Shown here: piece by piece, positions 1-64,000 of the stretch
How positions within the stretch are numbered: the stretch's first letter is position 1
Layout of the letters: every line of letters begins with the position of its first letter
Assembly (NCBI GenBank): GCA_029288725.1
Contig: JARIGS010000010.1
Coordinates: forward strand, 23,947-87,946
Reading direction: 5' to 3'
DNA: 64,000 nt
Source: Candidatus Nomurabacteria bacterium
GTDB lineage: Bacteria; Patescibacteriota; Minisyncoccia; Phycocordibacterales; UBA9973
The notes under the pieces: generated by a model
The model's database searches: none
The model's input: the letters and a program-made list of their open reading frames with translations, nothing else
What the model was told of the DNA's origin: nothing
Translations under genes and position numbers: made by a program

Positions 1-934
1 AATTTCTTTCGGGAAATACTGAGAGTTTATCCTTTAATATGCAGATCTGCTCATTGTATTTTTTTATATAAGACTCTACATCTTTTGTTCTAACCACAAA
101 AATGCCTTTGTGTTTAATAGGAGTACGACATTCTTTGCATTCGCATGGCTCTGCTTTAATAAAATCGGGGTAAAGTTTAGAAGAAAAGTCGCATATCTCT
201 ATATTATTTCTATGAGAAAATTTTAAGGTTGTCTCATCAATATCAACATTATATTTTTTACACTTATCATGTATATACCCCTTTATATTACCGTCGATGT
301 ATCTCGAATTAATTTTTTCATAATGAGTGGTATAGGTGGTTTGTCTAGGATCTCCTACTAAAATGATGTTGCTCTTTGATTTAAATAAAAGCTGAATAAA
401 TTCTAAATCACTACCAGCTAGATCTTGTACTTCATCAATAAAAACTGAATTGTACACATCTTCAATTCTACTTAGTACAGAGCCCTCACTAAGATTGTCT
501 GCTTTTACAACAAATTTTGATATAACATTTTGAATTATCTTATTACCTAAGAAGTAATGATTTAAGACATCTTCTTCTTTGATATATATATTATCTTTAA
601 TCTTTTTCTCTTCTACATATTTTCTATATTCCGAATCCGGAAAGAAACCAATCTTTTTATATCTTAGACTATCGTTCATTACAGCTTTATATGGTCTGAC
701 GCCATTCTTCAACAAGAAAGTAAACCACTCTTCAACTAAAATATTTTCGGGTATGGAGTATGAACCGTTTTCTTTTTTATTTTTTTCTCTAATCTTTTTC
801 CTTATTTCCTCAGCATTAGACCTTGTGTAAGTTGTAATTAGAACTTTTTTATCTTTGAGTAAAAATGCTTGGCTTACTAGATAAGTCGTCTTCCCAGCAC
901 CAGCAGCGGCTATAACTAATGTATCTTTTGCCAT
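1..934 (-). CDS. gajB: UvrD/PcrA-like SF1 helicase, N-terminal part (gene continues beyond window start); GajB-like partner of the adjacent OLD-family ATPase
   Basis: Own translation of minus strand from ATG at 932-934: MAKDTLVIAAAGAGKTTYLVSQAFLLKDKKVLITTYTRSNAEEIRKKIREK. This gives helicase motif I (GAGKT) and Ia. The start lies 3 nt after the stop of 938..2554. It is absent from the ORF track because there is no in-window stop. Confidence 0.7.
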   Translation of the reverse strand, partial: MAKDTLVIAAAGAGKTTYLVSQAFLLKDKKVLITTYTRSNAEEIRKKIREKNKKENGSYSIPENILVEEWFTFLLKNGVRPYKAVMNDSLRYKKIGFFPDSEYRKYVEEKKIKDNIYIKEEDVLNHYFLGNKIIQNVISKFVVKADNLSEGSVLSRIEDVYNSVFIDEVQDLAGSDLEFIQLLFKSKSNIILVGDPRQTTYTTHYEKINSRYIDGNIKGYIHDKCKKYNVDIDETTLKFSHRNNIEICDFSSKLYPDFIKAEPCECKECRTPIKHKGIFVVRTKDVESYIKKYNEQICILKDKLSVFPERN

Positions 935-937
935 ATT

Positions 938-2554
938 TTATGAAACAAAATTAATTGCCTCAGTTATATATTTAGGATATACAATCTTTTCCTTTGTGGT
1001 AAAAATAGCTAGTGCACACTCAGTTTTATTTGCTCTCATATAGGACAACAGATCATCTGGTGTTTTCTTATCTGTTCCAAATATCTTATTTAAAATCTCA
1101 AGACTGTTATAAGCTAAAAGTAATGGCTCCAGTGTATTATTATTGTAATCTTCCATACTTCCTGTATATGGCGTATTTTCTTCAAAAAACACCTTGATAT
1201 CCTGTGTCTCTTTAGCCAACTCTTCCCTTAAAGTATTTCTGCTGTCTATATTGGAATCAACATCAATGACAAGAGCAATCTTCTTGTTCAGATGTTTTGC
1301 AATTTCTATGTATCTCTTATATGTATTATTAACAGAAATAACCTCAATTCCATTATTTATTGGCAATACTCCATCATGTGTATCCATATAAGCTCTTTGT
1401 ACAACAAGCTCATCAGCATCACCTTCAACTAAGATTGCTTTATTGCACAGTACAATTCTCAGGGTATCGTATCCTGGTAATTTTTTAAAAAAGTCTTTCA
1501 CGTCTTCTTTTAAGTCATTGAAGGCTACTGGTTCCTCATTGCCCAATAAAATTATATGATCAAGGCCCAATTTATTTGCTACGAAACTACTGTGCGAAGT
1601 AACCAAGATTTGCTTTCCTGTGCACTCATTCTCTATCTCGTTAATAAGAACATTCAGGTTAGTATGTGAGAGGTGGTTTTCTGGTTCTTCTATCAGTACA
1701 ACTGTTGAGCCCTGTGCTTTAGGTCCTGATACGGCAAAAATAGTTTTTATTATTGACTGTCTACCTTTACCAATATAACTAAAGGGTATTTTTTTGAAAT
1801 ATATTGAAAGATGCGCATCCCAAGAATTTTTAGCTGAAGGATCAACGGAAACCGTTATGTCTTTATCTTTTATACTATCCGACAACTTGTCATGCACTTG
1901 ATGTTTACTAAATTCATCCTTGAGCTTTCTATGGGCTTGAGCAGCAAGGAGTTTGTCACTTGAAGCAAGGTCTGACTTAATTTTTTTAGCAATCATTAGT
2001 TCTGAAGTGTCCTGGAAATTTGAACTAGTATCGACCATTACAGTTTTTATTGGAAGGGTTAATCTTACTTGTGAGTTGCCAGAAAATTGTGTTAATTCAA
2101 TATCGTAAAGTTCTAAAGGTAATGACTCTAGTAGGCTTGGATTATTTAAGAGCTCGGTGTAATTACTCCTACACTCTTCATCCATGGCAATCTGAAAATA
2201 AAATCCTTTTGCGGTTTTTGACAACAGGTAATTATTCGAACCCTTTAGGTTATCGGGGGCGTCGTCTGATAAAAAAACCTCAATCCTTATTATTGGTGGA
2301 TCAATCTTTTCTCCATCCTTAACCTTTGTTAAATATTCATTAACAATATCGGTATTGAAAAGAAACTGGTTAATTTTTTCCTTAGTTAAATAAATACCGT
2401 TAATGTAACCTGACAAAACGAGATTGACTGCCTCTAATACTGTTGTCTTTTTGGTTTCATTATCTCCGACAATAATATTAATACCGGAGTTCATATTAAG
2501 GTCTAGACTTTTATATCCCTTAAAGTTTTCAATATGGATCTTTGAAATATGCAT
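938..2554 (-). CDS. gajA: OLD-family ATP-dependent endonuclease (N-terminal AAA_15/21-type ATPase plus C-terminal Toprim); GajA-like
   Basis: N-terminus IHIENFKGYKSLDLNMNSGINIIVGDNETKKTTVLEAV (P-loop). C-terminus ILVEGDADELVVQ ... ALVIDVDSN (Toprim E/DxD). 538 aa, immediately followed by a UvrD-like helicase, the class-2 OLD/Gabija arrangement. Confidence 0.75.
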   Translation of the reverse strand: MHISKIHIENFKGYKSLDLNMNSGINIIVGDNETKKTTVLEAVNLVLSGYINGIYLTKEKINQFLFNTDIVNEYLTKVKDGEKIDPPIIRIEVFLSDDAPDNLKGSNNYLLSKTAKGFYFQIAMDEECRSNYTELLNNPSLLESLPLELYDIELTQFSGNSQVRLTLPIKTVMVDTSSNFQDTSELMIAKKIKSDLASSDKLLAAQAHRKLKDEFSKHQVHDKLSDSIKDKDITVSVDPSAKNSWDAHLSIYFKKIPFSYIGKGRQSIIKTIFAVSGPKAQGSTVVLIEEPENHLSHTNLNVLINEIENECTGKQILVTSHSSFVANKLGLDHIILLGNEEPVAFNDLKEDVKDFFKKLPGYDTLRIVLCNKAILVEGDADELVVQRAYMDTHDGVLPINNGIEVISVNNTYKRYIEIAKHLNKKIALVIDVDSNIDSRNTLREELAKETQDIKVFFEENTPYTGSMEDYNNNTLEPLLLAYNSLEILNKIFGTDKKTPDDLLSYMRANKTECALAIFTTKEKIVYPKYITEAINFVS

Positions 2555-2658
2555 GGCTGATTTGGGAATATTTAGCTGAAATCGTATACCTTATGGTATC
2601 ACAAGATCTTATGAATTGACGCTTTTGATTATTACAGGAAAATGGCTATATTAAGATA

Positions 2659-3360
2659 ATGATGATTGAGATAAGCAACAGGGTTTTTAAGACCAAAAAG
2701 AGTGCTGAGGAGTTTATTCAAGACATACTCTATAAATATCCCTTAAATCAAAGTTTGACCGGAGAGGATCTAGTTTTTGTATGTGGTATGCTTGAGCTTC
2801 ATCCTGATAAGGACGTGAAAATAGGGGTCGGGGTCAGCTCAATTATTATTGAGTCTGATACTGAATTCAATAAGACAAGACACTTTTCTGTAGTCAGAAC
2901 CGACGGTTCAATCGTCGATTTTAGTTTTAAGAAATGCTTGTCGCCAAACTTGAATGAGCCGATAAAATTGTTTCGCTCATGTGCTAGACGTGCCATTGCA
3001 AACCAGTGCTTGTCTTTCAGAGATGAATTCTTTCATAAAGAGCAGAACCTAGATACAAAAGTTCCATGTGCGATCACAGGGGTTTTGATTGATAAAAATA
3101 ATTGTCATGTTGATCACATCCACCCCGAAACATTCGATAAGATCATATTAGATTTTATTGCTGCAAATAATATTAATGTTTCCGAGATTAAATTCATCGA
3201 AGCTCAAAATGGCATAGGTAGAGTATTTGCAGATGATACTTTAAAGGATAGTTTTTCTAAATATCACAAAAGTGTTGCTAAACTACAGGTCGTATCGCCT
3301 GTGGCTAATTTAAAGCAGAAAAAAAGTAAAAACGTAGCATACAAAAACAGCTCAAAATGA
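2659..3360 (+). CDS. HNH-like nuclease-motif protein (paralog 1), unknown N-terminal domain; stand-alone copy of the RT-coupled protein at 14900..15568
   Basis: 233 aa; CAITGVLIDKNNCHVDHIHPETFDKI matches HNH core HxDHIxP. ~70% identical to 14900..15568. Own promoter TTGATT-16-TATATT (~2624-2651); terminator hairpin at the 3' end. Confidence 0.6.
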   Translation: MMIEISNRVFKTKKSAEEFIQDILYKYPLNQSLTGEDLVFVCGMLELHPDKDVKIGVGVSSIIIESDTEFNKTRHFSVVRTDGSIVDFSFKKCLSPNLNEPIKLFRSCARRAIANQCLSFRDEFFHKEQNLDTKVPCAITGVLIDKNNCHVDHIHPETFDKIILDFIAANNINVSEIKFIEAQNGIGRVFADDTLKDSFSKYHKSVAKLQVVSPVANLKQKKSKNVAYKNSSK

Positions 3361-3369
3361 GCTGTTTTT
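3342..3369 (+). terminator. Rho-independent terminator (ACAGCTC-AAAAT-GAGCTGT + T5) overlapping the stop of 2659..3360
   Basis: Perfect 7-bp stem, 5-nt loop, T-run 3365-3369. Confidence 0.7.
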
Positions 3370-3400
3370 GTATGCTACTCGTGCTAGCACGAGACGGTGA
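3369..3400. repeat. 32-nt direct repeat copy A (TGTATGCTACTCGTGCTAGCACGAGACGGTGA). Candidate att/boundary repeat containing the 16-nt perfect palindrome CTCGTGCTAGCACGAG.
   Basis: 30/32 identical to 16515..16546. It is followed by a decayed copy of the tRNA-Glu 3' half (GAGATAGAACC vs GGGAATCGAACC). Confidence 0.6.
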
Positions 3401-3496
3401 GCCTTCTCGAGATAGAACCTTTCGGTTCATTGCCCCATAAGCTCCGTTTTTAATACTTTGATAAAAAATACCGACCCTTCTCGTGCGTAGCAAAAT

Positions 3497-3534
3497 AGTG
3501 ACAAAAGTGACACAGGGTCGAGTATAAAGTGACA
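3497..3534. promoter_or_regulatory. Three direct repeats of (A)AAGTGACA at 3497, 3506 and 3528; possible arm-type or regulator binding sites near the island end
   Basis: atAGTGACAaaAGTGACAca...aaAGTGACAgt read directly. Confidence 0.25.
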
Positions 3535-3724
3535 GTCGTGTGTCCTTATTTCATAAGAGAGTGAGACATCCTGAGACAGGGAAAAACATTTTTCAATTCA
3601 TGAAGAACTTGATCCTATTCTTGAACTTATAGCTAATGAGCAGCGAAAAATTGAAGGGATGCGGGAGTAAACTTGAAAAAATTTCACACAAACCGACCTA
3701 TACGATAGGCGGTTTTTTTGATAT

Positions 3725-3758
3725 AAAAAAGCCTAAACAGTTTTACTGTTTAGGCCTT
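3725..3758 (-). terminator. Terminator for the minus operon 4035..5657 / 3777..4019 (AGCCTAAACAGT/ACTGTTTAGGC stem flanked by A/T runs)
   Basis: 11-bp perfect stem, T-run on minus strand. Confidence 0.65.
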
Positions 3759-3776
3759 GGATATTAGTTTAATGGC

Positions 3777-4019
3777 TCACCCGATCTTTTTCTTCATCGA
3801 ATGGCCGGTGTTTGTTGTAGCATTGTTTCCCGAAATTTGAGCGATTGTTATAGCGCTCCATTTATAAAACTCATCGAGCGAGCCGATAAGTTCAGGGTTT
3901 TGTTGCAACAATGCTGCAATGTTGTCTTCATGCTGGTCAGCATAGACTGCGATTTTTTGAGCTCCTTCAGAAAGTTTTTTGAATCCTTCCTCGTCAGCCC
4001 AGTTTCTGTCCTTTTTCAT
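3777..4019 (-). CDS. hypothetical 80-aa protein, co-oriented 15 nt downstream of the transglutaminase-like gene
   Basis: ORF with terminator just downstream; no recognisable motif. Confidence 0.4.
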   Translation of the reverse strand: MKKDRNWADEEGFKKLSEGAQKIAVYADQHEDNIAALLQQNPELIGSLDEFYKWSAITIAQISGNNATTNTGHSMKKKIG

Positions 4020-4034
4020 AACGTTTGAATTTGT

Positions 4035-5657
4035 TTAAAGAAATCTTTTGGAAAGCCTGTGTTTGGATGGGAGCTTGCGGATTGCTTCCGCAGCCGCCTG
4101 TGCAAGCTCTGGATCATCTTTTTCTGGAACCATAGCGTTGTGAAGCGTGGTTTGACAGAAACAATAATCCAAAATGAAAGAGCTGCTACCTGCAACACGG
4201 TGATCTATTGCTAAAGAATTTAAAGCAGCTATTGCGACATGGTGATAGTTATCCGCTCCAAAGTGAGCCTCTGAGTGAGTGATGATGCCGGTATCGTTCC
4301 AGTGGTCATTGATAGTATCTAACGCTAGACAATGATAGTACGTGTACAGGCAGTCTTTCTTCTTTTGCAGAAAATGCTCAGGGTCATTCAAAACATCATT
4401 CAGCAAGCTATTGCTCGGCCCAAGTAACATGTCGGATGCGGTGTTGATCTTAAAAATTTTATCAATACCTGAAGGAAACTTCTCGCCTGATCCTTCTTCA
4501 AAAAGAAGATCAAACTCACCGCTATCTACAAAGGCTTCAACGATCTTTACCAGGTCTGTAATTGGCTGTAAAAGAACTTCCATCTTTTTAGAGCGAACCA
4601 TATAACCATTAAATATATCAGTAATATGCTGAACGCCCTGCTCAAGCTGCAATGGGGCACTCCCTATCACGCTCAACCCTGGCAACACATCTCTGTATTT
4701 GGAAATTTTTCGAACAATTTCCTCCATATCCCATTCTTGCGAAAGGATACCCCAGTTGAGTGAATTGGAATCAATAATTACCCATCTTCCGTCCCTCACC
4801 TGTATGACAGGGCAAACGTGAAATGAGTGCATCATATCATCCAGATCTCCAATCCTTATTCCTGCTTCAAGGCTATCCATAAACTCTGGATCAGGAAATG
4901 TGATGGAGCGTGCTTCAATGTCTTTTTTAATTTCAGAAGCTTTCTTTTGCCTGAGATCATCCAAAACATCCCGAGCAGTTTTGTTAGGAAGCATGACTAC
5001 CGTTTTAGCTCCTACCATCTCTGCAAATGCCAGTATCATTTGTGTTTTGCCCTGACAGTTTGCACGGTTGTCACTTTTGTTCCATTTCCCATACCCTAGG
5101 GGAAAAACGCTATCGAAGCCGTATCGGCTATTTCTTATTTCGATCTTACGTCTAAATTCAGCAAAAAGCTCTTTAGACGATATGGTCGTTTTTTCGCGTT
5201 GATCCTCGGTATGGAACAGATAGTACAGTTTTTTCGTAAGCTCAACCTGTTCGTCGGCGGTTGCAGATTTCCATTCTTTGGCAATCTGTTTTGCCTCGTC
5301 TGGCAAATTTTTCTTTGCAGCAGTAACGAGAGCCTTTCCTAACCCTCCGATCATTGCCCTCATCTCAATCCCATGACCATATTTAGAATGGGTATTAGAA
5401 GATTCAATAAGTGCCTGTTTTTCAGGATAAGAGTTTAGCAGCACACCAGATACTAAGTGCCCGGCTCGCAGCATTTTACCTTCATCGGTATGCTCAGGGT
5501 ATTTCTCAAAAAGCAGTTTCTGGTTTTTGAGCAAAGAAGTGTAGATTTTTGACCTCTTGAATGAGGTAAGATTTACTCCACACCCTTGTGTGAGCGCAAA
5601 ATCAAATAGTTCTTTAATATTCATGTTAATGTGCTTTTGGTTAAAATTTTTACTCAT
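4035..5657 (-). CDS. 540-aa protein with transglutaminase-like (papain-fold) Cys-His-Asp core
   Basis: NCQGKTQMILAFAEM (Cys) ... MMHSFHVCPVIQVRDGRWVIIDSNS (H..W..D pattern), with C-H-D spacing typical of transglutaminase-like cysteine peptidases. Confidence 0.45.
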   Translation of the reverse strand: MSKNFNQKHINMNIKELFDFALTQGCGVNLTSFKRSKIYTSLLKNQKLLFEKYPEHTDEGKMLRAGHLVSGVLLNSYPEKQALIESSNTHSKYGHGIEMRAMIGGLGKALVTAAKKNLPDEAKQIAKEWKSATADEQVELTKKLYYLFHTEDQREKTTISSKELFAEFRRKIEIRNSRYGFDSVFPLGYGKWNKSDNRANCQGKTQMILAFAEMVGAKTVVMLPNKTARDVLDDLRQKKASEIKKDIEARSITFPDPEFMDSLEAGIRIGDLDDMMHSFHVCPVIQVRDGRWVIIDSNSLNWGILSQEWDMEEIVRKISKYRDVLPGLSVIGSAPLQLEQGVQHITDIFNGYMVRSKKMEVLLQPITDLVKIVEAFVDSGEFDLLFEEGSGEKFPSGIDKIFKINTASDMLLGPSNSLLNDVLNDPEHFLQKKKDCLYTYYHCLALDTINDHWNDTGIITHSEAHFGADNYHHVAIAALNSLAIDHRVAGSSSFILDYCFCQTTLHNAMVPEKDDPELAQAAAEAIRKLPSKHRLSKRFL

Positions 5658-5873
5658 ATTACAATTAATATTTGACTATGTCAATATCATTATACAAAGC
5701 AACCAAAGGGTATTTACATTAACGCGGCTACAAAAAAAATGGCACCGCTCGGGATGAGGGTGCCATTTTACTTTTAGTTAATTTCGCCAGTTCACGACTA
5801 GCCTGGAACTTTTTTATTGACACATTGCTTATTAATGATATGGTATTTACATCGTTCATTTAAACAACCCAAT

Positions 5874-6326
5874 ATGAAAAAGCACTTACTGTTCGCCCTT
5901 ATTACCGCTTTCGTTATCACTGCCGTATACAGCATTGTTACCCATGGCTTCATGGTCAGTCACCACATGCTGGTACGACCCACTGATCCCGATTACAAGA
6001 AAGCGGAATGGTCCATGCTGATCCTCGTATTCGCATCGGCACCATTCGTCATGGTCATGGACTTCCTGACCTTGGTAGAAGTTACCAGAGGAAGTACGGA
6101 AAAATGGATATTGAATAAATACCATTATGATGTTACCAACCCGCTCAAGATGAGATTCATGCTTTTCTTGGCACGGTATCAATTTTTCCTGTACCTGATC
6201 ATGATCATACCACTACTGTACACGCTGATCAGCGGCTTCTGCAGCTTCCTAAGCTTTCTGGCATTCATCTTTGAACGGCCGATCGACTGGATTCGCTGGC
6301 AATGTTTCTGCATTAGCCTCTGGTAA
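5874..6326 (+). CDS. hypothetical multi-pass membrane protein
   Basis: MKKHLLFALITAFVITAV...; hydrophobic segments; terminator at 6349-6372. Confidence 0.45.
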   Translation: MKKHLLFALITAFVITAVYSIVTHGFMVSHHMLVRPTDPDYKKAEWSMLILVFASAPFVMVMDFLTLVEVTRGSTEKWILNKYHYDVTNPLKMRFMLFLARYQFFLYLIMIIPLLYTLISGFCSFLSFLAFIFERPIDWIRWQCFCISLW

Positions 6327-6404
6327 ATTGGCCACACACATTTTTACAAATCGCTCCTCGGAGCGGTTTTTTCATTTTACCATTGATCTTGCTATGATTA
6401 TGGA

Positions 6405-6764
6405 ATGGAAAAACTCTACATCACTCGAATCACTCTGCACGTAAAGGGCTTTCGACCTACGACGACGTTTTCAAAGGTCAAAGAAAAGGGCATTTTATAC
6501 AGCGCGCTTTCTTCAGATTCGTTCAATAAGCCGATCACTGGCAATGACAATATCAGAAACTTGCGCATCGACTTGCCGGAAGATCTCATGGAGAAGGTGC
6601 GAGCAGGGACACTCGAAATAATGATCCCGAAGGAAGGCCTTCAGATCTATGCAGGCAGAGACACGATTGAAAAGGCTCAGCATGAAATGGACAAGGAGCG
6701 CAATATGTTGATTCACAAGAGCCGCGGCAAAACTTGGCGCGCCGATGATAAAGGTGTAAAATAG
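6405..6764 (+). CDS. hypothetical protein
   Basis: ORF only; no motif. Confidence 0.3.
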   Translation: MEKLYITRITLHVKGFRPTTTFSKVKEKGILYSALSSDSFNKPITGNDNIRNLRIDLPEDLMEKVRAGTLEIMIPKEGLQIYAGRDTIEKAQHEMDKERNMLIHKSRGKTWRADDKGVK

Positions 6765-6915
6765 AACCACAACCGAATATTACAGGTGTTGCCCCGCACG
6801 ATAGTGCCATGCTCGCTTCGTAGAGAAAGCCCAGAAAATTAGGAATAGTTTTTTGAGTCTTCATCGCGAAGCGAGCTTTCTTGTTCTAATTACAAAAATT
6901 AAACAAGCAACTATC

Positions 6916-8193
6916 ATGAACAACATCATATGGCATACGGAAGTACGCCAAGTATCTAGTCTCCACTCATGGAGTGAAAACCCCCGCAAGCTCTCAAAAA
7001 GTGCGTTTGCAAAGTTAGTCGGGCGCATTCAGGAGCGCGGATTTCATTCAGTACTAGTGATTGATACCGATGACACCATCCTCTCTGGCAATCAGCGAAA
7101 GACCGCATTGGAGCATCTTAAGATTGAAGAAGTCACTGTATTGATACCAAACCGAAAGCTCTCAGAGGAAGAGCGGAAGAAGATCGCCCTTGAAAGCAAT
7201 CTTAACGATGGGGAATGGAATTACGAGATGCTCAAGTCCTTCGATATCGATCTTGTTACCGACATCGGCTTCGACATGTCCGAGCTTTCAAAGTTTTGGG
7301 ACAAGGATCTAGAAGTAACAGAAGAAGAATTCGACGAGGAAAAGGAAATTAAGAAGATAAAAGTTCCCGTAACTGAGTTCGGAGATCTCATTATCATGGG
7401 CGGTCATAAGCTGCTCTGCGGAGACTCGACTGATCCAGAAGCGGTAAAGAAACTGTTCGGAAACGACAAGGCGGCGGTCATCTACAGTGATGCAATTTTT
7501 AACATTGGCTTGAGCTATGACGGCGGCGTGGGCAACAAATCTAGTTACGGCGGTACGGTTGACGACAACAAGTCAGCTGAGGAATATAAAGAATTTATCA
7601 AGAAAACGATTGTGAATGCACTGTCTGTCTCAAAGGATGATGTTCACTGCTTCCAATGGTGCGATGAGGCCTGGATCTGGGTTTTTCAAACCATATACAA
7701 CGAGCTCGGTATCAAGAACCGACGAGTGAATGTATGGTTGAAGAACAACGCATCGCCCGTGGCCCAAGTGGCATTTAACAAGGCACTTGAATTCTGCGTC
7801 TATGGCACGAAGGGATCTCCATTTCTGTCTCCATTATACACCAATCTTAACGAGATCATGAATCCAGAACTCGGAACAGGAAACGATCTCTATGAGCAAG
7901 TGACAAATGTCTGGGCGCACAAGCGTCTGCCAAGCAATCAGCTCGAACATCCAACGAGCAAGCCGCCAGAACTTCACAAGAAGGCACTGCTCCGCTGTTC
8001 AAAGCCAGGAGACATCATCTTCGACTCCTTCTCGGGATCGGCGAGTACAATGATCTGCGCAGAACAGTTGAAACGAAAAGTATATTCCTTGGATATAGAA
8101 GGCGTCTTCTGTGACTTGGCCATTCGCCGTTACGAAAAGTTCACAGGAAAGAAAGCAGAAATAATCAAACACTTCTATGAAAAAGAATACTAA
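6916..8193 (+). CDS. ParB-like N-terminal nuclease domain fused to a beta-class DNA (N6-adenine/N4-cytosine) methyltransferase
   Basis: VLVIDTDDTILSGNQRKTALEHL (ParB box). HPTSKPPELHKKAL (motif IV) then IIFDSFSGSASTMI (motif I FxGxG). ATG at 6916; the ORF track starts earlier at a TTG. Confidence 0.75.
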   Translation: MNNIIWHTEVRQVSSLHSWSENPRKLSKSAFAKLVGRIQERGFHSVLVIDTDDTILSGNQRKTALEHLKIEEVTVLIPNRKLSEEERKKIALESNLNDGEWNYEMLKSFDIDLVTDIGFDMSELSKFWDKDLEVTEEEFDEEKEIKKIKVPVTEFGDLIIMGGHKLLCGDSTDPEAVKKLFGNDKAAVIYSDAIFNIGLSYDGGVGNKSSYGGTVDDNKSAEEYKEFIKKTIVNALSVSKDDVHCFQWCDEAWIWVFQTIYNELGIKNRRVNVWLKNNASPVAQVAFNKALEFCVYGTKGSPFLSPLYTNLNEIMNPELGTGNDLYEQVTNVWAHKRLPSNQLEHPTSKPPELHKKALLRCSKPGDIIFDSFSGSASTMICAEQLKRKVYSLDIEGVFCDLAIRRYEKFTGKKAEIIKHFYEKEY

Positions 8194-8593
8194 GAAGAAC
8201 GAGTTCATTGATCAGCTCCGCAAGATTCCCATTGTCTTGGTCGCCTGCGAAAAGACATCGATTGCTCGCAACACGGTATACCGTTGGCGCAAGGAGGATG
8301 AATCGTTCGCAACGGCTATGGATGACGCGTTGCTCGAAGGCGAAGCACTGATCAATGACATGAGCGAGAGTCAACTGCTTACCATGATCAAGGAAAAAAA
8401 CTGGTCGGCGATCAGCTTCTGGCTTCGTCATCGCAATCCGAAGTTCAGAGACAAGGTTGAGATAACTCATTCCACGAAGGATAAGGAGCTTACCAACGAA
8501 CAAAAGGCATTGATTGAAAAAGCGCTACAACTCACTACCTTCTCGCAAGACAAGGCACTTGAAATATTATCAGGCACTACAAATGAAAAATAA
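8177..8593 (+). CDS. putative phage terminase small subunit (HTH)
   Basis: SIARNTVYRWRKEDESFATAMDDAL HTH typical of TerS N-termini; overlaps the MTase gene end and the TerL gene start. Confidence 0.5.
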   Translation: MKKNTKKNEFIDQLRKIPIVLVACEKTSIARNTVYRWRKEDESFATAMDDALLEGEALINDMSESQLLTMIKEKNWSAISFWLRHRNPKFRDKVEITHSTKDKELTNEQKALIEKALQLTTFSQDKALEILSGTTNEK

Positions 8594-10109
8594 ATATATG
8601 AATATATTAAATAACAAGGAGCTGATCGAAACTATTATCAAGGATCGTGAGGTGCGCCGCGCACTGACCAAGGAGAGCCATGAGTATTTCTTCCCCGTAT
8701 ATTTTGGGGAGTATATAAAATATCCCAGTGCGCCCCTTCATACGGAAATGATCAAGATCACGGAAAACACTGACGAGCAGTTGTCGGTGGTGGTGGCATT
8801 TCGTGGTTCTGCAAAATCCACAATCTTCTCTTTGTCATATCCCATCTGGGCGATATTGGGAAAGCAACAAAAGAAGTTCGTGCTCATAGTGTCCCAGACA
8901 CAGGTGCAGGCTCGGCAACTCCTCACCAACATCAAAGAAGAGTTGACGAACAATCACCTGCTGAAGAGCGACCTCGGACCATTTGAAGAGCCAGACGACG
9001 AATGGCGTGCGGCTTCCATTGTGCTTCCGCAGTACGGTGCCCGTATCATGGTCGCATCAAGCGAGCAAAGCATTCGTGGCATACGCCATAAAAGCTATCG
9101 TCCAGATCTCATCATTCTCGACGACATCGAGGACATTGCCTCCTCCAAGACAAAAGAGGGTCGCGACAAGACGTTTCGATGGCTTGCAAGCGAGGTGCTT
9201 CCTGCGGGAGATGTCACAACGAAAGTCATTCTTATTGGAAACCTTGTTCATGAGGATTCAGTCATCATGCGTCTTCGGCAAAAGATTAAGCTTAAGGAAA
9301 TCAAAGGAAGCTTCTCTATGTATCCGATCATGGATGAGCAGGGAGTGAGCTTGTGGCCCGGGAAATTCCCGACACCAGAATCGTTGAAAAACGAGGAGAC
9401 GAAAGTGCTCAATCCGCAGGCATGGTTTCGCGAGTATCTGCTTAAAATCATTCCCGAGGAAGGACAGGTAGTCTTTCCAGAATGGTTTCAATATTACGAC
9501 ACCTTGCCAACCAAACATCAGCGCGCCTACCGTTGCACGTATTCGGCGGTTGACTTGGCAATATCTCAGAAAGACAGTGCTGACTATACGACTGTTGTCA
9601 CGGCATATGTCTATGGGCGTGCGGACAAGATTCGCATATACATTCTGCCAAACCCAATCAACAAAAAGCTGTCATTTCCTGCACAAGTGGAAATGCTGAA
9701 AGGTCATGCAGCGATTGCTTTGCCGAATTCTTCCGACAAGCTTTTTGTTGAAAGCGTCGCATACCAAGACGCACTGCCGCAAATGCTCAAAACCCAAGGG
9801 GTGCATGCGATTGGCGTAAAGCCGCAAAATGACAAGCGCACACGCCTTGCACTGACGACTTCCTATATTCAATCGGGACGAGTGAAATTCCCCCAGAAAG
9901 GGTGCGAAGATCTCATTCAGCAACTGGTCGGTTTCGGTATTGAAAACCACGATGACCTTGCTGATGCATTTTCGTTGCTCATTCTGCAGATTGCGGAGCG
10001 ACATCTTAATGAGTCGACATGGATGATATGCTTCCTTGGTGGGTCAAGCTACGATAAGAACGGGACTATTTATTATGATGACTATATTGACGTGGAAACA
10101 GGAAAATAA
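8583..10109 (+). CDS. phage terminase large subunit (ATPase + RNaseH-like nuclease)
   Basis: Walker A AFRGSAKST, Walker B LIILDDIEDI, nuclease region SAVDLAISQKDSADYTTVV. ATG 8583 chosen (overlaps the TerS stop by 11 nt); alternative upstream start 8514. Confidence 0.8.
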   Translation: MKNKYMNILNNKELIETIIKDREVRRALTKESHEYFFPVYFGEYIKYPSAPLHTEMIKITENTDEQLSVVVAFRGSAKSTIFSLSYPIWAILGKQQKKFVLIVSQTQVQARQLLTNIKEELTNNHLLKSDLGPFEEPDDEWRAASIVLPQYGARIMVASSEQSIRGIRHKSYRPDLIILDDIEDIASSKTKEGRDKTFRWLASEVLPAGDVTTKVILIGNLVHEDSVIMRLRQKIKLKEIKGSFSMYPIMDEQGVSLWPGKFPTPESLKNEETKVLNPQAWFREYLLKIIPEEGQVVFPEWFQYYDTLPTKHQRAYRCTYSAVDLAISQKDSADYTTVVTAYVYGRADKIRIYILPNPINKKLSFPAQVEMLKGHAAIALPNSSDKLFVESVAYQDALPQMLKTQGVHAIGVKPQNDKRTRLALTTSYIQSGRVKFPQKGCEDLIQQLVGFGIENHDDLADAFSLLILQIAERHLNESTWMICFLGGSSYDKNGTIYYDDYIDVETGK

Positions 10110-10129
10110 TTCCGTTAATAATTGGCAAA

Positions 10130-10966
10130 TTAGTTATAGCTCGTAATGATTCCGCTACTGTCATAATAAACACAGCTTTCACTATAGTCAGACCCTGTCC
10201 AACAGGCCTGATACTGATTGCCAGTTCCATAGTTTGAGGTATGTACTGAGCTTGGGCTGCCCCATGCGGCGCGAACCATGTCTATGTCCATGCCGACTGT
10301 AATTTTATGGCTTGCAATGGTTGCACAGACATCCTTGCTCCAGTCAGGGTGCTTTTTGCACACCTTTCCCGCAGGACTGTTATCGTAGGCTGCTTGTACG
10401 GCCTTGTCTTCGGCTGTTTTGATAGCTTCTGCCTGGGCTTGCTGCAGGTCTTCGGTTGCCATTTGAGCTTTCTCCTGATCGGTATAGAGGCGAGTGATCG
10501 TAATAGTCTTCGTGTCAGTTTTGTCATTGTTCGTTGCGGCCACCATCACGGTATTCGTTTCCTTTGTCAGGCCAACTGATGAAGAAAACTTTCCATGCGA
10601 GACAACGGTGACATTTCCGTTGACGGTCACTGTTGCGGTGTACGGCTCGACCGATCCTTCAATGGTGGCGGAAGCCGACTGTATTGAGGCGTTGTCTGCG
10701 GGGCTGGTTATGACAATCGTTGGCGCTCGTTTGGCATACAAGTTAAGACCGGTGAGCATGATGCAAAGTGCCACGAGAGCCGCAGTCCATTGGACTTTTC
10801 CTTTTTGATGCATCGTGACGCTCTTCCAAACATATATTATCGCTATGAGTGGAAATGAGACGTACCAGTATATGAATGCGATCGGTACTACGACCACAAG
10901 TATGAGCAGGATGCTTATTATCTTGTGCTTGTGATAAAAGTCTTTCAGTTCTTCGTTAATGGTCAT
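10130..10966 (-). CDS. hypothetical membrane-anchored/exported protein (N-terminal TM, Cys-rich C-terminus)
   Basis: ILLILVVVVPIAFIYWYVSFPLIAIIYVW TM segments; long structured leader upstream. Confidence 0.5.
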   Translation of the reverse strand: MTINEELKDFYHKHKIISILLILVVVVPIAFIYWYVSFPLIAIIYVWKSVTMHQKGKVQWTAALVALCIMLTGLNLYAKRAPTIVITSPADNASIQSASATIEGSVEPYTATVTVNGNVTVVSHGKFSSSVGLTKETNTVMVAATNNDKTDTKTITITRLYTDQEKAQMATEDLQQAQAEAIKTAEDKAVQAAYDNSPAGKVCKKHPDWSKDVCATIASHKITVGMDIDMVRAAWGSPSSVHTSNYGTGNQYQACWTGSDYSESCVYYDSSGIITSYN

Positions 10967-10968
10967 AT

Positions 10969-11115
10969 TTTCTCTAGCGGGATTTAAATATGAGAGAAGC
11001 CCAGATATAACAAAAGGCTCCTCGCCATTGCGATGACCTTTCGGCCACCCATACCCGTTTCCAGATACGACCCGCTAGAGTGACTCTGACGAGGAGTCCT
11101 TTGTTCTCTAGCGGG
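10969..11115 (-). promoter_or_regulatory. Structured 5' leader of 10130..10966 with three copies of a 10-mer (CTCTAGCGGG 10972-10981, its reverse complement 11071-11080, CTCTAGCGGG 11106-11115)
   Basis: Read directly. The proximal copy sits 5 nt from the start codon, and the middle copy can pair with either outer copy. Confidence 0.35.
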
Positions 11116-11231
11116 AGTTTCGACCATATCCTTTGTTTCCAAGGGGGTTAGGCCTCTATTAAATTGTTACCTGACTATAATACAGTAAATACTGCATTAC
11201 TTCCACACCTTATCGCAGTTCAGTTGATTTG

Positions 11232-12254
11232 TTAAGGCTGGTTACCAACAGTCATCTGATTGAGGTATTTCCTCAAATCTTCTATCGTCTCAATCTGTTT
11301 TGTCTTATGCATGTAAGGCAGCTTTACCCATATGTTGATCGTGATGAATGCTCTCAGGAGAACTTGGTCATATTCTTCACCATCAAAGTATCCCTCGACA
11401 AGTTGCTTGGTTACTTCGTCCAATCCAACCTTTGAAGCAAGGATAATGCTTCTGGCTATGTCCATATATGGATGATGGAAACAAGCCCATGGGTCAAAGA
11501 CCGTAAGAGGCTCCGTAGCGAACACGTTACCAGTATGAAAGTCGTTGTGACAATACACTGTTTCTTTATTATTACCAATACGAGAAATGATCAATCTGCA
11601 TACTTCCTCTATTGATCCATGATCTCTATCATTTAAGAGCTGGTTCTCCTTCACATATGCAAACTGCTCCTTTGTGCGAGTGTCGCTCTCAAGCCACTCC
11701 GCAACCGTCTGGTACCCTGGCCCCTTCTTGTCATTCACTATATTGCTGCAGCCCTCCGTCTTGGTGGCGTGCATTTTTCTTAGCATCTTGCCCAAATCGT
11801 AATAGGCTCTCTTTTCCAAGAGTTCCTCGTTGCTGTATTTCTGAATCAAGGTCTGCGCTTCGATATATTCCATGAGTACATAGAAGTGGTCTCCTAACGT
11901 GCCCTCTTCAAAGACATGAGGTACTCTTACTCCACTGTCTTCCCATACCTTAAGGAACGACCCTTCTAGTCCCGAAGTGAGCAAGCTCAATGGCACCTTA
12001 AGAATATATTTTTGCTCCATTGTATCGAGAATGCAGACCAGTGATGAAACCCCTGCATGGAGAAAGGTAATGTCAACTTTCTTACTCAAAAACAAGAAAT
12101 GGTTACTTATAAAATCCTTAAGCACTGGAAGGAGTGCTGTTCGGCGTTCGTTGAAATTGGTGTCCGCTTCGTGCTCGGACAGCTTTGGCTCATTGAGGAA
12201 AGTGATCCTATTGGGATCTTGAAGATTGTCGTTCATCCACCAATTATACTCCAA
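11232..12254 (-). CDS. phosphotransferase enzyme family protein (APH/choline-kinase-like fold)
   Basis: CHNDFHTGNVF (catalytic HxDxxxxN) and FDPWAC (metal-binding D). Confidence 0.65.
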   Translation of the reverse strand: MEYNWWMNDNLQDPNRITFLNEPKLSEHEADTNFNERRTALLPVLKDFISNHFLFLSKKVDITFLHAGVSSLVCILDTMEQKYILKVPLSLLTSGLEGSFLKVWEDSGVRVPHVFEEGTLGDHFYVLMEYIEAQTLIQKYSNEELLEKRAYYDLGKMLRKMHATKTEGCSNIVNDKKGPGYQTVAEWLESDTRTKEQFAYVKENQLLNDRDHGSIEEVCRLIISRIGNNKETVYCHNDFHTGNVFATEPLTVFDPWACFHHPYMDIARSIILASKVGLDEVTKQLVEGYFDGEEYDQVLLRAFITINIWVKLPYMHKTKQIETIEDLRKYLNQMTVGNQP

Positions 12255-12351
12255 GTTCTATTTTGAGAGTATTGATACGATTGCGAGTATGCTATGAAAT
12301 ACTTATCCTGCATAGCTATGCATCACCAACCAGTCTGTCATTAATATAGGT

Positions 12352-13671
12352 ATGGAAACGACAGCTATCGGCAAGATTCCGAGCAACATATCCATTTCGG
12401 AGACGAGGGTCAGATACTGCCTGTATGCCCGAAAATCGACCGAGTCGGACGAGCAGCAGGCACTGTCCATAGACTCGCAGATCAAGGAGATGACGGATAT
12501 TGCGGAGCGACTAAAACTCAACGTGGTCATGGTGAAGCGAGAGTCACATTCCGCAAAGGAGTCTGGACAGCGACCAGTGTTCAAGGAATTGCTGGAAGAA
12601 ATCAGAGACGGAAAATGCGACGGTATTCTCACATGGGCACCAGACCGACTGAGCAGAAATGCTGGCGATCTTGGAACCGTTGTCGATCTCATGGATCAAA
12701 AGAGGCTGATTCACATTCAGACGTACGGACAGACATTTTCCAATTCACCAAATGAGAAATTTCTGCTGATGATATTATGTTCACAAGCGAAGCTTGAGAA
12801 TGACAATAAAAGCATCAACGTGAAGCGTGGGCTTCGGGCAAGAGTCGAGATGGGACTCTGGCCGTGCAGACCGCCGACTGGATATACAAAATACAAGCGT
12901 ATTGATCAGAAGTGCGAGTCAGTGATTGATCCAGTGCGAGCGCCAGTTATCAAGCAGATGTTTGAGAAAATTGCATATGACGGCTGGAGCGGAAGAAAGC
13001 TGTACCATTGGCTGAAGGACGACATCAAGTTCAGGACGGAAAACAACATGCCATTGAGTCTCGGCAATCTCTACAAGATTCTGGAGAACCATTTCTATTA
13101 CGGACGATTCGAGTTCCCGAAGCAGTCTGGCAACTGGTACAACGGCGCGCATGAGCCGATCATTACGAAAGACCTGTTTGACCTTGTTCAGGAAAGGATA
13201 AAGAGTCAGATACTTCAGCCACGGTCAGAGCAAAAGGAGTTTGCCTTCACCAAGATCATGACCTGCGGACTGTGCGGCTCTGGCATCACTGCAGACGAGA
13301 AGTTCAAGAAGCAGAAGAACGGCAACGTCCACCGCTATGTCTATTACAAGTGCACCCGTGTCAAGGATTCGCAGTGTCCCAGCGGATACATCAACGAAGA
13401 AGAACTCGTTACCCAGTTGCAGGATCTGATGGACGACGTTGAGATACAGACGGTGCCAATGCGGGAGAAGATAACGGCGGAGGTACACCGCTTCAAGAAG
13501 TTTGAGCAAATGCTACTGGGAACAAAGACGACAGTGTCGGTGAAGGATATCGATATCCGCAACTATGCCAAGTTCATTCTGCTTGAGGGAACAATGGACG
13601 AGAAGCGAGAGTTTCTAAGGTGTTTGAAGAGCGAGATCGTGTTGAATAACAAAAGGGTTTCATTAAAATAA
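12352..13671 (+). CDS. large serine recombinase (resolvase/invertase catalytic domain + recombinase domain + zinc ribbon)
   Basis: YARKSTESDEQQALSIDSQ (catalytic Ser), DRLSRN, GLWPCRPPTGYT, CGLCG...YYKC. Confidence 0.85.
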   Translation: METTAIGKIPSNISISETRVRYCLYARKSTESDEQQALSIDSQIKEMTDIAERLKLNVVMVKRESHSAKESGQRPVFKELLEEIRDGKCDGILTWAPDRLSRNAGDLGTVVDLMDQKRLIHIQTYGQTFSNSPNEKFLLMILCSQAKLENDNKSINVKRGLRARVEMGLWPCRPPTGYTKYKRIDQKCESVIDPVRAPVIKQMFEKIAYDGWSGRKLYHWLKDDIKFRTENNMPLSLGNLYKILENHFYYGRFEFPKQSGNWYNGAHEPIITKDLFDLVQERIKSQILQPRSEQKEFAFTKIMTCGLCGSGITADEKFKKQKNGNVHRYVYYKCTRVKDSQCPSGYINEEELVTQLQDLMDDVEIQTVPMREKITAEVHRFKKFEQMLLGTKTTVSVKDIDIRNYAKFILLEGTMDEKREFLRCLKSEIVLNNKRVSLK

Positions 13672-13688
13672 TGTGGTATAATAGAAGC

Positions 13689-13895
13689 CACTTGTAAATT
13701 GAAAAGCCACCCATTTTTTTATCTTTTTATAAAAAAGATTTCAAAGATAAAATGTCCCGATCATGACGGCACTGAGCTGGCTACCGCCTTAACAGTACAG
13801 TCGGAATCGTATCATTGATTTCTTTGTCCTTTGAGAGATTAGTCCTTAGAGAGGTAGGTAGTCCGCTATCAACAATGACAGTTTTACAAGTAGTT
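13689..13895 (+). ncRNA. candidate retron non-coding RNA (msr-msd) upstream of the RT
   Basis: Extended -10 TGgTATAAT at 13674-13682 predicts a TSS near 13689. Inverted repeat ACTTGTAAA (13690-13698) / TTTACAAGT (13883-13891) resembles a1/a2. Internal hairpins ATCTTTTT-ATA-AAAAAGAT (13721-13739) and GGGGTGG-N12-CCACCCC (13897-13922). Boundaries are approximate. Confidence 0.35.
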
Positions 13896-14010
13896 CGGGG
13901 TGGTTTTGTTATTGTCCACCCCACAGTTAGTGTATGGAATTATTCGTAATTGCATTACTGCTTATTTTCCTCACAATTCGTGAGTCGAATAAGTAAGGGC
14001 TAAGACCTCA

Positions 14011-14907
14011 GTGGATAATGAAAAATTATATTCCTCAAAGAAATACCTCCTAACGCTCCTTGGAATAAAGGAAAACTTTCTGTACCCCAATTTCTCACAA
14101 AAATACAAAGAAAAGAATATCCCCAAAAAGAATGGCGGCATTCGAAAAATTAAACCACCGCAATTTAACCTCAAGAAACTCCAAAAGGTTGTCCTTGAAA
14201 AAATACTCCGTATACATCCTCAGTTGCCATGCGTGTACGGTTTATCAAAGGATAGGAACATCACCAGTAATGCAAAACTTCACCGGAAAAATTTTGATAA
14301 CCAGTTAGTCGTTTTGGACATTGAAAACTTTTTTCCAAGCATAACAAAAAAGCAAATAGTTCAAGTATTTAAGAAAATCGGTTTCAATAAAGAAAATTCT
14401 TTGATACTTGCGAAAATTTGCACCGTTGATGATTGCTTACCCCAAGGCGCACCAACCAGTCCGTACCTCGCTTCTCTCGTTTGCATTAAACTGGATAAAG
14501 AAATATACCAATACTGTAAAAAACATAATTTTGAATACACAAGATATTTTGATGACATTAGTGTCTCAGGGAAAAACATACTGCCCAAACATATTAAAGA
14601 TATAGAAAACGCTATCCGTAAACACGGTTTTACCTGTAACGCAGAGAAGAAGAATTTTTATGACACAGGTAAGGATAAGATTATAAATGGTGTACTAATT
14701 ACTGAAAATGGGCTATCAGTAACAAGTTCTTACAAAAAGGAAATTGAAGATATTTATAATGCATTAATCAATAGTCGGACTATTGAAAACAAAAGGTCAT
14801 TTTCGGGCAAGTTTGGATTTTATTTACACATAAACAGGAAAGAAGCCGTTGCTTTTTTAGAAGGAATGAAAAAAGGAATAACCTCGCTAGCGTATAACCA
14901 TGATTGA
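14011..14907 (+). CDS. retron-type reverse transcriptase
   Basis: VLDIENFFPSITKKQIVQVF, LPQGAPTSPYLASLVCIKLD and YTRYFDDISVS align closely with Ec86 RT blocks NIDLEDFFPSL / LPQGAPSSPKLANLIC / YTRYADDLTLS. ~298 aa; no maturase or X domain. Confidence 0.85.
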   Translation: MDNEKLYSSKKYLLTLLGIKENFLYPNFSQKYKEKNIPKKNGGIRKIKPPQFNLKKLQKVVLEKILRIHPQLPCVYGLSKDRNITSNAKLHRKNFDNQLVVLDIENFFPSITKKQIVQVFKKIGFNKENSLILAKICTVDDCLPQGAPTSPYLASLVCIKLDKEIYQYCKKHNFEYTRYFDDISVSGKNILPKHIKDIENAIRKHGFTCNAEKKNFYDTGKDKIINGVLITENGLSVTSSYKKEIEDIYNALINSRTIENKRSFSGKFGFYLHINRKEAVAFLEGMKKGITSLAYNHD

Positions 14908-15568
14908 AATAGATAGCAAGATTTTCAAAACCAAAAAGGATACCGAGGATTTTATTCGTACGATACTTTACAAGTACCCCCTAAATGAGCCACTGATCGG
15001 AGAAGACTTGGCTTTTGTCTCTAGCCTGCTTGAACTTCACCCCGACAAGGACACGAAAATAGGAGCTGGAGTCAGCTCAATCATCACTGAAGCCGACAGC
15101 GAGTTCAATAAAACCAGACATTTTTCTATTGTTAGAGTGGACGGTACGATCGTCGATTTTAGTTTTAAAAAATGTTTGTCACCAGTACCGAATGAACCTA
15201 TCAAATTGTTCCGATCTTGTGCAAGGCGTGCAGTTGCAGATCAAGCTCTGTCTTTCAGGGACAAGTTTTTTCTTGAGAATCAGAATTCCGATGGAAATGT
15301 CGCATGTGCGCTTACTGGTGTTTTGATTAATAAAAATAATTCACACATTGATCATATCGCCCCAGCTACGTTCGACAAGATTGTTTTGGATTTTATTGCT
15401 ATAAACAACATTGATGTAAGTAAGGTCAAATTTATTGAATCGCTAAACGGGATAGGTAGAGTATTTGCTGATAACAATTTAAAAGATACCTTTTCTACAT
15501 ATCACAAAAATGTTGCCATGCTACAGGTCGTATCGCCTGTGGCCAATTTAAAGCAGAAAAAGAAGTAA
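14900..15568 (+). CDS. HNH-like nuclease-motif protein (paralog 2), translationally coupled to the RT (ATGATTGA overlap)
   Basis: CALTGVLINKNNSHIDHIAPATFDKIV (HxDHIxP). 8-nt overlap with the RT stop. ~70% identical to 2659..3360. Confidence 0.6.
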   Translation: MIEIDSKIFKTKKDTEDFIRTILYKYPLNEPLIGEDLAFVSSLLELHPDKDTKIGAGVSSIITEADSEFNKTRHFSIVRVDGTIVDFSFKKCLSPVPNEPIKLFRSCARRAVADQALSFRDKFFLENQNSDGNVACALTGVLINKNNSHIDHIAPATFDKIVLDFIAINNIDVSKVKFIESLNGIGRVFADNNLKDTFSTYHKNVAMLQVVSPVANLKQKKK

Positions 15569-15589
15569 AAAAATCTTCTCTTTTGCAAT

Positions 15590-16105
15590 TTATAATTTTC
15601 CCATTCTCTTCAAAACTTTTTCTGTAAGATCGTCTATATTTTCCTGATTACTAATATCAGGAGATAGTTTTTTTAAAATCACATCTAATTCCATGTATGA
15701 TTTTTGGTCACCAATTTTTGCATAAAAGTGCTTTAGTCCAATAATGATTGATTCTGTCAACATTTTGACATAAGGTAAGGAGCTAACTGCGGTATAGTGA
15801 TAACCTGCAATTCGTTCAAAATCAAAATCGTCATTAAAAACATCAAATGAATCAAGAAGGGCTCCATAAGAAACATGGGTATAGCTAGAGAGCATTCCGT
15901 AAATACCCGCCTTCACCTCATCAAACGGTATTTTTTCATTAGGCTTTTCTTGATTATCAGAATACTTTTGATATTGTTTTCTTGCTACTTCATTCCCAAC
16001 AATTTTACCCTCGAACCATTTGATTAAATCAGGATTTGTATCGTCACTGTCTAGGAAGTAAAATGCCAAGTCTAAAGCTTCTTGTGACGATCGAACAATT
16101 TCCAT
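15590..16105 (-). CDS. hypothetical protein
   Basis: 171-aa ORF; may be the distal part of a gene disrupted together with 16260..16487. Confidence 0.4.
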   Translation of the reverse strand: MEIVRSSQEALDLAFYFLDSDDTNPDLIKWFEGKIVGNEVARKQYQKYSDNQEKPNEKIPFDEVKAGIYGMLSSYTHVSYGALLDSFDVFNDDFDFERIAGYHYTAVSSLPYVKMLTESIIIGLKHFYAKIGDQKSYMELDVILKKLSPDISNQENIDDLTEKVLKRMGKL

Positions 16106-16259
16106 TACCTCATAATGAAATCCATCGGCTGCTAAATGGAAAATTGCCGATAGTCCTTGAGAAGCTTTGCCAAATAATATATAGGCGGCAGTAATTTTAT
16201 TTTGATCAATGGCATCCTTAATGTGAAGTCGGACCTGTCGAATGTATGGAAAAAACTCA

Positions 16260-16487
16260 TTAAAACATTTTTTTTAAAACTTCCACCTTTTTAAGAATAA
16301 AAACCTTGTCTGCCTCCATCTGCTCATATGGAAAATTAGGATTTTGATTCAAAAAATCCTTAACTTTCTCTTGCTGATCCTTGTACTTCTTGATACGTTC
16401 TGCTATTGAAAGTTGCGCTTCTTTTTTAAGGGGGTTAATGTTATCCATTGTTTTTAAACCACGAGTTCGATTCTCAAAAGGGTGCAA
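16260..16487 (-). CDS. hypothetical small protein (possible fragment)
   Basis: 75-aa ORF ending at a T8 homopolymer; a 150-nt gap before the next same-strand ORF. Confidence 0.3.
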   Translation of the reverse strand: MHPFENRTRGLKTMDNINPLKKEAQLSIAERIKKYKDQQEKVKDFLNQNPNFPYEQMEADKVFILKKVEVLKKMF

Positions 16488-16514
16488 AATCCTGATTTTG
16501 AAAATACCCTTAAA

Positions 16515-16546
16515 ATGTATGCTTCTCGTGCTAGCACGAGATGGTG
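16515..16546. repeat. 32-nt direct repeat copy B (TGTATGCTTCTCGTGCTAGCACGAGATGGTGA), overlapping the last 6 nt of tRNA-Glu
   Basis: 30/32 identity to 3369..3400. Confidence 0.6.
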
Positions 16547-16615
16547 ACCCTACGGGGAATCGAACCCCGATTTAAGCCTTGAGAAGGCTCCGTCCTAACC
16601 GTTAGACGATAGGGC
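16541..16615 (-). tRNA. tRNA-Glu (anticodon CUC), CCA encoded
   Basis: Reverse complement GGCCCTATCGTCTAACGGTTAGGACGGAGCCTTCTCAAGGCTTAAATCGGGGTTCGATTCCCCGTAGGGTCACCA. 7-bp acceptor stem with one G-U, T-loop GGTTCGATTCC, anticodon loop TTCTCAA. Confidence 0.85.
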
Positions 16616-16659
16616 CAAGTGCTGCATAACTATAATGAACGATGGTGTATAATGCAAGC

Positions 16660-17157
16660 ATGAAAAAAAGATATTTTTTGCTTATCTTTGTGGTGCTGTT
16701 TGCGGCATCGATGTATGGATTGGTGGCGACGGTGGAGAATAGTACACCGACGGTTAATACTCCTGCTGCAGGATTGTCGTCTGAGCAAGTGCCGCCAGTG
16801 CAGAAGGATGATCTGATCATGGTGACTGCGCCGCTGACCGGGCAGACCGTGACCTCGCCGTTGATGATCAGTGGCAAGGCAAGAGGGAATTGGTATTCCG
16901 AAGGCGTCTTTCCGGTCGAGCTGACGACTGATGACGGTTCGATCATTGCATCGGGTGAAGCTCATGCCGAAGGCGAATGGACGACGACCGACTACGTGCC
17001 ATTTACTGCTACGCTGACATTTCCGACCAGCAATCCTTCGCTTCGCTCAGGAGCTACGGCAGAAACATCCACTATGGGATACGTCGTATTGAAAAAGGAC
17101 AACCCTTCCGGTGATCCGCAGTTTGACAACTCCGTATCAATCCAAGTACAGTGGTAG
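16660..17157 (+). CDS. secreted Gmad2-like immunoglobulin-fold protein
   Basis: Signal/TM MKKRYFLLIFVVLFAASMYG; -10 TATAAT at 16648 with a short leader. Confidence 0.45.
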   Translation: MKKRYFLLIFVVLFAASMYGLVATVENSTPTVNTPAAGLSSEQVPPVQKDDLIMVTAPLTGQTVTSPLMISGKARGNWYSEGVFPVELTTDDGSIIASGEAHAEGEWTTTDYVPFTATLTFPTSNPSLRSGATAETSTMGYVVLKKDNPSGDPQFDNSVSIQVQW

Positions 17158-17158
17158 T

Positions 17159-17938
17159 ATGCAAGGTACACCAGTTTCCAAAAAAATATTGCTCGGGCTA
17201 TTGCTTGTCGTACTGGCAATCATCGGCGCATTGTTCTATGCACATCGCGCTTCCAATGTTGTCGTGGCACCGGTCAATGAAAACACTCCCATGCCTGCGG
17301 CCGGCGACTGGCCTTCTACGAAAGTCAGTGAGGCAAACATTACTGACAACAAAAGTTACTACACTATTTCTGCCGTCTATCCTGTAACCAGGGATGCCGT
17401 CATTACCGGCTACTTCAAGACCTTTGTCGAGCAGGCCATTGCACAGTTTAAGGATGACACCTCATGGGCGGCAACTGATGCAAGTACTGCACCAGCAGAA
17501 GCGGCCGCACTAACGCTCAACATTACTTATACCGAACAGAAGGGTACCTATGCCGACAACTATATCTTTTCAACTACAACCTATACTGGCGGTGCTCACG
17601 GCCTTGCATCAACCAAGACCTTTTCATTCTCCTCAACTGGTCAGCTGGTCTCGCTTAGCTCACTGTTTACCAATGGCTTGAACGGCCTCAAGACTGTTGC
17701 ACCATATGTGAAGTCACAATTGGCAAGCACGCTGCCCGCCGGTGATCAGTCATTTATCGATAGTGGCACCGAGGCAACACAGGACAACTATCAAAGCTTC
17801 GTCGTGTCAGACGATGGCGTACTCTTTATGTTTGACCCATATCAGGTCGCACCGTACTCAGACGGTCAGCAAAGCGTCAAAGTACCACTAACAGTATTCC
17901 GCAGCATCGCCAGCCCCGATATCTTTCCTACTCGGTAG
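17159..17938 (+). CDS. membrane-anchored DUF4163/DUF3298-like protein
   Basis: N-terminal TM, YPVT...ITGYF...F pattern. Confidence 0.5.
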   Translation: MQGTPVSKKILLGLLLVVLAIIGALFYAHRASNVVVAPVNENTPMPAAGDWPSTKVSEANITDNKSYYTISAVYPVTRDAVITGYFKTFVEQAIAQFKDDTSWAATDASTAPAEAAALTLNITYTEQKGTYADNYIFSTTTYTGGAHGLASTKTFSFSSTGQLVSLSSLFTNGLNGLKTVAPYVKSQLASTLPAGDQSFIDSGTEATQDNYQSFVVSDDGVLFMFDPYQVAPYSDGQQSVKVPLTVFRSIASPDIFPTR

Positions 17939-18995
17939 TGCGCTCGATTGGACTGACATCCACCAACAATGGTTCTATGTCATTGCCTGAACCGGTAATG
18001 CGCATGACATCCTTGTCCACCTTTTTCAATTCCTTGCCGGCATTGCTGTAATGATTGACGACAGTCGTGAGAGAATTACCAATCTTGTTATGGTATTCCT
18101 CATATGACTTCAAATGCTTGCCCAATTCCTCAACGCGCTTGACGATATCCTTGGCGCTTTCCTCGATTTGCATTGCACGCAATCCCTGAAGGACGGTCTG
18201 AAGGTATGCCAAAAATGATGTTGGAGAAACGATAATGACCTTCTTTTCAAATGCGTACTGGACCAAGTCCTGAGTGTTGACCTTGATGCTGCCGACTTCC
18301 GCTACCAATAAATCATAATAAATGGATTCGTGAGGGATGAACATAAACGCAAAGTCGAGGGTATTCTCAGCCGGACGGATGTATTTGGAAGTCTCATCAA
18401 TGCGCTTCTTGATATCCTTGCGGAATTCGTTTACAAACTGCTCGGCATCACTGCCGTTTTGATTTGATTCAATGATGCGGTTGTAGTTTTCCAGTGAGAA
18501 CTTTGAGTCAACGGGAATAATTTTATCTTTAACCATCACGACGGCATCTACAATCTCACCGTTATTGAACTTGTATTGTGTCTGAAATGTTTTTGGCGGA
18601 AGGACCTTGGAGAGGATTGTTTCCAAATAGTATTCACCGAGGATGGTGCCGCGCTGCTTAGGGTTTTTCAAAATATCTTGAAGATTGCGAAGCTGATCGG
18701 CAAAGCCAATGACCTGCTTGTTACCCTCATCGAGACGAGTGAGACGTTCGGTGATATCACTGATGATGCTGTTTGAGACAGCGGACTGGTGCATCATTGA
18801 TTCACGAATGCTTTTTTCTGATTCGCCCAGCTTCTGGTCAACGGTCTTTTGCAGCTCACTGACCTGCTGCATGAGCAATTGAAAGCCCGTAGTGTTGTCT
18901 TCTTTAGTAACTGGCTCGCCGCCTTTTCGTTCGGCAAAAAGATAGACGATCACGCCTCCGCCGACTAGCCCAATGAGTATGTAGAGTAATTGCAT
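17928..18995 (-). CDS. rmuC: DNA recombination protein RmuC
   Basis: N-terminal TM plus coiled coil, conserved RmuC C-terminal region (FMFIPHESIYYDLL...VIIVSPTSFLAYLQ). Confidence 0.85.
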   Translation of the reverse strand: MQLLYILIGLVGGGVIVYLFAERKGGEPVTKEDNTTGFQLLMQQVSELQKTVDQKLGESEKSIRESMMHQSAVSNSIISDITERLTRLDEGNKQVIGFADQLRNLQDILKNPKQRGTILGEYYLETILSKVLPPKTFQTQYKFNNGEIVDAVVMVKDKIIPVDSKFSLENYNRIIESNQNGSDAEQFVNEFRKDIKKRIDETSKYIRPAENTLDFAFMFIPHESIYYDLLVAEVGSIKVNTQDLVQYAFEKKVIIVSPTSFLAYLQTVLQGLRAMQIEESAKDIVKRVEELGKHLKSYEEYHNKIGNSLTTVVNHYSNAGKELKKVDKDVMRITGSGNDIEPLLVDVSPIERTTE

Positions 18996-18996
18996 G

Positions 18997-19716
18997 TTAT
19001 TTTACGTATTTTTCTAATGTATAAATCCAGTCCGTTTCGTCCTTGTCACTTTTGCGCTTCTGGTCAAGCAGCCAGGAAAGGTAGCCGATGTCCATTGATG
19101 CCACTTCGGCCACGGTCTTGCCATTGTATTTGCCGAAGTTGATGGTCTTGATTGCCAATGGCTCGTTGGTAACAGCCATCATTTTTTGTAGGGCAGTAGC
19201 TTCATCACAATTCCAGGCCTTCATTGCTTCCTGTAATTCATATTCGAACAACTGTTCAAGGACCAGGACATCTGCCATTGCCTCATGAGCGGGAACATCG
19301 AGTTCCATGCCGAGGGCATAGCGCAGGTATTGCAGCTTGTGCATTGAAAAGCGACCCTCATTATCGAGTTCGCGGATAACCTTGAAGGTGCAGAGCAGAT
19401 TCTTGATGGTGATGTCATCATTCTTTAAAATCTGCTGATCAAATGGGGCATTGTGAGCGACGCAAATGGTGTCATCACTTTCAAGTAATGCCTTAAGCTC
19501 AGCGTATTCTGCTGCGTCCTTAAATGACGGGCGATTAGCAACCATGGGGTTGGAAATATGGTGAATGGCAGAGCATTCGAAGGGGATTGGCACTGGTGGC
19601 TTGTAGAGGGCATTGACGATTGGTTCGTCCGCACCGCGTTCCTTGATTGCCAATTGGCACAAGTAATCACCGGTACCATTTCCTGTTGTTTCTGTATCAA
19701 AAAAGACTATCTTCAT
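18997..19716 (-). CDS. DnaQ-like 3'-5' exonuclease (DEDDh; ExoX/Pol III epsilon-like)
   Basis: KIVFFDTETTG (Exo I), VAHNAPFD (Exo II), HEAMADV (Exo III). Start at MKIVFF (19716). Confidence 0.8.
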   Translation of the reverse strand: MKIVFFDTETTGNGTGDYLCQLAIKERGADEPIVNALYKPPVPIPFECSAIHHISNPMVANRPSFKDAAEYAELKALLESDDTICVAHNAPFDQQILKNDDITIKNLLCTFKVIRELDNEGRFSMHKLQYLRYALGMELDVPAHEAMADVLVLEQLFEYELQEAMKAWNCDEATALQKMMAVTNEPLAIKTINFGKYNGKTVAEVASMDIGYLSWLLDQKRKSDKDETDWIYTLEKYVK

Positions 19717-19747
19717 GCACCTATTGTACCATGCTATAATTCGGCAT

Positions 19748-20203
19748 ATGACAATTGCAACACAAGTACGAGAAGACATGAAGCAGGCAATGCGCGACAA
19801 GGACCAGGTAGCGCTCGATACCTATCGTGGTGTGCTCAGTGCCTTTACCAATGAATTGGTCACTAATGGCAAGACGCCACAGGATGAAGTAACTGACGAT
19901 AGTGCATTGAAGGTGATTGTGAAGCTGATCAAGCAGCGCAAGGATGCCATTGCTCAGTTTGAAGCGGGAGGTAGGGCAGATCTTGCTGAGGAAGAAAAGA
20001 AACAACTCGCCTTGCTTGAGAAATTTCAGCCAGCGCAAATGAGCGAAGCCGACATTCGCGTCATTGCAGAAAGGAAAAAGGCCGAGCTCAATGTTACTGA
20101 CAAAGCCAAGGCCGGCATTCTCACCGGTGCGGTCATGAAGGAAGTCTCCGGCCAAGCCGATGGTGGTACCGTGAAGGCGATAGTGGAAAGTTTGTTTGAA
20201 TAA
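19748..20203 (+). CDS. GatB/YqeY domain protein
   Basis: MTIATQVREDMKQAMRDKDQVALDTYRGVLSAF... typical YqeY. Confidence 0.85.
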   Translation: MTIATQVREDMKQAMRDKDQVALDTYRGVLSAFTNELVTNGKTPQDEVTDDSALKVIVKLIKQRKDAIAQFEAGGRADLAEEEKKQLALLEKFQPAQMSEADIRVIAERKKAELNVTDKAKAGILTGAVMKEVSGQADGGTVKAIVESLFE

Positions 20204-20223
20204 GGAATTCACCGCCCCATCTC

Positions 20224-20317
20224 ACAAAACCACCCCCTCCACGGTACGCATAATTTTCTGCTGAAAATTTGCTCGGTCTCGGGCCAACCCTGCGAAGCCT
20301 GCTCCGGGAGTGTTTTG
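20224..20317. repeat. 94-nt intergenic repeat, copy 1 (core ACGCATAATTTTCTGCTGAAAATTTGCTCGGTCTCGGGCCA...)
   Basis: ~85% identical to 36726..36819. Contains hairpin AATTTTC-TGCTG-GAAAATT. Followed by promoter TTGCTC-17-TATAAT (20315-20343). Confidence 0.6.
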
Positions 20318-20349
20318 CTCGGTGGCGTTGCGAATGCTATAATTTTTGC

Positions 20350-20682
20350 ATGATATTACTTCGCTGGTTTATTACGACGCTTGCAATCTTTGCATTGCCA
20401 TTTTTTGTTGCCGGTATCGGTGTGAATAGTATTCTTACTGCCGTGATTGTGGCAGCCTGCCTGGTCTTCCTGAACATGGTGGTCAAGCCGATCATTACCT
20501 TGCTGACATTGCCGTTGAACATCATTACCCTGGGATTGTTTTCAATCATTATCAATGGCGCATTCTTCTGGTTCGTTGCCCAGATCATCACGGGCTTCAC
20601 TGTTGCCTCATTTGTCGCTGCCATCATCGGTGCCTTTGTGATCTCGATTATCAACTGGATTATCAATCATTTCATCGACTAA
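20350..20682 (+). CDS. 4-TM membrane protein, YvlD/phage-holin-4-like
   Basis: MILLRWFITTLAIFALPFF...; the ORF-track N-terminal extension comes from a TTG inside the repeat. Confidence 0.6.
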   Translation: MILLRWFITTLAIFALPFFVAGIGVNSILTAVIVAACLVFLNMVVKPIITLLTLPLNIITLGLFSIIINGAFFWFVAQIITGFTVASFVAAIIGAFVISIINWIINHFID

Positions 20683-20683
20683 T

Positions 20684-21568
20684 ATGGAACCATTACGCAT
20701 TGTGGCACATGACGGTACCTTCCATACCGATGATGTCTTTGCTTGTGCGGCATTGTCACTGTACTTCAAGGATCGCGAGCTGGAGATCACTCGTTCCCGC
20801 AATGAGCAGATCATTGCTCAGGCTGATATCGTTGTTGATGTTGGCGGGATCTACGATCCGGAAAAGGGAAGGTTTGACCATCATCAACAGGGTGGAGCAG
20901 GCACTCGCGACAACGGCATTCCGTATGCGTCATTCGGACTGGTCTGGAAGTCATACGGTGCGGCTCTTGCCGGCAATGAGGCATCAGCAAAGTTTATTGA
21001 TGAGCAGTTAGTCCAAGGCATTGATGGTGCTGACAATGGTGTCTTGAACAAGGTCGCTGACAATGGCGTCTATTGCTACTCAGTCATCGATATCATCTCT
21101 GCCATGCGCAAGACGTGGGAAGAATCCCAAACCATGGACGAGGCATTCATGGAAGCCGTGAACATGGCAACCATTATTTTGGATCGCATGATCGCGCATG
21201 CGACCAGCTATGCTCATGCCCAGGGTATTTTGGAGACTGCCTATACCCAGTCAGCTGACAAGCAGATTATCGATATCGGTACTGAATATCCCGGCTGGTA
21301 TGAAGTGATGGCAAATCATCCGGAGCCGTTATTTGTGGTCTATCAGCGTGAGGATGGGAACTGGAGTGCCAAGGCTGTTCGTAGCAACCCGATGGAATTT
21401 GCCGCTCGGAAGCTGTTTCCTGAAGCCTGGGCTGGTTTACGGGATGAAGAATTGCAGGCTGCCTCAGGGGTTGTCGATGCAATCTTTTGTCACAATGGTC
21501 GTTTTATTGCCGTAGCTCATAGTCGTGCCGGAGCCATTGAGCTTGCCCAAAAGGCAATTTCCCTATAG
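20684..21568 (+). CDS. MYG1/UPF0160 family metal-dependent hydrolase
   Basis: IVAHDGTFHTDDVFACA...GRFDHHQ. Confidence 0.8.
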   Translation: MEPLRIVAHDGTFHTDDVFACAALSLYFKDRELEITRSRNEQIIAQADIVVDVGGIYDPEKGRFDHHQQGGAGTRDNGIPYASFGLVWKSYGAALAGNEASAKFIDEQLVQGIDGADNGVLNKVADNGVYCYSVIDIISAMRKTWEESQTMDEAFMEAVNMATIILDRMIAHATSYAHAQGILETAYTQSADKQIIDIGTEYPGWYEVMANHPEPLFVVYQREDGNWSAKAVRSNPMEFAARKLFPEAWAGLRDEELQAASGVVDAIFCHNGRFIAVAHSRAGAIELAQKAISL

Positions 21569-21604
21569 GATGCAAGGACTTATAGATACTCACTATAGAC
21601 ATAT

Positions 21605-22594
21605 ATGGCTTTTTTAGATGAAATTACAATTACAGCGAAAGCGGGAAACGGCGGCGACGGCGTGGTTCGTTGGCGCAGGGAAAAATTTATTGCTAAGGGT
21701 GGTCCTAACGGCGGCGACGGTGGTCGTGGGGGACATGTCTATATCAGAGCAGTCCGCAGCTTTCGCGTCCTTGACCAGTATCGCAGCAAGAAGGAATTCT
21801 TTGCCGAGGATGGTAAACCAGGGAGCAGTCGCAGTTATACCGGTGCTGACGGCAATCGTCTAACCATTGATTTTCCCGTTGGCTCTGTCGTGACCAATGT
21901 CACCAATGGCATGGTCTATGACCTCAATAAGGAGGGGCAGGAATTTAAGATCCTGACTGGAGGAAATGGCGGCTACGGTAACGAGCATTTCAAAAGTTCT
22001 ACCAACCAGGCTCCTGAAAAGGCGACGAAGGGCTGGCCGGGCGAGGAGGCAGAGCTGCACATCGTCATCTCACTTATTGCCGATGTCGGGCTGATTGGTT
22101 TTCCCAATGCCGGCAAGTCCAGTCTTTTGAATGTCCTTACGAATGCCCAAGCGAAGGTTGGTGATTATCCGTTTACTACACTTGATCCAAACCTCGGTGA
22201 TTTGTACGGCTATATCATTGCTGATATCCCTGGCTTGATTGAAGGGGCAAGCGAAGGCAAAGGACTCGGTCACACATTCCTTCGGCACATTTCAAAAACA
22301 AAAGTCCTCGTTCATCTCATTTCATTTGAGCAGCCAAATATGATGAAGGCATATGAGACTATTCGCAGTGAATTGGAAAAGTACGAAGGAAACCTCGACC
22401 AGAAGGATGAAATTATTTTGCTGACAAAAACTGATACCGTGCCACCGGAAGTAGTGGAAGCGACAGTGAAGAAATTTGAAAAGCTCAATAAGCCAGTATT
22501 TGCCGTCACCCTGTTTGATGATAGTAGCGTTAAGGATTTCAGCGATGACTTGGTGCGATTTTTGAAGAAAGAAATTGTTTCAGAAGAAAAATAA
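21605..22594 (+). CDS. obg: GTPase Obg
   Basis: Gly-rich Obg fold GNGGDGVV...GGPNGGDGGRGG, G-domain GFPNAGKSSLL. Confidence 0.95.
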   Translation: MAFLDEITITAKAGNGGDGVVRWRREKFIAKGGPNGGDGGRGGHVYIRAVRSFRVLDQYRSKKEFFAEDGKPGSSRSYTGADGNRLTIDFPVGSVVTNVTNGMVYDLNKEGQEFKILTGGNGGYGNEHFKSSTNQAPEKATKGWPGEEAELHIVISLIADVGLIGFPNAGKSSLLNVLTNAQAKVGDYPFTTLDPNLGDLYGYIIADIPGLIEGASEGKGLGHTFLRHISKTKVLVHLISFEQPNMMKAYETIRSELEKYEGNLDQKDEIILLTKTDTVPPEVVEATVKKFEKLNKPVFAVTLFDDSSVKDFSDDLVRFLKKEIVSEEK

Positions 22595-22598
22595 AAAA

Positions 22599-22625
22599 GC
22601 CCCTCACGTGTTGGGGCTTTTTTTG
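22599..22625 (+). terminator. Rho-independent terminator after obg
   Basis: GCCCC-N9-GGGGC + T8. Confidence 0.7.
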
Positions 22626-23026
22626 GTGTGCTTTCTTTAATGTTTTTTAGGTAGGCTGTAGGCTAATTCACTGATAGTGAGGAATCATCATCTTCTTCAT
22701 CAGATAGTTCGTCCTCTCGTTGTTGGTCATCGGTCAAAAAGGCGAGCCGTGTGCTTAGAAAATCTCTGTTTCTAAGGGCGTTGGTCTTCTTTTTAACCGG
22801 GGGAACATGACTCAATGCAATGTCCTGAACTAGCCCAGCGAACTCTTCTCGGACTTCGCTGCCAATACTGCTTAAATGTTGTGCATACATAAAGAAAGTT
22901 TTTAAATTATTTATTTTCCCTTATAGTACTACTCTCAAAAAAAGAGTCAATATCTGCTGAATATTTTCAATTTTCATGTATAATTCCAACGTCGCATAAA
23001 GCTATGTCGGACAAAGCATTCCCTAT

Positions 23027-24433
23027 ATGAAAACCTACTATCCCATTATTGGCTTGGAAATCCATGCCGAACTCAATACCAAGAGCAAGATGTTCTGTGC
23101 CTGCAAGAACGACCCGGACGAGACTACTCCAAACGTCAATATCTGTCCGATTTGCATGGCTCATCCAGGAACATTGCCGGTAGCCAATAAGCAGGCTATT
23201 GAGTCAGTGATCAAGGTTGGGTTGGCCCTCGGTTCAACCATTGCCGACTTCACTGAGTTTGACCGTAAGAACTATTTCTATCCTGACATTCCCAAGGGCT
23301 ATCAAATCTCGCAATACAAATATCCGATTGTGTCTGGCGGTACCCTTAACGGCTTCGGTATTACCCGTATCCACTTGGAAGAAGATACTGGCCTCTCAAA
23401 GCATGATCGTGGTAACTTCACGCTTGTTGACTACAATCGCGCTGGCGTACCACTGATGGAGCTGGTGACCGAACCGGTTATTCATAGTGCCAAGGACGCA
23501 GCGGACTTCGCCAAGGAATTGCAATTGCTTCTTCGTACGCTTGGCGTGTCAGAAGCAAATTTGGAAAAAGGCGAGATGCGTGTTGAGCCGAACATTTCCA
23601 TTTCTGATAAGGAAGGAGTATTTGGGACGAAAGTTGAAGTGAAAAATTTGAACTCTTTTAAAAGTGTTGAGAAGGCGATTGAATATGAATTGTCACGCAT
23701 GCAAGCACTGTATGAGGCGGGACGACAGGATGAAATCGTTCAGGAAACACGCGGCTGGGATGAGGCAAAGCAGACAACGTTCTCACAGCGCTCAAAGGAA
23801 AATGCACATGACTATCGCTATTTCCCTGATCCTGACCTGCCAAAGATGCAATTGCATAGTGCATTTGATATTGATGCAATGAAAAATGCATTACCAGAAT
23901 TGCCGAATGCAAAACGATCCCGCTATGCGAACGATTTTGGCATTAAGGCCAATGACATTGAACTGTATGTGACCGACCCAACGCTCTCCGCGTATTTTGA
24001 ATCAGTGGTTGAGGGCAAGGATGCAACATTTGCCCAACTTGCATCAAACTATCTGAGCAGTGATGTGCTTGGATTGATGAAAAAGGATACAGAAGCTCAG
24101 CTTCCAAAAAAGGAATTATTCATTGAATTGATCAGTATGGCAGCCAATGGTGAGATAACTTCTCGCGGTGCCAAGGATATTTTGGCAGTGATTGTAAAAG
24201 AAAATCAGTCACCAAAGGCGATTGCGGAAAAGGAAGGATTGCTCCAACAGAACAATGAAGATGATTTGAAGCCGATCATCCAACAGGTTATCACTGACAA
24301 TGCTGCAATGGTAACGCAATACAAGGAAGGGAAGGAGGTCGTGCTCCAAGCCCTTGTCGGCATGGTGATGAAAGCCACGAAGGGAAGTGCCAATCCGGTA
24401 ATCGCAGCGAAGTTGTTAAAGGAATTGATGTAA
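23027..24433 (+). CDS. gatB: Asp-tRNA(Asn)/Glu-tRNA(Gln) amidotransferase subunit B
   Basis: MKTYYPIIGLEIHAELNTKSKMFC... Confidence 0.95.
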   Translation: MKTYYPIIGLEIHAELNTKSKMFCACKNDPDETTPNVNICPICMAHPGTLPVANKQAIESVIKVGLALGSTIADFTEFDRKNYFYPDIPKGYQISQYKYPIVSGGTLNGFGITRIHLEEDTGLSKHDRGNFTLVDYNRAGVPLMELVTEPVIHSAKDAADFAKELQLLLRTLGVSEANLEKGEMRVEPNISISDKEGVFGTKVEVKNLNSFKSVEKAIEYELSRMQALYEAGRQDEIVQETRGWDEAKQTTFSQRSKENAHDYRYFPDPDLPKMQLHSAFDIDAMKNALPELPNAKRSRYANDFGIKANDIELYVTDPTLSAYFESVVEGKDATFAQLASNYLSSDVLGLMKKDTEAQLPKKELFIELISMAANGEITSRGAKDILAVIVKENQSPKAIAEKEGLLQQNNEDDLKPIIQQVITDNAAMVTQYKEGKEVVLQALVGMVMKATKGSANPVIAAKLLKELM

Positions 24434-24435
24434 AT

Positions 24436-24471
24436 AAAAAAAGGTTACGACGTCGTCGTAACCTTTTTGCA
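24436..24471. terminator. bidirectional terminator hairpin between gatB and 24477..24857
   Basis: A7-GGTTACGACG/CGTCGTAACC-T5. Confidence 0.7.
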
Positions 24472-24476
24472 CGCAC

Positions 24477-24857
24477 TTAAAGTAACGTAAGGGTAAGGAG
24501 GAATACATACTCGAAAGAACCCTCTTCCGCTCTCTTGGTCTGTACTTTTACCCCAACAAGCACGTTGCTGAGTGTCTGCATGCAAATACTAAATTCTTGA
24601 TAGGTCATTCCCAGATTTTTTAAATCTTCTTCGGTTATCTCTACCTTTTCGACTGAAAACGGTGCGCGGTTTTTCTTGAAATGGTCACACAATAAGTTGT
24701 TCACCGCCTTTTCAAACTGCTGTGAGGTGGTGCCGTTATTGATGTATGCCTTATAAGCAATCACCGCGTTTTTAACATCATCTTTTACCGACCAGGTATA
24801 AGGAATGGAGCTTTCAGGATGCTCTTTAATATCGATATTCTTTGGCAATGTACTCAT
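24477..24857 (-). CDS. hypothetical protein
   Basis: 126-aa ORF with a terminator downstream. Confidence 0.35.
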   Translation of the reverse strand: MSTLPKNIDIKEHPESSIPYTWSVKDDVKNAVIAYKAYINNGTTSQQFEKAVNNLLCDHFKKNRAPFSVEKVEITEEDLKNLGMTYQEFSICMQTLSNVLVGVKVQTKRAEEGSFEYVFLLTLTLL

Positions 24858-24948
24858 TATTTCGGTTCTATTTCTTTTACCTTACCATTTAAATATTGTG
24901 TGTCAATATTCCACAAGAGTCCATATCATAAGGTGCTATACTATCTGC

Positions 24949-25986
24949 ATGGATACAACACAAACAATCAAAGTGGCTATTAATGGATTTGGACGCATCG
25001 GTCGAGCTTTTTTGAAGGTAGCATGGCTTCGCCCGGAAATTGAAATCGTGGCAGTGAACGATCTCGGTTCAATCGACAGCTTGGCCTACCTTCTTCGCCA
25101 TGACACGGTCTATCACGGCTGGGATCATGACGTACAGATCAGTGGCACCGACCTTGTTATTGATGGCAAAACGGTGAAGTTCATTTCTGAAAAGGATACC
25201 ACTAAGTTACCGTGGAAGGACCTTGGTATCGATGTTGTCGTTGAATCAACCGGCCTCTTTACCGCATATGACAAGGCTAAGTTCCACATCGATGACGGTG
25301 CCAAGAAGGTCGTCATCTCGGCTCCTTCAAAGGGTGGTGATGGTTCAGTCCAGGGCGAAACCATTCTCCTCGGTGTGAACGAAGACAAATTCGGTACTTG
25401 CGACATCACTTCAAATGCATCATGTACGACCAATGCCTCAAGTCCATTGATCGGTATCATGAATGAAGCGATCGGTATTGAAAAAGCAATTTTGAATACT
25501 GTTCATGGCTACACCGCCTCACAAGCACTCGTTGATGGTCCAAGCAAGAAAGACCTTCGTGAAGGTCGTGCCGCTGCACAGAACATCGTGCCAAGTTCAA
25601 CTGGTGCGGCTATTGCCGTAACGATGGCTTATCCTGAACTCACTGGTTTGTTTGACGGTATCTCTATCCGCGTGCCAGTACCAGCAGGCTCTATCGTCGA
25701 TGTGACCTTCATCGCAAAGCGTCCAACTACTGCCGAAGAGGTGAATGCCATCCTTACCAAAGCTGCTGCTGACCCTCGCTGGGCCGGCGTTTTTGCCGTC
25801 ACCAGCGAACCACTGGTTTCAAGTGACATTCTCGGCAACCGCCATGCTTCCATTGCAGACCTTGCTATGACCCGCGTCGTCGGCGGCAACCTCGTCAAAG
25901 TGATGGGGTGGTACGACAACGAGTACGGCTATACTCATACTTTGGTAGACCACGTTATTAAAACAGGAAAGACTATTCAAAAATAA
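24949..25986 (+). CDS. gap: glyceraldehyde-3-phosphate dehydrogenase
   Basis: IKVAINGFGRIGR, SNASCTTN (active Cys). Start ATG at 24949; the ORF-track N-terminal extension was rejected. Confidence 0.95.
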   Translation: MDTTQTIKVAINGFGRIGRAFLKVAWLRPEIEIVAVNDLGSIDSLAYLLRHDTVYHGWDHDVQISGTDLVIDGKTVKFISEKDTTKLPWKDLGIDVVVESTGLFTAYDKAKFHIDDGAKKVVISAPSKGGDGSVQGETILLGVNEDKFGTCDITSNASCTTNASSPLIGIMNEAIGIEKAILNTVHGYTASQALVDGPSKKDLREGRAAAQNIVPSSTGAAIAVTMAYPELTGLFDGISIRVPVPAGSIVDVTFIAKRPTTAEEVNAILTKAAADPRWAGVFAVTSEPLVSSDILGNRHASIADLAMTRVVGGNLVKVMGWYDNEYGYTHTLVDHVIKTGKTIQK

Positions 25987-26616
25987 ATGGAAACTCAAAC
26001 TAATAAAGAAAAAGAGTCTAATTTATCGAGTAGAGCATTTAAATTATTAATCCGGGTTATCGTTCTTAGTGTTTTGGCGGTAACTTTTGTTGCGGGAAAT
26101 GTTTTAGGCGGAATCGGAATAATTTTTGCAGCCCTCTTTCCGTTCATAATCGGAATAGATGCCATTGTTGCAATATATGGAATTATTGTTTCTTGCTTAG
26201 ATTTTAAAAGATTTAAGAGTAAAAAATTATTAACGCCCGCAATTGTTTCAATATTGTTTGTTTTTTCGATACTAACACTGGTTGCTTCTATTTTTTTAGG
26301 AGCTTTATCAATCAATAGTTACTTGGATAACAAACGTGTTGAAGACAAGCATACTCAAGATTTTACTAATTTCGACAACCTGCCAGTCCACAAGATTGAA
26401 AGTATTTCCTGGAATGGTCAAAACTGTTTCTTTGAAATGCAGGTAGTAGGCGAGCGACCTGTAGATTTTTATCTACCCGATGTTACCTTTACTAAAACAA
26501 GCTGTGATGACATTTCAAAGAAGCTTACTGGGCAAGAAGTAGTATTAAAAAACTTTAACTCATTCGAATCAAATAATAAATTTCAAATGTATTACAACGG
26601 AGAGTTAATCAAATGA
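25987..26616 (+). CDS. hypothetical membrane protein
   Basis: Multiple TM segments; starts 1 nt after the gap stop. Confidence 0.45.
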   Translation: METQTNKEKESNLSSRAFKLLIRVIVLSVLAVTFVAGNVLGGIGIIFAALFPFIIGIDAIVAIYGIIVSCLDFKRFKSKKLLTPAIVSILFVFSILTLVASIFLGALSINSYLDNKRVEDKHTQDFTNFDNLPVHKIESISWNGQNCFFEMQVVGERPVDFYLPDVTFTKTSCDDISKKLTGQEVVLKNFNSFESNNKFQMYYNGELIK

Positions 26617-26726
26617 TGTTCGTCGTTGCTATATAAAGAAGGTGTTGGTAAGATACTGACAGGTGAGCACACGCTCGTTGCCACGCCATCAAGACAGGGA
26701 AGACTATTCGAAAGTAGATTGCCTTC

Positions 26727-26754
26727 AAAATACCCCCGCACAAGGGGGTATTTT
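26727..26754 (+). terminator. terminator hairpin (11-bp perfect stem AAAATACCCCC/GGGGGTATTTT)
   Basis: read directly. Confidence 0.6.
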
Positions 26755-27040
26755 GCTTTACTCTTTACTGTGAGTAACGTTTATTGCCATAGAAAGGGTG
26801 GCTTGCTACACTTGGGACGTATGGAAAATATGGACAAAATAATCGTTACAGAGCATGACGGGGTGCCCGAAGGAGCAACGGAATTTGCCTTTAATGATGA
26901 AGCGCAGCTTCAGGAAAAGCTTGAGTCACTTCGCATTGAACATATTGAGGCACTGCAAAATAACAATGGGGAAGAAGCTAAGAAAATAGAGGAAAAGATT
27001 AATTTTATTGAAGAACAACTTGGCTTGAACGAAGCCAAGG

Positions 27041-27526
27041 ATGCAGCCTAATATGAAAATCCACCTTGCTACTGATCACGCTGGGTTTCAACATAAGGAA
27101 GCGGTCAAGGAATACCTGATCGAGCAGGGGCTTGAGGTTATTGACCATGGGGCGGTGACGTTTGACGGTCGGGATGACTATCCGGATTTCATTGCGCCGG
27201 CGGCCCAGGCCGTCGGTATCAGCGGTGATCCACAGGTCATCGACGGACAGGTCGTGATGAGTACCGATGTCGGCATTATCTTTGGTGCGTCAGGACAGGG
27301 TGAGGCAATGGTTGCCAATCGCGTGTCGGGCGTGCGGTGTGCCGTATACTATGGCGGGCCGGTGGATATTCTGACCCTTTCTCGCGCTCACAACAATGCC
27401 AACATGCTTTCGATCGGTGCAATGTTTGTCACTGCCCAGGAAGCCATCAATGCCATTGCGATCTGGTCCGAGATCCCGTTTTCCAATGATGCCCGCGATA
27501 TTCGCCGTCTCTCAAAGTTTAAATAA
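27041..27526 (+). CDS. rpiB: ribose-5-phosphate isomerase B
   Basis: MKIHLATDHAGFQHKEAV..., RpiB/LacAB family. Confidence 0.9.
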   Translation: MQPNMKIHLATDHAGFQHKEAVKEYLIEQGLEVIDHGAVTFDGRDDYPDFIAPAAQAVGISGDPQVIDGQVVMSTDVGIIFGASGQGEAMVANRVSGVRCAVYYGGPVDILTLSRAHNNANMLSIGAMFVTAQEAINAIAIWSEIPFSNDARDIRRLSKFK

Positions 27527-27527
27527 T

Positions 27528-28250
27528 ATGAACACTATAAAAATCACCCCCGCTATATTGCCTCAGACCTACCGAGGTATCGAAATTCCCGTTGAACGGG
27601 TACTTGGAGTTACCTCAGCAATCCAGATCGATTTTGTTGACGGTCATTTTGCGCCGAACAGAACCTGGTTATTCAACAACAAGGACGAGGAACGCATTCA
27701 GCAGATCTACGATCAGGAGCTCGGCATGCCATACTGGGAGGATGTGAACTATGAGTTTGATCTGATGGTGAAAGATCCCGTAGGACAGATGGAGCAATTC
27801 ATTGCCCTTGGTCCCTCAAAGGTTATTTTGCATGTTGAATCGCTTGAACAGGAAAGTGTGGTGGCATTTTTTGAAGGCCTGCCGGAAATCATTCGCAGTG
27901 CCGTCGCATTTGGAGTAGCACTTAATCTTGATACCGATCCAGCCCTGCTTGCACCGTACATTCCTTTTGTTGAAAGTGTGCAATGCATGGGCATTCGTAC
28001 AGTTGGCTACCAGGGACAGGCATTTGATCCTGCCGTGATTGAACAAATCAAAAAGGTCCGTGCATTGTATCCTGAAACATCTATCGCTGTTGATGGCGGC
28101 GTATCGCTTGATACTGCCACTGCTCTGGTCCATGCAGGTGCAACTGAGCTCGTTGTTGGGTCAGCGCTATTTCAGAATACCGACATACACGGTACAATGG
28201 AAGCATTCAGACAAGTATGCAGCAGCGCAATTTCACCACAAGGGAACTAG
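27528..28250 (+). CDS. rpe: ribulose-phosphate 3-epimerase
   Basis: ITPAILPQTY...IQIDFVDGHFAPN matches the Rpe signature. ATG at 27528. Confidence 0.75.
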   Translation: MNTIKITPAILPQTYRGIEIPVERVLGVTSAIQIDFVDGHFAPNRTWLFNNKDEERIQQIYDQELGMPYWEDVNYEFDLMVKDPVGQMEQFIALGPSKVILHVESLEQESVVAFFEGLPEIIRSAVAFGVALNLDTDPALLAPYIPFVESVQCMGIRTVGYQGQAFDPAVIEQIKKVRALYPETSIAVDGGVSLDTATALVHAGATELVVGSALFQNTDIHGTMEAFRQVCSSAISPQGN

Positions 28251-29083
28251 CACTCAAGGCAAACGACATTCGTCAGTCGATTATTTCTATGCTCCTCGAA
28301 GCGGGAAGCGGACATACGGCCGGACCACTCGGCATGGCCGATGTCTTCACTGCTCTCTACTTCGATCTTTTGCGTCATGACCCTGAACGACCAGACTGGC
28401 CTGAACGTGATCGGCTCGTACTTTCAAATGGTCATATCTGTCCCGTGCTGTATGCCGCAATGGCGCATAGCGGGTACTTTCCGGTAGAGGAATTGCTGAC
28501 TCTCCGCAAATGGGGTTCACGATTGCAGGGTCATCCGCACCGCGACTTTTTGCCCTATCTCGAAAACTCTTCTGGACCGCTTGGATCCGGCCTGTCACAG
28601 GCAGTCGGCATGGCTATCGCTGACCGCATGGATAACGGCGTGGCAACACCGCGTACGATATATTGCTTATTGGGTGATGGAGAATTGGACGAGGGTAATA
28701 ACTGGGAAGCGGTAATGCTTGGCGGGAAGGAAAAATTGCACAATCTATTGGCAATCGTTGATCGTAACAACATTCAAATCGATGGCTACACTGAAGACAT
28801 CATGCCATTGGATTCACTGACCAAGAAATGGGAAAGCTTCAACTGGCATGTCCAGGAAATTGATGGTAACAATATCCAGGAAATCATTGATGCCGTTCAC
28901 ACTGCCAAGGCGGTGTTTGAAAAGCCGTCGGTCATTATTGCACGCACTATTCCGGGCAAGGGCGTGAAGGAATTTGAGCGTAAGTTTGAGTGGCATGGCA
29001 AGGCACCGAACAAGGAGGAAGCGGCGATGGCATTGGCAGAATTGCGCACCTGGGGCGGAAAGATTAGGAGTGAACACCAATAG
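28217..29083 (+). CDS. transketolase, N-terminal (TPP-binding) subunit
   Basis: GSGHTAGPLGMADVFTALYF...GDGELDEGNNWEA. Confidence 0.9.
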   Translation: MQQRNFTTRELALKANDIRQSIISMLLEAGSGHTAGPLGMADVFTALYFDLLRHDPERPDWPERDRLVLSNGHICPVLYAAMAHSGYFPVEELLTLRKWGSRLQGHPHRDFLPYLENSSGPLGSGLSQAVGMAIADRMDNGVATPRTIYCLLGDGELDEGNNWEAVMLGGKEKLHNLLAIVDRNNIQIDGYTEDIMPLDSLTKKWESFNWHVQEIDGNNIQEIIDAVHTAKAVFEKPSVIIARTIPGKGVKEFERKFEWHGKAPNKEEAAMALAELRTWGGKIRSEHQ

Positions 29084-29086
29084 GCT

Positions 29087-30088
29087 ATGTTATATCCAGA
29101 CGCAAAACTCAATACAAAAATTTTCAATGATGATGTCGAGCAAGTACCGATTCGCAAGGGCTTTGGCGAGGGCTTGGTGATGGCAGGGGAAACTAATAAG
29201 GACATTGTGGCGCTCTGTGCTGACCTGACGGAATCCACCCAGATGCATTTCTTCAAGGCAAAGTTTCCTGAACGGTTTGTTGAGATTGGTGTGGCTGAGC
29301 AAAACTTGGCTGGCGTGTCGTCTGGCATGGCAGCGATGGGCAAGTATCCGTTCTTTTCCTCATATGCAATGTTTAGTCCCGGCAGAAACTGGGAACAAAT
29401 TCGCACCACGATTTGTTATAACGATCGTCCTGCCGTAATTGTCGGTAGTCATGCCGGTGTGTCCGTAGGACCTGATGGGGGGACGCATCAGGCCATCGAA
29501 GACATCGCCATCACTCGTGTCTTGCCCCGCATGACTGTTATCTCACCCTGCGATGCCATTCAGGCCAAGAAGGCAACTCTCGCATTGTCAGCCAATCCTC
29601 GCATTGCATACCTACGCTTAGCTCGCGAGAAAACACCGATCATTACAACGGAAGACACACCATTTGAAATCGGCAAAGGGCAAATCTTTTATCGCCCTGA
29701 TGGCTTGGCACAAGTCGCCATTGTTGCGACAGGCGCATTAGTCGCCCATGCATTGCGTGCCGCCAAGGATTTGGAAAAGAAAGGCATCAAGGTTATCGTT
29801 GCCAATATTCATACTATTAAACCAATTGATGCAGAACTGTTAGTGCAGCTTGCAAAAGAAACGAAAGCGATTGTTTCGGTGGAGGAACATCAGATTGCCG
29901 GCGGTCTCGGTAGTGCTATTGCTGAAACACTCGTAAAGGAATACCCGGTCGCAATGGAATTCATCGGCGTGAAGGATCACTTCGGCCAGTCCGGTACACC
30001 ACAAGAGCTCATAAAAAAATACGGTATGGACCAGGATGCTATCATTGCGGCGGTCATGAAAATTTTAGAAAGGAAGCCTACTGTTTAA
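29087..30088 (+). CDS. transketolase, C-terminal (Pyr + C-terminal domain) subunit
   Basis: separate ORF 3 nt after the N-terminal subunit; VAEQNLAGVSSGMA...GGLGSAIAE. Confidence 0.9.
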   Translation: MLYPDAKLNTKIFNDDVEQVPIRKGFGEGLVMAGETNKDIVALCADLTESTQMHFFKAKFPERFVEIGVAEQNLAGVSSGMAAMGKYPFFSSYAMFSPGRNWEQIRTTICYNDRPAVIVGSHAGVSVGPDGGTHQAIEDIAITRVLPRMTVISPCDAIQAKKATLALSANPRIAYLRLAREKTPIITTEDTPFEIGKGQIFYRPDGLAQVAIVATGALVAHALRAAKDLEKKGIKVIVANIHTIKPIDAELLVQLAKETKAIVSVEEHQIAGGLGSAIAETLVKEYPVAMEFIGVKDHFGQSGTPQELIKKYGMDQDAIIAAVMKILERKPTV

Positions 30089-30221
30089 AAAACAATATAT
30101 TATTAGGCACAAAGGCAAAACGTTTCCGGTGCACAAAACGCGAGGCCGAAGATGAGCTAATCTTTTCCCGCCTGCTTGCCAGGGAAAAATTAGGTCATCG
30201 GAGCAATACACCACAGACTGC

Positions 30222-31256
30222 CTACATCATAATTGTTGGTTGATAGTTTGCCGGAGCATTAGCAAGATATTGCTCCAATGAATCCTTCGTGAGCAAACCT
30301 TTCTGAGCGCCAACAAATTGGACCACTGACATTGAATTTATCGGACCCCAGCGTAATGCCTCGGTGATTGATTTGCCCATCAGTAATGCAACTGAAACGC
30401 TGGATGAAAATGCATCACCGGCACCCGTACGTTCATAAGGTTCATGAGGATAGACTGGCATGAACCAAATCGTTGTACCGTCTGAAGCATATGCCCCATT
30501 GATACTATCGGTGACGAACACCAACTTTGGTCCCAATACATGCAGTTTTTGCATCAGTGCCTTAATGTGTGCAGAAAATTCTGCCTGCCCTGAGCCTGCC
30601 GAATGGGTTGCCGGTCGCTCAATCTGAGTAATCAGTTCTGCCTCTTCTACATTGCAGAAAAACGCATAGGTATTGGCATAGATATCCTTCAATACTTCCG
30701 TACCCAATTTCATTTGAAATGTTCCTGGCTGAAACACTACTTTCATATCAGGGTTCTTTTTGATGAATTCGGCAATATCGTGATGGTATTGTTCACTGTG
30801 CGCGGCGATTGATGAAAGGTAGATCATCTTTGGCGCAACGGGAATATTGGGCATGATCAATGGATATGCCTCGTGCTTGATCAAAAGGGTGCGATCAACA
30901 CCATGCCAGAGGGCGTAGTGGTAGTTGGTCGGAATGCCTTCATGAGAAAAGACATAGTGAGTGCCGACATTGTTTTTGATTAATTCATCGATACAGCCCT
31001 GTCCATTGAGATCCTTACCGACATGTGACAGTAGCGCGCTCTTAAGCCCCAAGCGTGCCGCAGCAACAGCAGCATTGGCACTGTTACCAACAGCACGAAC
31101 TTCTTCTACTGATTCGAAAGGAATCTTCTCACCGTAGCGAAAACAAAGCAGGGGATGAGCACCGTTAGCGTCAGTTTTAATTTCAGCATCGTCAATTTTA
31201 ATAAAAGCGTCAGTCACCATGTCGCCAATGGCGAGAAAGTCTAATTGGTCATTCAT
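30222..31256 (-). CDS. PfkB-family carbohydrate kinase (ribokinase-like)
   Basis: C-terminal TGAGDAF motif; ribokinase-like fold. Confidence 0.85.
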   Translation of the reverse strand: MNDQLDFLAIGDMVTDAFIKIDDAEIKTDANGAHPLLCFRYGEKIPFESVEEVRAVGNSANAAVAAARLGLKSALLSHVGKDLNGQGCIDELIKNNVGTHYVFSHEGIPTNYHYALWHGVDRTLLIKHEAYPLIMPNIPVAPKMIYLSSIAAHSEQYHHDIAEFIKKNPDMKVVFQPGTFQMKLGTEVLKDIYANTYAFFCNVEEAELITQIERPATHSAGSGQAEFSAHIKALMQKLHVLGPKLVFVTDSINGAYASDGTTIWFMPVYPHEPYERTGAGDAFSSSVSVALLMGKSITEALRWGPINSMSVVQFVGAQKGLLTKDSLEQYLANAPANYQPTIMM

Positions 31257-31388
31257 AGCGTAAGTATAGTAAATAAGAGGAGTTTAATGCCATTGACTTT
31301 TTATTAATTTAATGATATAATGATAATGTAGCAATGTTGTTACAACTGACTAAGCAGTTTCTTAGGGTACAACAAAAACTTAATATTT

Positions 31389-31673
31389 ATGAGCACAATG
31401 ACAAATGTTCAGGGGGCTATTGCTCAAGCCAAGCTGAACAGAAGAGTTTTTCGCGATTTAAATTCTGCCTACAAGGATATGCTGCCATTATGGAGCGAGG
31501 AAGAAGTTGAATCATTTATCAAAGAGAACGGCCTAACCTTAGAACAGCTTATTGAGGAAATGCAAAGTTTCTTACAAATTGCAGTTGATAGTGCTTTGGT
31601 AAAAATCAAAGAAAAACAGCAAAAAGATTTAGAAAATTATTTAAAAAAGAGACAAAGAGCGGATAAAAAATAA
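31389..31673 (+). CDS. hypothetical protein
   Basis: ORF only. Confidence 0.35.
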   Translation: MSTMTNVQGAIAQAKLNRRVFRDLNSAYKDMLPLWSEEEVESFIKENGLTLEQLIEEMQSFLQIAVDSALVKIKEKQQKDLENYLKKRQRADKK

Positions 31674-31736
31674 TCAGCACGCTTTCCAATGGCCTCGGTA
31701 ATATACCGAGGCCTATTTTTTTGCTACAATCACTGT

Positions 31737-32603
31737 ATGAATACCCTGAAGGAATATCTCGCCCAGGCTCGAACAGAAAAGAAGGCAATTGGCCACTTTA
31801 ATTTTGCCAATATCGAAGGATTGTATGCCATTGCGCGGGCAGCCAAGACATTGGGTGTGCCGGTAATTGTGGGAACTGCCGAAGGGGAAGAAGAAGCAGT
31901 AGGAACGAAGGCTGCGGTGGCATTGGTCAAAATCATTCGTGAGGACTGGCAGATTCCAATATTTTTGAACGCCGATCACCACTATAGCTTTGCGACAGTA
32001 AAGGCCTGCATTGATGCCGGCTATGATAGCGTGATCTATGACGGGGCAAAGCAGACATTCGAAGAGAATGTTGCCATCTCAAAGCAGTGCGTTGAGTATG
32101 CGCGACAAGTCAGCATGCAAATGGGGAGAGAAATTTTGGTGGAGGTAGAACTGGGCTACATTGGGCAGGGTTCACAATTGCGTGACACCATTCCCGAAGG
32201 CATCGCTGCCATCACCAGCCCTGAAGAGGCGAAACTATTCCTTGAGCAAACTGGTGCTGATGCATTGGCTCCAGCGGTTGGCAATTTCCACGGCATGCTC
32301 AAGCAGGGTGACAAGCCACGCTTAAATATTGACTGCATCAAGGGCATTGCGGCGATTACTGACAAACCATTGGTACTCCACGGCGGTTCTGGTGAGGAAG
32401 CGGACTTCGCGGCCGCTATCGACGCCGGTATCAACATCATTCATGTGAATACCGAACTCCGTCGGGCGTATACTTCTACACTGAAAACGTACCTCGACCA
32501 ACATCCTGACGAAATAGCCCCTTACAAGTACTCTGCGCCTGCCTCACTTGCAATGGAAGCAGTCGTGACTGAGAAATTGAAAATCTTTAACCGCATGCAA
32601 TAA
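31737..32603 (+). CDS. fba: class II fructose/tagatose-bisphosphate aldolase
   Basis: GHFNFANIEG...NADHH...LHGGSG. Confidence 0.9.
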   Translation: MNTLKEYLAQARTEKKAIGHFNFANIEGLYAIARAAKTLGVPVIVGTAEGEEEAVGTKAAVALVKIIREDWQIPIFLNADHHYSFATVKACIDAGYDSVIYDGAKQTFEENVAISKQCVEYARQVSMQMGREILVEVELGYIGQGSQLRDTIPEGIAAITSPEEAKLFLEQTGADALAPAVGNFHGMLKQGDKPRLNIDCIKGIAAITDKPLVLHGGSGEEADFAAAIDAGINIIHVNTELRRAYTSTLKTYLDQHPDEIAPYKYSAPASLAMEAVVTEKLKIFNRMQ

Positions 32604-32604
32604 C

Positions 32605-34269
32605 ATGCTTAACGTCTCAGACTTACAAAAAAATGTGAACGGGGAAGTGATGGCCGATGAGCCAACGCTGGTGAAGTATTCGCGTGATGCGAGTTTGTTT
32701 GAGGTGCGACCAGAAGGAGTGGTGTTTCCACGCGATGCCGCCGATGTTGAGGCGGTGGTGAAATACGTTGTTGCTCATAAGGCGCAGGATCCGACACTGT
32801 CGATCACTGCGCGTTCTGCCGGCACTGACATGTCCGGTGGTCCGCTGAATGAAAGTATCATCATGGATTTCACGAAGTACATGGGTGCGCTTATTTCCGT
32901 TGATGAGCAGAAGGGCATTGCCCAGCCTGGTTTGTACTATCGTGATTTTGAAAAGGCGACGCTGAAGCTTAATCGCATCTTGCCTTCATACACTGCCTCA
33001 AAGGAACTCAATACCGTTGGTGGCATGAATGCCAATAACTCCGGTGGTGAGAAGTCGATCAAGTATGGCAAGACCGAGCGCTATGTCTTGCGACAGAAAG
33101 TCGTATTGTCTGACGGCAATGAATATGAGATCAAGCCACTGACTATGGCGCAGCTCGCAGTGAAAATGCAGGAAACAACGTTTGAAGGGAAACTCTACAA
33201 ACAGGTCTATGATTTGATCGACATGCACTATGACGAAATCATGGCAGCCAAGCCAGCGGTCACCAAAAACTCTGCCGGGTACTATCTCTGGAATGTCTGG
33301 GACAAGGAAAAGGGTATCTTTGATTTGAATAAGCTAATTTGCGGCTCACAAGGAACATTGGCGCTGACGACAGAAGTTGAGCTTGGTCTCGTGCCAGTGC
33401 CGAAGTTTTCAAAAATGGTCGTGATGTATCTGCCGACCATTGCTCGTCTTGGTGAGGTAGTGGATGAGGTCATGAAATACAATCCTGAAAGTTTCGAGTC
33501 CTACGATGACTACAGTATGAAGCTGGCAATTAAGTTCTCATTTGATTTCTTCAGTCAGCTTGGTTTTTGGGGCGCACTCAAGTTAGGTATCCAATTTATT
33601 CCTGACCTTTTGCGGGTCATTGTTGGCGGCGTACCGAAACTTATTCTGATGGCTGAAGTGACTGGTGATGACGAGCAGGAAGTATTGTCTCGGGCAGAAG
33701 CGATTAAAAAGGCAGTGAAGCATTTTAAATACCAAACCCATGTTGCGCGCAGCGCAGCGGAAGTGGAGAAGTACTGGAAGATTCGTCGTGAGAGCTTCAA
33801 TCTTCTCCGCAAGCATGTCAAAGGCAAGCAGACCGCACCATTCATCGATGACATCATCGTCAATCCGCATCAGATGCCGGAATTCCTTCCCAAGCTTCAG
33901 ACCATTCTCGATCAGTACAAGCTGATCTATACCATTGCCGGCCATGCTGGAAATGGCAATTTCCACATCATTCCTTTGATGGACCTCAATAATCCCATTT
34001 CCAGCGACATCATTTTGGAGCTCTCCAAGAAGGTCTATCAGCTCGTTGCCGACTATCACGGTTCCATTACCGCCGAGCACAATGACGGCATTATCCGCAC
34101 GCCATTTCTCTCTTATATGTACAAACCTGACATCATTCAGTATTTCGCCAAGATCAAGGCCATCTTTGACCCGCTCAATATCTTCAATCCTGGTAAGAAA
34201 GTCGGCGGCTCCTTTGATTACATCAAGTCCCATTTGGTCCAATCCCACACAGCAGAACACGGTTCATAG
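32605..34269 (+). CDS. FAD-binding (PCMH-type) oxidoreductase, GlcD/FAD-linked oxidase family
   Basis: ARSAGTDMSGGPLNES FAD-binding-4 signature, C-terminal oxidase domain. Confidence 0.8.
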   Translation: MLNVSDLQKNVNGEVMADEPTLVKYSRDASLFEVRPEGVVFPRDAADVEAVVKYVVAHKAQDPTLSITARSAGTDMSGGPLNESIIMDFTKYMGALISVDEQKGIAQPGLYYRDFEKATLKLNRILPSYTASKELNTVGGMNANNSGGEKSIKYGKTERYVLRQKVVLSDGNEYEIKPLTMAQLAVKMQETTFEGKLYKQVYDLIDMHYDEIMAAKPAVTKNSAGYYLWNVWDKEKGIFDLNKLICGSQGTLALTTEVELGLVPVPKFSKMVVMYLPTIARLGEVVDEVMKYNPESFESYDDYSMKLAIKFSFDFFSQLGFWGALKLGIQFIPDLLRVIVGGVPKLILMAEVTGDDEQEVLSRAEAIKKAVKHFKYQTHVARSAAEVEKYWKIRRESFNLLRKHVKGKQTAPFIDDIIVNPHQMPEFLPKLQTILDQYKLIYTIAGHAGNGNFHIIPLMDLNNPISSDIILELSKKVYQLVADYHGSITAEHNDGIIRTPFLSYMYKPDIIQYFAKIKAIFDPLNIFNPGKKVGGSFDYIKSHLVQSHTAEHGS

Positions 34270-34328
34270 CATTGCAAGGCCCGCTCTCCAGGTTGCATAA
34301 TTTCGATTTTTCAGTATACTAATGGCCT

Positions 34329-34946
34329 ATGATTACCCTAGAAGCAACACAGCGCACTGGCACTCCGGAAGCTCTTCGCGCGCAGGAAATGATCCCGGCA
34401 GTATATTACGGCGCAGGCAAGGATGCGGTTTCAATCGCTATTCCTGCAAAGGCATTTGCCAAGGTATACAAGGAAGCAGGAGAAACTACTGCGGTGACCC
34501 TTACTATCGGCGGTGAGAAGATCAGTACGATCATTCACGACCTTCAGCACAATCACATCACTGGTGAAGTGACGCACGTAGACTTCCTCATCATCGACAT
34601 GAAGAAGGAAATCGAAGTTGCTGTTCCACTTGAATTCGTTGGCGAAGCAGAGGCGGAAAAGAACGGTCTTGGTAATGCAGTAAAGGCATTGCACGAAGTC
34701 CATGTTTCAGCCCTTCCTGCAAACCTTCCTCACTCTATCGAAGTTGATATTAGTGGCCTCGCTACTCTTGAGGACCAGATCCACGTGAAGGATATCAAGC
34801 TCCCTCATGGCGTGACCATGGTGACTGATGGCGATGAAGTGATCGTCTCAATGGCGGCATTCGTTGAAGAAAAGGAAGAAGCACCAGTGCTTGACCTCGA
34901 TGCAATCGAAGTAGAAAAGAAAGGAAAGACAGAAGACGAGGAATAA
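34329..34946 (+). CDS. rplY: 50S ribosomal protein L25 / general stress protein Ctc
   Basis: MITLEATQRTGTPEALRAQEMIPAVYYG... Confidence 0.9.
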   Translation: MITLEATQRTGTPEALRAQEMIPAVYYGAGKDAVSIAIPAKAFAKVYKEAGETTAVTLTIGGEKISTIIHDLQHNHITGEVTHVDFLIIDMKKEIEVAVPLEFVGEAEAEKNGLGNAVKALHEVHVSALPANLPHSIEVDISGLATLEDQIHVKDIKLPHGVTMVTDGDEVIVSMAAFVEEKEEAPVLDLDAIEVEKKGKTEDEE

Positions 34947-35006
34947 CAACTTTCGTCAATAGATTTTCACGTAAGACTCCTGGTATACTAGGAGTCTTAT
35001 TGTTAT

Positions 35007-36398
35007 ATGTCGAAACGATTCAAAAAAATAAGCGCGTTCTTCCTGAGTTTGTTGCTTCCTCTGACATTTGCCACTTCACTGCTCCTTCCGACCGATACCG
35101 ATGCCCAAAGCACCACTCCTGCTGTTTGTACTAATCCAAGCAACTCCGATATTGCCCAGGCATGTGCCGATTATGCAGCCGAAAACAAAGTGTTGGCTCA
35201 ATTGCAGTCCCAGCTTGCTGCCCAGAAGGCAAAAAGCGGTACCTTGCAGAAAAACGTAAACGCTTTGGTTTCTCAAATTGCCAGTACCCAATCCAAAATC
35301 TCGGCTGAAATCAGCACCATCAATACGTTGAGTTTGGAAATTGGCCAAAAGCAAAAGGCCATTACTGATCTGAACTCAGAACTTGACCGTCAGCATGCCT
35401 CAATGGCTCAGCTTATTACCCGTACCGATGAGTTGGACCAAAAGGGTGCGGAATACGTGCTCCTTAGTGCCGATTCCATTTCCACCTTCTACAAGGACCT
35501 TGATGACTTTTTCTCCATTAAGCAGTCTCTCTATGGTGCGCTGACACGGGTGAAGCAAATTCGCAGTGTGACCGAAACCCAGGAACAGGAATTGCAGGAC
35601 AAGCAGTCCCAGGCCCTTGATGCCAAGGACGCATTGCAGAGTCAGAAAAACCAGCTCGCTACCTCGCAAAAGCAGGCTCAGCAGCTGCTCAATAGTAGTA
35701 AGTCCGCAGAACAGCAGCAGGCCGCACTGGTTTCTGAAGAGCAGAAGAAGGTGGCGGCAATTCAGAGCAAGCTCTTCAGCTTTGCCGGTGGTGGAACCAG
35801 TGCTATTCCATTTAGTCAGGCCTATGCCTATGCAACTACGGCAGCCAATGCGACCGGTGTTCGTGCCGCATTTATCCTGGCAATCCTAACGCAGGAATCC
35901 AGTCTTGGTAAAAACGTCGGTACTTGTAACCGTGCCGGTGATCCACCTTCCAAGAGCTATGTGAACGTTATGAATCCAACTCGTGACCAGCCAGCATTCT
36001 TGCGTATTACGTCTGCATTGGGACTCAATCCCAATACCACACCAGTGTCCTGTCCGATCGGTGGCAGTGGATGGGGAGGTGCCATGGGCCCAGCCCAGTT
36101 TATCCCTTCAACATGGGAACTGATTGCACCACAGGTTGCCAGTGCGTTGGGCAAAAGTGCGGCTAATCCATGGTCTGCCCAGGATGCCATTATGGCTTCC
36201 GCTATCTACCTCAAGGGACGCGGTGCTACGGGCGGAGAGACTAATGAGCGTAATGCGGCTTGTAAATACTACTCAGGACGTTCCTGTGATGGAAAATCAC
36301 CGCCAAACAGCTTCTACGGTAATAGCGTAATGTCATTGGCTCGTAGCATTCAGGCAGATATTGACTATTTGGTCCAATATGGTGTTTCGAGACGCTAA
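35007..36398 (+). CDS. secreted coiled-coil protein with C-terminal lytic-transglycosylase-like domain
   Basis: Signal peptide, long Q/A-rich coiled coil, C-terminal QESSLG...GPAQFIPSTW (SLT-like E...S...GxxQFxxxTW). Confidence 0.55.
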   Translation: MSKRFKKISAFFLSLLLPLTFATSLLLPTDTDAQSTTPAVCTNPSNSDIAQACADYAAENKVLAQLQSQLAAQKAKSGTLQKNVNALVSQIASTQSKISAEISTINTLSLEIGQKQKAITDLNSELDRQHASMAQLITRTDELDQKGAEYVLLSADSISTFYKDLDDFFSIKQSLYGALTRVKQIRSVTETQEQELQDKQSQALDAKDALQSQKNQLATSQKQAQQLLNSSKSAEQQQAALVSEEQKKVAAIQSKLFSFAGGGTSAIPFSQAYAYATTAANATGVRAAFILAILTQESSLGKNVGTCNRAGDPPSKSYVNVMNPTRDQPAFLRITSALGLNPNTTPVSCPIGGSGWGGAMGPAQFIPSTWELIAPQVASALGKSAANPWSAQDAIMASAIYLKGRGATGGETNERNAACKYYSGRSCDGKSPPNSFYGNSVMSLARSIQADIDYLVQYGVSRR

Positions 36399-36456
36399 TA
36401 TTCCTTATATTCCAGGCTCTTGAACTCTAGGAGAAGTATGCTACAATAGACCAGCT

Positions 36457-36708
36457 ATGAAAAAAGACATCCATCCAAAGAACTTCCGCGACGTGGTATT
36501 TCACGACAACTCTTCAGACACCGAGTTCGTGATTGCTTCAACCGTGAAGACCACTGAAACTACCACCAAGGACGGTAAGGAATACCCTATGTTCCGCGTG
36601 GAAATCTCAAGTGCGTCACACCCGTTCTACACTGGTAACGAAAAGGTGATCGATACTGCTGGACGCGTAGATCGCTTCAAGCGCCGTGCTGCTTCTGCAA
36701 AGAAGTAA
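36457..36708 (+). CDS. rpmE: 50S ribosomal protein L31
   Basis: MKKDIHPK...HPFYTG. Confidence 0.9.
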
Positions 36709-36725
36709 AGTACATACGAAGCTCA

Positions 36726-36819
36726 ACAAAACATCCCCTCTCGCAAGACGCATAATTTTCTGCTGAAAATTTGCTCGGTCTCGGGCCAGCCCTGCGAGGC
36801 ATGCTCGAGAGGTGTTTTG
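36726..36819. repeat. 94-nt intergenic repeat, copy 2
   Basis: see 20224..20317. Confidence 0.6.
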
Positions 36820-36839
36820 TATCGCTTCGAAAGCGCTCC

Positions 36840-37781
36840 ATGATCAATATTGATGAGTTAAAAAAGAATCATAAGACCCAATACCTCGCTGAACAGTACG
36901 AGCGTCTTTTGCGTCAGGAGGAGGAGACACAGGCACTGATCGCAACTGACCCTTCTATGAAAGACATGGCTGATGATGAATTAGCGGCTATTGCCATTCA
37001 GAAGACTGCAATTGAGGAACAGCTTGCCGCTATCGAAGCATCTGAAAAGGAAGAGGAGGAATTTCCTAATGAAATCATTTTGGAAGCCCGTGCCGGTGCT
37101 GGTGGGGACGAGGCATTTCTCTTTGCCCAGCAATTGCTCGATATGTACTGTCGTTTTGCAGAATCCCGTGGCTGGCAGTGGAAGCCCATCGATGACCTGA
37201 CCGTTGAAATAAAGGGGAAGGACGTATATCGTTTGTTACGTTTTGAAACAGGGGTGCATCGCGTGCAGCGTGTGCCGGTAACGGAAAAGAATGGCCGCAT
37301 TCATACTTCAACAGCATCGATTGCTATCCTGCCTATTAAGAAAAAGGTGACATTTGTCATCAATCCTGCAGATTTGGATATGGAATATTCCCGTTCCGGT
37401 GGGGCAGGGGGGCAGAACGTCAACAAGGTGGAAACCGCCGTACGCTTGATCCACAAGCCAACGGGTATCGATGTCCGCTCTACTAGCGAACGTAGTCAGT
37501 TAGCCAACCGTGAAAAGGCCTTGACCATTCTGACGGCGAAGCTCCAGCAGATGAAGGAAGAGGAGGAAGCGGCAAAGTATGCCGGTGATCGTAAAAATCA
37601 GATCGGTACCGCTGATCGCAGTGAGAAGATCCGCACCTATAACTTCCCCCAGGACCGCGTGACCGATCACCGTATCCGTCAGAACTTCTCAAACCTGGAA
37701 GGCATTATGGCCGGCAAAATCGATAAGATTATCGATGCACTGCAGGCAGGGGAAATGGGAGAGGCGAGTGACGACGAATAG
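36840..37781 (+). CDS. prfA: peptide chain release factor 1
   Basis: [18 protein letters not shown] (GGQ), PxT-type N-terminal region. Start at MINIDELKK; the ORF-track extension is a TTG inside the repeat. Confidence 0.95.
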
Positions 37782-37899
37782 TTGAAAATATCTCAAAATT
37801 TGGTATAGTAATCCAGCGAAGGTCCGCCTTCGCTAAAGCTACGAGCGCGATAAAACGTGCATCGCAGCGCCGAAGTTCTGAATGAAATGAAGAACGAAG

Positions 37900-37971
37900 G
37901 CGTGTATAGTTCAGTGGTAGAACGCTGTCCTGATAAGACAGAGGTCCTTGGTCCGATTCCAAGTACACGCA
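37900..37971 (+). tRNA. tRNA-Ile (anticodon GAU), no encoded CCA
   Basis: GCGTGTATAGTTCAGTGGTAGAACGCTGTCCTGATAAGACAGAGGTCCTTGGTCCGATTCCAAGTACACGCA; perfect 7-bp acceptor stem, anticodon loop CTGATAA. Confidence 0.85.
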
Positions 37972-38013
37972 CAAAGACAAAGGCCCCGCACACGTGCGGG
38001 GCCTTTGTCTTTG
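37972..38013 (+). terminator. 20-bp perfect hairpin (CAAAGACAAAGGCCCCGCAC/GTGCGGGGCCTTTGTCTTTG) immediately after tRNA-Ile
   Basis: read directly. Confidence 0.6.
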
Positions 38014-38093
38014 TGCGTATCCCTCTATTGTTTATTGTTATTTACAATATATAAATCTTATGGTATTAAGAAGAAAAAAGCAGGAGGTATATA

Positions 38094-38759
38094 TTGAACA
38101 TAGAAAATCCAATAAAAAATAATTTTGAAAAAATTTTTTCAAAATTATTAAAAAAATCAGAAATTACAACATATCAATTCTTAAGAGGGAAATTTGATTC
38201 AGGAAATGAGACATACAGCATATGGTATGAAGCCATAGTAGGAAAGACGAATGATTATCGGGTTAAGTTTCTTTTTGAAATAAATTTGCAATTTCCCGAA
38301 GTTAATTTTAAGTCACGTGCAAATGCAAAAAAACTCACAATTTCTTGCTCATATATGTGTCTAATTGACGATAGTAGGGTAGTAGCAACGATAGTGTCTG
38401 AATTGAAGGCCTGGAGAAAGGGCGAATTGCATGAAAGATTATTCCAGAAAAGATTTTTGGAGCCACTACAAAGAAAGTATCCTAACATCATTCACAACGT
38501 CATTAAGACCTCTGATGCAGTGGATTCCGGGTACGGAGTTGATTTCATCATTCAATTCAAAATGGAGAAGCAAGGATTAAAAAAAGAACTTCACTTTAAC
38601 CTTAAATCGTCAAAAATATTTCTGGATCAGCATACAGAAATACATCCGAATGTCAGTACGTTTGTTTTTGTAAAGGATGATTTACGAGATATGAAAATCC
38701 TCGAAAAAAACTTTTTGCTATTTATGTCGTCAGCATTGTCCAAAGTTGTTAATTTCTAA
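38094..38759 (+). CDS. hypothetical protein in a locally AT-rich segment after the tRNA
   Basis: 221-aa ORF, AT-rich; terminator ATCCGC-CCTTGT-GCGGAT + T5 at 38765-38790. Confidence 0.45.
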   Translation: MNIENPIKNNFEKIFSKLLKKSEITTYQFLRGKFDSGNETYSIWYEAIVGKTNDYRVKFLFEINLQFPEVNFKSRANAKKLTISCSYMCLIDDSRVVATIVSELKAWRKGELHERLFQKRFLEPLQRKYPNIIHNVIKTSDAVDSGYGVDFIIQFKMEKQGLKKELHFNLKSSKIFLDQHTEIHPNVSTFVFVKDDLRDMKILEKNFLLFMSSALSKVVNF

Positions 38760-38839
38760 AACTTAAATCCGCCCTTGTGCGGATTTTTAATTTGCAACTT
38801 ATTTACTATTAGTCAATAGTAAGGTAGAATAGGGGAATT

Positions 38840-39520
38840 ATGATACTCAAGGTCGTCGCCACCCCCATAGGAAACCTTTCCGACTGTTCGCCTCGCGCAA
38901 AGGAGGTGCTTGAACAGGCGACACTGATTATTGCCGAAGATACGAGAACAACGGGACAGTTGCTCAAGTTGTTAGGCGTGGGTGGCAAGAAGGTCTTTAT
39001 GTCTTCTCATGCCCAGAGTAGCGCTGGCGCATTGCAGAAGACCCTAGAGGCCTGCCAGGAACATGAACAGATTGCCTTGGTCACTGACGCCGGTACACCC
39101 GCTATTTCTGACCCGGGTTCATTCTTCATCAGCCATTTCCGGGCAATGTATCCTGAGGCAATGGTAGTGCCCATTCCAGGCCCTTCAGCCGCTATTGCAG
39201 CCCTGTCAGTATCAGGATTTCCAGCTAGTCATTTTGAATTCATGGGCTTTATCCCACACAAGAAAGGCCGCCAGACCCTCTTTGCTTCATTGGCTGAAAA
39301 GGAGCACACCGTTGTCCTGTACGAGTCACCACACCGCATTCTGAAGACCTTAGAATCCTTGACGGAGGCACTGGGCGAGTCCCGTCTCATTATGGTAGGC
39401 AGGGAAATGACCAAGCAGTTCGAGGAATATCCTGTAGGTACCGCCAAGACCTTGCTTGAGTATTACACCACTCATAGCGATAAGGTTCGCGGGGAATTCG
39501 TCATTGTTATAAGTCCTTAG
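38840..39520 (+). CDS. rsmI: 16S rRNA (cytidine1402-2'-O)-methyltransferase
   Basis: MILKVVATPIGNLSDCSPRAKEVLEQATLIIAEDTR (tetrapyrrole-methylase-like RsmI). Confidence 0.9.
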   Translation: MILKVVATPIGNLSDCSPRAKEVLEQATLIIAEDTRTTGQLLKLLGVGGKKVFMSSHAQSSAGALQKTLEACQEHEQIALVTDAGTPAISDPGSFFISHFRAMYPEAMVVPIPGPSAAIAALSVSGFPASHFEFMGFIPHKKGRQTLFASLAEKEHTVVLYESPHRILKTLESLTEALGESRLIMVGREMTKQFEEYPVGTAKTLLEYYTTHSDKVRGEFVIVISP

Positions 39521-39548
39521 CCGCCTTCACCGATGTTATGGCGAGCCG

Positions 39549-39782
39549 ATGTGCTACAATAGGGACATGATCGCAAAACTTCGAGTATTATTTTGGCTGG
39601 GCATAGTGATGCTCTTCTTGCCTTTTTTTGGCATTCCCAATACTTGGAAAACCGTTATTGCTATCCTTATCGGCATGGGGCTGATATGGATATCAGTTGC
39701 CTTGCGCAAGCAGTATCGTGCGATGCGTCACGTTATCCGTAACCTTGAACAGACCGTAACCCAACAAACTTTTCATGAATAA
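39549..39782 (+). CDS. hypothetical small membrane protein
   Basis: two TM helices. Confidence 0.35.
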   Translation: MCYNRDMIAKLRVLFWLGIVMLFLPFFGIPNTWKTVIAILIGMGLIWISVALRKQYRAMRHVIRNLEQTVTQQTFHE

Positions 39783-41037
39783 TCCAACACTCGCACCACA
39801 TATCAAAACCGCTCTCCGCATCATTGGCGGCATTGTCATGGTCGGCTTGATATTCCTTGGCGGTGTCTATATCGGCTATGATAACCGCCCAGCTTTTGCC
39901 AAGGTTACCAATATCGTCCATCAGGACGCTATTGCCTCAAGTACCGACAGTAGCAAGCCGGTCACTATGACTGACTTTGCGCCGTTTTGGAAGGCGTGGG
40001 AATTGGCAAGCCAGAATTATGTCGCTGCTGACAAAACAACTGACCAGGACCGCATGTATGGTGCGATCAAGGGCATGCTAGCGGCCTATGGTGACCCATA
40101 TACGACCTTCTTCCCACCAGCAGAAAACACCCAGTTCCAGAGTCAGATTGCCGGATCATTTAGCGGTGTTGGATTGGAGCTTGGACAGAAGGACAATATT
40201 CTTACCGTTATTGCACCACTGAAGGATACACCTGCCGATGTTGCCGGTATCAAGCCAGGAGACAAAATTATCAAGATCAATGACACTGACACGACAAACA
40301 TCAGCGTTGACCAGGCTACCGATCTCATTCGTGGCAAGGAAGGCACCACGCTTACGCTCACGATTGTTCGTGATGGACTAACTGCACCAAAGGTCTTCAC
40401 TCTTACGCGTGCTACTATTGACCTGCCAACGGTTAAAACTGAGGATATTGCCAATAAGGGCGTCTTCGTCATTCATTTCTACAGTTTCTCTGCCCAGTCT
40501 GCCGACCTCTTCCGCAAGGCTATGGAGACGTACCTTAACTCCGGCGAGCATAAGCTGCTCCTTGACCTCCGAGGTAATCCCGGTGGCTATCTCGATGCGG
40601 CAGTGCAGATTGGTAGTGAATTCATTCCGCAGGGCGAAACGATCGTAAAGGAAATCGGCAAGACTCCAACTGATGTTACGATTTATACCAGTACTGGCCC
40701 AAAGATATTCCCTGATGGTGATAAGCTCATTATTCTGGCAGACAAGGGATCAGCCTCTGCAGCCGAAATTCTTTCTGGGGCATTGAGTGAACAGGGCATC
40801 GGTACGCTGGTTGGTGAACAGACCTTTGGTAAGGGCTCAGTCCAGCAGGTTATCCCTATCACTAGCGATACCTCAATGAAAGTAACAGTGGCAAAATGGT
40901 ATACGCCAAATGGCATTTCTATCTCAGAAAAGGGTCTCACTCCGAAAGTGGTCATTCCATTTGATCCAACCGCAAAGACCGACACTCAGCTTCAGAAGGC
41001 AATCGATCTCTTTGCCAACCCTAATCCTCAGCAATAA
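39775..41037 (+). CDS. carboxyl-terminal processing protease (S41) with PDZ domain
   Basis: PDZ GLELGQKDNILTVIAPLKDTPADVAGIKPGDKII; S41 LLLDLRGNPGGYL. Confidence 0.9.
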   Translation: MNNPTLAPHIKTALRIIGGIVMVGLIFLGGVYIGYDNRPAFAKVTNIVHQDAIASSTDSSKPVTMTDFAPFWKAWELASQNYVAADKTTDQDRMYGAIKGMLAAYGDPYTTFFPPAENTQFQSQIAGSFSGVGLELGQKDNILTVIAPLKDTPADVAGIKPGDKIIKINDTDTTNISVDQATDLIRGKEGTTLTLTIVRDGLTAPKVFTLTRATIDLPTVKTEDIANKGVFVIHFYSFSAQSADLFRKAMETYLNSGEHKLLLDLRGNPGGYLDAAVQIGSEFIPQGETIVKEIGKTPTDVTIYTSTGPKIFPDGDKLIILADKGSASAAEILSGALSEQGIGTLVGEQTFGKGSVQQVIPITSDTSMKVTVAKWYTPNGISISEKGLTPKVVIPFDPTAKTDTQLQKAIDLFANPNPQQ

Positions 41038-41042
41038 CTGAT

Positions 41043-41486
41043 ATGAAAATCATTCTCTTAAAAAACGTTCCGAAGCTTGGCAAGAAGGACGATATTATCA
41101 CCGTGCCTGACGGTTATGCCCAGAATGCACTGTTTCCTAAAAAGCTTGCAATCGTTGCCACTGATCAGGCCATTGCCGCTGTACAGCGCACTCAGCAAAA
41201 CAAAATCACCGAAAAGAAAATCCAGCATGAACTGCTTGATAAGGCGATTGAAAGTCTGACCGGAAGGACACTGGTCTACAAGGCCAAGGTAAATGAAAAG
41301 GGGAGTCTCTTTTCAAAAATCAGCGAGCACGATATCAGCAAGGCATTACTTGATCAGCATCGCATCTCGATTGATCCGTCATTACTAACGATTGACGGTA
41401 GTCCGATAAAGCAGATCGGTGACTATACTGTCACTATCAAGGAAGGAGAGTACAAGGCATCGTTTACCGTATCGGTAGTCAAATAA
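41043..41486 (+). CDS. rplI: 50S ribosomal protein L9
   Basis: MKIILLKNVPKLGKKDDIITVPDGYAQN. Confidence 0.9.
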   Translation: MKIILLKNVPKLGKKDDIITVPDGYAQNALFPKKLAIVATDQAIAAVQRTQQNKITEKKIQHELLDKAIESLTGRTLVYKAKVNEKGSLFSKISEHDISKALLDQHRISIDPSLLTIDGSPIKQIGDYTVTIKEGEYKASFTVSVVK

Positions 41487-41501
41487 AATAGCTCAGATAA
41501 T

Positions 41502-41530
41502 AAAAAACCTCTCAGATTGAGAGGTTTTTT
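41502..41530. terminator. bidirectional terminator between rplI and rpmA
   Basis: A6-CCTCTCA-GAT-TGAGAGG-T6. Confidence 0.7.
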
Positions 41531-41531
41531 A

Positions 41532-41816
41532 TTATGCGCGAGTATCGAGGATGTTCACCATCTTGCGAACGGTCGTGGTACCGTCGAAGTTAAGCTTGCG
41601 CTTCTGGGTGAACTTCACGAACCCTGGCTTCAATGCGTAGAGAGTGTGATCTTTACCCATTGCTACTGCCTTACCAGCAAGGATCTTGCTGCCGCGCTGA
41701 CGCACGATGATAGAACCAGCCTGTGCTGTCTGTCCGTCATAAAGCTTGGTACCAAGGTATTTTGGTAGGGAATCTGTTAGGTTTTTTGCCGCTCCTTGGG
41801 CTTTCTTATGTGCCAT
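41532..41816 (-). CDS. rpmA: 50S ribosomal protein L27
   Basis: MAHKKAQGAAKN... Confidence 0.9.
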   Translation of the reverse strand: MAHKKAQGAAKNLTDSLPKYLGTKLYDGQTAQAGSIIVRQRGSKILAGKAVAMGKDHTLYALKPGFVKFTQKRKLNFDGTTTVRKMVNILDTRA

Positions 41817-41884
41817 AGTGGTTCTATGATAGCCCAGAGTGTCCCTGGTGTCAATATGGCTGCTTTGGGGTATACTAAGACAAT

Positions 41885-42292
41885 ATGCAGGCCTTTATCA
41901 CTCGATATCAGCACGCTATTCTTGCCACAACTGGCATTCTGACCGTTTTAGCGGCCTTTTATACGGGCTTTTTGGAAGGAAAAAACACTGCCACTACTCA
42001 GCCCGTTACCCTTGCTTGCAATGACAATGTTTTAAGTAATTTGTCAATACCAGTAGAAGCATTGGCAAGGGGAGTGGTAGCTCACGCCTCCGATACATCT
42101 ACGGCGCTGCAAAGCATGCCAGGAGGACAGCCTACTAATGCTCCGTTGGGTAAATATGTCGGTTCTAAAAACAGCACCAAGTATTATGCGCCTTCATGCG
42201 GGGCAGTGAAGCGCATCAAGCCTGAAAACTATATGTGGTTCGACAGTGCGGAGGACGCCCAGATACAGGGATACACACCAGGAAAATGTTAA
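41885..42292 (+). CDS. hypothetical exported protein with C-terminal Cys-containing motif
   Basis: N-terminal TM; C-terminus YYAPSCGAVKRIKPENYMWFDSAEDAQIQGYTPGKC. Confidence 0.4.
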   Translation: MQAFITRYQHAILATTGILTVLAAFYTGFLEGKNTATTQPVTLACNDNVLSNLSIPVEALARGVVAHASDTSTALQSMPGGQPTNAPLGKYVGSKNSTKYYAPSCGAVKRIKPENYMWFDSAEDAQIQGYTPGKC

Positions 42293-43224
42293 AGTCGATT
42301 TTGTCAGTAGCTATAATGGGTGCGCTTGGCTTGTTTATCTTCGCACTGGCTTTGCCGACTCAGGCCAATCAGGTGGCGCAGAGTGTCCTCGGAAACGTTG
42401 TTGCGCTTGATAGTATGAGCAATGTTACCAGTGCGCCAGTACACGCAATTTCTCAAGCAGTGTCTTCAGCGGTATCTTCCGTATTGACGAAAAAGGGAAG
42501 TACGACGAGCACTTCGACTACTACCAGCACTCCTCAAGACAACTCGCCCTTGTCTGTTGAGAATATTGTTGATGCTACGAATAAGGAGCGCATCAAGGCT
42601 GGCTTGCCACCACTCAAAACCAATACCAAATTGGAAACGTCAGCCAAGATCAAGGTCAATGACATGATTACCAACCAGTACTTTGAACATACGTCGCCGT
42701 CCGGCAAGACCGTGGCAGACCTCGGCAATGAGGTAGGGTATGACTACGTCATCATGGGTGAGAATCTTGCCTTGGGCGACTTTGCCAATGCCGATGATTT
42801 GCTGCAGGCCTGGATGAATAGCCCCGGTCATCGCGCAAACATTCTTAACACCTCATACCAGGACATCGGAGTCTATGCGGCGCAGGGCACGTATCAAGGT
42901 CAGACTGTCTGGTTCGCCGTACAGCATTTTGGAACGGAGCGGGGAGTCTGCCCGGCTATTAGCACTTCACTGAAGTCGAGCATCGACTCACTCAATGCCT
43001 TGATCAAAAAAGAGGAGACTGACATCACGACTATTCGTACCCAGATCGAGGCACCGGATCATGCCAATGACCAGAGCTACTCAACTCTCATCAACCAGTT
43101 CAATTCCTTGGTTGCTCAATACAATGCCAACGTCACTGCTTCGCAGAAACAAATTGCTCAGTACAACCAACAGGTGACTACCTTCAATAAGTGCCTTTCC
43201 CAGTACCAGGTATCAAAAGAGTAG
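42286..43224 (+). CDS. secreted CAP (SCP/PR1-like, YkwD-type) domain protein
   Basis: ATNKERIKAGLPPL...AWMNSPGHRANIL CAP signatures; signal peptide. Confidence 0.8.
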   Translation: MLKSILSVAIMGALGLFIFALALPTQANQVAQSVLGNVVALDSMSNVTSAPVHAISQAVSSAVSSVLTKKGSTTSTSTTTSTPQDNSPLSVENIVDATNKERIKAGLPPLKTNTKLETSAKIKVNDMITNQYFEHTSPSGKTVADLGNEVGYDYVIMGENLALGDFANADDLLQAWMNSPGHRANILNTSYQDIGVYAAQGTYQGQTVWFAVQHFGTERGVCPAISTSLKSSIDSLNALIKKEETDITTIRTQIEAPDHANDQSYSTLINQFNSLVAQYNANVTASQKQIAQYNQQVTTFNKCLSQYQVSKE

Positions 43225-43350
43225 GGCCCTCCCTGAAATATATGTAACGTCGCACAATAAGTGTTTTACGACATATAATATAGAAAATAAGGCTTATATA
43301 ATAAAGCCTGCGCTGCCTGAGGTATGTATACGTGGTATCATTCCCTACAC

Positions 43351-43845
43351 ATGACGGAAGAAAAAACGATCAATCTAGAATGGTTTAATATTGCCGCAAA
43401 ATCTGCACAAAAATCTCTCTGCTTACGTGACAAATGCGGCGCAGCCATTGTTCTTAATGGAAAGGTCATTGCCGAAGGCTACAATGCTCCACCACAAGAC
43501 AGCCTCGATAACCAAAAATGCGGTTATGACTTCCCTGTCGCTCATCGTAAAAAACCGAAGTCAGACTGCACGTGCTGTATGCACGCCGAATGGCGCGCCA
43601 TCATGGATGCGCTCAAGGCTGGTGTTGACCTTGCCGGTAGCACGCTGTACTTCACCCGTGTCGATGATCAAGGCCAGATTCTTTTTTCCGGTGAACCATA
43701 CTGTACCGTTTGCAGTCGCTTAGCCCTCGATGCCGGTATCAGCTTCTGGGCTCTTTGGCATGACCCTGAACCGATGCTCTACGATGCACAGGAATACAAT
43801 GACCTGTCATACGCATTTCACCTAAAACAAAAAAGCCTCACGTAG
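43351..43845 (+). CDS. CMP/dCMP-type zinc deaminase
   Basis: CMHAEWRAI (HAE) and PCTVCSRL (PCxxC) zinc ligands. Confidence 0.8.
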   Translation: MTEEKTINLEWFNIAAKSAQKSLCLRDKCGAAIVLNGKVIAEGYNAPPQDSLDNQKCGYDFPVAHRKKPKSDCTCCMHAEWRAIMDALKAGVDLAGSTLYFTRVDDQGQILFSGEPYCTVCSRLALDAGISFWALWHDPEPMLYDAQEYNDLSYAFHLKQKSLT

Positions 43846-43853
43846 GCTTTTTT

Positions 43854-44297
43854 TTATTTTCCAATCTGAAATTCTTCGCCTGTTGTAGTACCAATTTCAA
43901 ATTGGTATGTTCCAGGATCGATTCTTTGTGGGACCGTGTATGCGTACGAACCGGTATTTGGGACATGGTAGAGGCGATCAACGCTGCTGACTGAGGCACC
44001 GACCGGTTTCAGTGCGACATCAATAAGGAAAATATCGGTCATGCCTTCCCCATTTCCCGCCCATTGCAGCGTGTAAGTTTTCCCTATTGTTAAGCGATCA
44101 TTCTTTTGCGGAAATATAATAGTTGTATCAGCAGAAGCCGGTGTTGATATCGAATGCGGTACGTGTGGCGTCATTTTCTGTCGAACACGCATTAAGGCAT
44201 ATGTTCCTATTCCACCTACTACCACTATGCAAAGTATGATAATCCAGTTTTTTCTCATGGTTATACATACATTGTACATCATAGTAAAAACCCTCAT
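43854..44297 (-). CDS. hypothetical secreted protein
   Basis: N-terminal TM/signal. Confidence 0.4.
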   Translation of the reverse strand: MRVFTMMYNVCITMRKNWIIILCIVVVGGIGTYALMRVRQKMTPHVPHSISTPASADTTIIFPQKNDRLTIGKTYTLQWAGNGEGMTDIFLIDVALKPVGASVSSVDRLYHVPNTGSYAYTVPQRIDPGTYQFEIGTTTGEEFQIGK

Positions 44298-44335
44298 GAC
44301 GAGGGTTTGGTGTTTTTTAAATGAACATACAATAG

Positions 44336-44902
44336 CTACAACCGATTGTAATTTTCCGGTGCAATGATGAATCGTCTTTTGTTAACCAGATCAATGATAG
44401 TACGATCAAGGGTGTGTTGCGCCTCACATAATTCCTCTTCCAAATTCTTCGCCTCGAGTACGGCCTCTGCTGTCTCTCGAGATAGCATCTCGTGATATCT
44501 CCTCAATACTTTCTTGTAAGTCCTAAACTGCTCAGCAAATGCAAGGTCTTTTCGCTGCTCATCGTACAGAAACGGCCGAAGAAAGTCGCTCAGCTTTTGT
44601 TCGGCAAGGAGTGCGTCCTGTTTTTGTTTTCTCGGCTCAAATACCATGTGTATTATTTTTTCAGAAAATGGGCCAATCTTTTTTCTTTTATTCTTCGCAC
44701 CCTGTTTCTTATTGCCGACATACAGCATCGTAACCATATACATATTCTCAGCAATTCCCTGAATGTGTTCTATCTGGACTGGTAGTAGTGGGATGGGTCC
44801 AATAGTTGTTTCGTGGGATTCCAATCGATCATATTTCGCGATGATCTCTCTGCTTGTTTTAAAATCTTTGAAAAATTCCTCTAGTACTTCTTTGTTGTCC
44901 AT
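44336..44902 (-). CDS. hypothetical protein
   Basis: ORF only. Confidence 0.4.
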   Translation of the reverse strand: MDNKEVLEEFFKDFKTSREIIAKYDRLESHETTIGPIPLLPVQIEHIQGIAENMYMVTMLYVGNKKQGAKNKRKKIGPFSEKIIHMVFEPRKQKQDALLAEQKLSDFLRPFLYDEQRKDLAFAEQFRTYKKVLRRYHEMLSRETAEAVLEAKNLEEELCEAQHTLDRTIIDLVNKRRFIIAPENYNRL

Positions 44903-45484
44903 TTGTCCATGTTATTAAGGTGTGTTTTCCCTACTCTACCACATATCCTTTACAAAATCAACGAGTGTGGTAAAGTAAAGAAAAAAGTTATGACAAGAGA
45001 CATACCGATTACCTGCCCAATGGATTATTTCATTCGGTTTTGGGTGTGGAACGAGCAGTTAAAAAAGTTGCCTAATCACCCTGATCACTTCTTTCGATTT
45101 AAATGTGCCGATAGAATATCGCGCACATGCGAGAAAATCGTTACCAAAAATTATCATGAGATGATAAGGGAGCTATTTCCTCAAAAACAAGGATTGCTCG
45201 AAAGTGTTGAGGCCATAAAAGATAGCATGCGCTGGAGAAAGGTGCATGGTGAAAAAATCAAAGTCGCCATAACCTTAATGGAAATGGCCGATAACGCGCC
45301 GTCTAAAAAAGAGCGTGTTGAGGCCAGGAAAAAAACCCAGCTCATCTTCAAAAATGACTATCAATTAATGGAGATTGTCAGCCACATGCAAAAGCTTACT
45401 CATGCAACCTTTATTTCTTTCCCTGAAATTAAAAAAGAGTTGCAGGTACTCTCCCCTCGTCATGCCTTGCTGAAGAGGCATTAA
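44903..45484 (+). CDS. hypothetical protein
   Basis: ORF only. Confidence 0.4.
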   Translation: MSMLLRCVFPTLPHILYKINECGKVKKKVMTRDIPITCPMDYFIRFWVWNEQLKKLPNHPDHFFRFKCADRISRTCEKIVTKNYHEMIRELFPQKQGLLESVEAIKDSMRWRKVHGEKIKVAITLMEMADNAPSKKERVEARKKTQLIFKNDYQLMEIVSHMQKLTHATFISFPEIKKELQVLSPRHALLKRH

Positions 45485-45519
45485 CACAATGCCCCCTAAA
45501 GTAATTTAGGGGGCATTTA

Positions 45520-45543
45520 ATATATTGACAATGTCAATATATG
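45520..45543. promoter_or_regulatory. 23-bp perfect palindrome ATATATTGACA-A-TGTCAATATAT (member of the TTGAC-N3-GTCAA motif family) overlapping the -35 of the 45591 gene
   Basis: read directly; TTGACA-17-TATGGT, then AAGGAGG RBS and ATG at 45591. Confidence 0.5.
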
Positions 45544-45590
45544 TTTGTATGGTGTAGAAAACTATTGTTGTACCTAAAAAAGGAGGAAGT

Positions 45591-45908
45591 ATGCAAACAT
45601 CAGCCCCAAGCACCCCCGATAATTCGATGGAAAAATTTGACGAGGTATTTTTTAGCATTACCGGCATGCATAGAAAAGATGTATGCCCGAGAGAGAATGA
45701 CGGTGCCATACTGGCCAGGCATCAAAAGAAGGTCCCGACCGGATGGCCGTTAGGAATTCCTACTGACTATGCCGAAAAGGAGGTCAGGCTCAGCTCCCTT
45801 ATCGGGTTGTCGGTGGGTAAAAAATGGGAACACGCGCCTGCCCAGCCCGATGGAGAGTATATCTTGGTATTCCCTCCTAATATCGAAGCCATGATGGATG
45901 TGGCATAA
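45591..45908 (+). CDS. hypothetical protein
   Basis: good RBS AAGGAGG 7 nt upstream. Confidence 0.45.
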   Translation: MQTSAPSTPDNSMEKFDEVFFSITGMHRKDVCPRENDGAILARHQKKVPTGWPLGIPTDYAEKEVRLSSLIGLSVGKKWEHAPAQPDGEYILVFPPNIEAMMDVA

Positions 45909-45973
45909 AACAAGAGAGACATTTCGATGTCTCTTTTTTTATTGCATTTGATAAATATCATAAGAGGTGTAGT

Positions 45974-46621
45974 ATGGTAAAAAACTTACAATATATGAAG
46001 AAATCCTCAGAATTAGCCGACATACTGCTCGTGCAGCAGTATCAGGCAGGTGATGACAAATCTTTTGGCGTTATTTTTTCAAAATACCACGCCAGCATTG
46101 AAATGCTCATAAGGACATATGTCCAGGATGAAGACATTGCACAAGATCTTACACAAGATGTCTTTGAAAAAGCTCTTACGTGGATTAAAAACAATTCGTA
46201 TGATGCCGATGGCGGGATTAAACCCTGGTTGGTGCGTATAGCAACAAACATCTGTATGGACTATTTCCGCAAGCAGCAACGAGTGCGTAAGACCATTGAT
46301 GCTTTTCCCCTCTCAGAAATTAATGATGATAATGAGACTATGGAAATGTTCGATGATTACTATTATCGCGATATTGAACGGATCCTCATCAATAAGGATT
46401 GTCGCGATGAGGCCGTTATGCTCATTCGCTGCCTGTGTCCGGAACAGAAAGAAGTGCTGCTCATGCGGTATTATTGCAACTTATCGTTTAGGCAGATTAC
46501 CGAGGTGTTTGGAGAAAGTATTAACACTACCCTGGGGCGGATGCGCTATGCGCTGCGAAATTTACAGAAGCTACAAAAAACAATGATGCAAAAAGAAGCG
46601 ACGGTACTTTTATCCGCATGA
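45974..46621 (+). CDS. sigma-70 family (ECF-like) RNA polymerase sigma factor
   Basis: region 2 DLTQDVFEKALTW...WLVRIATNICMDYFRK; region 4 LSFRQITEVFGESINTTLGRMRYALRNLQK. Confidence 0.75.
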   Translation: MVKNLQYMKKSSELADILLVQQYQAGDDKSFGVIFSKYHASIEMLIRTYVQDEDIAQDLTQDVFEKALTWIKNNSYDADGGIKPWLVRIATNICMDYFRKQQRVRKTIDAFPLSEINDDNETMEMFDDYYYRDIERILINKDCRDEAVMLIRCLCPEQKEVLLMRYYCNLSFRQITEVFGESINTTLGRMRYALRNLQKLQKTMMQKEATVLLSA

Positions 46622-46657
46622 CCAAATCACCCTTACCTGTAAAAGGTAAGGGTGATT

Positions 46658-47284
46658 TTATATTTCTCGATGCCGGGCTTTCTTGTTGAGGTTATTGATG
46701 ATCTTCTTCCAAAAGATTGCAACAGCCAGGGCGATGGCAAGAAAGAAGAGAATGCTGAAGTTGCCGATGAGATTGTTCACCGCCTGCCAGCTGTCGCCAA
46801 AAAGATAGCCGATCATTCCGTAAAAGAATGCATCGACGAATGCACCGAGGGTTTCGTAGATCATGAACTTGCGGTAGCTAACCTTACCCAACCCACAGAT
46901 CAAGTTGACGGTCAGCGTTGCAATGACTTCAAAGCGGCTGATGAAGATTACGAAGCCCGGACGGTCACTGATACTGTCTTCGATGAGGGTGAAATTCTTG
47001 GAGGTGAGGATCTTGCGCATGAAGCCGATGCGATAGAGCACTTTCTTTCCGTAGAGGCGGGCCAGCCAGAACAGGATGTTGTCACCGGCAATATTGGCAA
47101 CAATGACCACCCCAATCAGAACGACGATATTAAAATAGCCCTGACTGGCAAATGCCGCAGAGGCCACTAATAGCGTGCCTGCCGGGATGGGCAATGCCAA
47201 CGAGGCCAGGAAGGTAATGACAAAAAGCGCACTGTACTTATAGAGCAGGATGTATGGAAGGATAGTCTGAGCCAAGGCATCCAT
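46658..47284 (-). CDS. DedA/VTT-domain membrane protein
   Basis: GDNILFWLARLYGKK...GFVIFISRF. Confidence 0.85.
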   Translation of the reverse strand: MDALAQTILPYILLYKYSALFVITFLASLALPIPAGTLLVASAAFASQGYFNIVVLIGVVIVANIAGDNILFWLARLYGKKVLYRIGFMRKILTSKNFTLIEDSISDRPGFVIFISRFEVIATLTVNLICGLGKVSYRKFMIYETLGAFVDAFFYGMIGYLFGDSWQAVNNLIGNFSILFFLAIALAVAIFWKKIINNLNKKARHREI

Positions 47285-47289
47285 AGGTA

Positions 47290-47685
47290 TTAATGGGTGT
47301 TTTGTTGGTAATTGATAATGGCGACCTGTACGGCCTGGACGAATGCCGAACTGCTTAAGCCGTGCCGCTTCACGTAATAATCGATACGCATATTTGGATA
47401 GCGAGGATCAGTAATGTCCAAAACGTTCTGGAGGTAATTTTTCGGCAATTTAAATACGACGTTGAGATAATCAAACGTCATCCAGCTTCTGATGCTGTTG
47501 ACCGTGATCGGATGATAGACTCGTGTTGTCCCCTCCCGCGTATAGGTTGGCTGCAGCTCCCCTGTTTGATAGTCCTTTTTTACGTTAAATACAAACCACC
47601 ACAATGAAAACAGACAGACCGCGGCCAGAAGGATTACGCCGCTTATCTTAAGTATCTTTATCTGGCGATGAGTGAGTTTTTTCAT
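47290..47685 (-). CDS. hypothetical membrane-anchored protein
   Basis: N-terminal TM. Confidence 0.4.
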   Translation of the reverse strand: MKKLTHRQIKILKISGVILLAAVCLFSLWWFVFNVKKDYQTGELQPTYTREGTTRVYHPITVNSIRSWMTFDYLNVVFKLPKNYLQNVLDITDPRYPNMRIDYYVKRHGLSSSAFVQAVQVAIINYQQNTH

Positions 47686-47686
47686 G

Positions 47687-48067
47687 CTAGTGCTTGTTGA
47701 GAATGTCTAAAATTTTATCAAGCTTTTCCGTTTCAATTGCGTGAAGACGTTCGGTGATATTTTCAATTTCTTTCTTTGACTCAACGTTGGTTTCGTAGTC
47801 GGCATCAGCCCGAAGTTCGGCATGGCGGCTCTGCAAATTTTGTCCGACCATGATGATAGAAAGCAGTACGAGCTGCAAAAATGTCTGAGCAATCCAGGAA
47901 ATAGTAGGAGCCACTCCCCCTTCAATGGCCTTTGGTAGGCTGATGAGCGCAATGAGGGCAAAGGCAATGGCGCACCACATCGTGCCGACAATCCTGGTAA
48001 TAAACAGTGCTACCTTATCAAGGGCGGTGAGACTGGCACGGTGTTCCTTGTTTACGTTTCTGGTCAT
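47687..48067 (-). CDS. DUF1003-like membrane protein
   Basis: 2 TM + C-terminal coiled coil; start uncertain (48067 or 48106). Confidence 0.5.
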   Translation of the reverse strand: MTRNVNKEHRASLTALDKVALFITRIVGTMWCAIAFALIALISLPKAIEGGVAPTISWIAQTFLQLVLLSIIMVGQNLQSRHAELRADADYETNVESKKEIENITERLHAIETEKLDKILDILNKH

Positions 48068-48248
48068 AGCCGCATTATACAATATCTGTGGAGAAAAGAC
48101 TTGCATTATTTTTTGGTAGGTATATAAATAAGAATAAGATTATCTGGTTTTAATTGTTGTAATGACCGGAAGTGCAGTAGTGATTTTCTGCTCTTCCGGT
48201 TTTTTATTTTAGCTTTATATATAAACATTTTATTGGTATACTGCGCTC

Positions 48249-49724
48249 ATGAATAGGATCAAACAATGGTGGCAGGCTTCCAGCCGCAAAAAGAAAATTA
48301 TTACCGGAAGTATCGTAGCACTTGTCGTCATTATCATCATCCTAATTGCGAAAAAGCATTCCGCTACCCCGGCTTTGTCTGCCACGGTTCAGCAAGGCAA
48401 TGTAGTCAGCTCCGTTGTGCTTTCCGGTACCACTGAATCTGCCAGTGCAGTTAGTCTTGGATTTGCCGATCAGGGACGCATCAGCAGCGTAAAGGTGAAG
48501 GAGGGTGACAAGGTCCATGCCGGACAGGTTATCGCTTCACTTGATACTGCTGACTTGCAGGCATCATTGAAAAACGCCCAGGCGGCACTTGTGATCGCCA
48601 AGGCAAACGCCACCAACAATACCATCAATCTCGCAACCGTTACTGACCAGCAGGATACCTTGGTTCAGAATGCTTACAATACCCTGCTTTCTGATCACTT
48701 GCAGGCTACGCCCGTGAACCTTTCCACCTCTGCGACCGCACCGACTATTACCGGTGCCTACAGCGGTCCGATGGGACAGTATGTCATCAATGTCTTTACC
48801 TCCGGTTCAAATAGCGGCTTTTCATTTACTGTATCCGGTTTGGAAAGTGGCTTTACGACTGAGGCTGCAACCAATACTGCTGTACCGCTAGGGTCTCATG
48901 GCTTGTACATTCAGTTCCAGGCCGGTCAGCCGTATGGCAATAGCCAATGGGTCGTCAATATTCCCAATACCAAGTCCAGTACCTACACTGCCAACGTCAA
49001 TGCGTACAATGCCGCTGTGGCTGCCCGTACTCAGGCCATTGCTAATGCGACTGCTTCCCTTGCTGCCCGCAATGACAACCAGTCCGTTGCCAATGCCCAG
49101 GTCACCCAGGCCCAGGCAACCATTGATGGCATCATGGCGCAGATGCAGAAGCGCGAAATCATCGCACCGTTTGACGGCGTGGTGGCAGCCGTGAACGTCA
49201 AGCCGGGGCAGACGACTAACTCATTCAATCCAAGCGGCAACAGCAGCGATGCAGCCAATGCCAACATTTCCCTCATTTCTGAAAATGATTATGAAGTCGT
49301 ACTGAAGACACCGGAAATCGATGTTGCCTCTCTTGCCGTTGGACAGCCTGTCTCATTGAAGCTTGATGCTTTTCCTGGTGAATCATTCCCTGCTACCATT
49401 ACCAGCATCAACCCGGCTGAAACTATCGTTGATGGCGTACCGGTGTATCAGACCAAGGTTGCCTTCACTACCATTGACCCCCGCATTCGTTCCGGTATGA
49501 CTGCGACGGCAACGATCACGGTCGGTGAAAAGGACAATGTTCTTATCCTTCCAGTATCGTTTATTCACACTGACAGTCGTGGTTCATATGTCTATGTTGC
49601 CAACGCTAACAACAAGCACACCACGCAGCAAAGTGTTGTGACTGGCCTTCGTGGTAGTGACAGTACGGTAGAGATCATTAGTGGCCTTACTGCCGGACAG
49701 ACGGTGCTGTCTGACGCGCAATAA
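48249..49724 (+). CDS. efflux transporter periplasmic adaptor (HlyD/MacA-like membrane fusion protein)
   Basis: N-terminal TM, biotinyl-lipoyl-like hairpins (VKVKEGDKVHAGQVIASLD), beta-barrel region. Confidence 0.7.
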   Translation: MNRIKQWWQASSRKKKIITGSIVALVVIIIILIAKKHSATPALSATVQQGNVVSSVVLSGTTESASAVSLGFADQGRISSVKVKEGDKVHAGQVIASLDTADLQASLKNAQAALVIAKANATNNTINLATVTDQQDTLVQNAYNTLLSDHLQATPVNLSTSATAPTITGAYSGPMGQYVINVFTSGSNSGFSFTVSGLESGFTTEAATNTAVPLGSHGLYIQFQAGQPYGNSQWVVNIPNTKSSTYTANVNAYNAAVAARTQAIANATASLAARNDNQSVANAQVTQAQATIDGIMAQMQKREIIAPFDGVVAAVNVKPGQTTNSFNPSGNSSDAANANISLISENDYEVVLKTPEIDVASLAVGQPVSLKLDAFPGESFPATITSINPAETIVDGVPVYQTKVAFTTIDPRIRSGMTATATITVGEKDNVLILPVSFIHTDSRGSYVYVANANNKHTTQQSVVTGLRGSDSTVEIISGLTAGQTVLSDAQ

Positions 49725-49725
49725 T

Positions 49726-50982
49726 ATGGCATCATTTGGCCAATCAGTCAGAGTTGGTATCTTTCTCGGCACGCGCCAGTTGCGTCGGGCCAATCGTTCA
49801 ACCACCGTACTGATCATTTCGATCATGACTTTCACCTTCCTGAACCTCGTGGTCGTATCCGGTATCTTGGTCGGGCTTATTGTCGGCGGCAACATTGCCA
49901 ATCGTAATCAGTACACTGGTGACGTCATTGCCACTACCCTTTCTGGCAAGGGTGCCATTGATCACTCCCAGGATTTCATTGCCACTCTGGCGCATGATCC
50001 CCAAGTTACTGCCTATACTGCCCGTTTCCTCGGCGGTGGCACGATTGAGGCAAATTACAAAACTCGTACTGACTTTGCCAACAAGGCCAATAGTGTCGGC
50101 GCGCAGCTAGCCGGGGTCGATCCGACACAGGAAGACAATTTCTCTCACATTTCAAACTACGTTGTTGAGGGTAAGTTTCTCGACCCAACTGAAAGTGGAT
50201 ATATTGTGCTTGGTTCTGATATTCTCGATCGCTACTCCGCATCATTTGGACAGGGCTTTGATTCACTGAAAAATGTCTATCCTGGTGACACGGTTAAGGT
50301 GACCGTCGGTACGAACACTCGTGAATTCATTGTTAAGGGCATTGTGAAGTCCAAGGTTGGGCAGGTATCACTTCGTTCATTCATCAGCAATGCTGATTTC
50401 ATTCAGCTTTCAGGACGGACTGATTTGGATGTGAATGAGATTGCCGTGGAACACAATGCCACCATTACCGACGATCAGATGAAAGCCCGCTTGGTCGCTG
50501 ACGGCTTTGACAAGAACGCTCAGATTCAGACTGCGACTGAGGCCATTCCGGACTTTTTGACCCAGATCAAGACCGCATTTAGTCTGCTCGGTAATCTTAT
50601 CGGTGCAATCGGTATCGTGGTCGGTTCCATCACGATCTTCATCGTGGTCTTCATCAATGCCGTGACGCGTAAGAAGTTCATCGGTATTTTGAAAGGCATC
50701 GGCGTATCGCCATTGGCCATTCAGGTTTCCTACCTGCTCCAGTCATTGTTCTACGGTCTCTCAGGATCATTGCTCGGCAGTCTAATCCTCTATGGATTGC
50801 TGGTGCCAGCATTCAATGCCCACCCATTGAACTTCCCCTTCTCTGACGGTATTCTGGTGGCTGATGTACCGACGACCATTGTTCGCATTATCATTCTCCT
50901 GATCGTGACACTGATTGCTGGTTACATCCCTGCCCGTATGATCATCAAGAAAAACACCCTTGATAGCATTTTAGGACGATAA
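49726..50982 (+). CDS. ABC transporter permease, FtsX/MacB-like
   Basis: N-terminal TM, large periplasmic domain, C-terminal FtsX 3-TM bundle (GILKGIGVSPLAIQVSYLLQ). Confidence 0.8.
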   Translation: MASFGQSVRVGIFLGTRQLRRANRSTTVLIISIMTFTFLNLVVVSGILVGLIVGGNIANRNQYTGDVIATTLSGKGAIDHSQDFIATLAHDPQVTAYTARFLGGGTIEANYKTRTDFANKANSVGAQLAGVDPTQEDNFSHISNYVVEGKFLDPTESGYIVLGSDILDRYSASFGQGFDSLKNVYPGDTVKVTVGTNTREFIVKGIVKSKVGQVSLRSFISNADFIQLSGRTDLDVNEIAVEHNATITDDQMKARLVADGFDKNAQIQTATEAIPDFLTQIKTAFSLLGNLIGAIGIVVGSITIFIVVFINAVTRKKFIGILKGIGVSPLAIQVSYLLQSLFYGLSGSLLGSLILYGLLVPAFNAHPLNFPFSDGILVADVPTTIVRIIILLIVTLIAGYIPARMIIKKNTLDSILGR

Positions 50983-50994
50983 TATTTTTACCAT

Positions 50995-51657
50995 ATGATT
51001 ACCGCATCAAACATTACAAAAACATTCAAGAACGGCAGCGTTGAAACGCAGGTCCTCAAAGGTATCGATCTCACTATCGCTCAGGGCGAGTTCGTGGCCA
51101 TCATGGGTAAGTCTGGGGCCGGCAAGTCCACCCTGCTCTATCAGCTTGGCTTGCTTGACCACCCAACGACCGGTGAGATTATTATTGATGGTACTAATAC
51201 CACCTCGCTTTCTCACGCTGACCGTACGACATTTCGCCTGAATGAATTGGGATACATTTTCCAGGACTACGCATTGCTTCCAGAGCTGACAGCAATCGAA
51301 AACGTCATGGTGCCACTGCTGATGCAGGGCAAGTCTGATGAAGAGGCGCGGGCTATCAGTCTCGCCTCCCTTGATCGTATTGGTTTGGCTCATAAGGAGA
51401 ACAACTTACCAAACCAGCTTTCTGGTGGCGAACAGCAGCGTGTGTCCATCGCTCGTGCCGTTGCTCACAATCCCAAGATTCTCTTTGCCGATGAACCGAC
51501 CGCCAACCTCGACAGCGAATCCGGCGATGCCGTCCTGGCAATCTTCAAGGACCTTCACGACAAGGGTCAGACCATCGTGATGGTCACTCACGAACCCGAA
51601 TACACCGTTCACTGCAACCGCATCATCACTATTGCTGACGGTAAGGCATCAGAATAA
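50995..51657 (+). CDS. ABC transporter ATP-binding protein (MacB/LolD-like)
   Basis: GKSGAGKST, LSGGEQQRVSIARA, LFADEPT. Confidence 0.9.
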   Translation: MITASNITKTFKNGSVETQVLKGIDLTIAQGEFVAIMGKSGAGKSTLLYQLGLLDHPTTGEIIIDGTNTTSLSHADRTTFRLNELGYIFQDYALLPELTAIENVMVPLLMQGKSDEEARAISLASLDRIGLAHKENNLPNQLSGGEQQRVSIARAVAHNPKILFADEPTANLDSESGDAVLAIFKDLHDKGQTIVMVTHEPEYTVHCNRIITIADGKASE

Positions 51658-51668
51658 TAAAGTTTAAA

Positions 51669-51693
51669 TAAAAAGGGGTCAGACCCCTTTTTA
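51669..51693 (+). terminator. terminator after the ABC operon
   Basis: A5-GGGGTC-AGA-CCCC-T5. Confidence 0.7.
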
Positions 51694-51798
51694 TAGTTTC
51701 TTTATTTTCCAGGAGGTCCGGCCTTTTCTCTTTAATCTCCGGTTTGTTGACTAATTATTTAAATATGTTAATTTAACGATAAATCAAAATACATTGTT

Positions 51799-52365
51799 AT
51801 GGCAAGAGATCCTTATGCAAAGACAGTGGTCACAAAGGCTGACCAGAGTTTTCCTTGTACAAAAAAGAACGATTTTCTTTTTCATCCTATTTCAAATGGA
51901 GACCATATTTATGAAATGAATATGCCTTGGGGGTATGAGCTTGAATATACTGAGGATGAATCAATAAAGCGTAAATTTGTTGAGGATTTTATTCTCACCG
52001 TTATTCAAAAAGCTCCAAAACGACACACTTTCTTTTTTGGAAGATTTGTTTTACAGGAAAGCCTAAGCTTCGAATTTGAAGGAAAAGAGATAGAGTTGTA
52101 TAAGAACAGGCAAACATATGATCCGGTTTTATATGTATTCGACAATCTTTCTGGTGGTGCGCCTCGCAAGTTGGTTAAGCTCGGAGATATCCCTAAACAT
52201 AGGGATATCGACAGTTATTACAACGCCAGCATTACCTGGAGAGATATTAAGAATTACCCCGATGACCCGTGCTTCCTTCTTACCAAGAGTTCTTTTATGC
52301 AACATAACCAGAATGTTCGCTTTACATCAGTAGTACTGACCAGCGAGCTTTCCGTGCATGTTTAA
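51799..52365 (+). CDS. hypothetical protein (AT-rich)
   Basis: ORF only. Confidence 0.4.
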   Translation: MARDPYAKTVVTKADQSFPCTKKNDFLFHPISNGDHIYEMNMPWGYELEYTEDESIKRKFVEDFILTVIQKAPKRHTFFFGRFVLQESLSFEFEGKEIELYKNRQTYDPVLYVFDNLSGGAPRKLVKLGDIPKHRDIDSYYNASITWRDIKNYPDDPCFLLTKSSFMQHNQNVRFTSVVLTSELSVHV

Positions 52366-52425
52366 TTTAAAAAAGATTATCACTAACACCTTTCTCGCTT
52401 CATTGACGGGAAAGGTGTTTTATTA

Positions 52426-53685
52426 TTAGGCATTCGAACCAGCGACGTAGCCAGTCGTCCAGCAGAGTTGAAGTGAGAAACCACCGGAAGGGCGAGTGAT
52501 ATGGAGGAGATCGCCGGTGATGTAGAGATTGGTGAAGAGCTTGGAACGCATGGTCTTCATGTCCATTTCGGTCAGTGGAATGCCGCCATCGGCGACAACG
52601 GCACGGTCAAAGCCCATCAGTCCAGTGATGGTCAGCGGCAGTGCCTTAAGCATATTCACCAGCTCCTTGCGCTGTTCCTTCGTGACGCTGTGCACTTTTA
52701 ATTCTCGGTCTAGGTTTGGTAACAATGAGAACACCGCTTCAATGGTGCCGTGGGGTACGATTTCATCCATCACGTTTTTCAGTAATTTATTTTTGTTGGC
52801 ATCAAATACGCTGATGATCTTTTGCTCCAATGCCCCATGGTCAGTATCAGGATACGCATCAATGGTGGCGGTTACCTTTCCAGCGTGTAATAAATCTGCA
52901 ACTTCACCGGCACTATTAAGAATTAACGGACCAGATAAGCCGAAATGGGTAAATAGTAATTTTCCTGTTTTTGAAAAAGCTTTTTTCTTTTGTTTTCCCT
53001 CTTCGACAAAGAATGTGATTTTCATAAATGACAATGACGTACCGGACAGTGACTTCACCCACGGTTCCTTAACGGCCAGCGGTACGATGGTCGGTGTCGG
53101 GTCAGCGACCGTATGCCCTAGGGCTTTCAACCAGTTAAACCCATCACCCGTTGAGCCGGTTTCCTGATGCGACAATCCTCCTGTTGCTAGAACATATGAA
53201 GTGGCAGTATAGAGCGTTTTCCCTACGCTGACACCAGTAATACGATTGTCCTCATGATGAATACGGCTCACTTCGCTGTTGGTCATAATGGTAACCTTAC
53301 CCTTGGCCATGTAGCGTTCCATAGCCCTGAATACATCGATTGATTTCTCAGTATGAGGAAAGGCACGCTTGCGGGCCTGCACCACCAACGGCAATCCAAG
53401 ATTTTCAAAAAACGTAAACGTATCCTTGTTGCTGAATTGTGAAAATGCCGAATATAAAAACTGTTCGGCACTTTTATAGTGTTTCAAAAAAAGTCGTGTG
53501 TCTTCTTCGGCATTGGTAATATTGCATCGTCCTCCCCCGCTGATTTTTAATTTCTCACCAAGCTGGGCATTCTTTTCCAATACAAGCACCCTCTTACCGA
53601 GCTCTCCTGCTCGGCCTGCCGCCATGATGCCTGAAGGTCCACCACCAATCACGATCACATCATATTGCTTGTCGAGAGTAGTCAT
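52426..53685 (-). CDS. FAD-dependent oxidoreductase, HI0933/aminoacetone-oxidase-like
   Basis: DVIVIGGGPSGIMAAG...GGGRCNITN. Confidence 0.85.
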   Translation of the reverse strand: MTTLDKQYDVIVIGGGPSGIMAAGRAGELGKRVLVLEKNAQLGEKLKISGGGRCNITNAEEDTRLFLKHYKSAEQFLYSAFSQFSNKDTFTFFENLGLPLVVQARKRAFPHTEKSIDVFRAMERYMAKGKVTIMTNSEVSRIHHEDNRITGVSVGKTLYTATSYVLATGGLSHQETGSTGDGFNWLKALGHTVADPTPTIVPLAVKEPWVKSLSGTSLSFMKITFFVEEGKQKKKAFSKTGKLLFTHFGLSGPLILNSAGEVADLLHAGKVTATIDAYPDTDHGALEQKIISVFDANKNKLLKNVMDEIVPHGTIEAVFSLLPNLDRELKVHSVTKEQRKELVNMLKALPLTITGLMGFDRAVVADGGIPLTEMDMKTMRSKLFTNLYITGDLLHITRPSGGFSLQLCWTTGYVAGSNA

Positions 53686-53686
53686 A

Positions 53687-55156
53687 TTATTTGTCTAAAT
53701 CCAATACCTCATCAATGCGAATCTGGTGGACGAATTCCGGTACGTGGGAGACCAGGATCATTGCCCCAGCATAGCTGCTCAATGCCTTGGCAATGACCGG
53801 TAAGTGGCGGAAGTTGATGTGGTTAGTCGGCTCGTCGAGAATGAGCAGTCCCGGCTCCATCAGCACCAATGTCGCAAATGCCACCAAGCCCTTCTGGCCT
53901 TCTGAGAGGTTGCCGATCTGAGTATTGATAATGTCCGACGTGATCAGGAAGCTTGCTGCCACTGAACGCACGCGCTCTTCATTGGGGCGCAGGCCAGCGC
54001 TTGCCATCGCACCGCGAAGGGCCTGATATGGGCTCTCATTGAAGTTAAGGGTTGAAAAGTCCTGACGATAATACCCAACACGGACATTACGGCCAATGCT
54101 TGAGCCTTTGGCAGTGCCATTAGCGATGGATTCGAGCAGCGTGCTTTTGCCGATACCGTTCGGCCCCTTGAGAAGGAGGTGCTGGTTTCGCTTGAGCGAG
54201 ATGGTAGCTTTGCGCTCAGTCACCTTGTGATTTTTTAGTACGGTAAATGAGCTAATGCCGATGATTTCACCAACAATGTCTTCTTGTACAGGAATGGTAA
54301 ATGGACGAATGGTTTTGTCTTCCTTGCGGACATCGACAATGTCTTCCTCCAGCTCCTCGGCTTTCTCGCGCATGCGTTTGGCCACGAGACGCATCTGACC
54401 ACCCTTGTAGGCGAACTGATTGGCCTTCTCCTTTTTGGCCTGGATTTCCTTTGCCAACATGGCATTTTTCATGTTTTCCTTTTCGATACGAACGGCAATG
54501 TCACGAACGACGTCATTGTAGTTACCAACATACTGCTCGATCTTGCGGGTAAAGATGTCGAGATAAAAGACTCCTTCAGTAAAGGCATTGAGAAAGGCAG
54601 CATCATGGGAAATGACCAAGACGGTTTTCTTGTAATCAATAAGAAACTTTGTCAGATGGGCAATGCCAGCCGTATCAAGGTTATTGGTCGGCTCGTCGAG
54701 CAGCAACAAATCCGGATCCTGGATTAAAGCAGAGGCCAACAGCAAGCGTGCCTGCTGTCCACCAGAAAAGCTTTTGATTAGTCGCTCATGAATGTCTTTG
54801 ACAGAAAGGTTCACGACTTCAAGTACGGCGTCAATTTTTGGATCGATATCATAGACCTTCTGGGAAAACTGGCTTTCGAAGAACTCTCGCACCGTCCATT
54901 CCATCTGTTCACGAGGAATAACCTGTCGGGCAGTGGCTACGGTCGTGCCTTTGACGATGTTGATGGTCCCGTGTTCGGGCGTAAAGACCCCGGTCAGGAG
55001 GTTAAAGATGGTGCTTTTGCCGGCGCCGTTCTGTCCCATAAGGGTAAATTTGGCACCTTTGCGGATCGAAAAAGATACCTCGTCGAGAATGGGCTTGGTA
55101 GCGCTATATTCGAATGAGACATTCTCAAATCGAACGATTGTTTCGGCTTTTGACAT
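53687..55156 (-). CDS. ABC-F family ATPase (tandem ABC domains, no TM)
   Basis: Two Walker A / signature sets (GQNGAGKST, LSGGQQARLLLA; GPNGIGKSTL, LSEGQKGLVAFA). Start at MSKAETIVRF (55156). Confidence 0.85.
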   Translation of the reverse strand: MSKAETIVRFENVSFEYSATKPILDEVSFSIRKGAKFTLMGQNGAGKSTIFNLLTGVFTPEHGTINIVKGTTVATARQVIPREQMEWTVREFFESQFSQKVYDIDPKIDAVLEVVNLSVKDIHERLIKSFSGGQQARLLLASALIQDPDLLLLDEPTNNLDTAGIAHLTKFLIDYKKTVLVISHDAAFLNAFTEGVFYLDIFTRKIEQYVGNYNDVVRDIAVRIEKENMKNAMLAKEIQAKKEKANQFAYKGGQMRLVAKRMREKAEELEEDIVDVRKEDKTIRPFTIPVQEDIVGEIIGISSFTVLKNHKVTERKATISLKRNQHLLLKGPNGIGKSTLLESIANGTAKGSSIGRNVRVGYYRQDFSTLNFNESPYQALRGAMASAGLRPNEERVRSVAASFLITSDIINTQIGNLSEGQKGLVAFATLVLMEPGLLILDEPTNHINFRHLPVIAKALSSYAGAMILVSHVPEFVHQIRIDEVLDLDK

Positions 55157-55190
55157 AATGATGGCAAGTGTATCATAATAAGCGTTATCT

Positions 55191-56231
55191 ATGAACACTG
55201 CCGTTTCGCGGGCTTCAAAAAAACTGCTCACCGTACCCAATGTCATTTTTCTCGTATTGTGCTGCGTGGTGATGTACCTGATCTTCAAGAATGTTGCCCA
55301 AATCAAGGCCATTGATGAACTGTTTCGACAGATTGATGATCGGTGGATCATTATTGCCATCGCGTCTCAGCTCATTACCTATCTTGCAACGACCGCTATT
55401 TACTACGCCCTGATTAATCGCTTCAAGGGCCCGCATGGCAGTGTCGGCTTTGTGGACATGCTCAAGCTCTCTATTGTCAGCATCTTCATTAATCAGATTG
55501 TGCCGAGTGGCGGTATTGGCGGCAATGGCTTTCTCTTTAATGAAATCACCAAGCGCGGTGTCACCCAGAAGAAAGCATTCTTCACTATTGTGATGGAATG
55601 CATCTATCTCTATGTGGCAATGCTGGTGCTTTTGATCACGCTTCCTTTGCTGTACCTGCTCAATCACAATGCCCTACCGCCATCATTTCTCATTGCCATC
55701 ATTTATGGATTCTTGCTCTACGGTGCATTGGCGGTACTGATGACGATACTAAGCGTTAAGGAAACCCTACAAAAGGCATTGAAGGCCATTTCCCGCATCA
55801 AGTTCTTGAGGCATTACGTCGAGGATATCACCTTCTCACCGCAGGGTACGTTTGCCGATCATCAGACGGAGGGACCATGGGGTATTTTTCGTAAATATAT
55901 AAAAGGTTCAATGGCGGTAGTGCTGCTGCAGATGGCAGTATTTTTTGCCGACGGATTGACGATATTTGCACTCTTGCAGGGATTGCATGTTCATACCTCC
56001 TTCCTTATCATCATCTTCGGTTTGTTGTTGACATTTGGTGTCGCCGCTATTCCGATCTCCCCTGGTTCGCTGCTCGTGTACGAAAGTGCCATGACATTCT
56101 TCTATACCAGCATGGGCATGCCGTTTCAGGCTGCCATTGTCGTTACCCTACTGTACCGCGTGTTGTCATTCTGGCTGCCGATTGGACTTGGTCTTGGACT
56201 GTACAAGCATGTACAAAAGCAAAGTATCTAG
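55191..56231 (+). CDS. flippase-like/UPF0104 (MprF-TM-like) membrane protein
   Basis: 8+ TM segments; family assignment tentative. Confidence 0.45.
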   Translation: MNTAVSRASKKLLTVPNVIFLVLCCVVMYLIFKNVAQIKAIDELFRQIDDRWIIIAIASQLITYLATTAIYYALINRFKGPHGSVGFVDMLKLSIVSIFINQIVPSGGIGGNGFLFNEITKRGVTQKKAFFTIVMECIYLYVAMLVLLITLPLLYLLNHNALPPSFLIAIIYGFLLYGALAVLMTILSVKETLQKALKAISRIKFLRHYVEDITFSPQGTFADHQTEGPWGIFRKYIKGSMAVVLLQMAVFFADGLTIFALLQGLHVHTSFLIIIFGLLLTFGVAAIPISPGSLLVYESAMTFFYTSMGMPFQAAIVVTLLYRVLSFWLPIGLGLGLYKHVQKQSI

Positions 56232-56520
56232 GCTATACTTTATAGCGAAGTACTACTACCTTTAAACAAATAACCTCTACTATGAAAAAGCAGGCTTGGA
56301 CCAAACGAACCAATTGGAACGGCCTAATCCTCATCACGGGAACTGTATTGATTATCATTGCTTTTATAAATGGCAAATACGACTCCGGTGCAGTCTGTTT
56401 GTTATTCGGCATTGCTTCACTGGCCTATTTTTCCGGTGAATGTATAAAAGTCAAAAAACGAAAGCGCAAAGAACTGTTACAGCAAAAAGTTGAGCCCTAG
56501 CTCAACTTTTATTTTTTATA

Positions 56521-57084
56521 CTAATAACGGCGCATGACGCTGCGTACTACTGCAACAATCTTTAATTCGTATTCAGGATAGATCGGTTTGAAGTCCTTGT
56601 TTGCCGGTTCAAGCCAAAGCTTGTTGTTTTTGCTGCGAAGATATTTCATCGTGAATTCTCCGTCAACTTGGGCAATGACGATGTCCCCGTCTTTGGCGGT
56701 GTTGGTGCGTTCTGCAACCACAATATCGCCATCATCAATATGGGCATCAATCATGGACTTTCCATCTACTTCAAAAAGATAGGTGGAAGCTTTTTTAGGC
56801 ACGAGATAGTCTTCGATGTTTAATGAGTCAGTCAGTAACTCTCCTGGTGCTGGTAAGCCGGCTTTCACTAAGCCGACCATGGGGATCTCATCGAAACTGC
56901 TGCTTGGAATGAGTTTGCCAAGCTTGTCCTTGGTCACGATACCGGCAGCGATGAGTTTGGTCACGACACGGTAGACGGCATTCTTGGACTTGAAGCCGAA
57001 AAGGCTCATCATTTCCGTATACGTCGGCATGCGACGCTTGGACTGGTAGAACGATATGAGTTTTTCCTTGTAGTCTGGTGTCAT
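56521..57084 (-). CDS. lexA: LexA repressor (S24 peptidase)
   Basis: N-terminal wHTH; VDGKSM (Ser) ... FTMKYL (Lys) catalytic dyad. Confidence 0.9.
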   Translation of the reverse strand: MTPDYKEKLISFYQSKRRMPTYTEMMSLFGFKSKNAVYRVVTKLIAAGIVTKDKLGKLIPSSSFDEIPMVGLVKAGLPAPGELLTDSLNIEDYLVPKKASTYLFEVDGKSMIDAHIDDGDIVVAERTNTAKDGDIVIAQVDGEFTMKYLRSKNNKLWLEPANKDFKPIYPEYELKIVAVVRSVMRRY

Positions 57085-57087
57085 AAT

Positions 57088-57100
57088 ACTAACTTAGTAC
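57088..57100. promoter_or_regulatory. palindrome TACTAA-C-TTAGTA abutting the lexA start; candidate operator
   Basis: read directly, 3 nt upstream of the lexA ATG. Confidence 0.3.
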
Positions 57101-57659
57101 GTGCTTGCCCTGAAGAACTTGAAGGGATGAAAGAATTGTACCAGAAAGTGGCGGTGCTTCGTAGGCTTGGCAAAGTGTGCGGAAATCAGAGAAAGGGACT
57201 GACCATGTTCAGCAATAGTTAATCGTTCAAGGCGAGTAAGTTCGTTTTTGAGAGCTTGTTGGAATGGAGTTGTTTTCATACGAGTGAATGTTAGGCAAAC
57301 AATGGGAAGACGCGGCTGATAATGCCTGTCTTGCCTTCGCGTTTCTGTTCGCGAATCTTCCGTACGATCATACGGTGCTTCCTGGCTTCCTCAACGTACT
57401 TTTGACCGCTCATGATTTTGCTATCGATGCGCTGATTGAGCGTGCGAAGCTGTCTTTCCAATGTGATGATGTATTCCTGTTGTGACATATAATAAACAAT
57501 AATTACTCCTTTTAACTACTCTTATAGTATAGGTGAACGATTGTTCACACGCAAGTACATACCCTACCCATACTGTGGAAAACTCTTGAGGACCGACCTA
57601 AAGAATCAAATAAAAAAGCCCCCTGATTGGGGCTTGTCATGTTTATCGTCTGCTTCTCT

Positions 57660-57845
57660 TTAACGACGGTTATCCGGAGCAGGTTCATGTTCCATTCTTT
57701 TCAGAACCTCGTTACGGAGTTGGTCTTTGTCGAAAGGACTTTTTCCGTTGCCATTATCTTTGGCATCAAGTTCAACAGCGCGTTGGAAATGATGCAGCAA
57801 CTCATTGTTATTTAAACTAGTGAGCTCCTCGTTGTTCATGCACAT
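57660..57845 (-). CDS. hypothetical small protein
   Basis: Promoter TTGACT-17-TAAGAT upstream; terminator GCCCC.../GGGGC + T6 downstream (57612-57634). Confidence 0.4.
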   Translation of the reverse strand: MCMNNEELTSLNNNELLHHFQRAVELDAKDNGNGKSPFDKDQLRNEVLKRMEHEPAPDNRR

Positions 57846-57939
57846 AATTCTAGGATTAAATTAAGGTGAATTTTGCTCATCTTAGTCCCCCGCTTTGACA
57901 AAGTCAAGCAAGATGGTAAGGTAAATAAAACTTAAAAAT

Positions 57940-58239
57940 ATGAAAAAGATACTTAGCACCACTGGCCTTGTCGTTGAGCTTTTCTTGGCCGCCATCTTCT
58001 TAATGATCCCCGGGGCGGTAATAGCCCTAACATGCTTTTTGGTTATTCTGGCGATAAAAATTTTCGCTTATTATTTAATGCCCTGGTTATCAGTGTTTTT
58101 GGTCTTCAAAAACACTCACTGGATTTTAGGGGTATTATTGACGCTTGTTTTCTTTGTTCTCGGAAAATCATTGTATAAGCGAAAATTTTTTACCATAAAA
58201 AATCTCATTAATCCCGCTTTTCCGCTTTTTACAAATTGA
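57940..58239 (+). CDS. hypothetical small membrane protein
   Basis: 3 TM; bidirectional terminator 58251-58278. Confidence 0.35.
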   Translation: MKKILSTTGLVVELFLAAIFLMIPGAVIALTCFLVILAIKIFAYYLMPWLSVFLVFKNTHWILGVLLTLVFFVLGKSLYKRKFFTIKNLINPAFPLFTN

Positions 58240-58280
58240 GCACTCATAGCAAAGGCCACCCTTTCGGGTGGCCTTTTTAT

Positions 58281-58559
58281 TTAGATCATTTCTACTTCCT
58301 TTTCTTCGTGACGTTCCTCGTCAGTCATTGGGCGGTCTTCACCCTGGGCAAGTCCTTCAAGACGAGCTTTTTCGTTTGCACTCCATGCTGCCATTTCTTC
58401 AGGAGACATATTTTTCATATCTTCAACGATTTTCTTGTGCGCTTCGTCATCCGTGCTCATTACATGGGTATTGCCATTTTCAATTACTTCTTCAGGAGTG
58501 TTCCCTTTGATTTCTGCATCACAAGGTCCGCCCATATCTTTACATGTTGTTACTATCAT
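58281..58559 (-). CDS. DUF1059-like small protein
   Basis: MIVTTCKDMGGPCDAEIKGNTPEEV... Confidence 0.55.
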   Translation of the reverse strand: MIVTTCKDMGGPCDAEIKGNTPEEVIENGNTHVMSTDDEAHKKIVEDMKNMSPEEMAAWSANEKARLEGLAQGEDRPMTDEERHEEKEVEMI

Positions 58560-58581
58560 AATTGTGTTACTCGTTTATCTA

Positions 58582-60099
58582 TTACTCCTCTATTGTACCG
58601 ACAATATGCTTCCCTGTCATTGTTTCGGGGGTGGAAATACCAAGAAGGCCTAATACTGTTGGCGCAAGCCAGGTTAGGTCGCCATTATCATGAATGGTGA
58701 GGCCTTCCTTGGTGACAATACACGGTACTTTGTTGAGAGTGTGTGCGGTGTGAGGGACATTTTCAGTAGCATCAAAATTTACCTCGGCATTGCCGTGGTC
58801 AGCAGTGATGATGGCGATACCATCATGTGCAATCAATGCTTCAATAACACGACCCAATTGTGTATCAGTTTCTTCAAGGGCTTCAATAATCGCTGGGACA
58901 TTGGCAGTATGTCCAACCATGTCGGGATTGGCAAAGTTAATGAAGATGAAATTCACCCCATCCTCAATGCGCTTGATTGCCTCATCGGCAATGCCCTCGG
59001 CCCGCATCTTCGGTGCGAGGTCGTGAGTCTGAACATCCTTGCGACTATCAAGCAGGACAAATTCTTCATTAGTGTGCGGTGTTTCCACTCCGCCATTAAG
59101 GAAATACGTTGCATGAGGAAACTTTTCAGTTTCAGCGATATGGGCTTGGGTCATGCCGGCATCAGCAACTTCCTGAGCCAGTGTCGTTTGCAACACTTCC
59201 GGTGGAAATGCCACGGCAACGTCATACTTGCTGCTGTATTCGGTCATGGTAGTGATAAAGAGGTTTTTTGACTCCTTGTGCTTGAGCAGGGTTTCGGTCA
59301 GCATGCGGGCACGATCAGCGCGGAAGTTAAAGAAAAATACACCATCGTTTTGCTGAATAGGATATGCAGTACCGTCGGCATCGGTTATAACAATGGGCGC
59401 AAGGTGCTCATCATATACGCCCTCGGCATGCAGCTGTTCCATTATTGCTGATGGTTTCAGGTGATGGGTAGTGCCTTCGCCCTCAAAGAGTGCCGCTTCA
59501 GCCTTTGCCAAACGATCCCAGTTACTGTCTCTGTCCATGGCATAGAAGCGTCCACTCATCGTGGCAATGCGCCCAACGCCAATTGTTTCTAGCTCCTGTT
59601 CCAACGTTTTCAAAAATCCGGCAGCGGACTGTGGCGCAGTGTCGCGACCATCGGTAAAGACATGCAGGTATACCTTGGTGATGTTTTGCTTCTTGCAGGC
59701 CTTCAGAAATGCCACCAGGTGGTCATGGTGAGCGTGAACGCCGCCGGTACCAAGCAAGCCAAGGACGTGGATGGCGCTGTCGTGCGTTTGGACATGCTTA
59801 AACAATTGACCAAACGCACTTCGCTCACCAAAACTGTCCTCACGAATTGTTTTGCCAATGCGAACGAGATCAGTATCCAAGGTTCGCCCTGCGCCAATCG
59901 TCATATGACCGATCTCACTGTTCCCTACCTGCCCTTCAGGCAAGCCTACGGCCTCACCACTGGCTTCTAGCAACGTATGCGGGTACATATTCCAATACCT
60001 ATCAAAATTCGGCGTCTTGGCCGCCGCAACGGCATTATCAGCAATTTCTTCACGATACCCCCATCCGTCCAATACAATAAGCGCAACTTGTTTTTTCAT
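58582..60099 (-). CDS. gpmI: 2,3-bisphosphoglycerate-independent phosphoglycerate mutase
   Basis: MKKQVALIVLDGWGY...; start at 60099. Confidence 0.95.
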   Translation of the reverse strand: MKKQVALIVLDGWGYREEIADNAVAAAKTPNFDRYWNMYPHTLLEASGEAVGLPEGQVGNSEIGHMTIGAGRTLDTDLVRIGKTIREDSFGERSAFGQLFKHVQTHDSAIHVLGLLGTGGVHAHHDHLVAFLKACKKQNITKVYLHVFTDGRDTAPQSAAGFLKTLEQELETIGVGRIATMSGRFYAMDRDSNWDRLAKAEAALFEGEGTTHHLKPSAIMEQLHAEGVYDEHLAPIVITDADGTAYPIQQNDGVFFFNFRADRARMLTETLLKHKESKNLFITTMTEYSSKYDVAVAFPPEVLQTTLAQEVADAGMTQAHIAETEKFPHATYFLNGGVETPHTNEEFVLLDSRKDVQTHDLAPKMRAEGIADEAIKRIEDGVNFIFINFANPDMVGHTANVPAIIEALEETDTQLGRVIEALIAHDGIAIITADHGNAEVNFDATENVPHTAHTLNKVPCIVTKEGLTIHDNGDLTWLAPTVLGLLGISTPETMTGKHIVGTIEE

Positions 60100-60160
60100 A
60101 GCGGACACAGTATACAAAACTGTGAGGTACTGAGCAACGCACAAATTAGATAAAAGAAAA

Positions 60161-60188
60161 AGGCCGCCTTTTGTACAAAAGGCGGCCT
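60161..60188 (-). terminator. terminator for 60198..60674 (AGGCCGCCTTTTGT/ACAAAAGGCGGCCT perfect palindrome + T-run on minus)
   Basis: read directly. Confidence 0.65.
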
Positions 60189-60197
60189 AACAAAAAA

Positions 60198-60674
60198 TTA
60201 TCTAAATTCAACATAAAACATATCAAGCACGTTTCTTTCTTGCTGTCTGCACGTTAGACCGCAAAATGATGCGAGTAACTCACATGCGTGAATGGTGGTT
60301 AGGTTCGATTCAAAACGAAAAATTGCTTTATCATCAAACATTGTGCTGTTTAAATTAAAAAGTATCCGTTTTCCAGTAAGTTTAAGTGAGGGTCTATAAA
60401 TACTGACAGTGTTATCTTTTGTATAAAAACACAAAATATCTCCACTTTCTAATGATGTTGTGACAGCATTTTTACAACTTCTCTCCGGGGAAATTACTAA
60501 ACCTGAATTAAACAATGAGGGTTTTTCATTTAAATAATCAATAAACGCCCTGATTGTTACCGTTGGATTATTTATTGCTTTTTGGATTTTTTCAGAATCG
60601 ATTGCCTCGCAATCTATCCCAGTTAAAAGCTTTGCTAAAAGCTCACGAAACTGACCTTCTGTGGCTGATTTCAT
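60198..60674 (-). CDS. hypothetical protein (AT-rich)
   Basis: ORF; promoter TTGACT-17-TAGAGT at 60759. Confidence 0.4.
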   Translation of the reverse strand: MKSATEGQFRELLAKLLTGIDCEAIDSEKIQKAINNPTVTIRAFIDYLNEKPSLFNSGLVISPERSCKNAVTTSLESGDILCFYTKDNTVSIYRPSLKLTGKRILFNLNSTMFDDKAIFRFESNLTTIHACELLASFCGLTCRQQERNVLDMFYVEFR

Positions 60675-60783
60675 TTTTTTTGTTTTTAAATTGTACTACT
60701 TGGTATTTTGAGTCCACCGTTCATATCTCGGACATTTCCCGCACTCTACCTATTTATATTGACAAAGTCAAGAAATAGGATTT

Positions 60784-60816
60784 AAAAAATACCACCATTT
60801 GGTGGTATTTTTTTTA
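60784..60816 (-). terminator. terminator after eno (TACCACCA-TTT-TGGTGGTA flanked by A6/T8)
   Basis: read directly. Confidence 0.7.
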
Positions 60817-60842
60817 TGTTGAACACTTAGTGTTTAACAGGA

Positions 60843-62138
<1,296 letters not shown>

Positions 62139-62298
62139 TTAGTATATCAAAAACCAAAAGACTCTCAAACAATCGAGAATCTTTTGAAAGAAAACTGTCA
62201 TTTATATTTATGCTGTTGTTGAAGATGAATAGTTGATGGTGTACGGCAATACTCGTAAGGTTAGTGATAATGATATTGAAGGTGCATATTTGTTATTG

Positions 62299-62631
62299 TT
62301 ATGAAGTTGTAGGGGCTGTTATTCCTGCATGCTGCAGAAGTATTTGTGCCTGCGTATCCTTTCCTGCTTGGTGCAGGGTGTAAGCGGATACGAGCGCATC
62401 AAACTGATCATGTGTTACTGCCCGGGCTCCTGGTTTACCGGCGATGGCACTGGTAAAGGCATTGTAGTCGTCGTGAGCAATGGCTTGCGCCAAAGCCTGG
62501 TGTAATACGGGTCTGCTCATCTTTTGTATCCAGATCGGCTCTTGTGCCGCATATCCTGTAGCGGCAATCATACCGGCGGATACAATTCCCAGAAGCCCCG
62601 AAAGTAGAATCTTTCGTGTTGCGACCGTCAT
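62299..62631 (-). CDS. hypothetical exported protein
   Basis: N-terminal TM/signal. Confidence 0.35.
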   Translation of the reverse strand: MTVATRKILLSGLLGIVSAGMIAATGYAAQEPIWIQKMSRPVLHQALAQAIAHDDYNAFTSAIAGKPGARAVTHDQFDALVSAYTLHQAGKDTQAQILLQHAGITAPTTS

Positions 62632-62700
62632 AATACGTTGTGTAAATTAATTTAGTAAGGCACGGAATGACATGCTGTCGTTGCTGATGGTCATTCCGTA

Positions 62701-63171
62701 TCAATTCATACGTATCACATTCACATTTCTTTCAAAGTAGTCATCCTGATGTTGAGTTGGATAGCGGTAATACGTGCGCACCATATTATCTTCGGTATTT
62801 TGAGTGATGGCATAGAAAAGAATACCCAAAATAATGCTGCTCGCGACACTTACCAACAGCAATTGCAGCGTAGTGTGACGGTAACCGGTATAGGTATTGC
62901 GCAAAAATGAAGTACTGATAAGGCAGAATATGAAAAATGACACTACCCAGAGCAGCGGAATGGCGGCAATCATCAGTAATTGGTTAGGATGGCCGTGAAG
63001 GATACCGTAAATCAGGCCGGCAATGGTGTAGGCACCGAGGACAGTAGTGATAATGCCCGGAATCCACAAAATACTGTTACGCAAGACGAAATGCCATTTC
63101 GGTCGAGGTCTAACCCGTTGATGCTCAATGGCCGTAAGGATTTTTTCAGTTGTAGTGGTAGTCATTTCCAT
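62701..63171 (-). CDS. hypothetical membrane protein downstream of the ECF sigma (possible anti-sigma)
   Basis: 4 TM; 4 nt after the sigma gene. Confidence 0.4.
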   Translation of the reverse strand: MEMTTTTTEKILTAIEHQRVRPRPKWHFVLRNSILWIPGIITTVLGAYTIAGLIYGILHGHPNQLLMIAAIPLLWVVSFFIFCLISTSFLRNTYTGYRHTTLQLLLVSVASSIILGILFYAITQNTEDNMVRTYYRYPTQHQDDYFERNVNVIRMN

Positions 63172-63175
63172 AGTG

Positions 63176-63757
63176 TTATAAGGATGGTGGTAATTGCTTT
63201 TGTATGCGTTTCTGCAATTGTTTTTTGGCGCGGTTAATGCGGACAGCGACTGTGCCGGCAGGAATTTTCAAAATGTCGGCGATTTCCTCGTAGGACTTGT
63301 CCTCAAAGAAGCGCAGGAGCAGGATTTCCTTGTATTTTTCATCCAAGGTATTCAATGTATTGATAATGTACTGTTTCTGCTCGGCATTGCTGAATTGGGT
63401 GGTGAGATCCTCGTCCACCATCAGCTTTGAAATAATGTCATGCGCCTCATCATCCAATGAAAGGGTCGACCGTCGCTTTTCCCGGCGATACCAGTCGATC
63501 ATCTCATTGTGAGTAATACGATAGATCCAGGAGGAAAATAACAGCGACGTGTCGTATTCGTTGATATTGCGATAGACCTTGATGAAGATATTCTGCAGGA
63601 GGTCCTCGATGTCAGCTGCCGTAGCGGCACTGCGACGCTTGATATACCGAGTGAGCTTGGGCACATACCGATCCACCAATACGGCAAAATATTGCTGATC
63701 CTTTTTGCACTTAATGACCAGTGCTTCATCGGAAAGATGGCTGTGTACTACCTGCAT
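63176..63757 (-). CDS. ECF-type RNA polymerase sigma factor
   Basis: region 2 LLQNIFIKVYRNI...WIYRITHNEMIDWYRR; region 4 SYEEIADILKIPAGTVAVRINRAKKQL. Start chosen so it does not overlap the divergent uppP. Confidence 0.8.
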   Translation of the reverse strand: MQVVHSHLSDEALVIKCKKDQQYFAVLVDRYVPKLTRYIKRRSAATAADIEDLLQNIFIKVYRNINEYDTSLLFSSWIYRITHNEMIDWYRREKRRSTLSLDDEAHDIISKLMVDEDLTTQFSNAEQKQYIINTLNTLDEKYKEILLLRFFEDKSYEEIADILKIPAGTVAVRINRAKKQLQKRIQKQLPPSL

Positions 63758-63793
63758 TCTCTCATTATACGCCAATTCGTGATAAAATCTTCC

Positions 63794-64000
63794 CATGATA
63801 GCAACCATACAGGCAATTTTATTAGGAGCATTACAAGGTATTACTGAACTCTTCCCTATTTCTAGTCTTGGCCACAGCGTCATTCTGCCTACCATCCTGC
63901 AATGGCATATCGATCAGTCCAGTAATACGTTCGTGCTCTTTTTGGTGGCAACGCACTTTGCCACGGCGGTAGTGTTGATTGGTTTCTTCTTTCAGGACTG
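63794..64000 (+). CDS. uppP: undecaprenyl-diphosphate phosphatase, N-terminal part (runs off window end)
   Basis: Own translation MIATIQAILLGALQGITELFPISSLGHSVILPTIL...; not in the ORF track (no stop). Confidence 0.7.

What the first reader, a model, noticed from the sequence alone, without database searches (positions are those of the whole stretch)
13672..15568. Retron-like module: promoter/ncRNA, retron RT and an overlapping HNH-like effector that does not fit the retron effector classes I know
The RT (14011-14907) carries retron-specific blocks nearly identical to Ec86 (xDIENFFPSI, LPQGAPTSPYLASL, YTRYFDD, INGVLI). It is ~300 aa with no maturase or DGR features. Directly upstream there is an extended -10 (TGgTATAAT, 13674-13682). 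The predicted transcript start coincides with ACTTGTAAA, whose reverse complement TTTACAAGT lies ~190 nt downstream, an a1/a2-like pair typical of msr-msd. The RT stop overlaps (ATGATTGA) the start of a 222-aa protein. That protein has a conserved unknown N-terminal domain and an HxDHIxP HNH core (SHIDHIAP) but none of the other Zn-ligand or ATPase partners of Septu-type retrons. From memory only, the retron effector classes I recall are ATPase+HNH, NDT, TIR, 2TM, protease and cold-shock. RT plus a lone small HNH-like protein is not among them, so this may be an undescribed retron or defence-RT variant.
Basis: partly seen in the sequence, partly recalled or inferred. Interest (0 to 1): 0.85.

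Follow-up and report, generated by a model that had tools for sequence, protein, structure and literature searches.

The report
Orphan-lineage retron with portable HNH nuclease
This is a real retron-type reverse transcriptase with a conserved structured RNA, from a lineage seen so far only in tiny "Patescibacteria" cells; the small nuclease gene joined to it belongs to a known, wandering family (HamC/DUF3223), so it is probably not a retron-specific partner.

Summary
The 298-aa protein is a retron-family RT. PADLOC gives RT_III-A 9e-69, and its nearest non-Patescibacteria relatives are type III-A retrons. The 330-nt leader upstream is conserved in 12 related loci, and covariation supports the a1/a2 pair, a hypervariable msd-like hairpin and a 3' pseudoknot. 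No conserved branching G lies next to a1.

The 222-aa protein is not an unknown. It is DUF3223/DeCL plus an HNH fold, the family PADLOC calls HamC (Hachiman type II accessory) and PHROGs lists as phrog_28887.

Only two closely related loci, this window and one metagenomic contig, pair this RT with that protein. Eight other distinct loci of the RT lineage whose downstream flank could be read lack it. Close homologues of the nuclease sit beside Gabija (a second copy in this window), Hachiman, ABC-3C and an RM gene. In phage contigs they sit between replication and nucleotide-metabolism genes, with the same 3-4-nt junctions.

Best reading: an orphan-lineage retron carried by a tRNA-Glu serine-recombinase island, onto which a portable DeCL-HNH gene has been spliced. 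Co-option as the retron's effector remains possible, at about 0.3. This is a new variant of a known kind, of moderate interest.

The parts
13674..13682 (+). Extended -10 promoter element TGGTATAAT
   Evidence: Sequence. TGnTAYAAT is conserved 6-10 nt upstream of a1 in all 10 complete homologous leaders. The generic -35/-10 scan did not list it.
13686..14010 (+). Structured leader/ncRNA of about 325 nt, the retron msr-msd candidate plus a 3' extension reaching the RT start codon
   Evidence: An nhmmer profile hits only upstream of RTs of this lineage, E 1e-19 to 1e-82. Covariation: 94.7% of cells paired, 12 pairs with double changes, at most 1 of 500 shuffles as high. MFE z = -3.1. No Rfam family matches.
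13690..13698 (+). a1, the 5' arm of the terminal inverted repeat; it pairs with a2 at 13883-13891
   Evidence: Compensatory or wobble changes occur in L009, L091, L122 and L168.
13703..13712 (+). Strand B (AAAGCCACCC), a long-range partner of 13898-13907 that competes with hairpin H
   Evidence: 65 of 65 cells paired, 5 cells with double changes, 0 of 500 shuffles for the covariation score.
13721..13739 (+). Conserved short hairpin Hp1 (msr-like)
   Evidence: 97.5% of cells paired across 10 sequences.
13742..13826 (+). Hypervariable long hairpin (msd-like stem-loop)
   Evidence: In 10 of 10 loci a segment of 78-143 nt with unrelated sequence folds into one long hairpin of 22-48 bp, z -1.5 to -5.5.
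13827..13852 (+). Conserved single-stranded block with two TTGAGAG-type repeats and GTCC motifs
   Evidence: Nearly invariant columns in alignments A4 and A7.
13853..13870 (+). Hairpin Hp2 with a GTAGTC loop
   Evidence: 87% of cells paired. The same loop motif occurs in the 5' msr part of some type III-A-like loci (L012, L013, L028, L095).
13872..13879 (+). Strand X, which pairs with X' (13908-13915) inside the loop of hairpin H to make a pseudoknot
   Evidence: 97.9% of cells paired; 6 of 8 pairs show compensatory changes.
13883..13891 (+). a2, the 3' arm of the terminal inverted repeat
13897..13922 (+). Hairpin H (GGGGTGG / CCACCCC) whose loop carries X'
   Evidence: 95.2% of cells paired; 4 of 7 pairs compensatory.
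13928..13993 (+). Two further conserved hairpins just upstream of the RT start (the second has arms 13961-13974 and 13980-13993)
   Evidence: I1. Both hairpins recur in the MFE folds of most of the 12 homologues, with different sequences.
14011..14907 (+). Retron-type reverse transcriptase, 298 aa, GTG start
   Evidence: PADLOC RT_III-A 8.9e-69 and RT_II-A 5e-67. Pfam RVT_1. NCBIfam retron_St85 199 bits, below its 235-bit cutoff. NAKLH (NAxxH) is present, YFDD replaces YADD and ING replaces VTG.
14900..15568 (+). DeCL(DUF3223)-HNH protein, 222 aa (HamC / 'DCL family' / phrog_28887); its start overlaps the RT stop
12352..13671 (+). Large serine recombinase of the island that carries the module (context)
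   Evidence: Pfam Resolvase, Recombinase and Zn_ribbon_recom. An 81%-identical orthologue in L169 precedes Gabija plus DCL-HNH.
16517..16616 (-). tRNA-Glu(CTC) (16542-16616) with an att-like repeat (16517-16550); this is the probable island boundary, and a second copy of the repeat lies at 3370-3403

Best explanation
The locus holds two things joined together.

(1) A retron-type retroelement. An extended -10 promoter drives a highly structured leader RNA of about 325 nt and a 298-aa RT. Both belong to a lineage found so far only in Patescibacteria. Its nearest classified relatives are type III-A retrons, and it normally has no conserved partner gene, so it is an 'orphan' retron lineage. By analogy with retrons (inferred), the RT copies the hypervariable hairpin region of the RNA into msDNA, and this RNA-DNA-RT complex acts as a phage sensor.

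(2) A portable DeCL-HNH nuclease gene of the HamC / phrog_28887 family, spliced precisely onto the 3' end of the RT gene and therefore co-transcribed with it. Genes of this family insert with 3-4-nt junctions next to many unrelated genes: Gabija, Hachiman, ABC-3C and RM in bacteria, and RNR, primase/helicase, PolIII and ThyA genes in phage contigs. Its presence here is therefore most simply explained by its own mobility, or by its role as a generic island or defence-island gene, and not by a retron-specific partnership.

The whole module is cargo of a serine-recombinase island at tRNA-Glu. A related island carries Gabija in the same slot between the same recombinase and the same nuclease gene.

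Shown: family assignments, RNA covariation, gene order and distribution. Inferred: msDNA synthesis, a defence role, and nuclease activity.
For: Retron identity:
- PADLOC retron RT models score down to 8.9e-69, and NCBIfam ranks retron_St85 far above group II and DRT models.
- The nearest non-Patescibacteria relatives (L011-L013, L015; 32-36% identity over the full-length alignment, 37-41% in the best tblastn segment) carry PRTase_III-A plus WH_III-A upstream.
- NAxxH is conserved.
- The leader is conserved in 12 loci with covarying helices and a long hypervariable hairpin.

Orphan status: L005/L008, L009, L010, L088, L091, L179, L180 and the P0025 contig share no neighbour and lack DUF3223.

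Portability of the nuclease gene:
- A second copy, 75% identical, lies at 2659-3360 divergent from GajA.
- L169 has an 81%-identical recombinase, then GajB-GajA, then a 77%-identical DCL-HNH. DNA homology to the window stops inside the recombinase tail and restarts exactly at the nuclease ATG.
- Other homologues lie beside HamA/HamB, a type IIG RM gene and ABC-3C.
- The RT-linked and Gabija-linked proteins form one tight clade.
- In phage contigs the family lies between RNR large and small subunits, after primase/helicase, and between PolIII-alpha and ThyA, with 3-4-nt junctions.
- PADLOC's authors found HamC in only 3.8% of Hachiman systems, 'either upstream or downstream'.
- The defence cassettes have 30-36% GC against 45-49% in the surrounding sequence.
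Against: - The 8-nt stop/start overlap, kept as a 3-nt spacer in L004, leaves the nuclease gene with no promoter of its own. In most retrons, a gene in that position is the effector.
- A nuclease is a typical retron output, as in types I-A, I-B and VII.
- An orphan retron needs some output, and none is identified for this lineage.
- The closely related nuclease genes (72-77% identity) have completely different flanks. This does not fit classical site-specific homing.
- No msDNA, nuclease or defence data exist.
- The absence of a conserved G 3' of a1 leaves the msDNA step itself unverified.
Confidence: 0.5

Rival explanations
1. A genuine two-gene retron system of a new type. The RT and its msDNA sense phage infection and control the co-translated DeCL-HNH protein. 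The DeCL domain binds the msDNA or RNA, and the HNH domain cuts or nicks nucleic acid to abort infection. On this reading the HamC family is a plug-in effector that Hachiman, Gabija and retrons have each recruited.
For: - The stop/start overlap ATGATTGA and the 3-nt spacer in L004 imply obligatory co-expression.
- The HNH fold is supported, with D151/H152/P155 nearly invariant.
- The DeCL domain occurs in RNA-handling proteins, and DUF3223 of Tetrahymena Mlp1 is needed for tRNA-mediated suppression (PMC9705548).
- The family is already counted as an accessory of a defence system.
- Retron effectors are known to be modular, and Mestre 2020 speculates that orphan retrons may use unknown effectors.
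Against: - Only one evolutionary instance is known: the window and L004, 79% identical in DNA.
- Eight other distinct loci of the lineage keep the RT and ncRNA without it.
- None of about 150 more distant retron RT loci has it.
- The same nuclease subclade stands with its own promoter next to Gabija, and stands without any recognised partner system in L171. It is therefore unlikely to need a retron as antitoxin.
- Tight junctions are a trait of the family in phage contigs too.
Confidence: 0.3
2. The RT and leader are not a classical msDNA-producing retron. The RNA is a rearranged or regulatory template. It has a pseudoknot, two mutually exclusive helices, and an msr-like hairpin 3' of the variable stem. 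The RT may prime differently or make another product, as the defence RTs DRT2 and DRT9 do.
For: - No conserved G follows a1 or any other conserved 5' helix strand.
- About 70 nt of conserved sequence plus a pseudoknot lie between or after the msd-like stem and a2.
- Strand H5 has two covarying partners.
- The lineage is a solo RT plus ncRNA, the same layout as DRT2 (the DRT2 layout is from my own knowledge).
- VTG is replaced by ING and YADD by YFDD.
- Rfam has no matching msr family.
Against: - The RT clusters with retron RTs and not with DRT or UG models: about 40 bits against 199-230 bits.
- The terminal inverted repeat, short hairpin and long hypervariable hairpin form the defining retron layout.
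- The variable hairpin shares no sequence between homologues, so it cannot encode a conserved product.
Confidence: 0.12
3. The DeCL-HNH gene is a backbone gene of the serine-recombinase island, serving for example island maintenance, exclusion or transfer. The retron is simply the variable cargo between the recombinase and this backbone gene.
For: L169 and the window share the recombinase (81%) and the nuclease (77%), with different cargo between them. Both nuclease copies in the window lie near the att-proximal end of their island. L004 shows the same layout.
Against: Homologues occur without any recombinase nearby, next to Hachiman (L001) and in phage replication modules. DNA homology covers only the ORF and not a larger backbone block.
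Confidence: 0.08

Closest known systems
Type III-A retrons (PRTase-like plus winged-helix effectors; e.g. Retron-Eco11)
   Same: PADLOC's best RT model is RT_III-A. The nearest relatives outside the lineage are III-A loci. Hp2 shares a GTAGTC-loop hairpin with some III-A-like ncRNAs.
   Different: No PRTase or WH genes are present. The RT lacks the N-terminal extension of about 35 aa and has YFDD and ING instead of YADD and VTG. The ncRNA does not match at sequence level. The GTAGTC hairpin lies 3' of the variable stem instead of 5' of it.
Orphan retrons (the Retron-Eco5/Ec107 branch discussed by Mestre et al. 2020, PMC7736814)
   Same: An RT plus ncRNA without a conserved associated gene. Mestre et al. 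suggest that the PRTase partner was lost. PADLOC RT_Ec107-like scores 7.7e-53.
   Different: This is a separate lineage found only in Patescibacteria so far, with its own ncRNA family. It is frequently island-borne.
HamC, the DUF3223 accessory protein of Hachiman type II (PADLOC, PMC8565338); NCBI name 'DCL family protein'
   Same: Full-length HMM match at 2e-36. A 62%-identical homologue sits directly upstream of HamA-HamB. The two-domain architecture is the same in nearly all of the 150 best family representatives listed, out of 957 found.
   Different: No HamA or HamB is present in the window; the neighbour here is an RT. The function of HamC is uncharacterised.
Type I-A retron / Septu PtuB HNH nuclease
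   Different: No PtuA ATPase partner adjoins the RT. The HNH domain carries an insertion of about 45 aa and a DeCL N-domain. No Pfam HNH model matches.
Free-standing HNH homing endonucleases of phages (e.g. T4 MobE between nrdA and nrdB; from my own knowledge)
   Same: A small HNH protein with an extra nucleic-acid-binding domain, inserted between conserved genes with minimal spacers. Examples are RNR large/small subunits and PolIII-alpha/ThyA. Its distribution is sporadic and its neighbours vary.
   Different: Closely related copies share no homologous flanks. No cleavage or homing data exist. PHROGs lists the family as of unknown function.

Membership tests
Retron (RT + msr/msd ncRNA) | RT belongs to the retron clade of prokaryotic RTs | tested here: met
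   All 25 PADLOC hits shown are retron RT models, best 8.9e-69. NCBIfam gives retron_St85 199 bits against group II 48 and Drt2/3 about 40. The score is below the St85 curated cutoff of 235, so this is not an St85-family member.
Retron (RT + msr/msd ncRNA) | [quoted passage not shown] | tested here: inconclusive
   NAKLH is present, with N87 and H91 invariant. VTG is replaced by ING or LNG in most of the lineage (L091 has ITG), and only the G is invariant.
Retron (RT + msr/msd ncRNA) | Adjacent ncRNA whose terminal inverted repeats (a1/a2) enclose msr hairpin(s) and a long msd stem-loop | tested here: met
   a1/a2, Hp1 and a long hypervariable hairpin occur in all complete homologues, with covariation.
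Retron (RT + msr/msd ncRNA) | Conserved branching G immediately 3' of a1 | tested here: not met
   The sequence after a1 is TTG in the window but TTA or TTT in homologues. No conserved G follows a1, B or X.
Retron (RT + msr/msd ncRNA) | Production of msDNA (2'-5' branched RNA-DNA) | not testable with these tools
   This needs a gel or sequencing of RT-DNA.
Type III-A retron | PRTase-like and winged-helix effector genes next to the ncRNA-RT | tested here: not met
   The upstream gene is a serine recombinase. The downstream genes are DUF3223-HNH and a 171-aa ORF with no hits. III-A relatives do have these effectors.
Type I-A retron / Septu | PtuA ATPase plus PtuB HNH adjacent to the RT | tested here: not met
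   No ATPase gene adjoins the RT. Only weak PtuB hits (E 1e-3) fall on the HNH core. The only ATPase nearby is GajA at 938-2554, which belongs to Gabija.
HamC / DCL family (DUF3223-HNH) | N-terminal DUF3223 (DeCL) domain | tested here: met
HamC / DCL family (DUF3223-HNH) | Full-length match to HamC profiles, including the C-terminal domain | tested here: met
   PDLC00202 at 2e-36, covering aa 6-215 of the protein and positions 10-227 of 245 in the profile. The C-domain alone finds 957 cluster representatives, and nearly all of the 150 best listed are two-domain proteins of 210-240 aa.
Hachiman type II system | HamA (DUF1837) and HamB helicase adjacent to HamC | tested here: not met
   tblastn of HamA and HamB from L001 against the window gives no hit.
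HNH / beta-beta-alpha-Me nuclease superfamily (C-terminal domain) | HNH fold with a catalytic D-H pair on a strand and a downstream N/H on a helix | tested here: met
Group II intron / DGR RT | Maturase/X domain or a TR/VR repeat pair | tested here: not met
   The RT is 298 aa. The group II model scores 47.7 bits against a 300-bit cutoff. No direct repeats of 30 nt or more occur in 11500-17500.

The most novel reading that the evidence does not exclude
A new retron type from candidate-phyla-radiation (Patescibacteria) bacteria. Its ncRNA is architecturally rearranged: an msr-like GTAGTC hairpin and a pseudoknot lie 3' of the msd stem, a switch strand has two alternative conserved partners, and no branching G follows a1. 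Its output is a HamC-type DeCL-HNH nuclease. That nuclease would then be a plug-in effector shared by retrons, Hachiman and Gabija.
Probability: 0.2. Interest if true: 0.8.

Novelty: new variant of a known kind. Interest (0 to 1): 0.5.

Why it matters
Three points would matter if followed up.

1. No paper in the searched library describes retrons in Patescibacteria. This lineage adds a compact (about 290 aa) orphan RT and a well-defined, covariation-supported ncRNA family with unusual features. It is useful both for understanding what orphan retrons do and as a possible small scaffold for retron editing.

2. HamC (DUF3223-HNH) has been catalogued as a Hachiman accessory, with no function reported in the papers searched. 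The same family sits next to Gabija, ABC-3C, RM and a retron, and inside phage replication modules. This changes the question from 'what does it do for Hachiman' to 'is it a portable nuclease, a selfish gene or a shared effector'. Simple genetics can test that.

3. The clean cassette swap between the same recombinase and the same nuclease gene (retron versus Gabija) is a tidy example of defence-module exchange in islands of ultra-small bacteria.

Tried and rejected
- Rfam at E up to 10 found nothing relevant in 13000-16500.
- An IMG/VR scan with the RT profile found no viral relatives.
- Pfam and NCBIfam have no model for the C-terminal domain of the nuclease.
- Foldseek with the full-length model found only the N-domain. 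The HNH fold became clear only when the C-domain was modelled alone.
- The nhmmer profile of the leader found nothing in about 150 more distant retron RT loci, so the ncRNA family could not be linked to a described type by sequence.
- The GTAGTC-hairpin scan gives only about 5 distant hits, which is near chance in number, although four share one extended motif.
- I looked for a branching G after a1, B, the msd-base helix and X and found none conserved.
- I considered a DRT2-like 'template encodes a product' idea and rejected it, because the variable hairpin shares no sequence between homologues.
- I considered DGR and group II intron and rejected both.
- The 171-aa ORF at 15590-16105 has no hits and is not conserved next to the nuclease in L004 or L169, so I did not treat it as part of the module.
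Full report
**Observation.** TGGTATAAT lies at 13674-13682. ACTTGTAAA lies at 13690-13698 and its reverse complement at 13883-13891. A GTG-started 298-aa ORF spans 14011-14907 and carries LDIENFFPSI, LPQGAPTSPYLASL, YTRYFDD and INGVLI. A 222-aa ORF spans 14900-15568; its ATG overlaps the RT stop (ATGATTGA) and it contains SHIDHIAP.

**The RT.**
- PADLOC gives only retron RT models among the 25 hits shown: RT_III-A 8.9e-69, RT_II-A 5e-67, RT_Ec107-like 8e-53.
- Pfam gives RVT_1.
- NCBIfam ranks retron_St85 first at 199 bits, below its 235-bit cutoff. Group II intron RT scores 48 bits and Drt2/Drt3a about 40.
- Against an Ec86 RT sequence typed from my memory, identity is 33% over 249 aa.
- A database search found about 70 relatives at 41-83% identity. 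All named or placed ones are Patescibacteria (Nomurabacteria, Saccharibacteria, Parcubacteria). Identity then drops to 42% or less.
- The nearest relatives outside this lineage (L011, L012, L013, L015) have PRTase_III-A and WH_III-A genes upstream, so they are type III-A retrons.
- In an alignment with them the lineage keeps NAxxH (NAKLH) but lacks an N-terminal extension of about 35 aa, has YFDD for YADD and has ING for VTG.
- No TR/VR-like repeats are nearby.

**The RNA.** Upstream regions of ten complete and two partial homologous loci align from a conserved extended -10 (TGnTAYAAT) to the RT start. A profile of this leader hits only this lineage, and Rfam has no match. The order of elements, in window coordinates, is:
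- a1 (13690-98)
- strand B (13703-12)
- a short conserved hairpin (13721-39)
- a hypervariable segment of 78-143 nt that folds into one long hairpin in every locus (13742-13826)
- a conserved block with two TTGAGAG repeats
- a hairpin with a GTAGTC loop (13853-70)
- strand X (13872-79)
- a2 (13883-91)
- hairpin H (13897-903 / 13916-22), whose loop carries X' (13908-15)
- two more conserved hairpins before the GTG start

On the 12-sequence alignment, 94.7% of cells pair, 12 pairs show changes on both sides, and at most 1 of 500 shuffles reaches the observed values. Slid controls fall to 42-58% paired. X:X' (6 of 8 pairs compensatory) and H (4 of 7) form an H-type pseudoknot with a2 in its loop.

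The 5' strand of H also pairs with strand B in every sequence: 65 of 65 cells, with compensatory changes. Two mutually exclusive conserved helices therefore exist.

The overall layout matches the retron definition quoted from Mestre 2020: terminal inverted repeats, an msr-like hairpin and a long variable stem-loop. Three things do not match. No conserved G follows a1. About 70 conserved nucleotides separate the variable stem from a2. The GTAGTC hairpin, which resembles the first msr hairpin of some III-A-like loci (a small sample), lies on the 3' side. The branch point cannot be placed from sequence.

**The 222-aa protein.** It is not an unknown.
- Pfam finds DUF3223 at aa 20-93.
- PADLOC finds HamC at 2e-36 over the full length, plus weak PtuB hits on the HNH core.
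- PHROGs finds phrog_28887, of unknown function.
- NCBI names a homologue 'DCL family protein'.
- The N-domain matches 2k0m and the DeCL domains of plant Pol IV/V by sequence and fold.
- No Pfam HNH model matches any of 62 members.
- The C-domain family has 957 cluster representatives. Nearly all of the 150 best listed are two-domain proteins of 210-240 aa.

**Is it the retron's effector?** The pairing occurs in the window and in one JGI contig (L004), which is 79% identical in DNA across the recombinase tail, leader, RT and nuclease. In L004 a 3-nt spacer replaces the overlap. None of the other fetched RT loci, about 165 in all, has a DUF3223 gene.

Within the RT lineage, L005/L008, L009, L010, L088, L091, L179 and L180 have no shared neighbour. 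The P0025 contig has an N6_Mtase/Eco57I gene and a UvrD-like gene downstream.

Close homologues of the nuclease sit in quite different places:
- a 75%-identical paralogue in this window (2659-3360), divergent from GajA (PADLOC 2e-165), with GajB beyond it
- L169, the same Gabija arrangement
- L001, directly upstream of HamA-HamB
- L003, next to a type IIG RM gene
- L170, next to an ABC-3C system
- L171, next to unknown genes

The RT-linked and Gabija-linked proteins form one clade at 72-77% identity. L169 and the window share an 81%-identical serine recombinase and the nuclease gene. The segment between them is GajB-GajA in one and leader-RT in the other, and homology resumes exactly at the nuclease ATG.

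In IMG/VR contigs and a Sinorhizobium phage, the family lies in replication and nucleotide-metabolism modules. It sits between RNR large and small subunits (a 3-nt spacer and a 4-nt overlap), after replication-initiator and primase/helicase genes (4-nt overlaps), and between an intein-containing PolIII-alpha and ThyA.

Tight junctions and changing neighbours are thus properties of the gene family itself. This removes most of the weight from the overlap with the RT. PADLOC's authors likewise found HamC in only 3.8% of Hachiman systems, on either side of hamAB. No paper in the library reports a function for HamC or links DUF3223 to retrons.

**Context.** tRNA-Glu lies at 16542-16616. A 34-nt sequence spanning its 3' end (16517-16550) recurs at 3370-3403, just after a strong palindromic terminator that follows the paralogue. 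Related sequences flank the homologous elements in L004, L091, L169 and L179. The window therefore seems to hold tandem serine-recombinase islands at tRNA-Glu. Between the repeats are a ParB-like methyltransferase and a large terminase-like ORF (my reading of its translation; no PADLOC hit). The two defence cassettes have 30-36% GC against 45-49% around them.

**Conclusion.** The retron half is solid as a family assignment, at about 0.9 that it is a retron-lineage RT with its cognate ncRNA. It is unusual in RNA architecture, and msDNA synthesis is inferred. The nuclease is a member of a known, portable family. I rate 'portable or independent gene spliced behind an orphan-lineage retron' at about 0.5, 'true retron effector (new retron type)' at about 0.3, and the remaining readings lower. 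This is a new variant of a known kind, of moderate interest, with clear experiments that would decide between the readings.

Noticed in passing
window 2-3360: A Gabija system (GajB 2-934, cut by the window edge; GajA 938-2554, PADLOC 2e-165) lies with a second DeCL-HNH paralogue (2659-3360, 75% identical to the one behind the RT) on the opposite strand. The same arrangement, with an 81%-identical serine recombinase, occurs in L169.
   Followed up: yes
window 3337-3403 and 16517-16616: A 34-nt repeat covering the 3' end of tRNA-Glu(CTC) and a palindrome (CTCGTGCTAGCACGAG) occurs twice, which suggests tandem islands integrated at tRNA-Glu. A strong palindromic terminator (3337-3375) overlaps the end of the paralogue ORF. 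Similar tRNA-Glu remnants lie next to the homologous elements in L004, L091, L169 and L179.
   Followed up: partly
window 6853-10109: Phage-like genes lie inside the putative island. A 446-aa protein matches type II methyltransferase models (PADLOC MTase_II 1.1e-41); its ParB-like N-terminus is inferred from a similar L170 gene that has ParB_N plus N6_N4_Mtase. Two overlapping ORFs (8177-8593 and 8514-10109) look like small and large terminase subunits from their translations; this was not tested with Pfam.
   Followed up: no
window 13703-13712, 13897-13922 and 14011-14019: The strand GGGGTGG has two conserved alternative partners (B and H3). In addition, X'/H3 (TTATTGTCCAC) is complementary to the RT start region GTGGATAAT. 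The leader may therefore act as a switch controlling RT translation or msDNA synthesis.
   Followed up: partly
L172-L178 (IMG/VR) and L181 (Sinorhizobium phage AP-16-3): DeCL-HNH homologues (phrog_28887) lie in phage replication and nucleotide-metabolism modules: between RNR large and small subunits, after primase/helicase, and between an intein-containing PolIII-alpha and ThyA. Junctions are mostly 3-4 nt (57-96 nt in L177). This resembles the behaviour of free-standing homing endonucleases.
   Followed up: partly
contig of P0025 (no DNA held), genes at 1314-5319: A 64%-identical RT of the same lineage is followed, co-directionally and after 57 nt, by an N6_Mtase/Eco57I-like gene and a UvrD-like helicase gene. 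This may be another captured partner set or a separate system.
   Followed up: no
window 15590-16105 (- strand): A 171-aa ORF converges on the nuclease gene and has no hit in Pfam, PADLOC or NCBIfam. It is not conserved in L004 or L169. A terminator-like hairpin (15640-15664 plus a T run, + strand) lies inside its 3' end.
   Followed up: partly
window 1-3000 and 14000-16000: Both defence cassettes have 30-36% GC, against 45-49% in the flanking genome. This fits horizontal acquisition.
   Followed up: no
window 17928-19800 (- strand): An RmuC-like protein (PADLOC RTasRmuC 1.6e-17) and a DEDDh exonuclease-like protein (1.6e-26) lie just outside the island. They are probably housekeeping genes and not defence genes.
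   Followed up: no
L170 2850-5980: A 60%-identical DeCL-HNH gene converges on an ABC-3C-type system (DUF2326, MC6/MC7, CTD10), with a ParB_N-methyltransferase like the window's nearby.
   Followed up: no

Follow-up and report, generated by a model that had tools for sequence, protein, structure and literature searches.

Rickettsia palindromic elements (RPEs) are palindromic repeats of ~100-150 nt which are found between genes as well as in frame within unrelated housekeeping proteins (PMC10969869), and MITEs are defined as elements of less than 500 bp without coding capacity which have TIRs of ~4-30 bp conserved within the family, flanking direct repeats in young copies and a related autonomous IS or transposase acting in trans (PMC10969869). 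As judged from sequence comparisons, two repeats found in a stretch of 64,000 nucleotides, the whole of which is referred to as the window in the following, are probably members of a non-coding hairpin repeat family in the Patescibacteria (CPR) which acts as a non-autonomous mobile element of the RPE type. This phylum-wide family is apparently undescribed, and a literature search for the sequence or for an RPE- or MITE-like element in CPR found no description of it in the papers covered. To our knowledge, no transposase is known for RPEs, and the mobility mechanism of Rickettsia-style palindromic insertion has never been solved. Patescibacteria genomes are tiny and streamlined, and they nonetheless carry tens of copies of the element described here.

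The first-pass annotation had described a 94-nt repeat occurring twice in the window, and a repeat search of the 64 kb returned the same two intervals (20224-20317 and 36726-36819) as a 2-copy family of 94 nt with 83% identity; a covariance model run with filters off also found two copies only within the window. The identical core ACGCATAATTTTCTGCTGAAAATTTGCTCGGTCTCGGGCCA that had been noticed is real (20246-20286 and 36748-36788; chance expectation 0 matches), its measured length being 41 nt and not 42 nt, and the same holds for the hairpin AATTTTC/GAAAATT, the loop of which is, however, TGCT instead of TGCTG, and which is extended by GCA/TGC with a bulged T. The parts of the two copies, all on the forward strand, are the following:

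20224 to 20317, forward: copy A (arms and core), covariance-model match 20234-20310, 59.0 bits, E 6e-14
20210 to 20214, forward: outer pairing CACCG at the copy A locus, with CGGTG at 20320-20324 (sequence, fold)
20224 to 20240, forward: 5' arm of copy A, ACAAAACCACCCCCTCC, pairing with 20305-20317 (GGGAGTGTTTTG) (sequence, folds)
20248 to 20272, forward: P3 hairpin of copy A, GCA-T-AATTTTC[TGCT]GAAAATT-TGC, the family signature (folds, covariation)
20269 to 20271, forward: TTG in P3 of copy A, in frame with the downstream gene, spurious ORF 20269-20682
20281 to 20290, forward: P4 apical hairpin of copy A, GGG-CCAA-CCC
36726 to 36819, forward: copy B (arms and core), covariance-model match 36736-36812, 60.1 bits, E 3e-14
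36717 to 36722, forward: outer pairing CGAAGC at the copy B locus, with GCTTCG at 36824-36829
36726 to 36743, forward: 5' arm of copy B, ACAAAACATCCCCTCTCG, pairing with 36805-36819 (CGAGAGGTGTTTTG) (sequence, folds)
36750 to 36774, forward: P3 hairpin of copy B (folds, covariation)
36771 to 36773, forward: TTG in P3 of copy B, in frame with prfA, spurious ORF 36771-37781
36783 to 36792, forward: P4 apical hairpin of copy B, GGG-CCAG-CCC

Both copies are intergenic and lie after a stop codon and ahead of the next gene, as had been stated. The 5' end of copy A is found 21 nt past the stop (20203) of a yqeY-like (GatB/YqeY-like) gene and its 3' end 32 nt short of the ATG (20350) of a PF04020 (YvlD-like) membrane-protein gene; copy B begins 17 nt past the stop (36708) of rpmE (L31) and ends 20 nt short of the prfA (RF1) ATG (36840). 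Exact-protein look-ups of the L31 and RF1 proteins of the window returned no record. The outer pairings at both loci are locus-specific and lengthen the hairpin past the ends of the repeat, and P4 of copy A is a shortened variant of the 4-bp stem and CGUC loop of the family. The observation that an in-frame TTG misleads ORF callers was also correct, the TTG codons at 20269 and 36771 giving spurious N-terminal extensions; the true start of the YvlD-like gene is ATG 20350 and that of prfA is ATG 36840, the RF1 homologs being 311-314 aa long. Just outside copy A, 7 nt ahead of the ATG of the YvlD-like gene, lies an extended -10-like sequence, TGCTATAAT (20335-20343), which is probably this gene's own promoter outside the repeat and which was left unflagged by the promoter scan because a -35 match is absent.

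The window also contains a low-GC integrated island (1-17000; GC 0.32-0.41 at its edges) that is bracketed by a direct repeat (D3) of the 3' end of a tRNA-Glu gene (3369-3419 and 16516-16566) and that looks like a defence or prophage-remnant island. Besides a gene for an APH-family kinase it comprises:

938 to 2554: OLD-family AAA/TOPRIM nuclease
2659 to 3360: paralog of the DUF3223 protein (300-nt repeat D1)
6853 to 8193: N6/N4 DNA methylase
8514 to 10109: terminase-like protein
11032 to 11154, minus strand: LOOT RNA (RF03000), full-length, 82.5 bits against a gathering score of 46.4
12352 to 13671: large serine recombinase
14011 to 14907: reverse transcriptase, followed by a DUF3223 protein
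16542 to 16616, minus strand: tRNA-Glu

The LOOT RNA sits between a membrane-protein ORF and the kinase gene; judged by this RNA and by the RF1 relatives, the window comes from a Patescibacterium of Paceibacterota type. The segment 3369-3419 (51 nt) repeats the terminator hairpin and the 3' half of tRNA-Glu at 82%; no tRNA was called in it by ARAGORN or Rfam, and it represents either the duplicate of the island's attachment site or a degenerate or intron-containing tRNA. The serine recombinase and the reverse transcriptase lie in an island which is separate from and unrelated to the repeats.

With respect to the distribution of the repeat, an exact scan with a core 25-mer gave 12 loci, five of them in a single MAG, from no fewer than 8 Patescibacteria MAGs that carry the labels Paceibacterota, Kaiserbacteria, Saccharibacteria and Minisyncoccia, and an exact scan with a core 21-mer gave at least 120 metagenome stretches. 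Several of the loci stem from CPR-rich groundwater of the Hainich wells. At least 132 distinct copies were left after removal of duplicates. Many more copies hence exist than the two in the window, and of the interpretations offered by the first-pass annotation it is the small dispersed repeat that is borne out, by more than 130 distinct copies in many Patescibacteria MAGs and metagenomes. Neither the exact 21-mer scan of viral contigs nor blastn against phage and plasmid records gave a match.

Since the variable arms misalign, an alignment of whole elements is unsuitable, and MAFFT and RNAalifold on the whole element were replaced by per-copy folding, alignment of arm against arm and a covariance model. 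By per-copy folding, all copies have a common fold, namely one long hairpin with a three-way junction at its tip. The outer stem (P1/P2) has a median of 28 bp and is almost wholly different in sequence between genomes but always paired; P3 is an A/U-rich hairpin, GCA-U-AAUUUUC[UGCU]GAAAAUU-UGC, and P4 is GC-rich, its apical stem of 4 bp being capped by a CGUC loop. The elements have a median length of 117 nt (range about 85-220 nt) and a GC content of about 0.4-0.6, and none contains an ORF with a start codon of its own.

Some copies deviate in their organisation. Large extra hairpins of up to about 60 extra nt are nested in P4 at L002 (7088-7240), L013/L037, L036, L052, L131 and L103, the P4 loop of the tip thus tolerating insertions. 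Pairs of copies, either inverted or tandem and often with one partner more decayed, are found at L087 (368-447 on the plus and 483-561 on the minus strand), L022 (4251-4330 and 4352-4428) and L040 (4432-4511 on the minus and 4546-4624 on the plus strand), which suggests insertion beside or into existing copies. A second conserved hairpin-like motif, TCCCAGACAGCACCGACCGAAGGGAGGGCGCGATCTGGGA, precedes the element by ~20 nt at L034 (1560-1615) and L128 (100-155); it is limited to these two loci and absent from the window and the other 134 loci.

The copies are spread among unrelated housekeeping genes at a density of roughly one per 30-50 kb (in the flanks about one additional copy for every 50 kb, and 2 in the 64-kb window), and near-identical copies can be found at different loci (e.g. 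L016, L020, L039, L084 and L094). Several copies reside less than 100 nt from contig ends, as expected of repeats that break assemblies. According to greedy ORF calls, 80 copies could be classified by the orientation of their neighbouring genes (36 ++, 16 --, 19 convergent (+-) and 9 divergent (-+)): in either orientation, the copy adjoins the 3' end of a gene in all but 9 of the 80, and co-orientation with the genes is biased (36 vs 16). In three different Paceibacterota (L006, L008 and L034) a copy directly follows lepA with different subfamily cores and arms, which reflects either a preferred site or an old insertion that has been inherited vertically.

The termini of the element are common to the members of one subfamily or one genome, but not beyond (e.g. 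TGAATTRCGAAAC...GTTTCGYAATTCA). Flanking direct repeats of at least 5 nt were found for 13.6% of the copies compared to 6.3% at random positions, with no consistent target-site duplication in a recently amplified subfamily and no conserved flanking target tetranucleotide across subfamilies. One subfamily has a hypervariable mid-stem between short flanks that are conserved (CTCCGCCCGAA / TTCGGGCTAYNTTYRGTG), and in the tgt copy the 3' flank codes for ALFG, a conserved motif in the host protein; such conserved short flanks hint at a target preference or at microhomology. That the 'GGAC' subfamily flanks are part of a host RNA gene was considered and rejected, as the host loci differ and there was no Rfam match.

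It is the pairing and not the sequence of the arms that is conserved. Over 3,504 aligned positions, 86% of the arm positions are Watson-Crick paired, yet the arms of the 117 copies that could be measured form 90 unrelated clusters, and a 100% identical 62-nt core can be found (e.g. in L034 and L047) together with unrelated, perfectly paired arms of 24-41 bp. The covariation analysis that the annotation had called for points in the same direction for the core. In an alignment of 80 sequences fitted to the model, 16 of the 18 core pairs show compensatory changes, 91.3% of the core cells are paired as compared to 40-50% with slid partners, and the covariation score is 0.297 against 0.089 for shuffled alignments (reached by 0 of 500 shuffles). 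P3 is 98% paired across 80 copies with compensatory changes in 8 of its 10 pairs, and the apical pairs of P4 show 4-5 pair types each in the core alignment. A covariance-model search of the flanks (715 kb to about 0.9 Mb) added ~14 copies that had not been selected by the exact 21-mer, and these carry compensated P3 variants (ATTTTTC/GAAAAAT, GGA/TCC, AGA/TCT, GGGG/CCCC and CCGATTTTC/GAAAATCGG). When window copy B is set against its ortholog in L136, each of the stems shows compensatory changes, the outer pairing among them (GAAGC/GCTTC in copy B, AAAGT/ACTTT in L136), and between the orthologous copies in L006 and L008 pairing is likewise kept through compensatory changes. This suggests selection on resident copies, which is not required of a purely selfish element.

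Of the non-Watson-Crick arm positions on the AATTTTCTGCTG strand, counted with one representative per arm cluster, 109 are A·C and 59 are G·T (p about 1e-4), so that it is the reverse strand that favours G·U wobble. Since the copies run preferentially in the same direction as genes on the forward strand, the wobble-favoured strand is opposite to the usual direction of transcription. Known mutational strand biases predict the reverse of this asymmetry.

Two further ideas on the origin and role of the arms were discarded. That they act as guides to other loci found no matches of this kind in about 1 Mb of collected sequence. That they are, as a general rule, derived from the host (as terminator stems or an inverted target duplication) is contradicted by intragenic copies, in which both arms are extra, and by the fact that copies of the same genome share arms across loci and that arms match only sibling copies. 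The L133 terminator resembles the arms in the window, which we note as a curiosity.

In addition to intergenic copies, at least six interrupt genuine conserved genes, to which they add about 33-45 aa in frame and without a stop codon, the only form in which copies within genes survive; the intragenic fraction is about 5%. The host proteins are DnaE (L011), RecG (L120), TsaD (L046), MiaA (L043), Tgt (L047) and a XerC/D-like protein of the Phage_integrase family (L015), and in each of the six a Pfam match spans the insert. Of the six frames in which the core can be read, five are open, translation being tolerated by the element, and in five of six cases the copy is antisense to its host gene, a bias that is predicted by the pattern of stop codons. 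For DnaE the fate of such an insertion can be followed: the distance between PPDxN and IRFGL is 22-25 aa at baseline but 38-77 aa in a clade of close homologs, where recognisable, decaying element-encoded peptides (e.g. ARTEQFSSKKIAYPEAG) occupy the same site, whereas sister DnaE sequences at similar identity have no element-derived peptide. A search of protein databases with the concatenated element-encoded peptides gave 2 matches that are too short for significance against 5.8 billion sequences.

Gain and loss are evident at orthologous sites. The gene order L25-SLT-L31-RF1 is kept in the relatives of the window, but the L31-RF1 spacer is occupied by the element in the window and in L136, where it measures 131 nt. 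In L133, L134 and L135 it is empty: it is 51-58 nt long, contains a classical terminator (A-tract/stem/T-tract) and gives no covariance-model match. As the empty L133 is the closest relative of the occupied L136 (RF1 88%, SLT 89%), gain or loss has taken place within a narrow clade, the presence of the element being patchy among relatives with 82-88% identical RF1. Likewise, two near-identical strains, represented by L017 and a second site in L048, agree almost entirely in their flanks and are told apart by a single clean indel of 99 nt. Missing from the shorter form are P2, the core and the 3' arm, whereas the outer 5' arm stays; AT microhomology is found at the bounds of the indel, and one of its ends lies exactly at the element terminus.

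Among the alternatives to a mobile element, a gene-specific cis-regulatory leader or riboswitch for the yvlD-like gene and prfA can be dealt with most briefly. It would agree with the distance of 20-32 nt that separates the two copies from the start codons behind them and with the stable fold of the copies, and a candidate cis-regulatory RNA had indeed been proposed for them. However, the statement that the genes downstream are unrelated, made for the two window copies, holds for the flanking genes across more than 130 copies, which lie in both orientations; many copies are convergent or without any downstream gene, some are intragenic, and close relatives express prfA from an element-free spacer. 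Neither did Rfam 15 yield a match to the repeat in the window at the gathering threshold, and at E<=10 three copies searched on both strands gave only far-sub-threshold noise of the miRNA-precursor type. This context survey effectively refutes the idea, to which we assign next to no probability, and the two window copies sit as passengers between yqeY and yvlD and between rpmE and prfA and do not regulate their neighbours. A terminator-promoter cassette, the other function that had been suggested, is not a trait of the family. An intrinsic (Rho-independent) terminator has a U-tract directly behind a GC-rich hairpin; terminator and promoter scans found none in either window copy, and T-tracts (at least 5 T in the 8 nt past the 3' arm) are barely enriched over controls (31% of the copies vs 21%), for which reason a terminator was rejected as a family trait. 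The suggestion retains some local merit for copy B, which lies at the position of the relatives' terminator: the arms of the window subfamily end in CAAAAC...GUUUUG, the UUUUG being part of the stem and the only T-run present, and by way of these ends copy B may at present serve as a 3'-end hairpin in the place of the relatives' rpmE terminator.

The main rival is a structured RNA with a function for the host, residing in 3'-UTRs or intergenic regions, bound by a conserved Patescibacteria protein or RNase and involved in termination, processing or stability, which happens to be multi-copy and for which the copies in coding sequences would be accidents. The covarying stems, a junction and loops that are nearly frozen across the phylum, the identical 62-nt core with wholly unrelated perfect arms and the maintenance of orthologous copies by compensatory changes all speak for such an RNA, as do the siting at gene 3' ends, the 36:16 co-orientation and the replacement of a terminator by copy B. 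On the other hand, one third of the copies in tandem context are antisense to their neighbours, as are five of six intragenic copies to their host genes; the excess of G-U wobble falls on the strand that usually is not mRNA, and the bare enrichment of T-tracts, the patchy presence at orthologous sites and the 99-nt indel between near-identical strains are not what such an RNA would lead one to expect. Hammerhead-like self-cleaving motifs (CUGANGA/GAAA) were not found by eye and have no Rfam support. On balance we regard this explanation as unlikely. The mobile and the host-functional readings are compatible, as a mobile element can be co-opted. A more specific mechanism within mobility is that the element is the folded ssDNA substrate of a HUH/Y1 transposase (REP/RAYT- or IS200/IS605-like) or of a tyrosine recombinase (attC-like). 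In favour of this scenario are the lack of family-wide terminal inverted repeats and of a clear TSD, the conservation of arm structure in place of sequence, an indel end exactly at the element terminus and the wobble-type strand asymmetry, which suggests that one strand is folded and selected irrespective of the direction of transcription. However, no Y1/HUH transposase or integron integrase was seen beside any copy (some of the window ORFs were scanned), the copies are dispersed among housekeeping genes and form no cassette arrays, and the conserved part is central and not at the ends where cleavage sites would lie, with no conserved flanking tetranucleotide across subfamilies; in this specific form we consider the proposal rather improbable.

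We therefore return to a non-autonomous mobile element of the RPE type. Against it stands that no transposase, parent IS or other trans-acting gene was seen next to any copy, and that a conserved centre with free termini is the reverse of a classical MITE. The conserved tip would be a module recognised by a trans-acting copying or insertion machinery common to the Patescibacteria, and the arms would need only to pair. Given that family-wide TIRs, a clear TSD and a nearby transposase are all lacking, classical DDE cut-and-paste is probably not the route, and a structure-dependent single-strand route (ssDNA/HUH-like or RNA-mediated) would be likelier. Going further, it is conceivable, and we propose it only tentatively, that the family constitutes a new structure-defined class of mobile elements which is ancient and specific to the Patescibacteria, with the three-way-junction tip as the handle for a single-strand machinery, with repeated donation of peptides to DnaE, RecG, TsaD, MiaA and Tgt, and with possible co-option as 3'-end hairpins that replace terminators. 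With its strong conservation, the tip gives a tangible starting point in the search for this machinery. In practical terms, gene calls with spurious N-terminal extensions find their explanation in the element, as do some of the lineage-specific insertions seen in CPR proteins. It may also be the cause of assembly breaks in CPR MAGs, several copies being found at contig ends; the covariance model can be used for masking and annotating these repeats.

When compared to known systems, the family has in common with REP/REPIN-RAYT systems and the ends of IS200/IS605 that it consists of extragenic hairpins at gene 3' ends without TIRs or TSD, that structure outweighs the sequence of the arms and that strand-specific folding is plausible. 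However, REPs are shorter and carry conserved sequence in their arms, and RAYT genes are flanked by their REPs, whereas in the family described here no flanked RAYT-type gene or conserved 5' tetranucleotide was seen and the arms vary across genomes. From integron attC sites, which are imperfectly palindromic, bear conserved R''/R' boxes terminally and form cassette arrays beside an intI gene, it differs in that its copies occur singly, scattered among housekeeping genes, and that conservation is central instead of terminal. Dispersed terminator-like small repeats resemble the window subfamily, whose ends are an A-tract and a T-tract and which stands in for the relatives' rpmE terminator, but terminator-likeness is not family-wide and the Patescibacteria element has a branched, conserved tip.

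Prokaryotic MITEs such as Correia, ERIC, QMITE and Chunjie are alike in being small, non-coding and dispersed with a preference for intergenic regions, and also in their predicted stable stem-loop transcripts, size variants and decayed copies (PMC10969869). The median of 117 nt and the lack of an own-start ORF agree with the MITE definition, and each copy has long inverted arms, although the termini are without family-wide conservation; in contrast to that definition, the lengths of flanking repeats are close to those of the random-position control. The Patescibacteria family further departs from MITEs by the inverted pattern of a conserved tip with free ends, by the absence of conserved TIRs, of a clear TSD and of an identified parent IS, and by not being AT-rich (GC about 0.4-0.6).

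The closest likeness in properties is to RPEs, from which the family is separated by its occurrence in a different phylum, so that the comparison is one of properties and not of sequence membership; none of the searches linked the family to RPEs. The intragenic fraction is reportedly nearly half in some RPE families as compared to about 5% here, and in the Patescibacteria family it is the centre with its three-way junction that is kept across the phylum, the arms differing from lineage to lineage. Common to both are a long hairpin, multiple copies, intergenic positions, hosts with reduced genomes and in-frame insertions that add peptides, which in the Patescibacteria affect six unrelated host proteins and would thus provide a second, independent and much broader case of Rickettsia-style in-frame palindromic insertion into essential genes.
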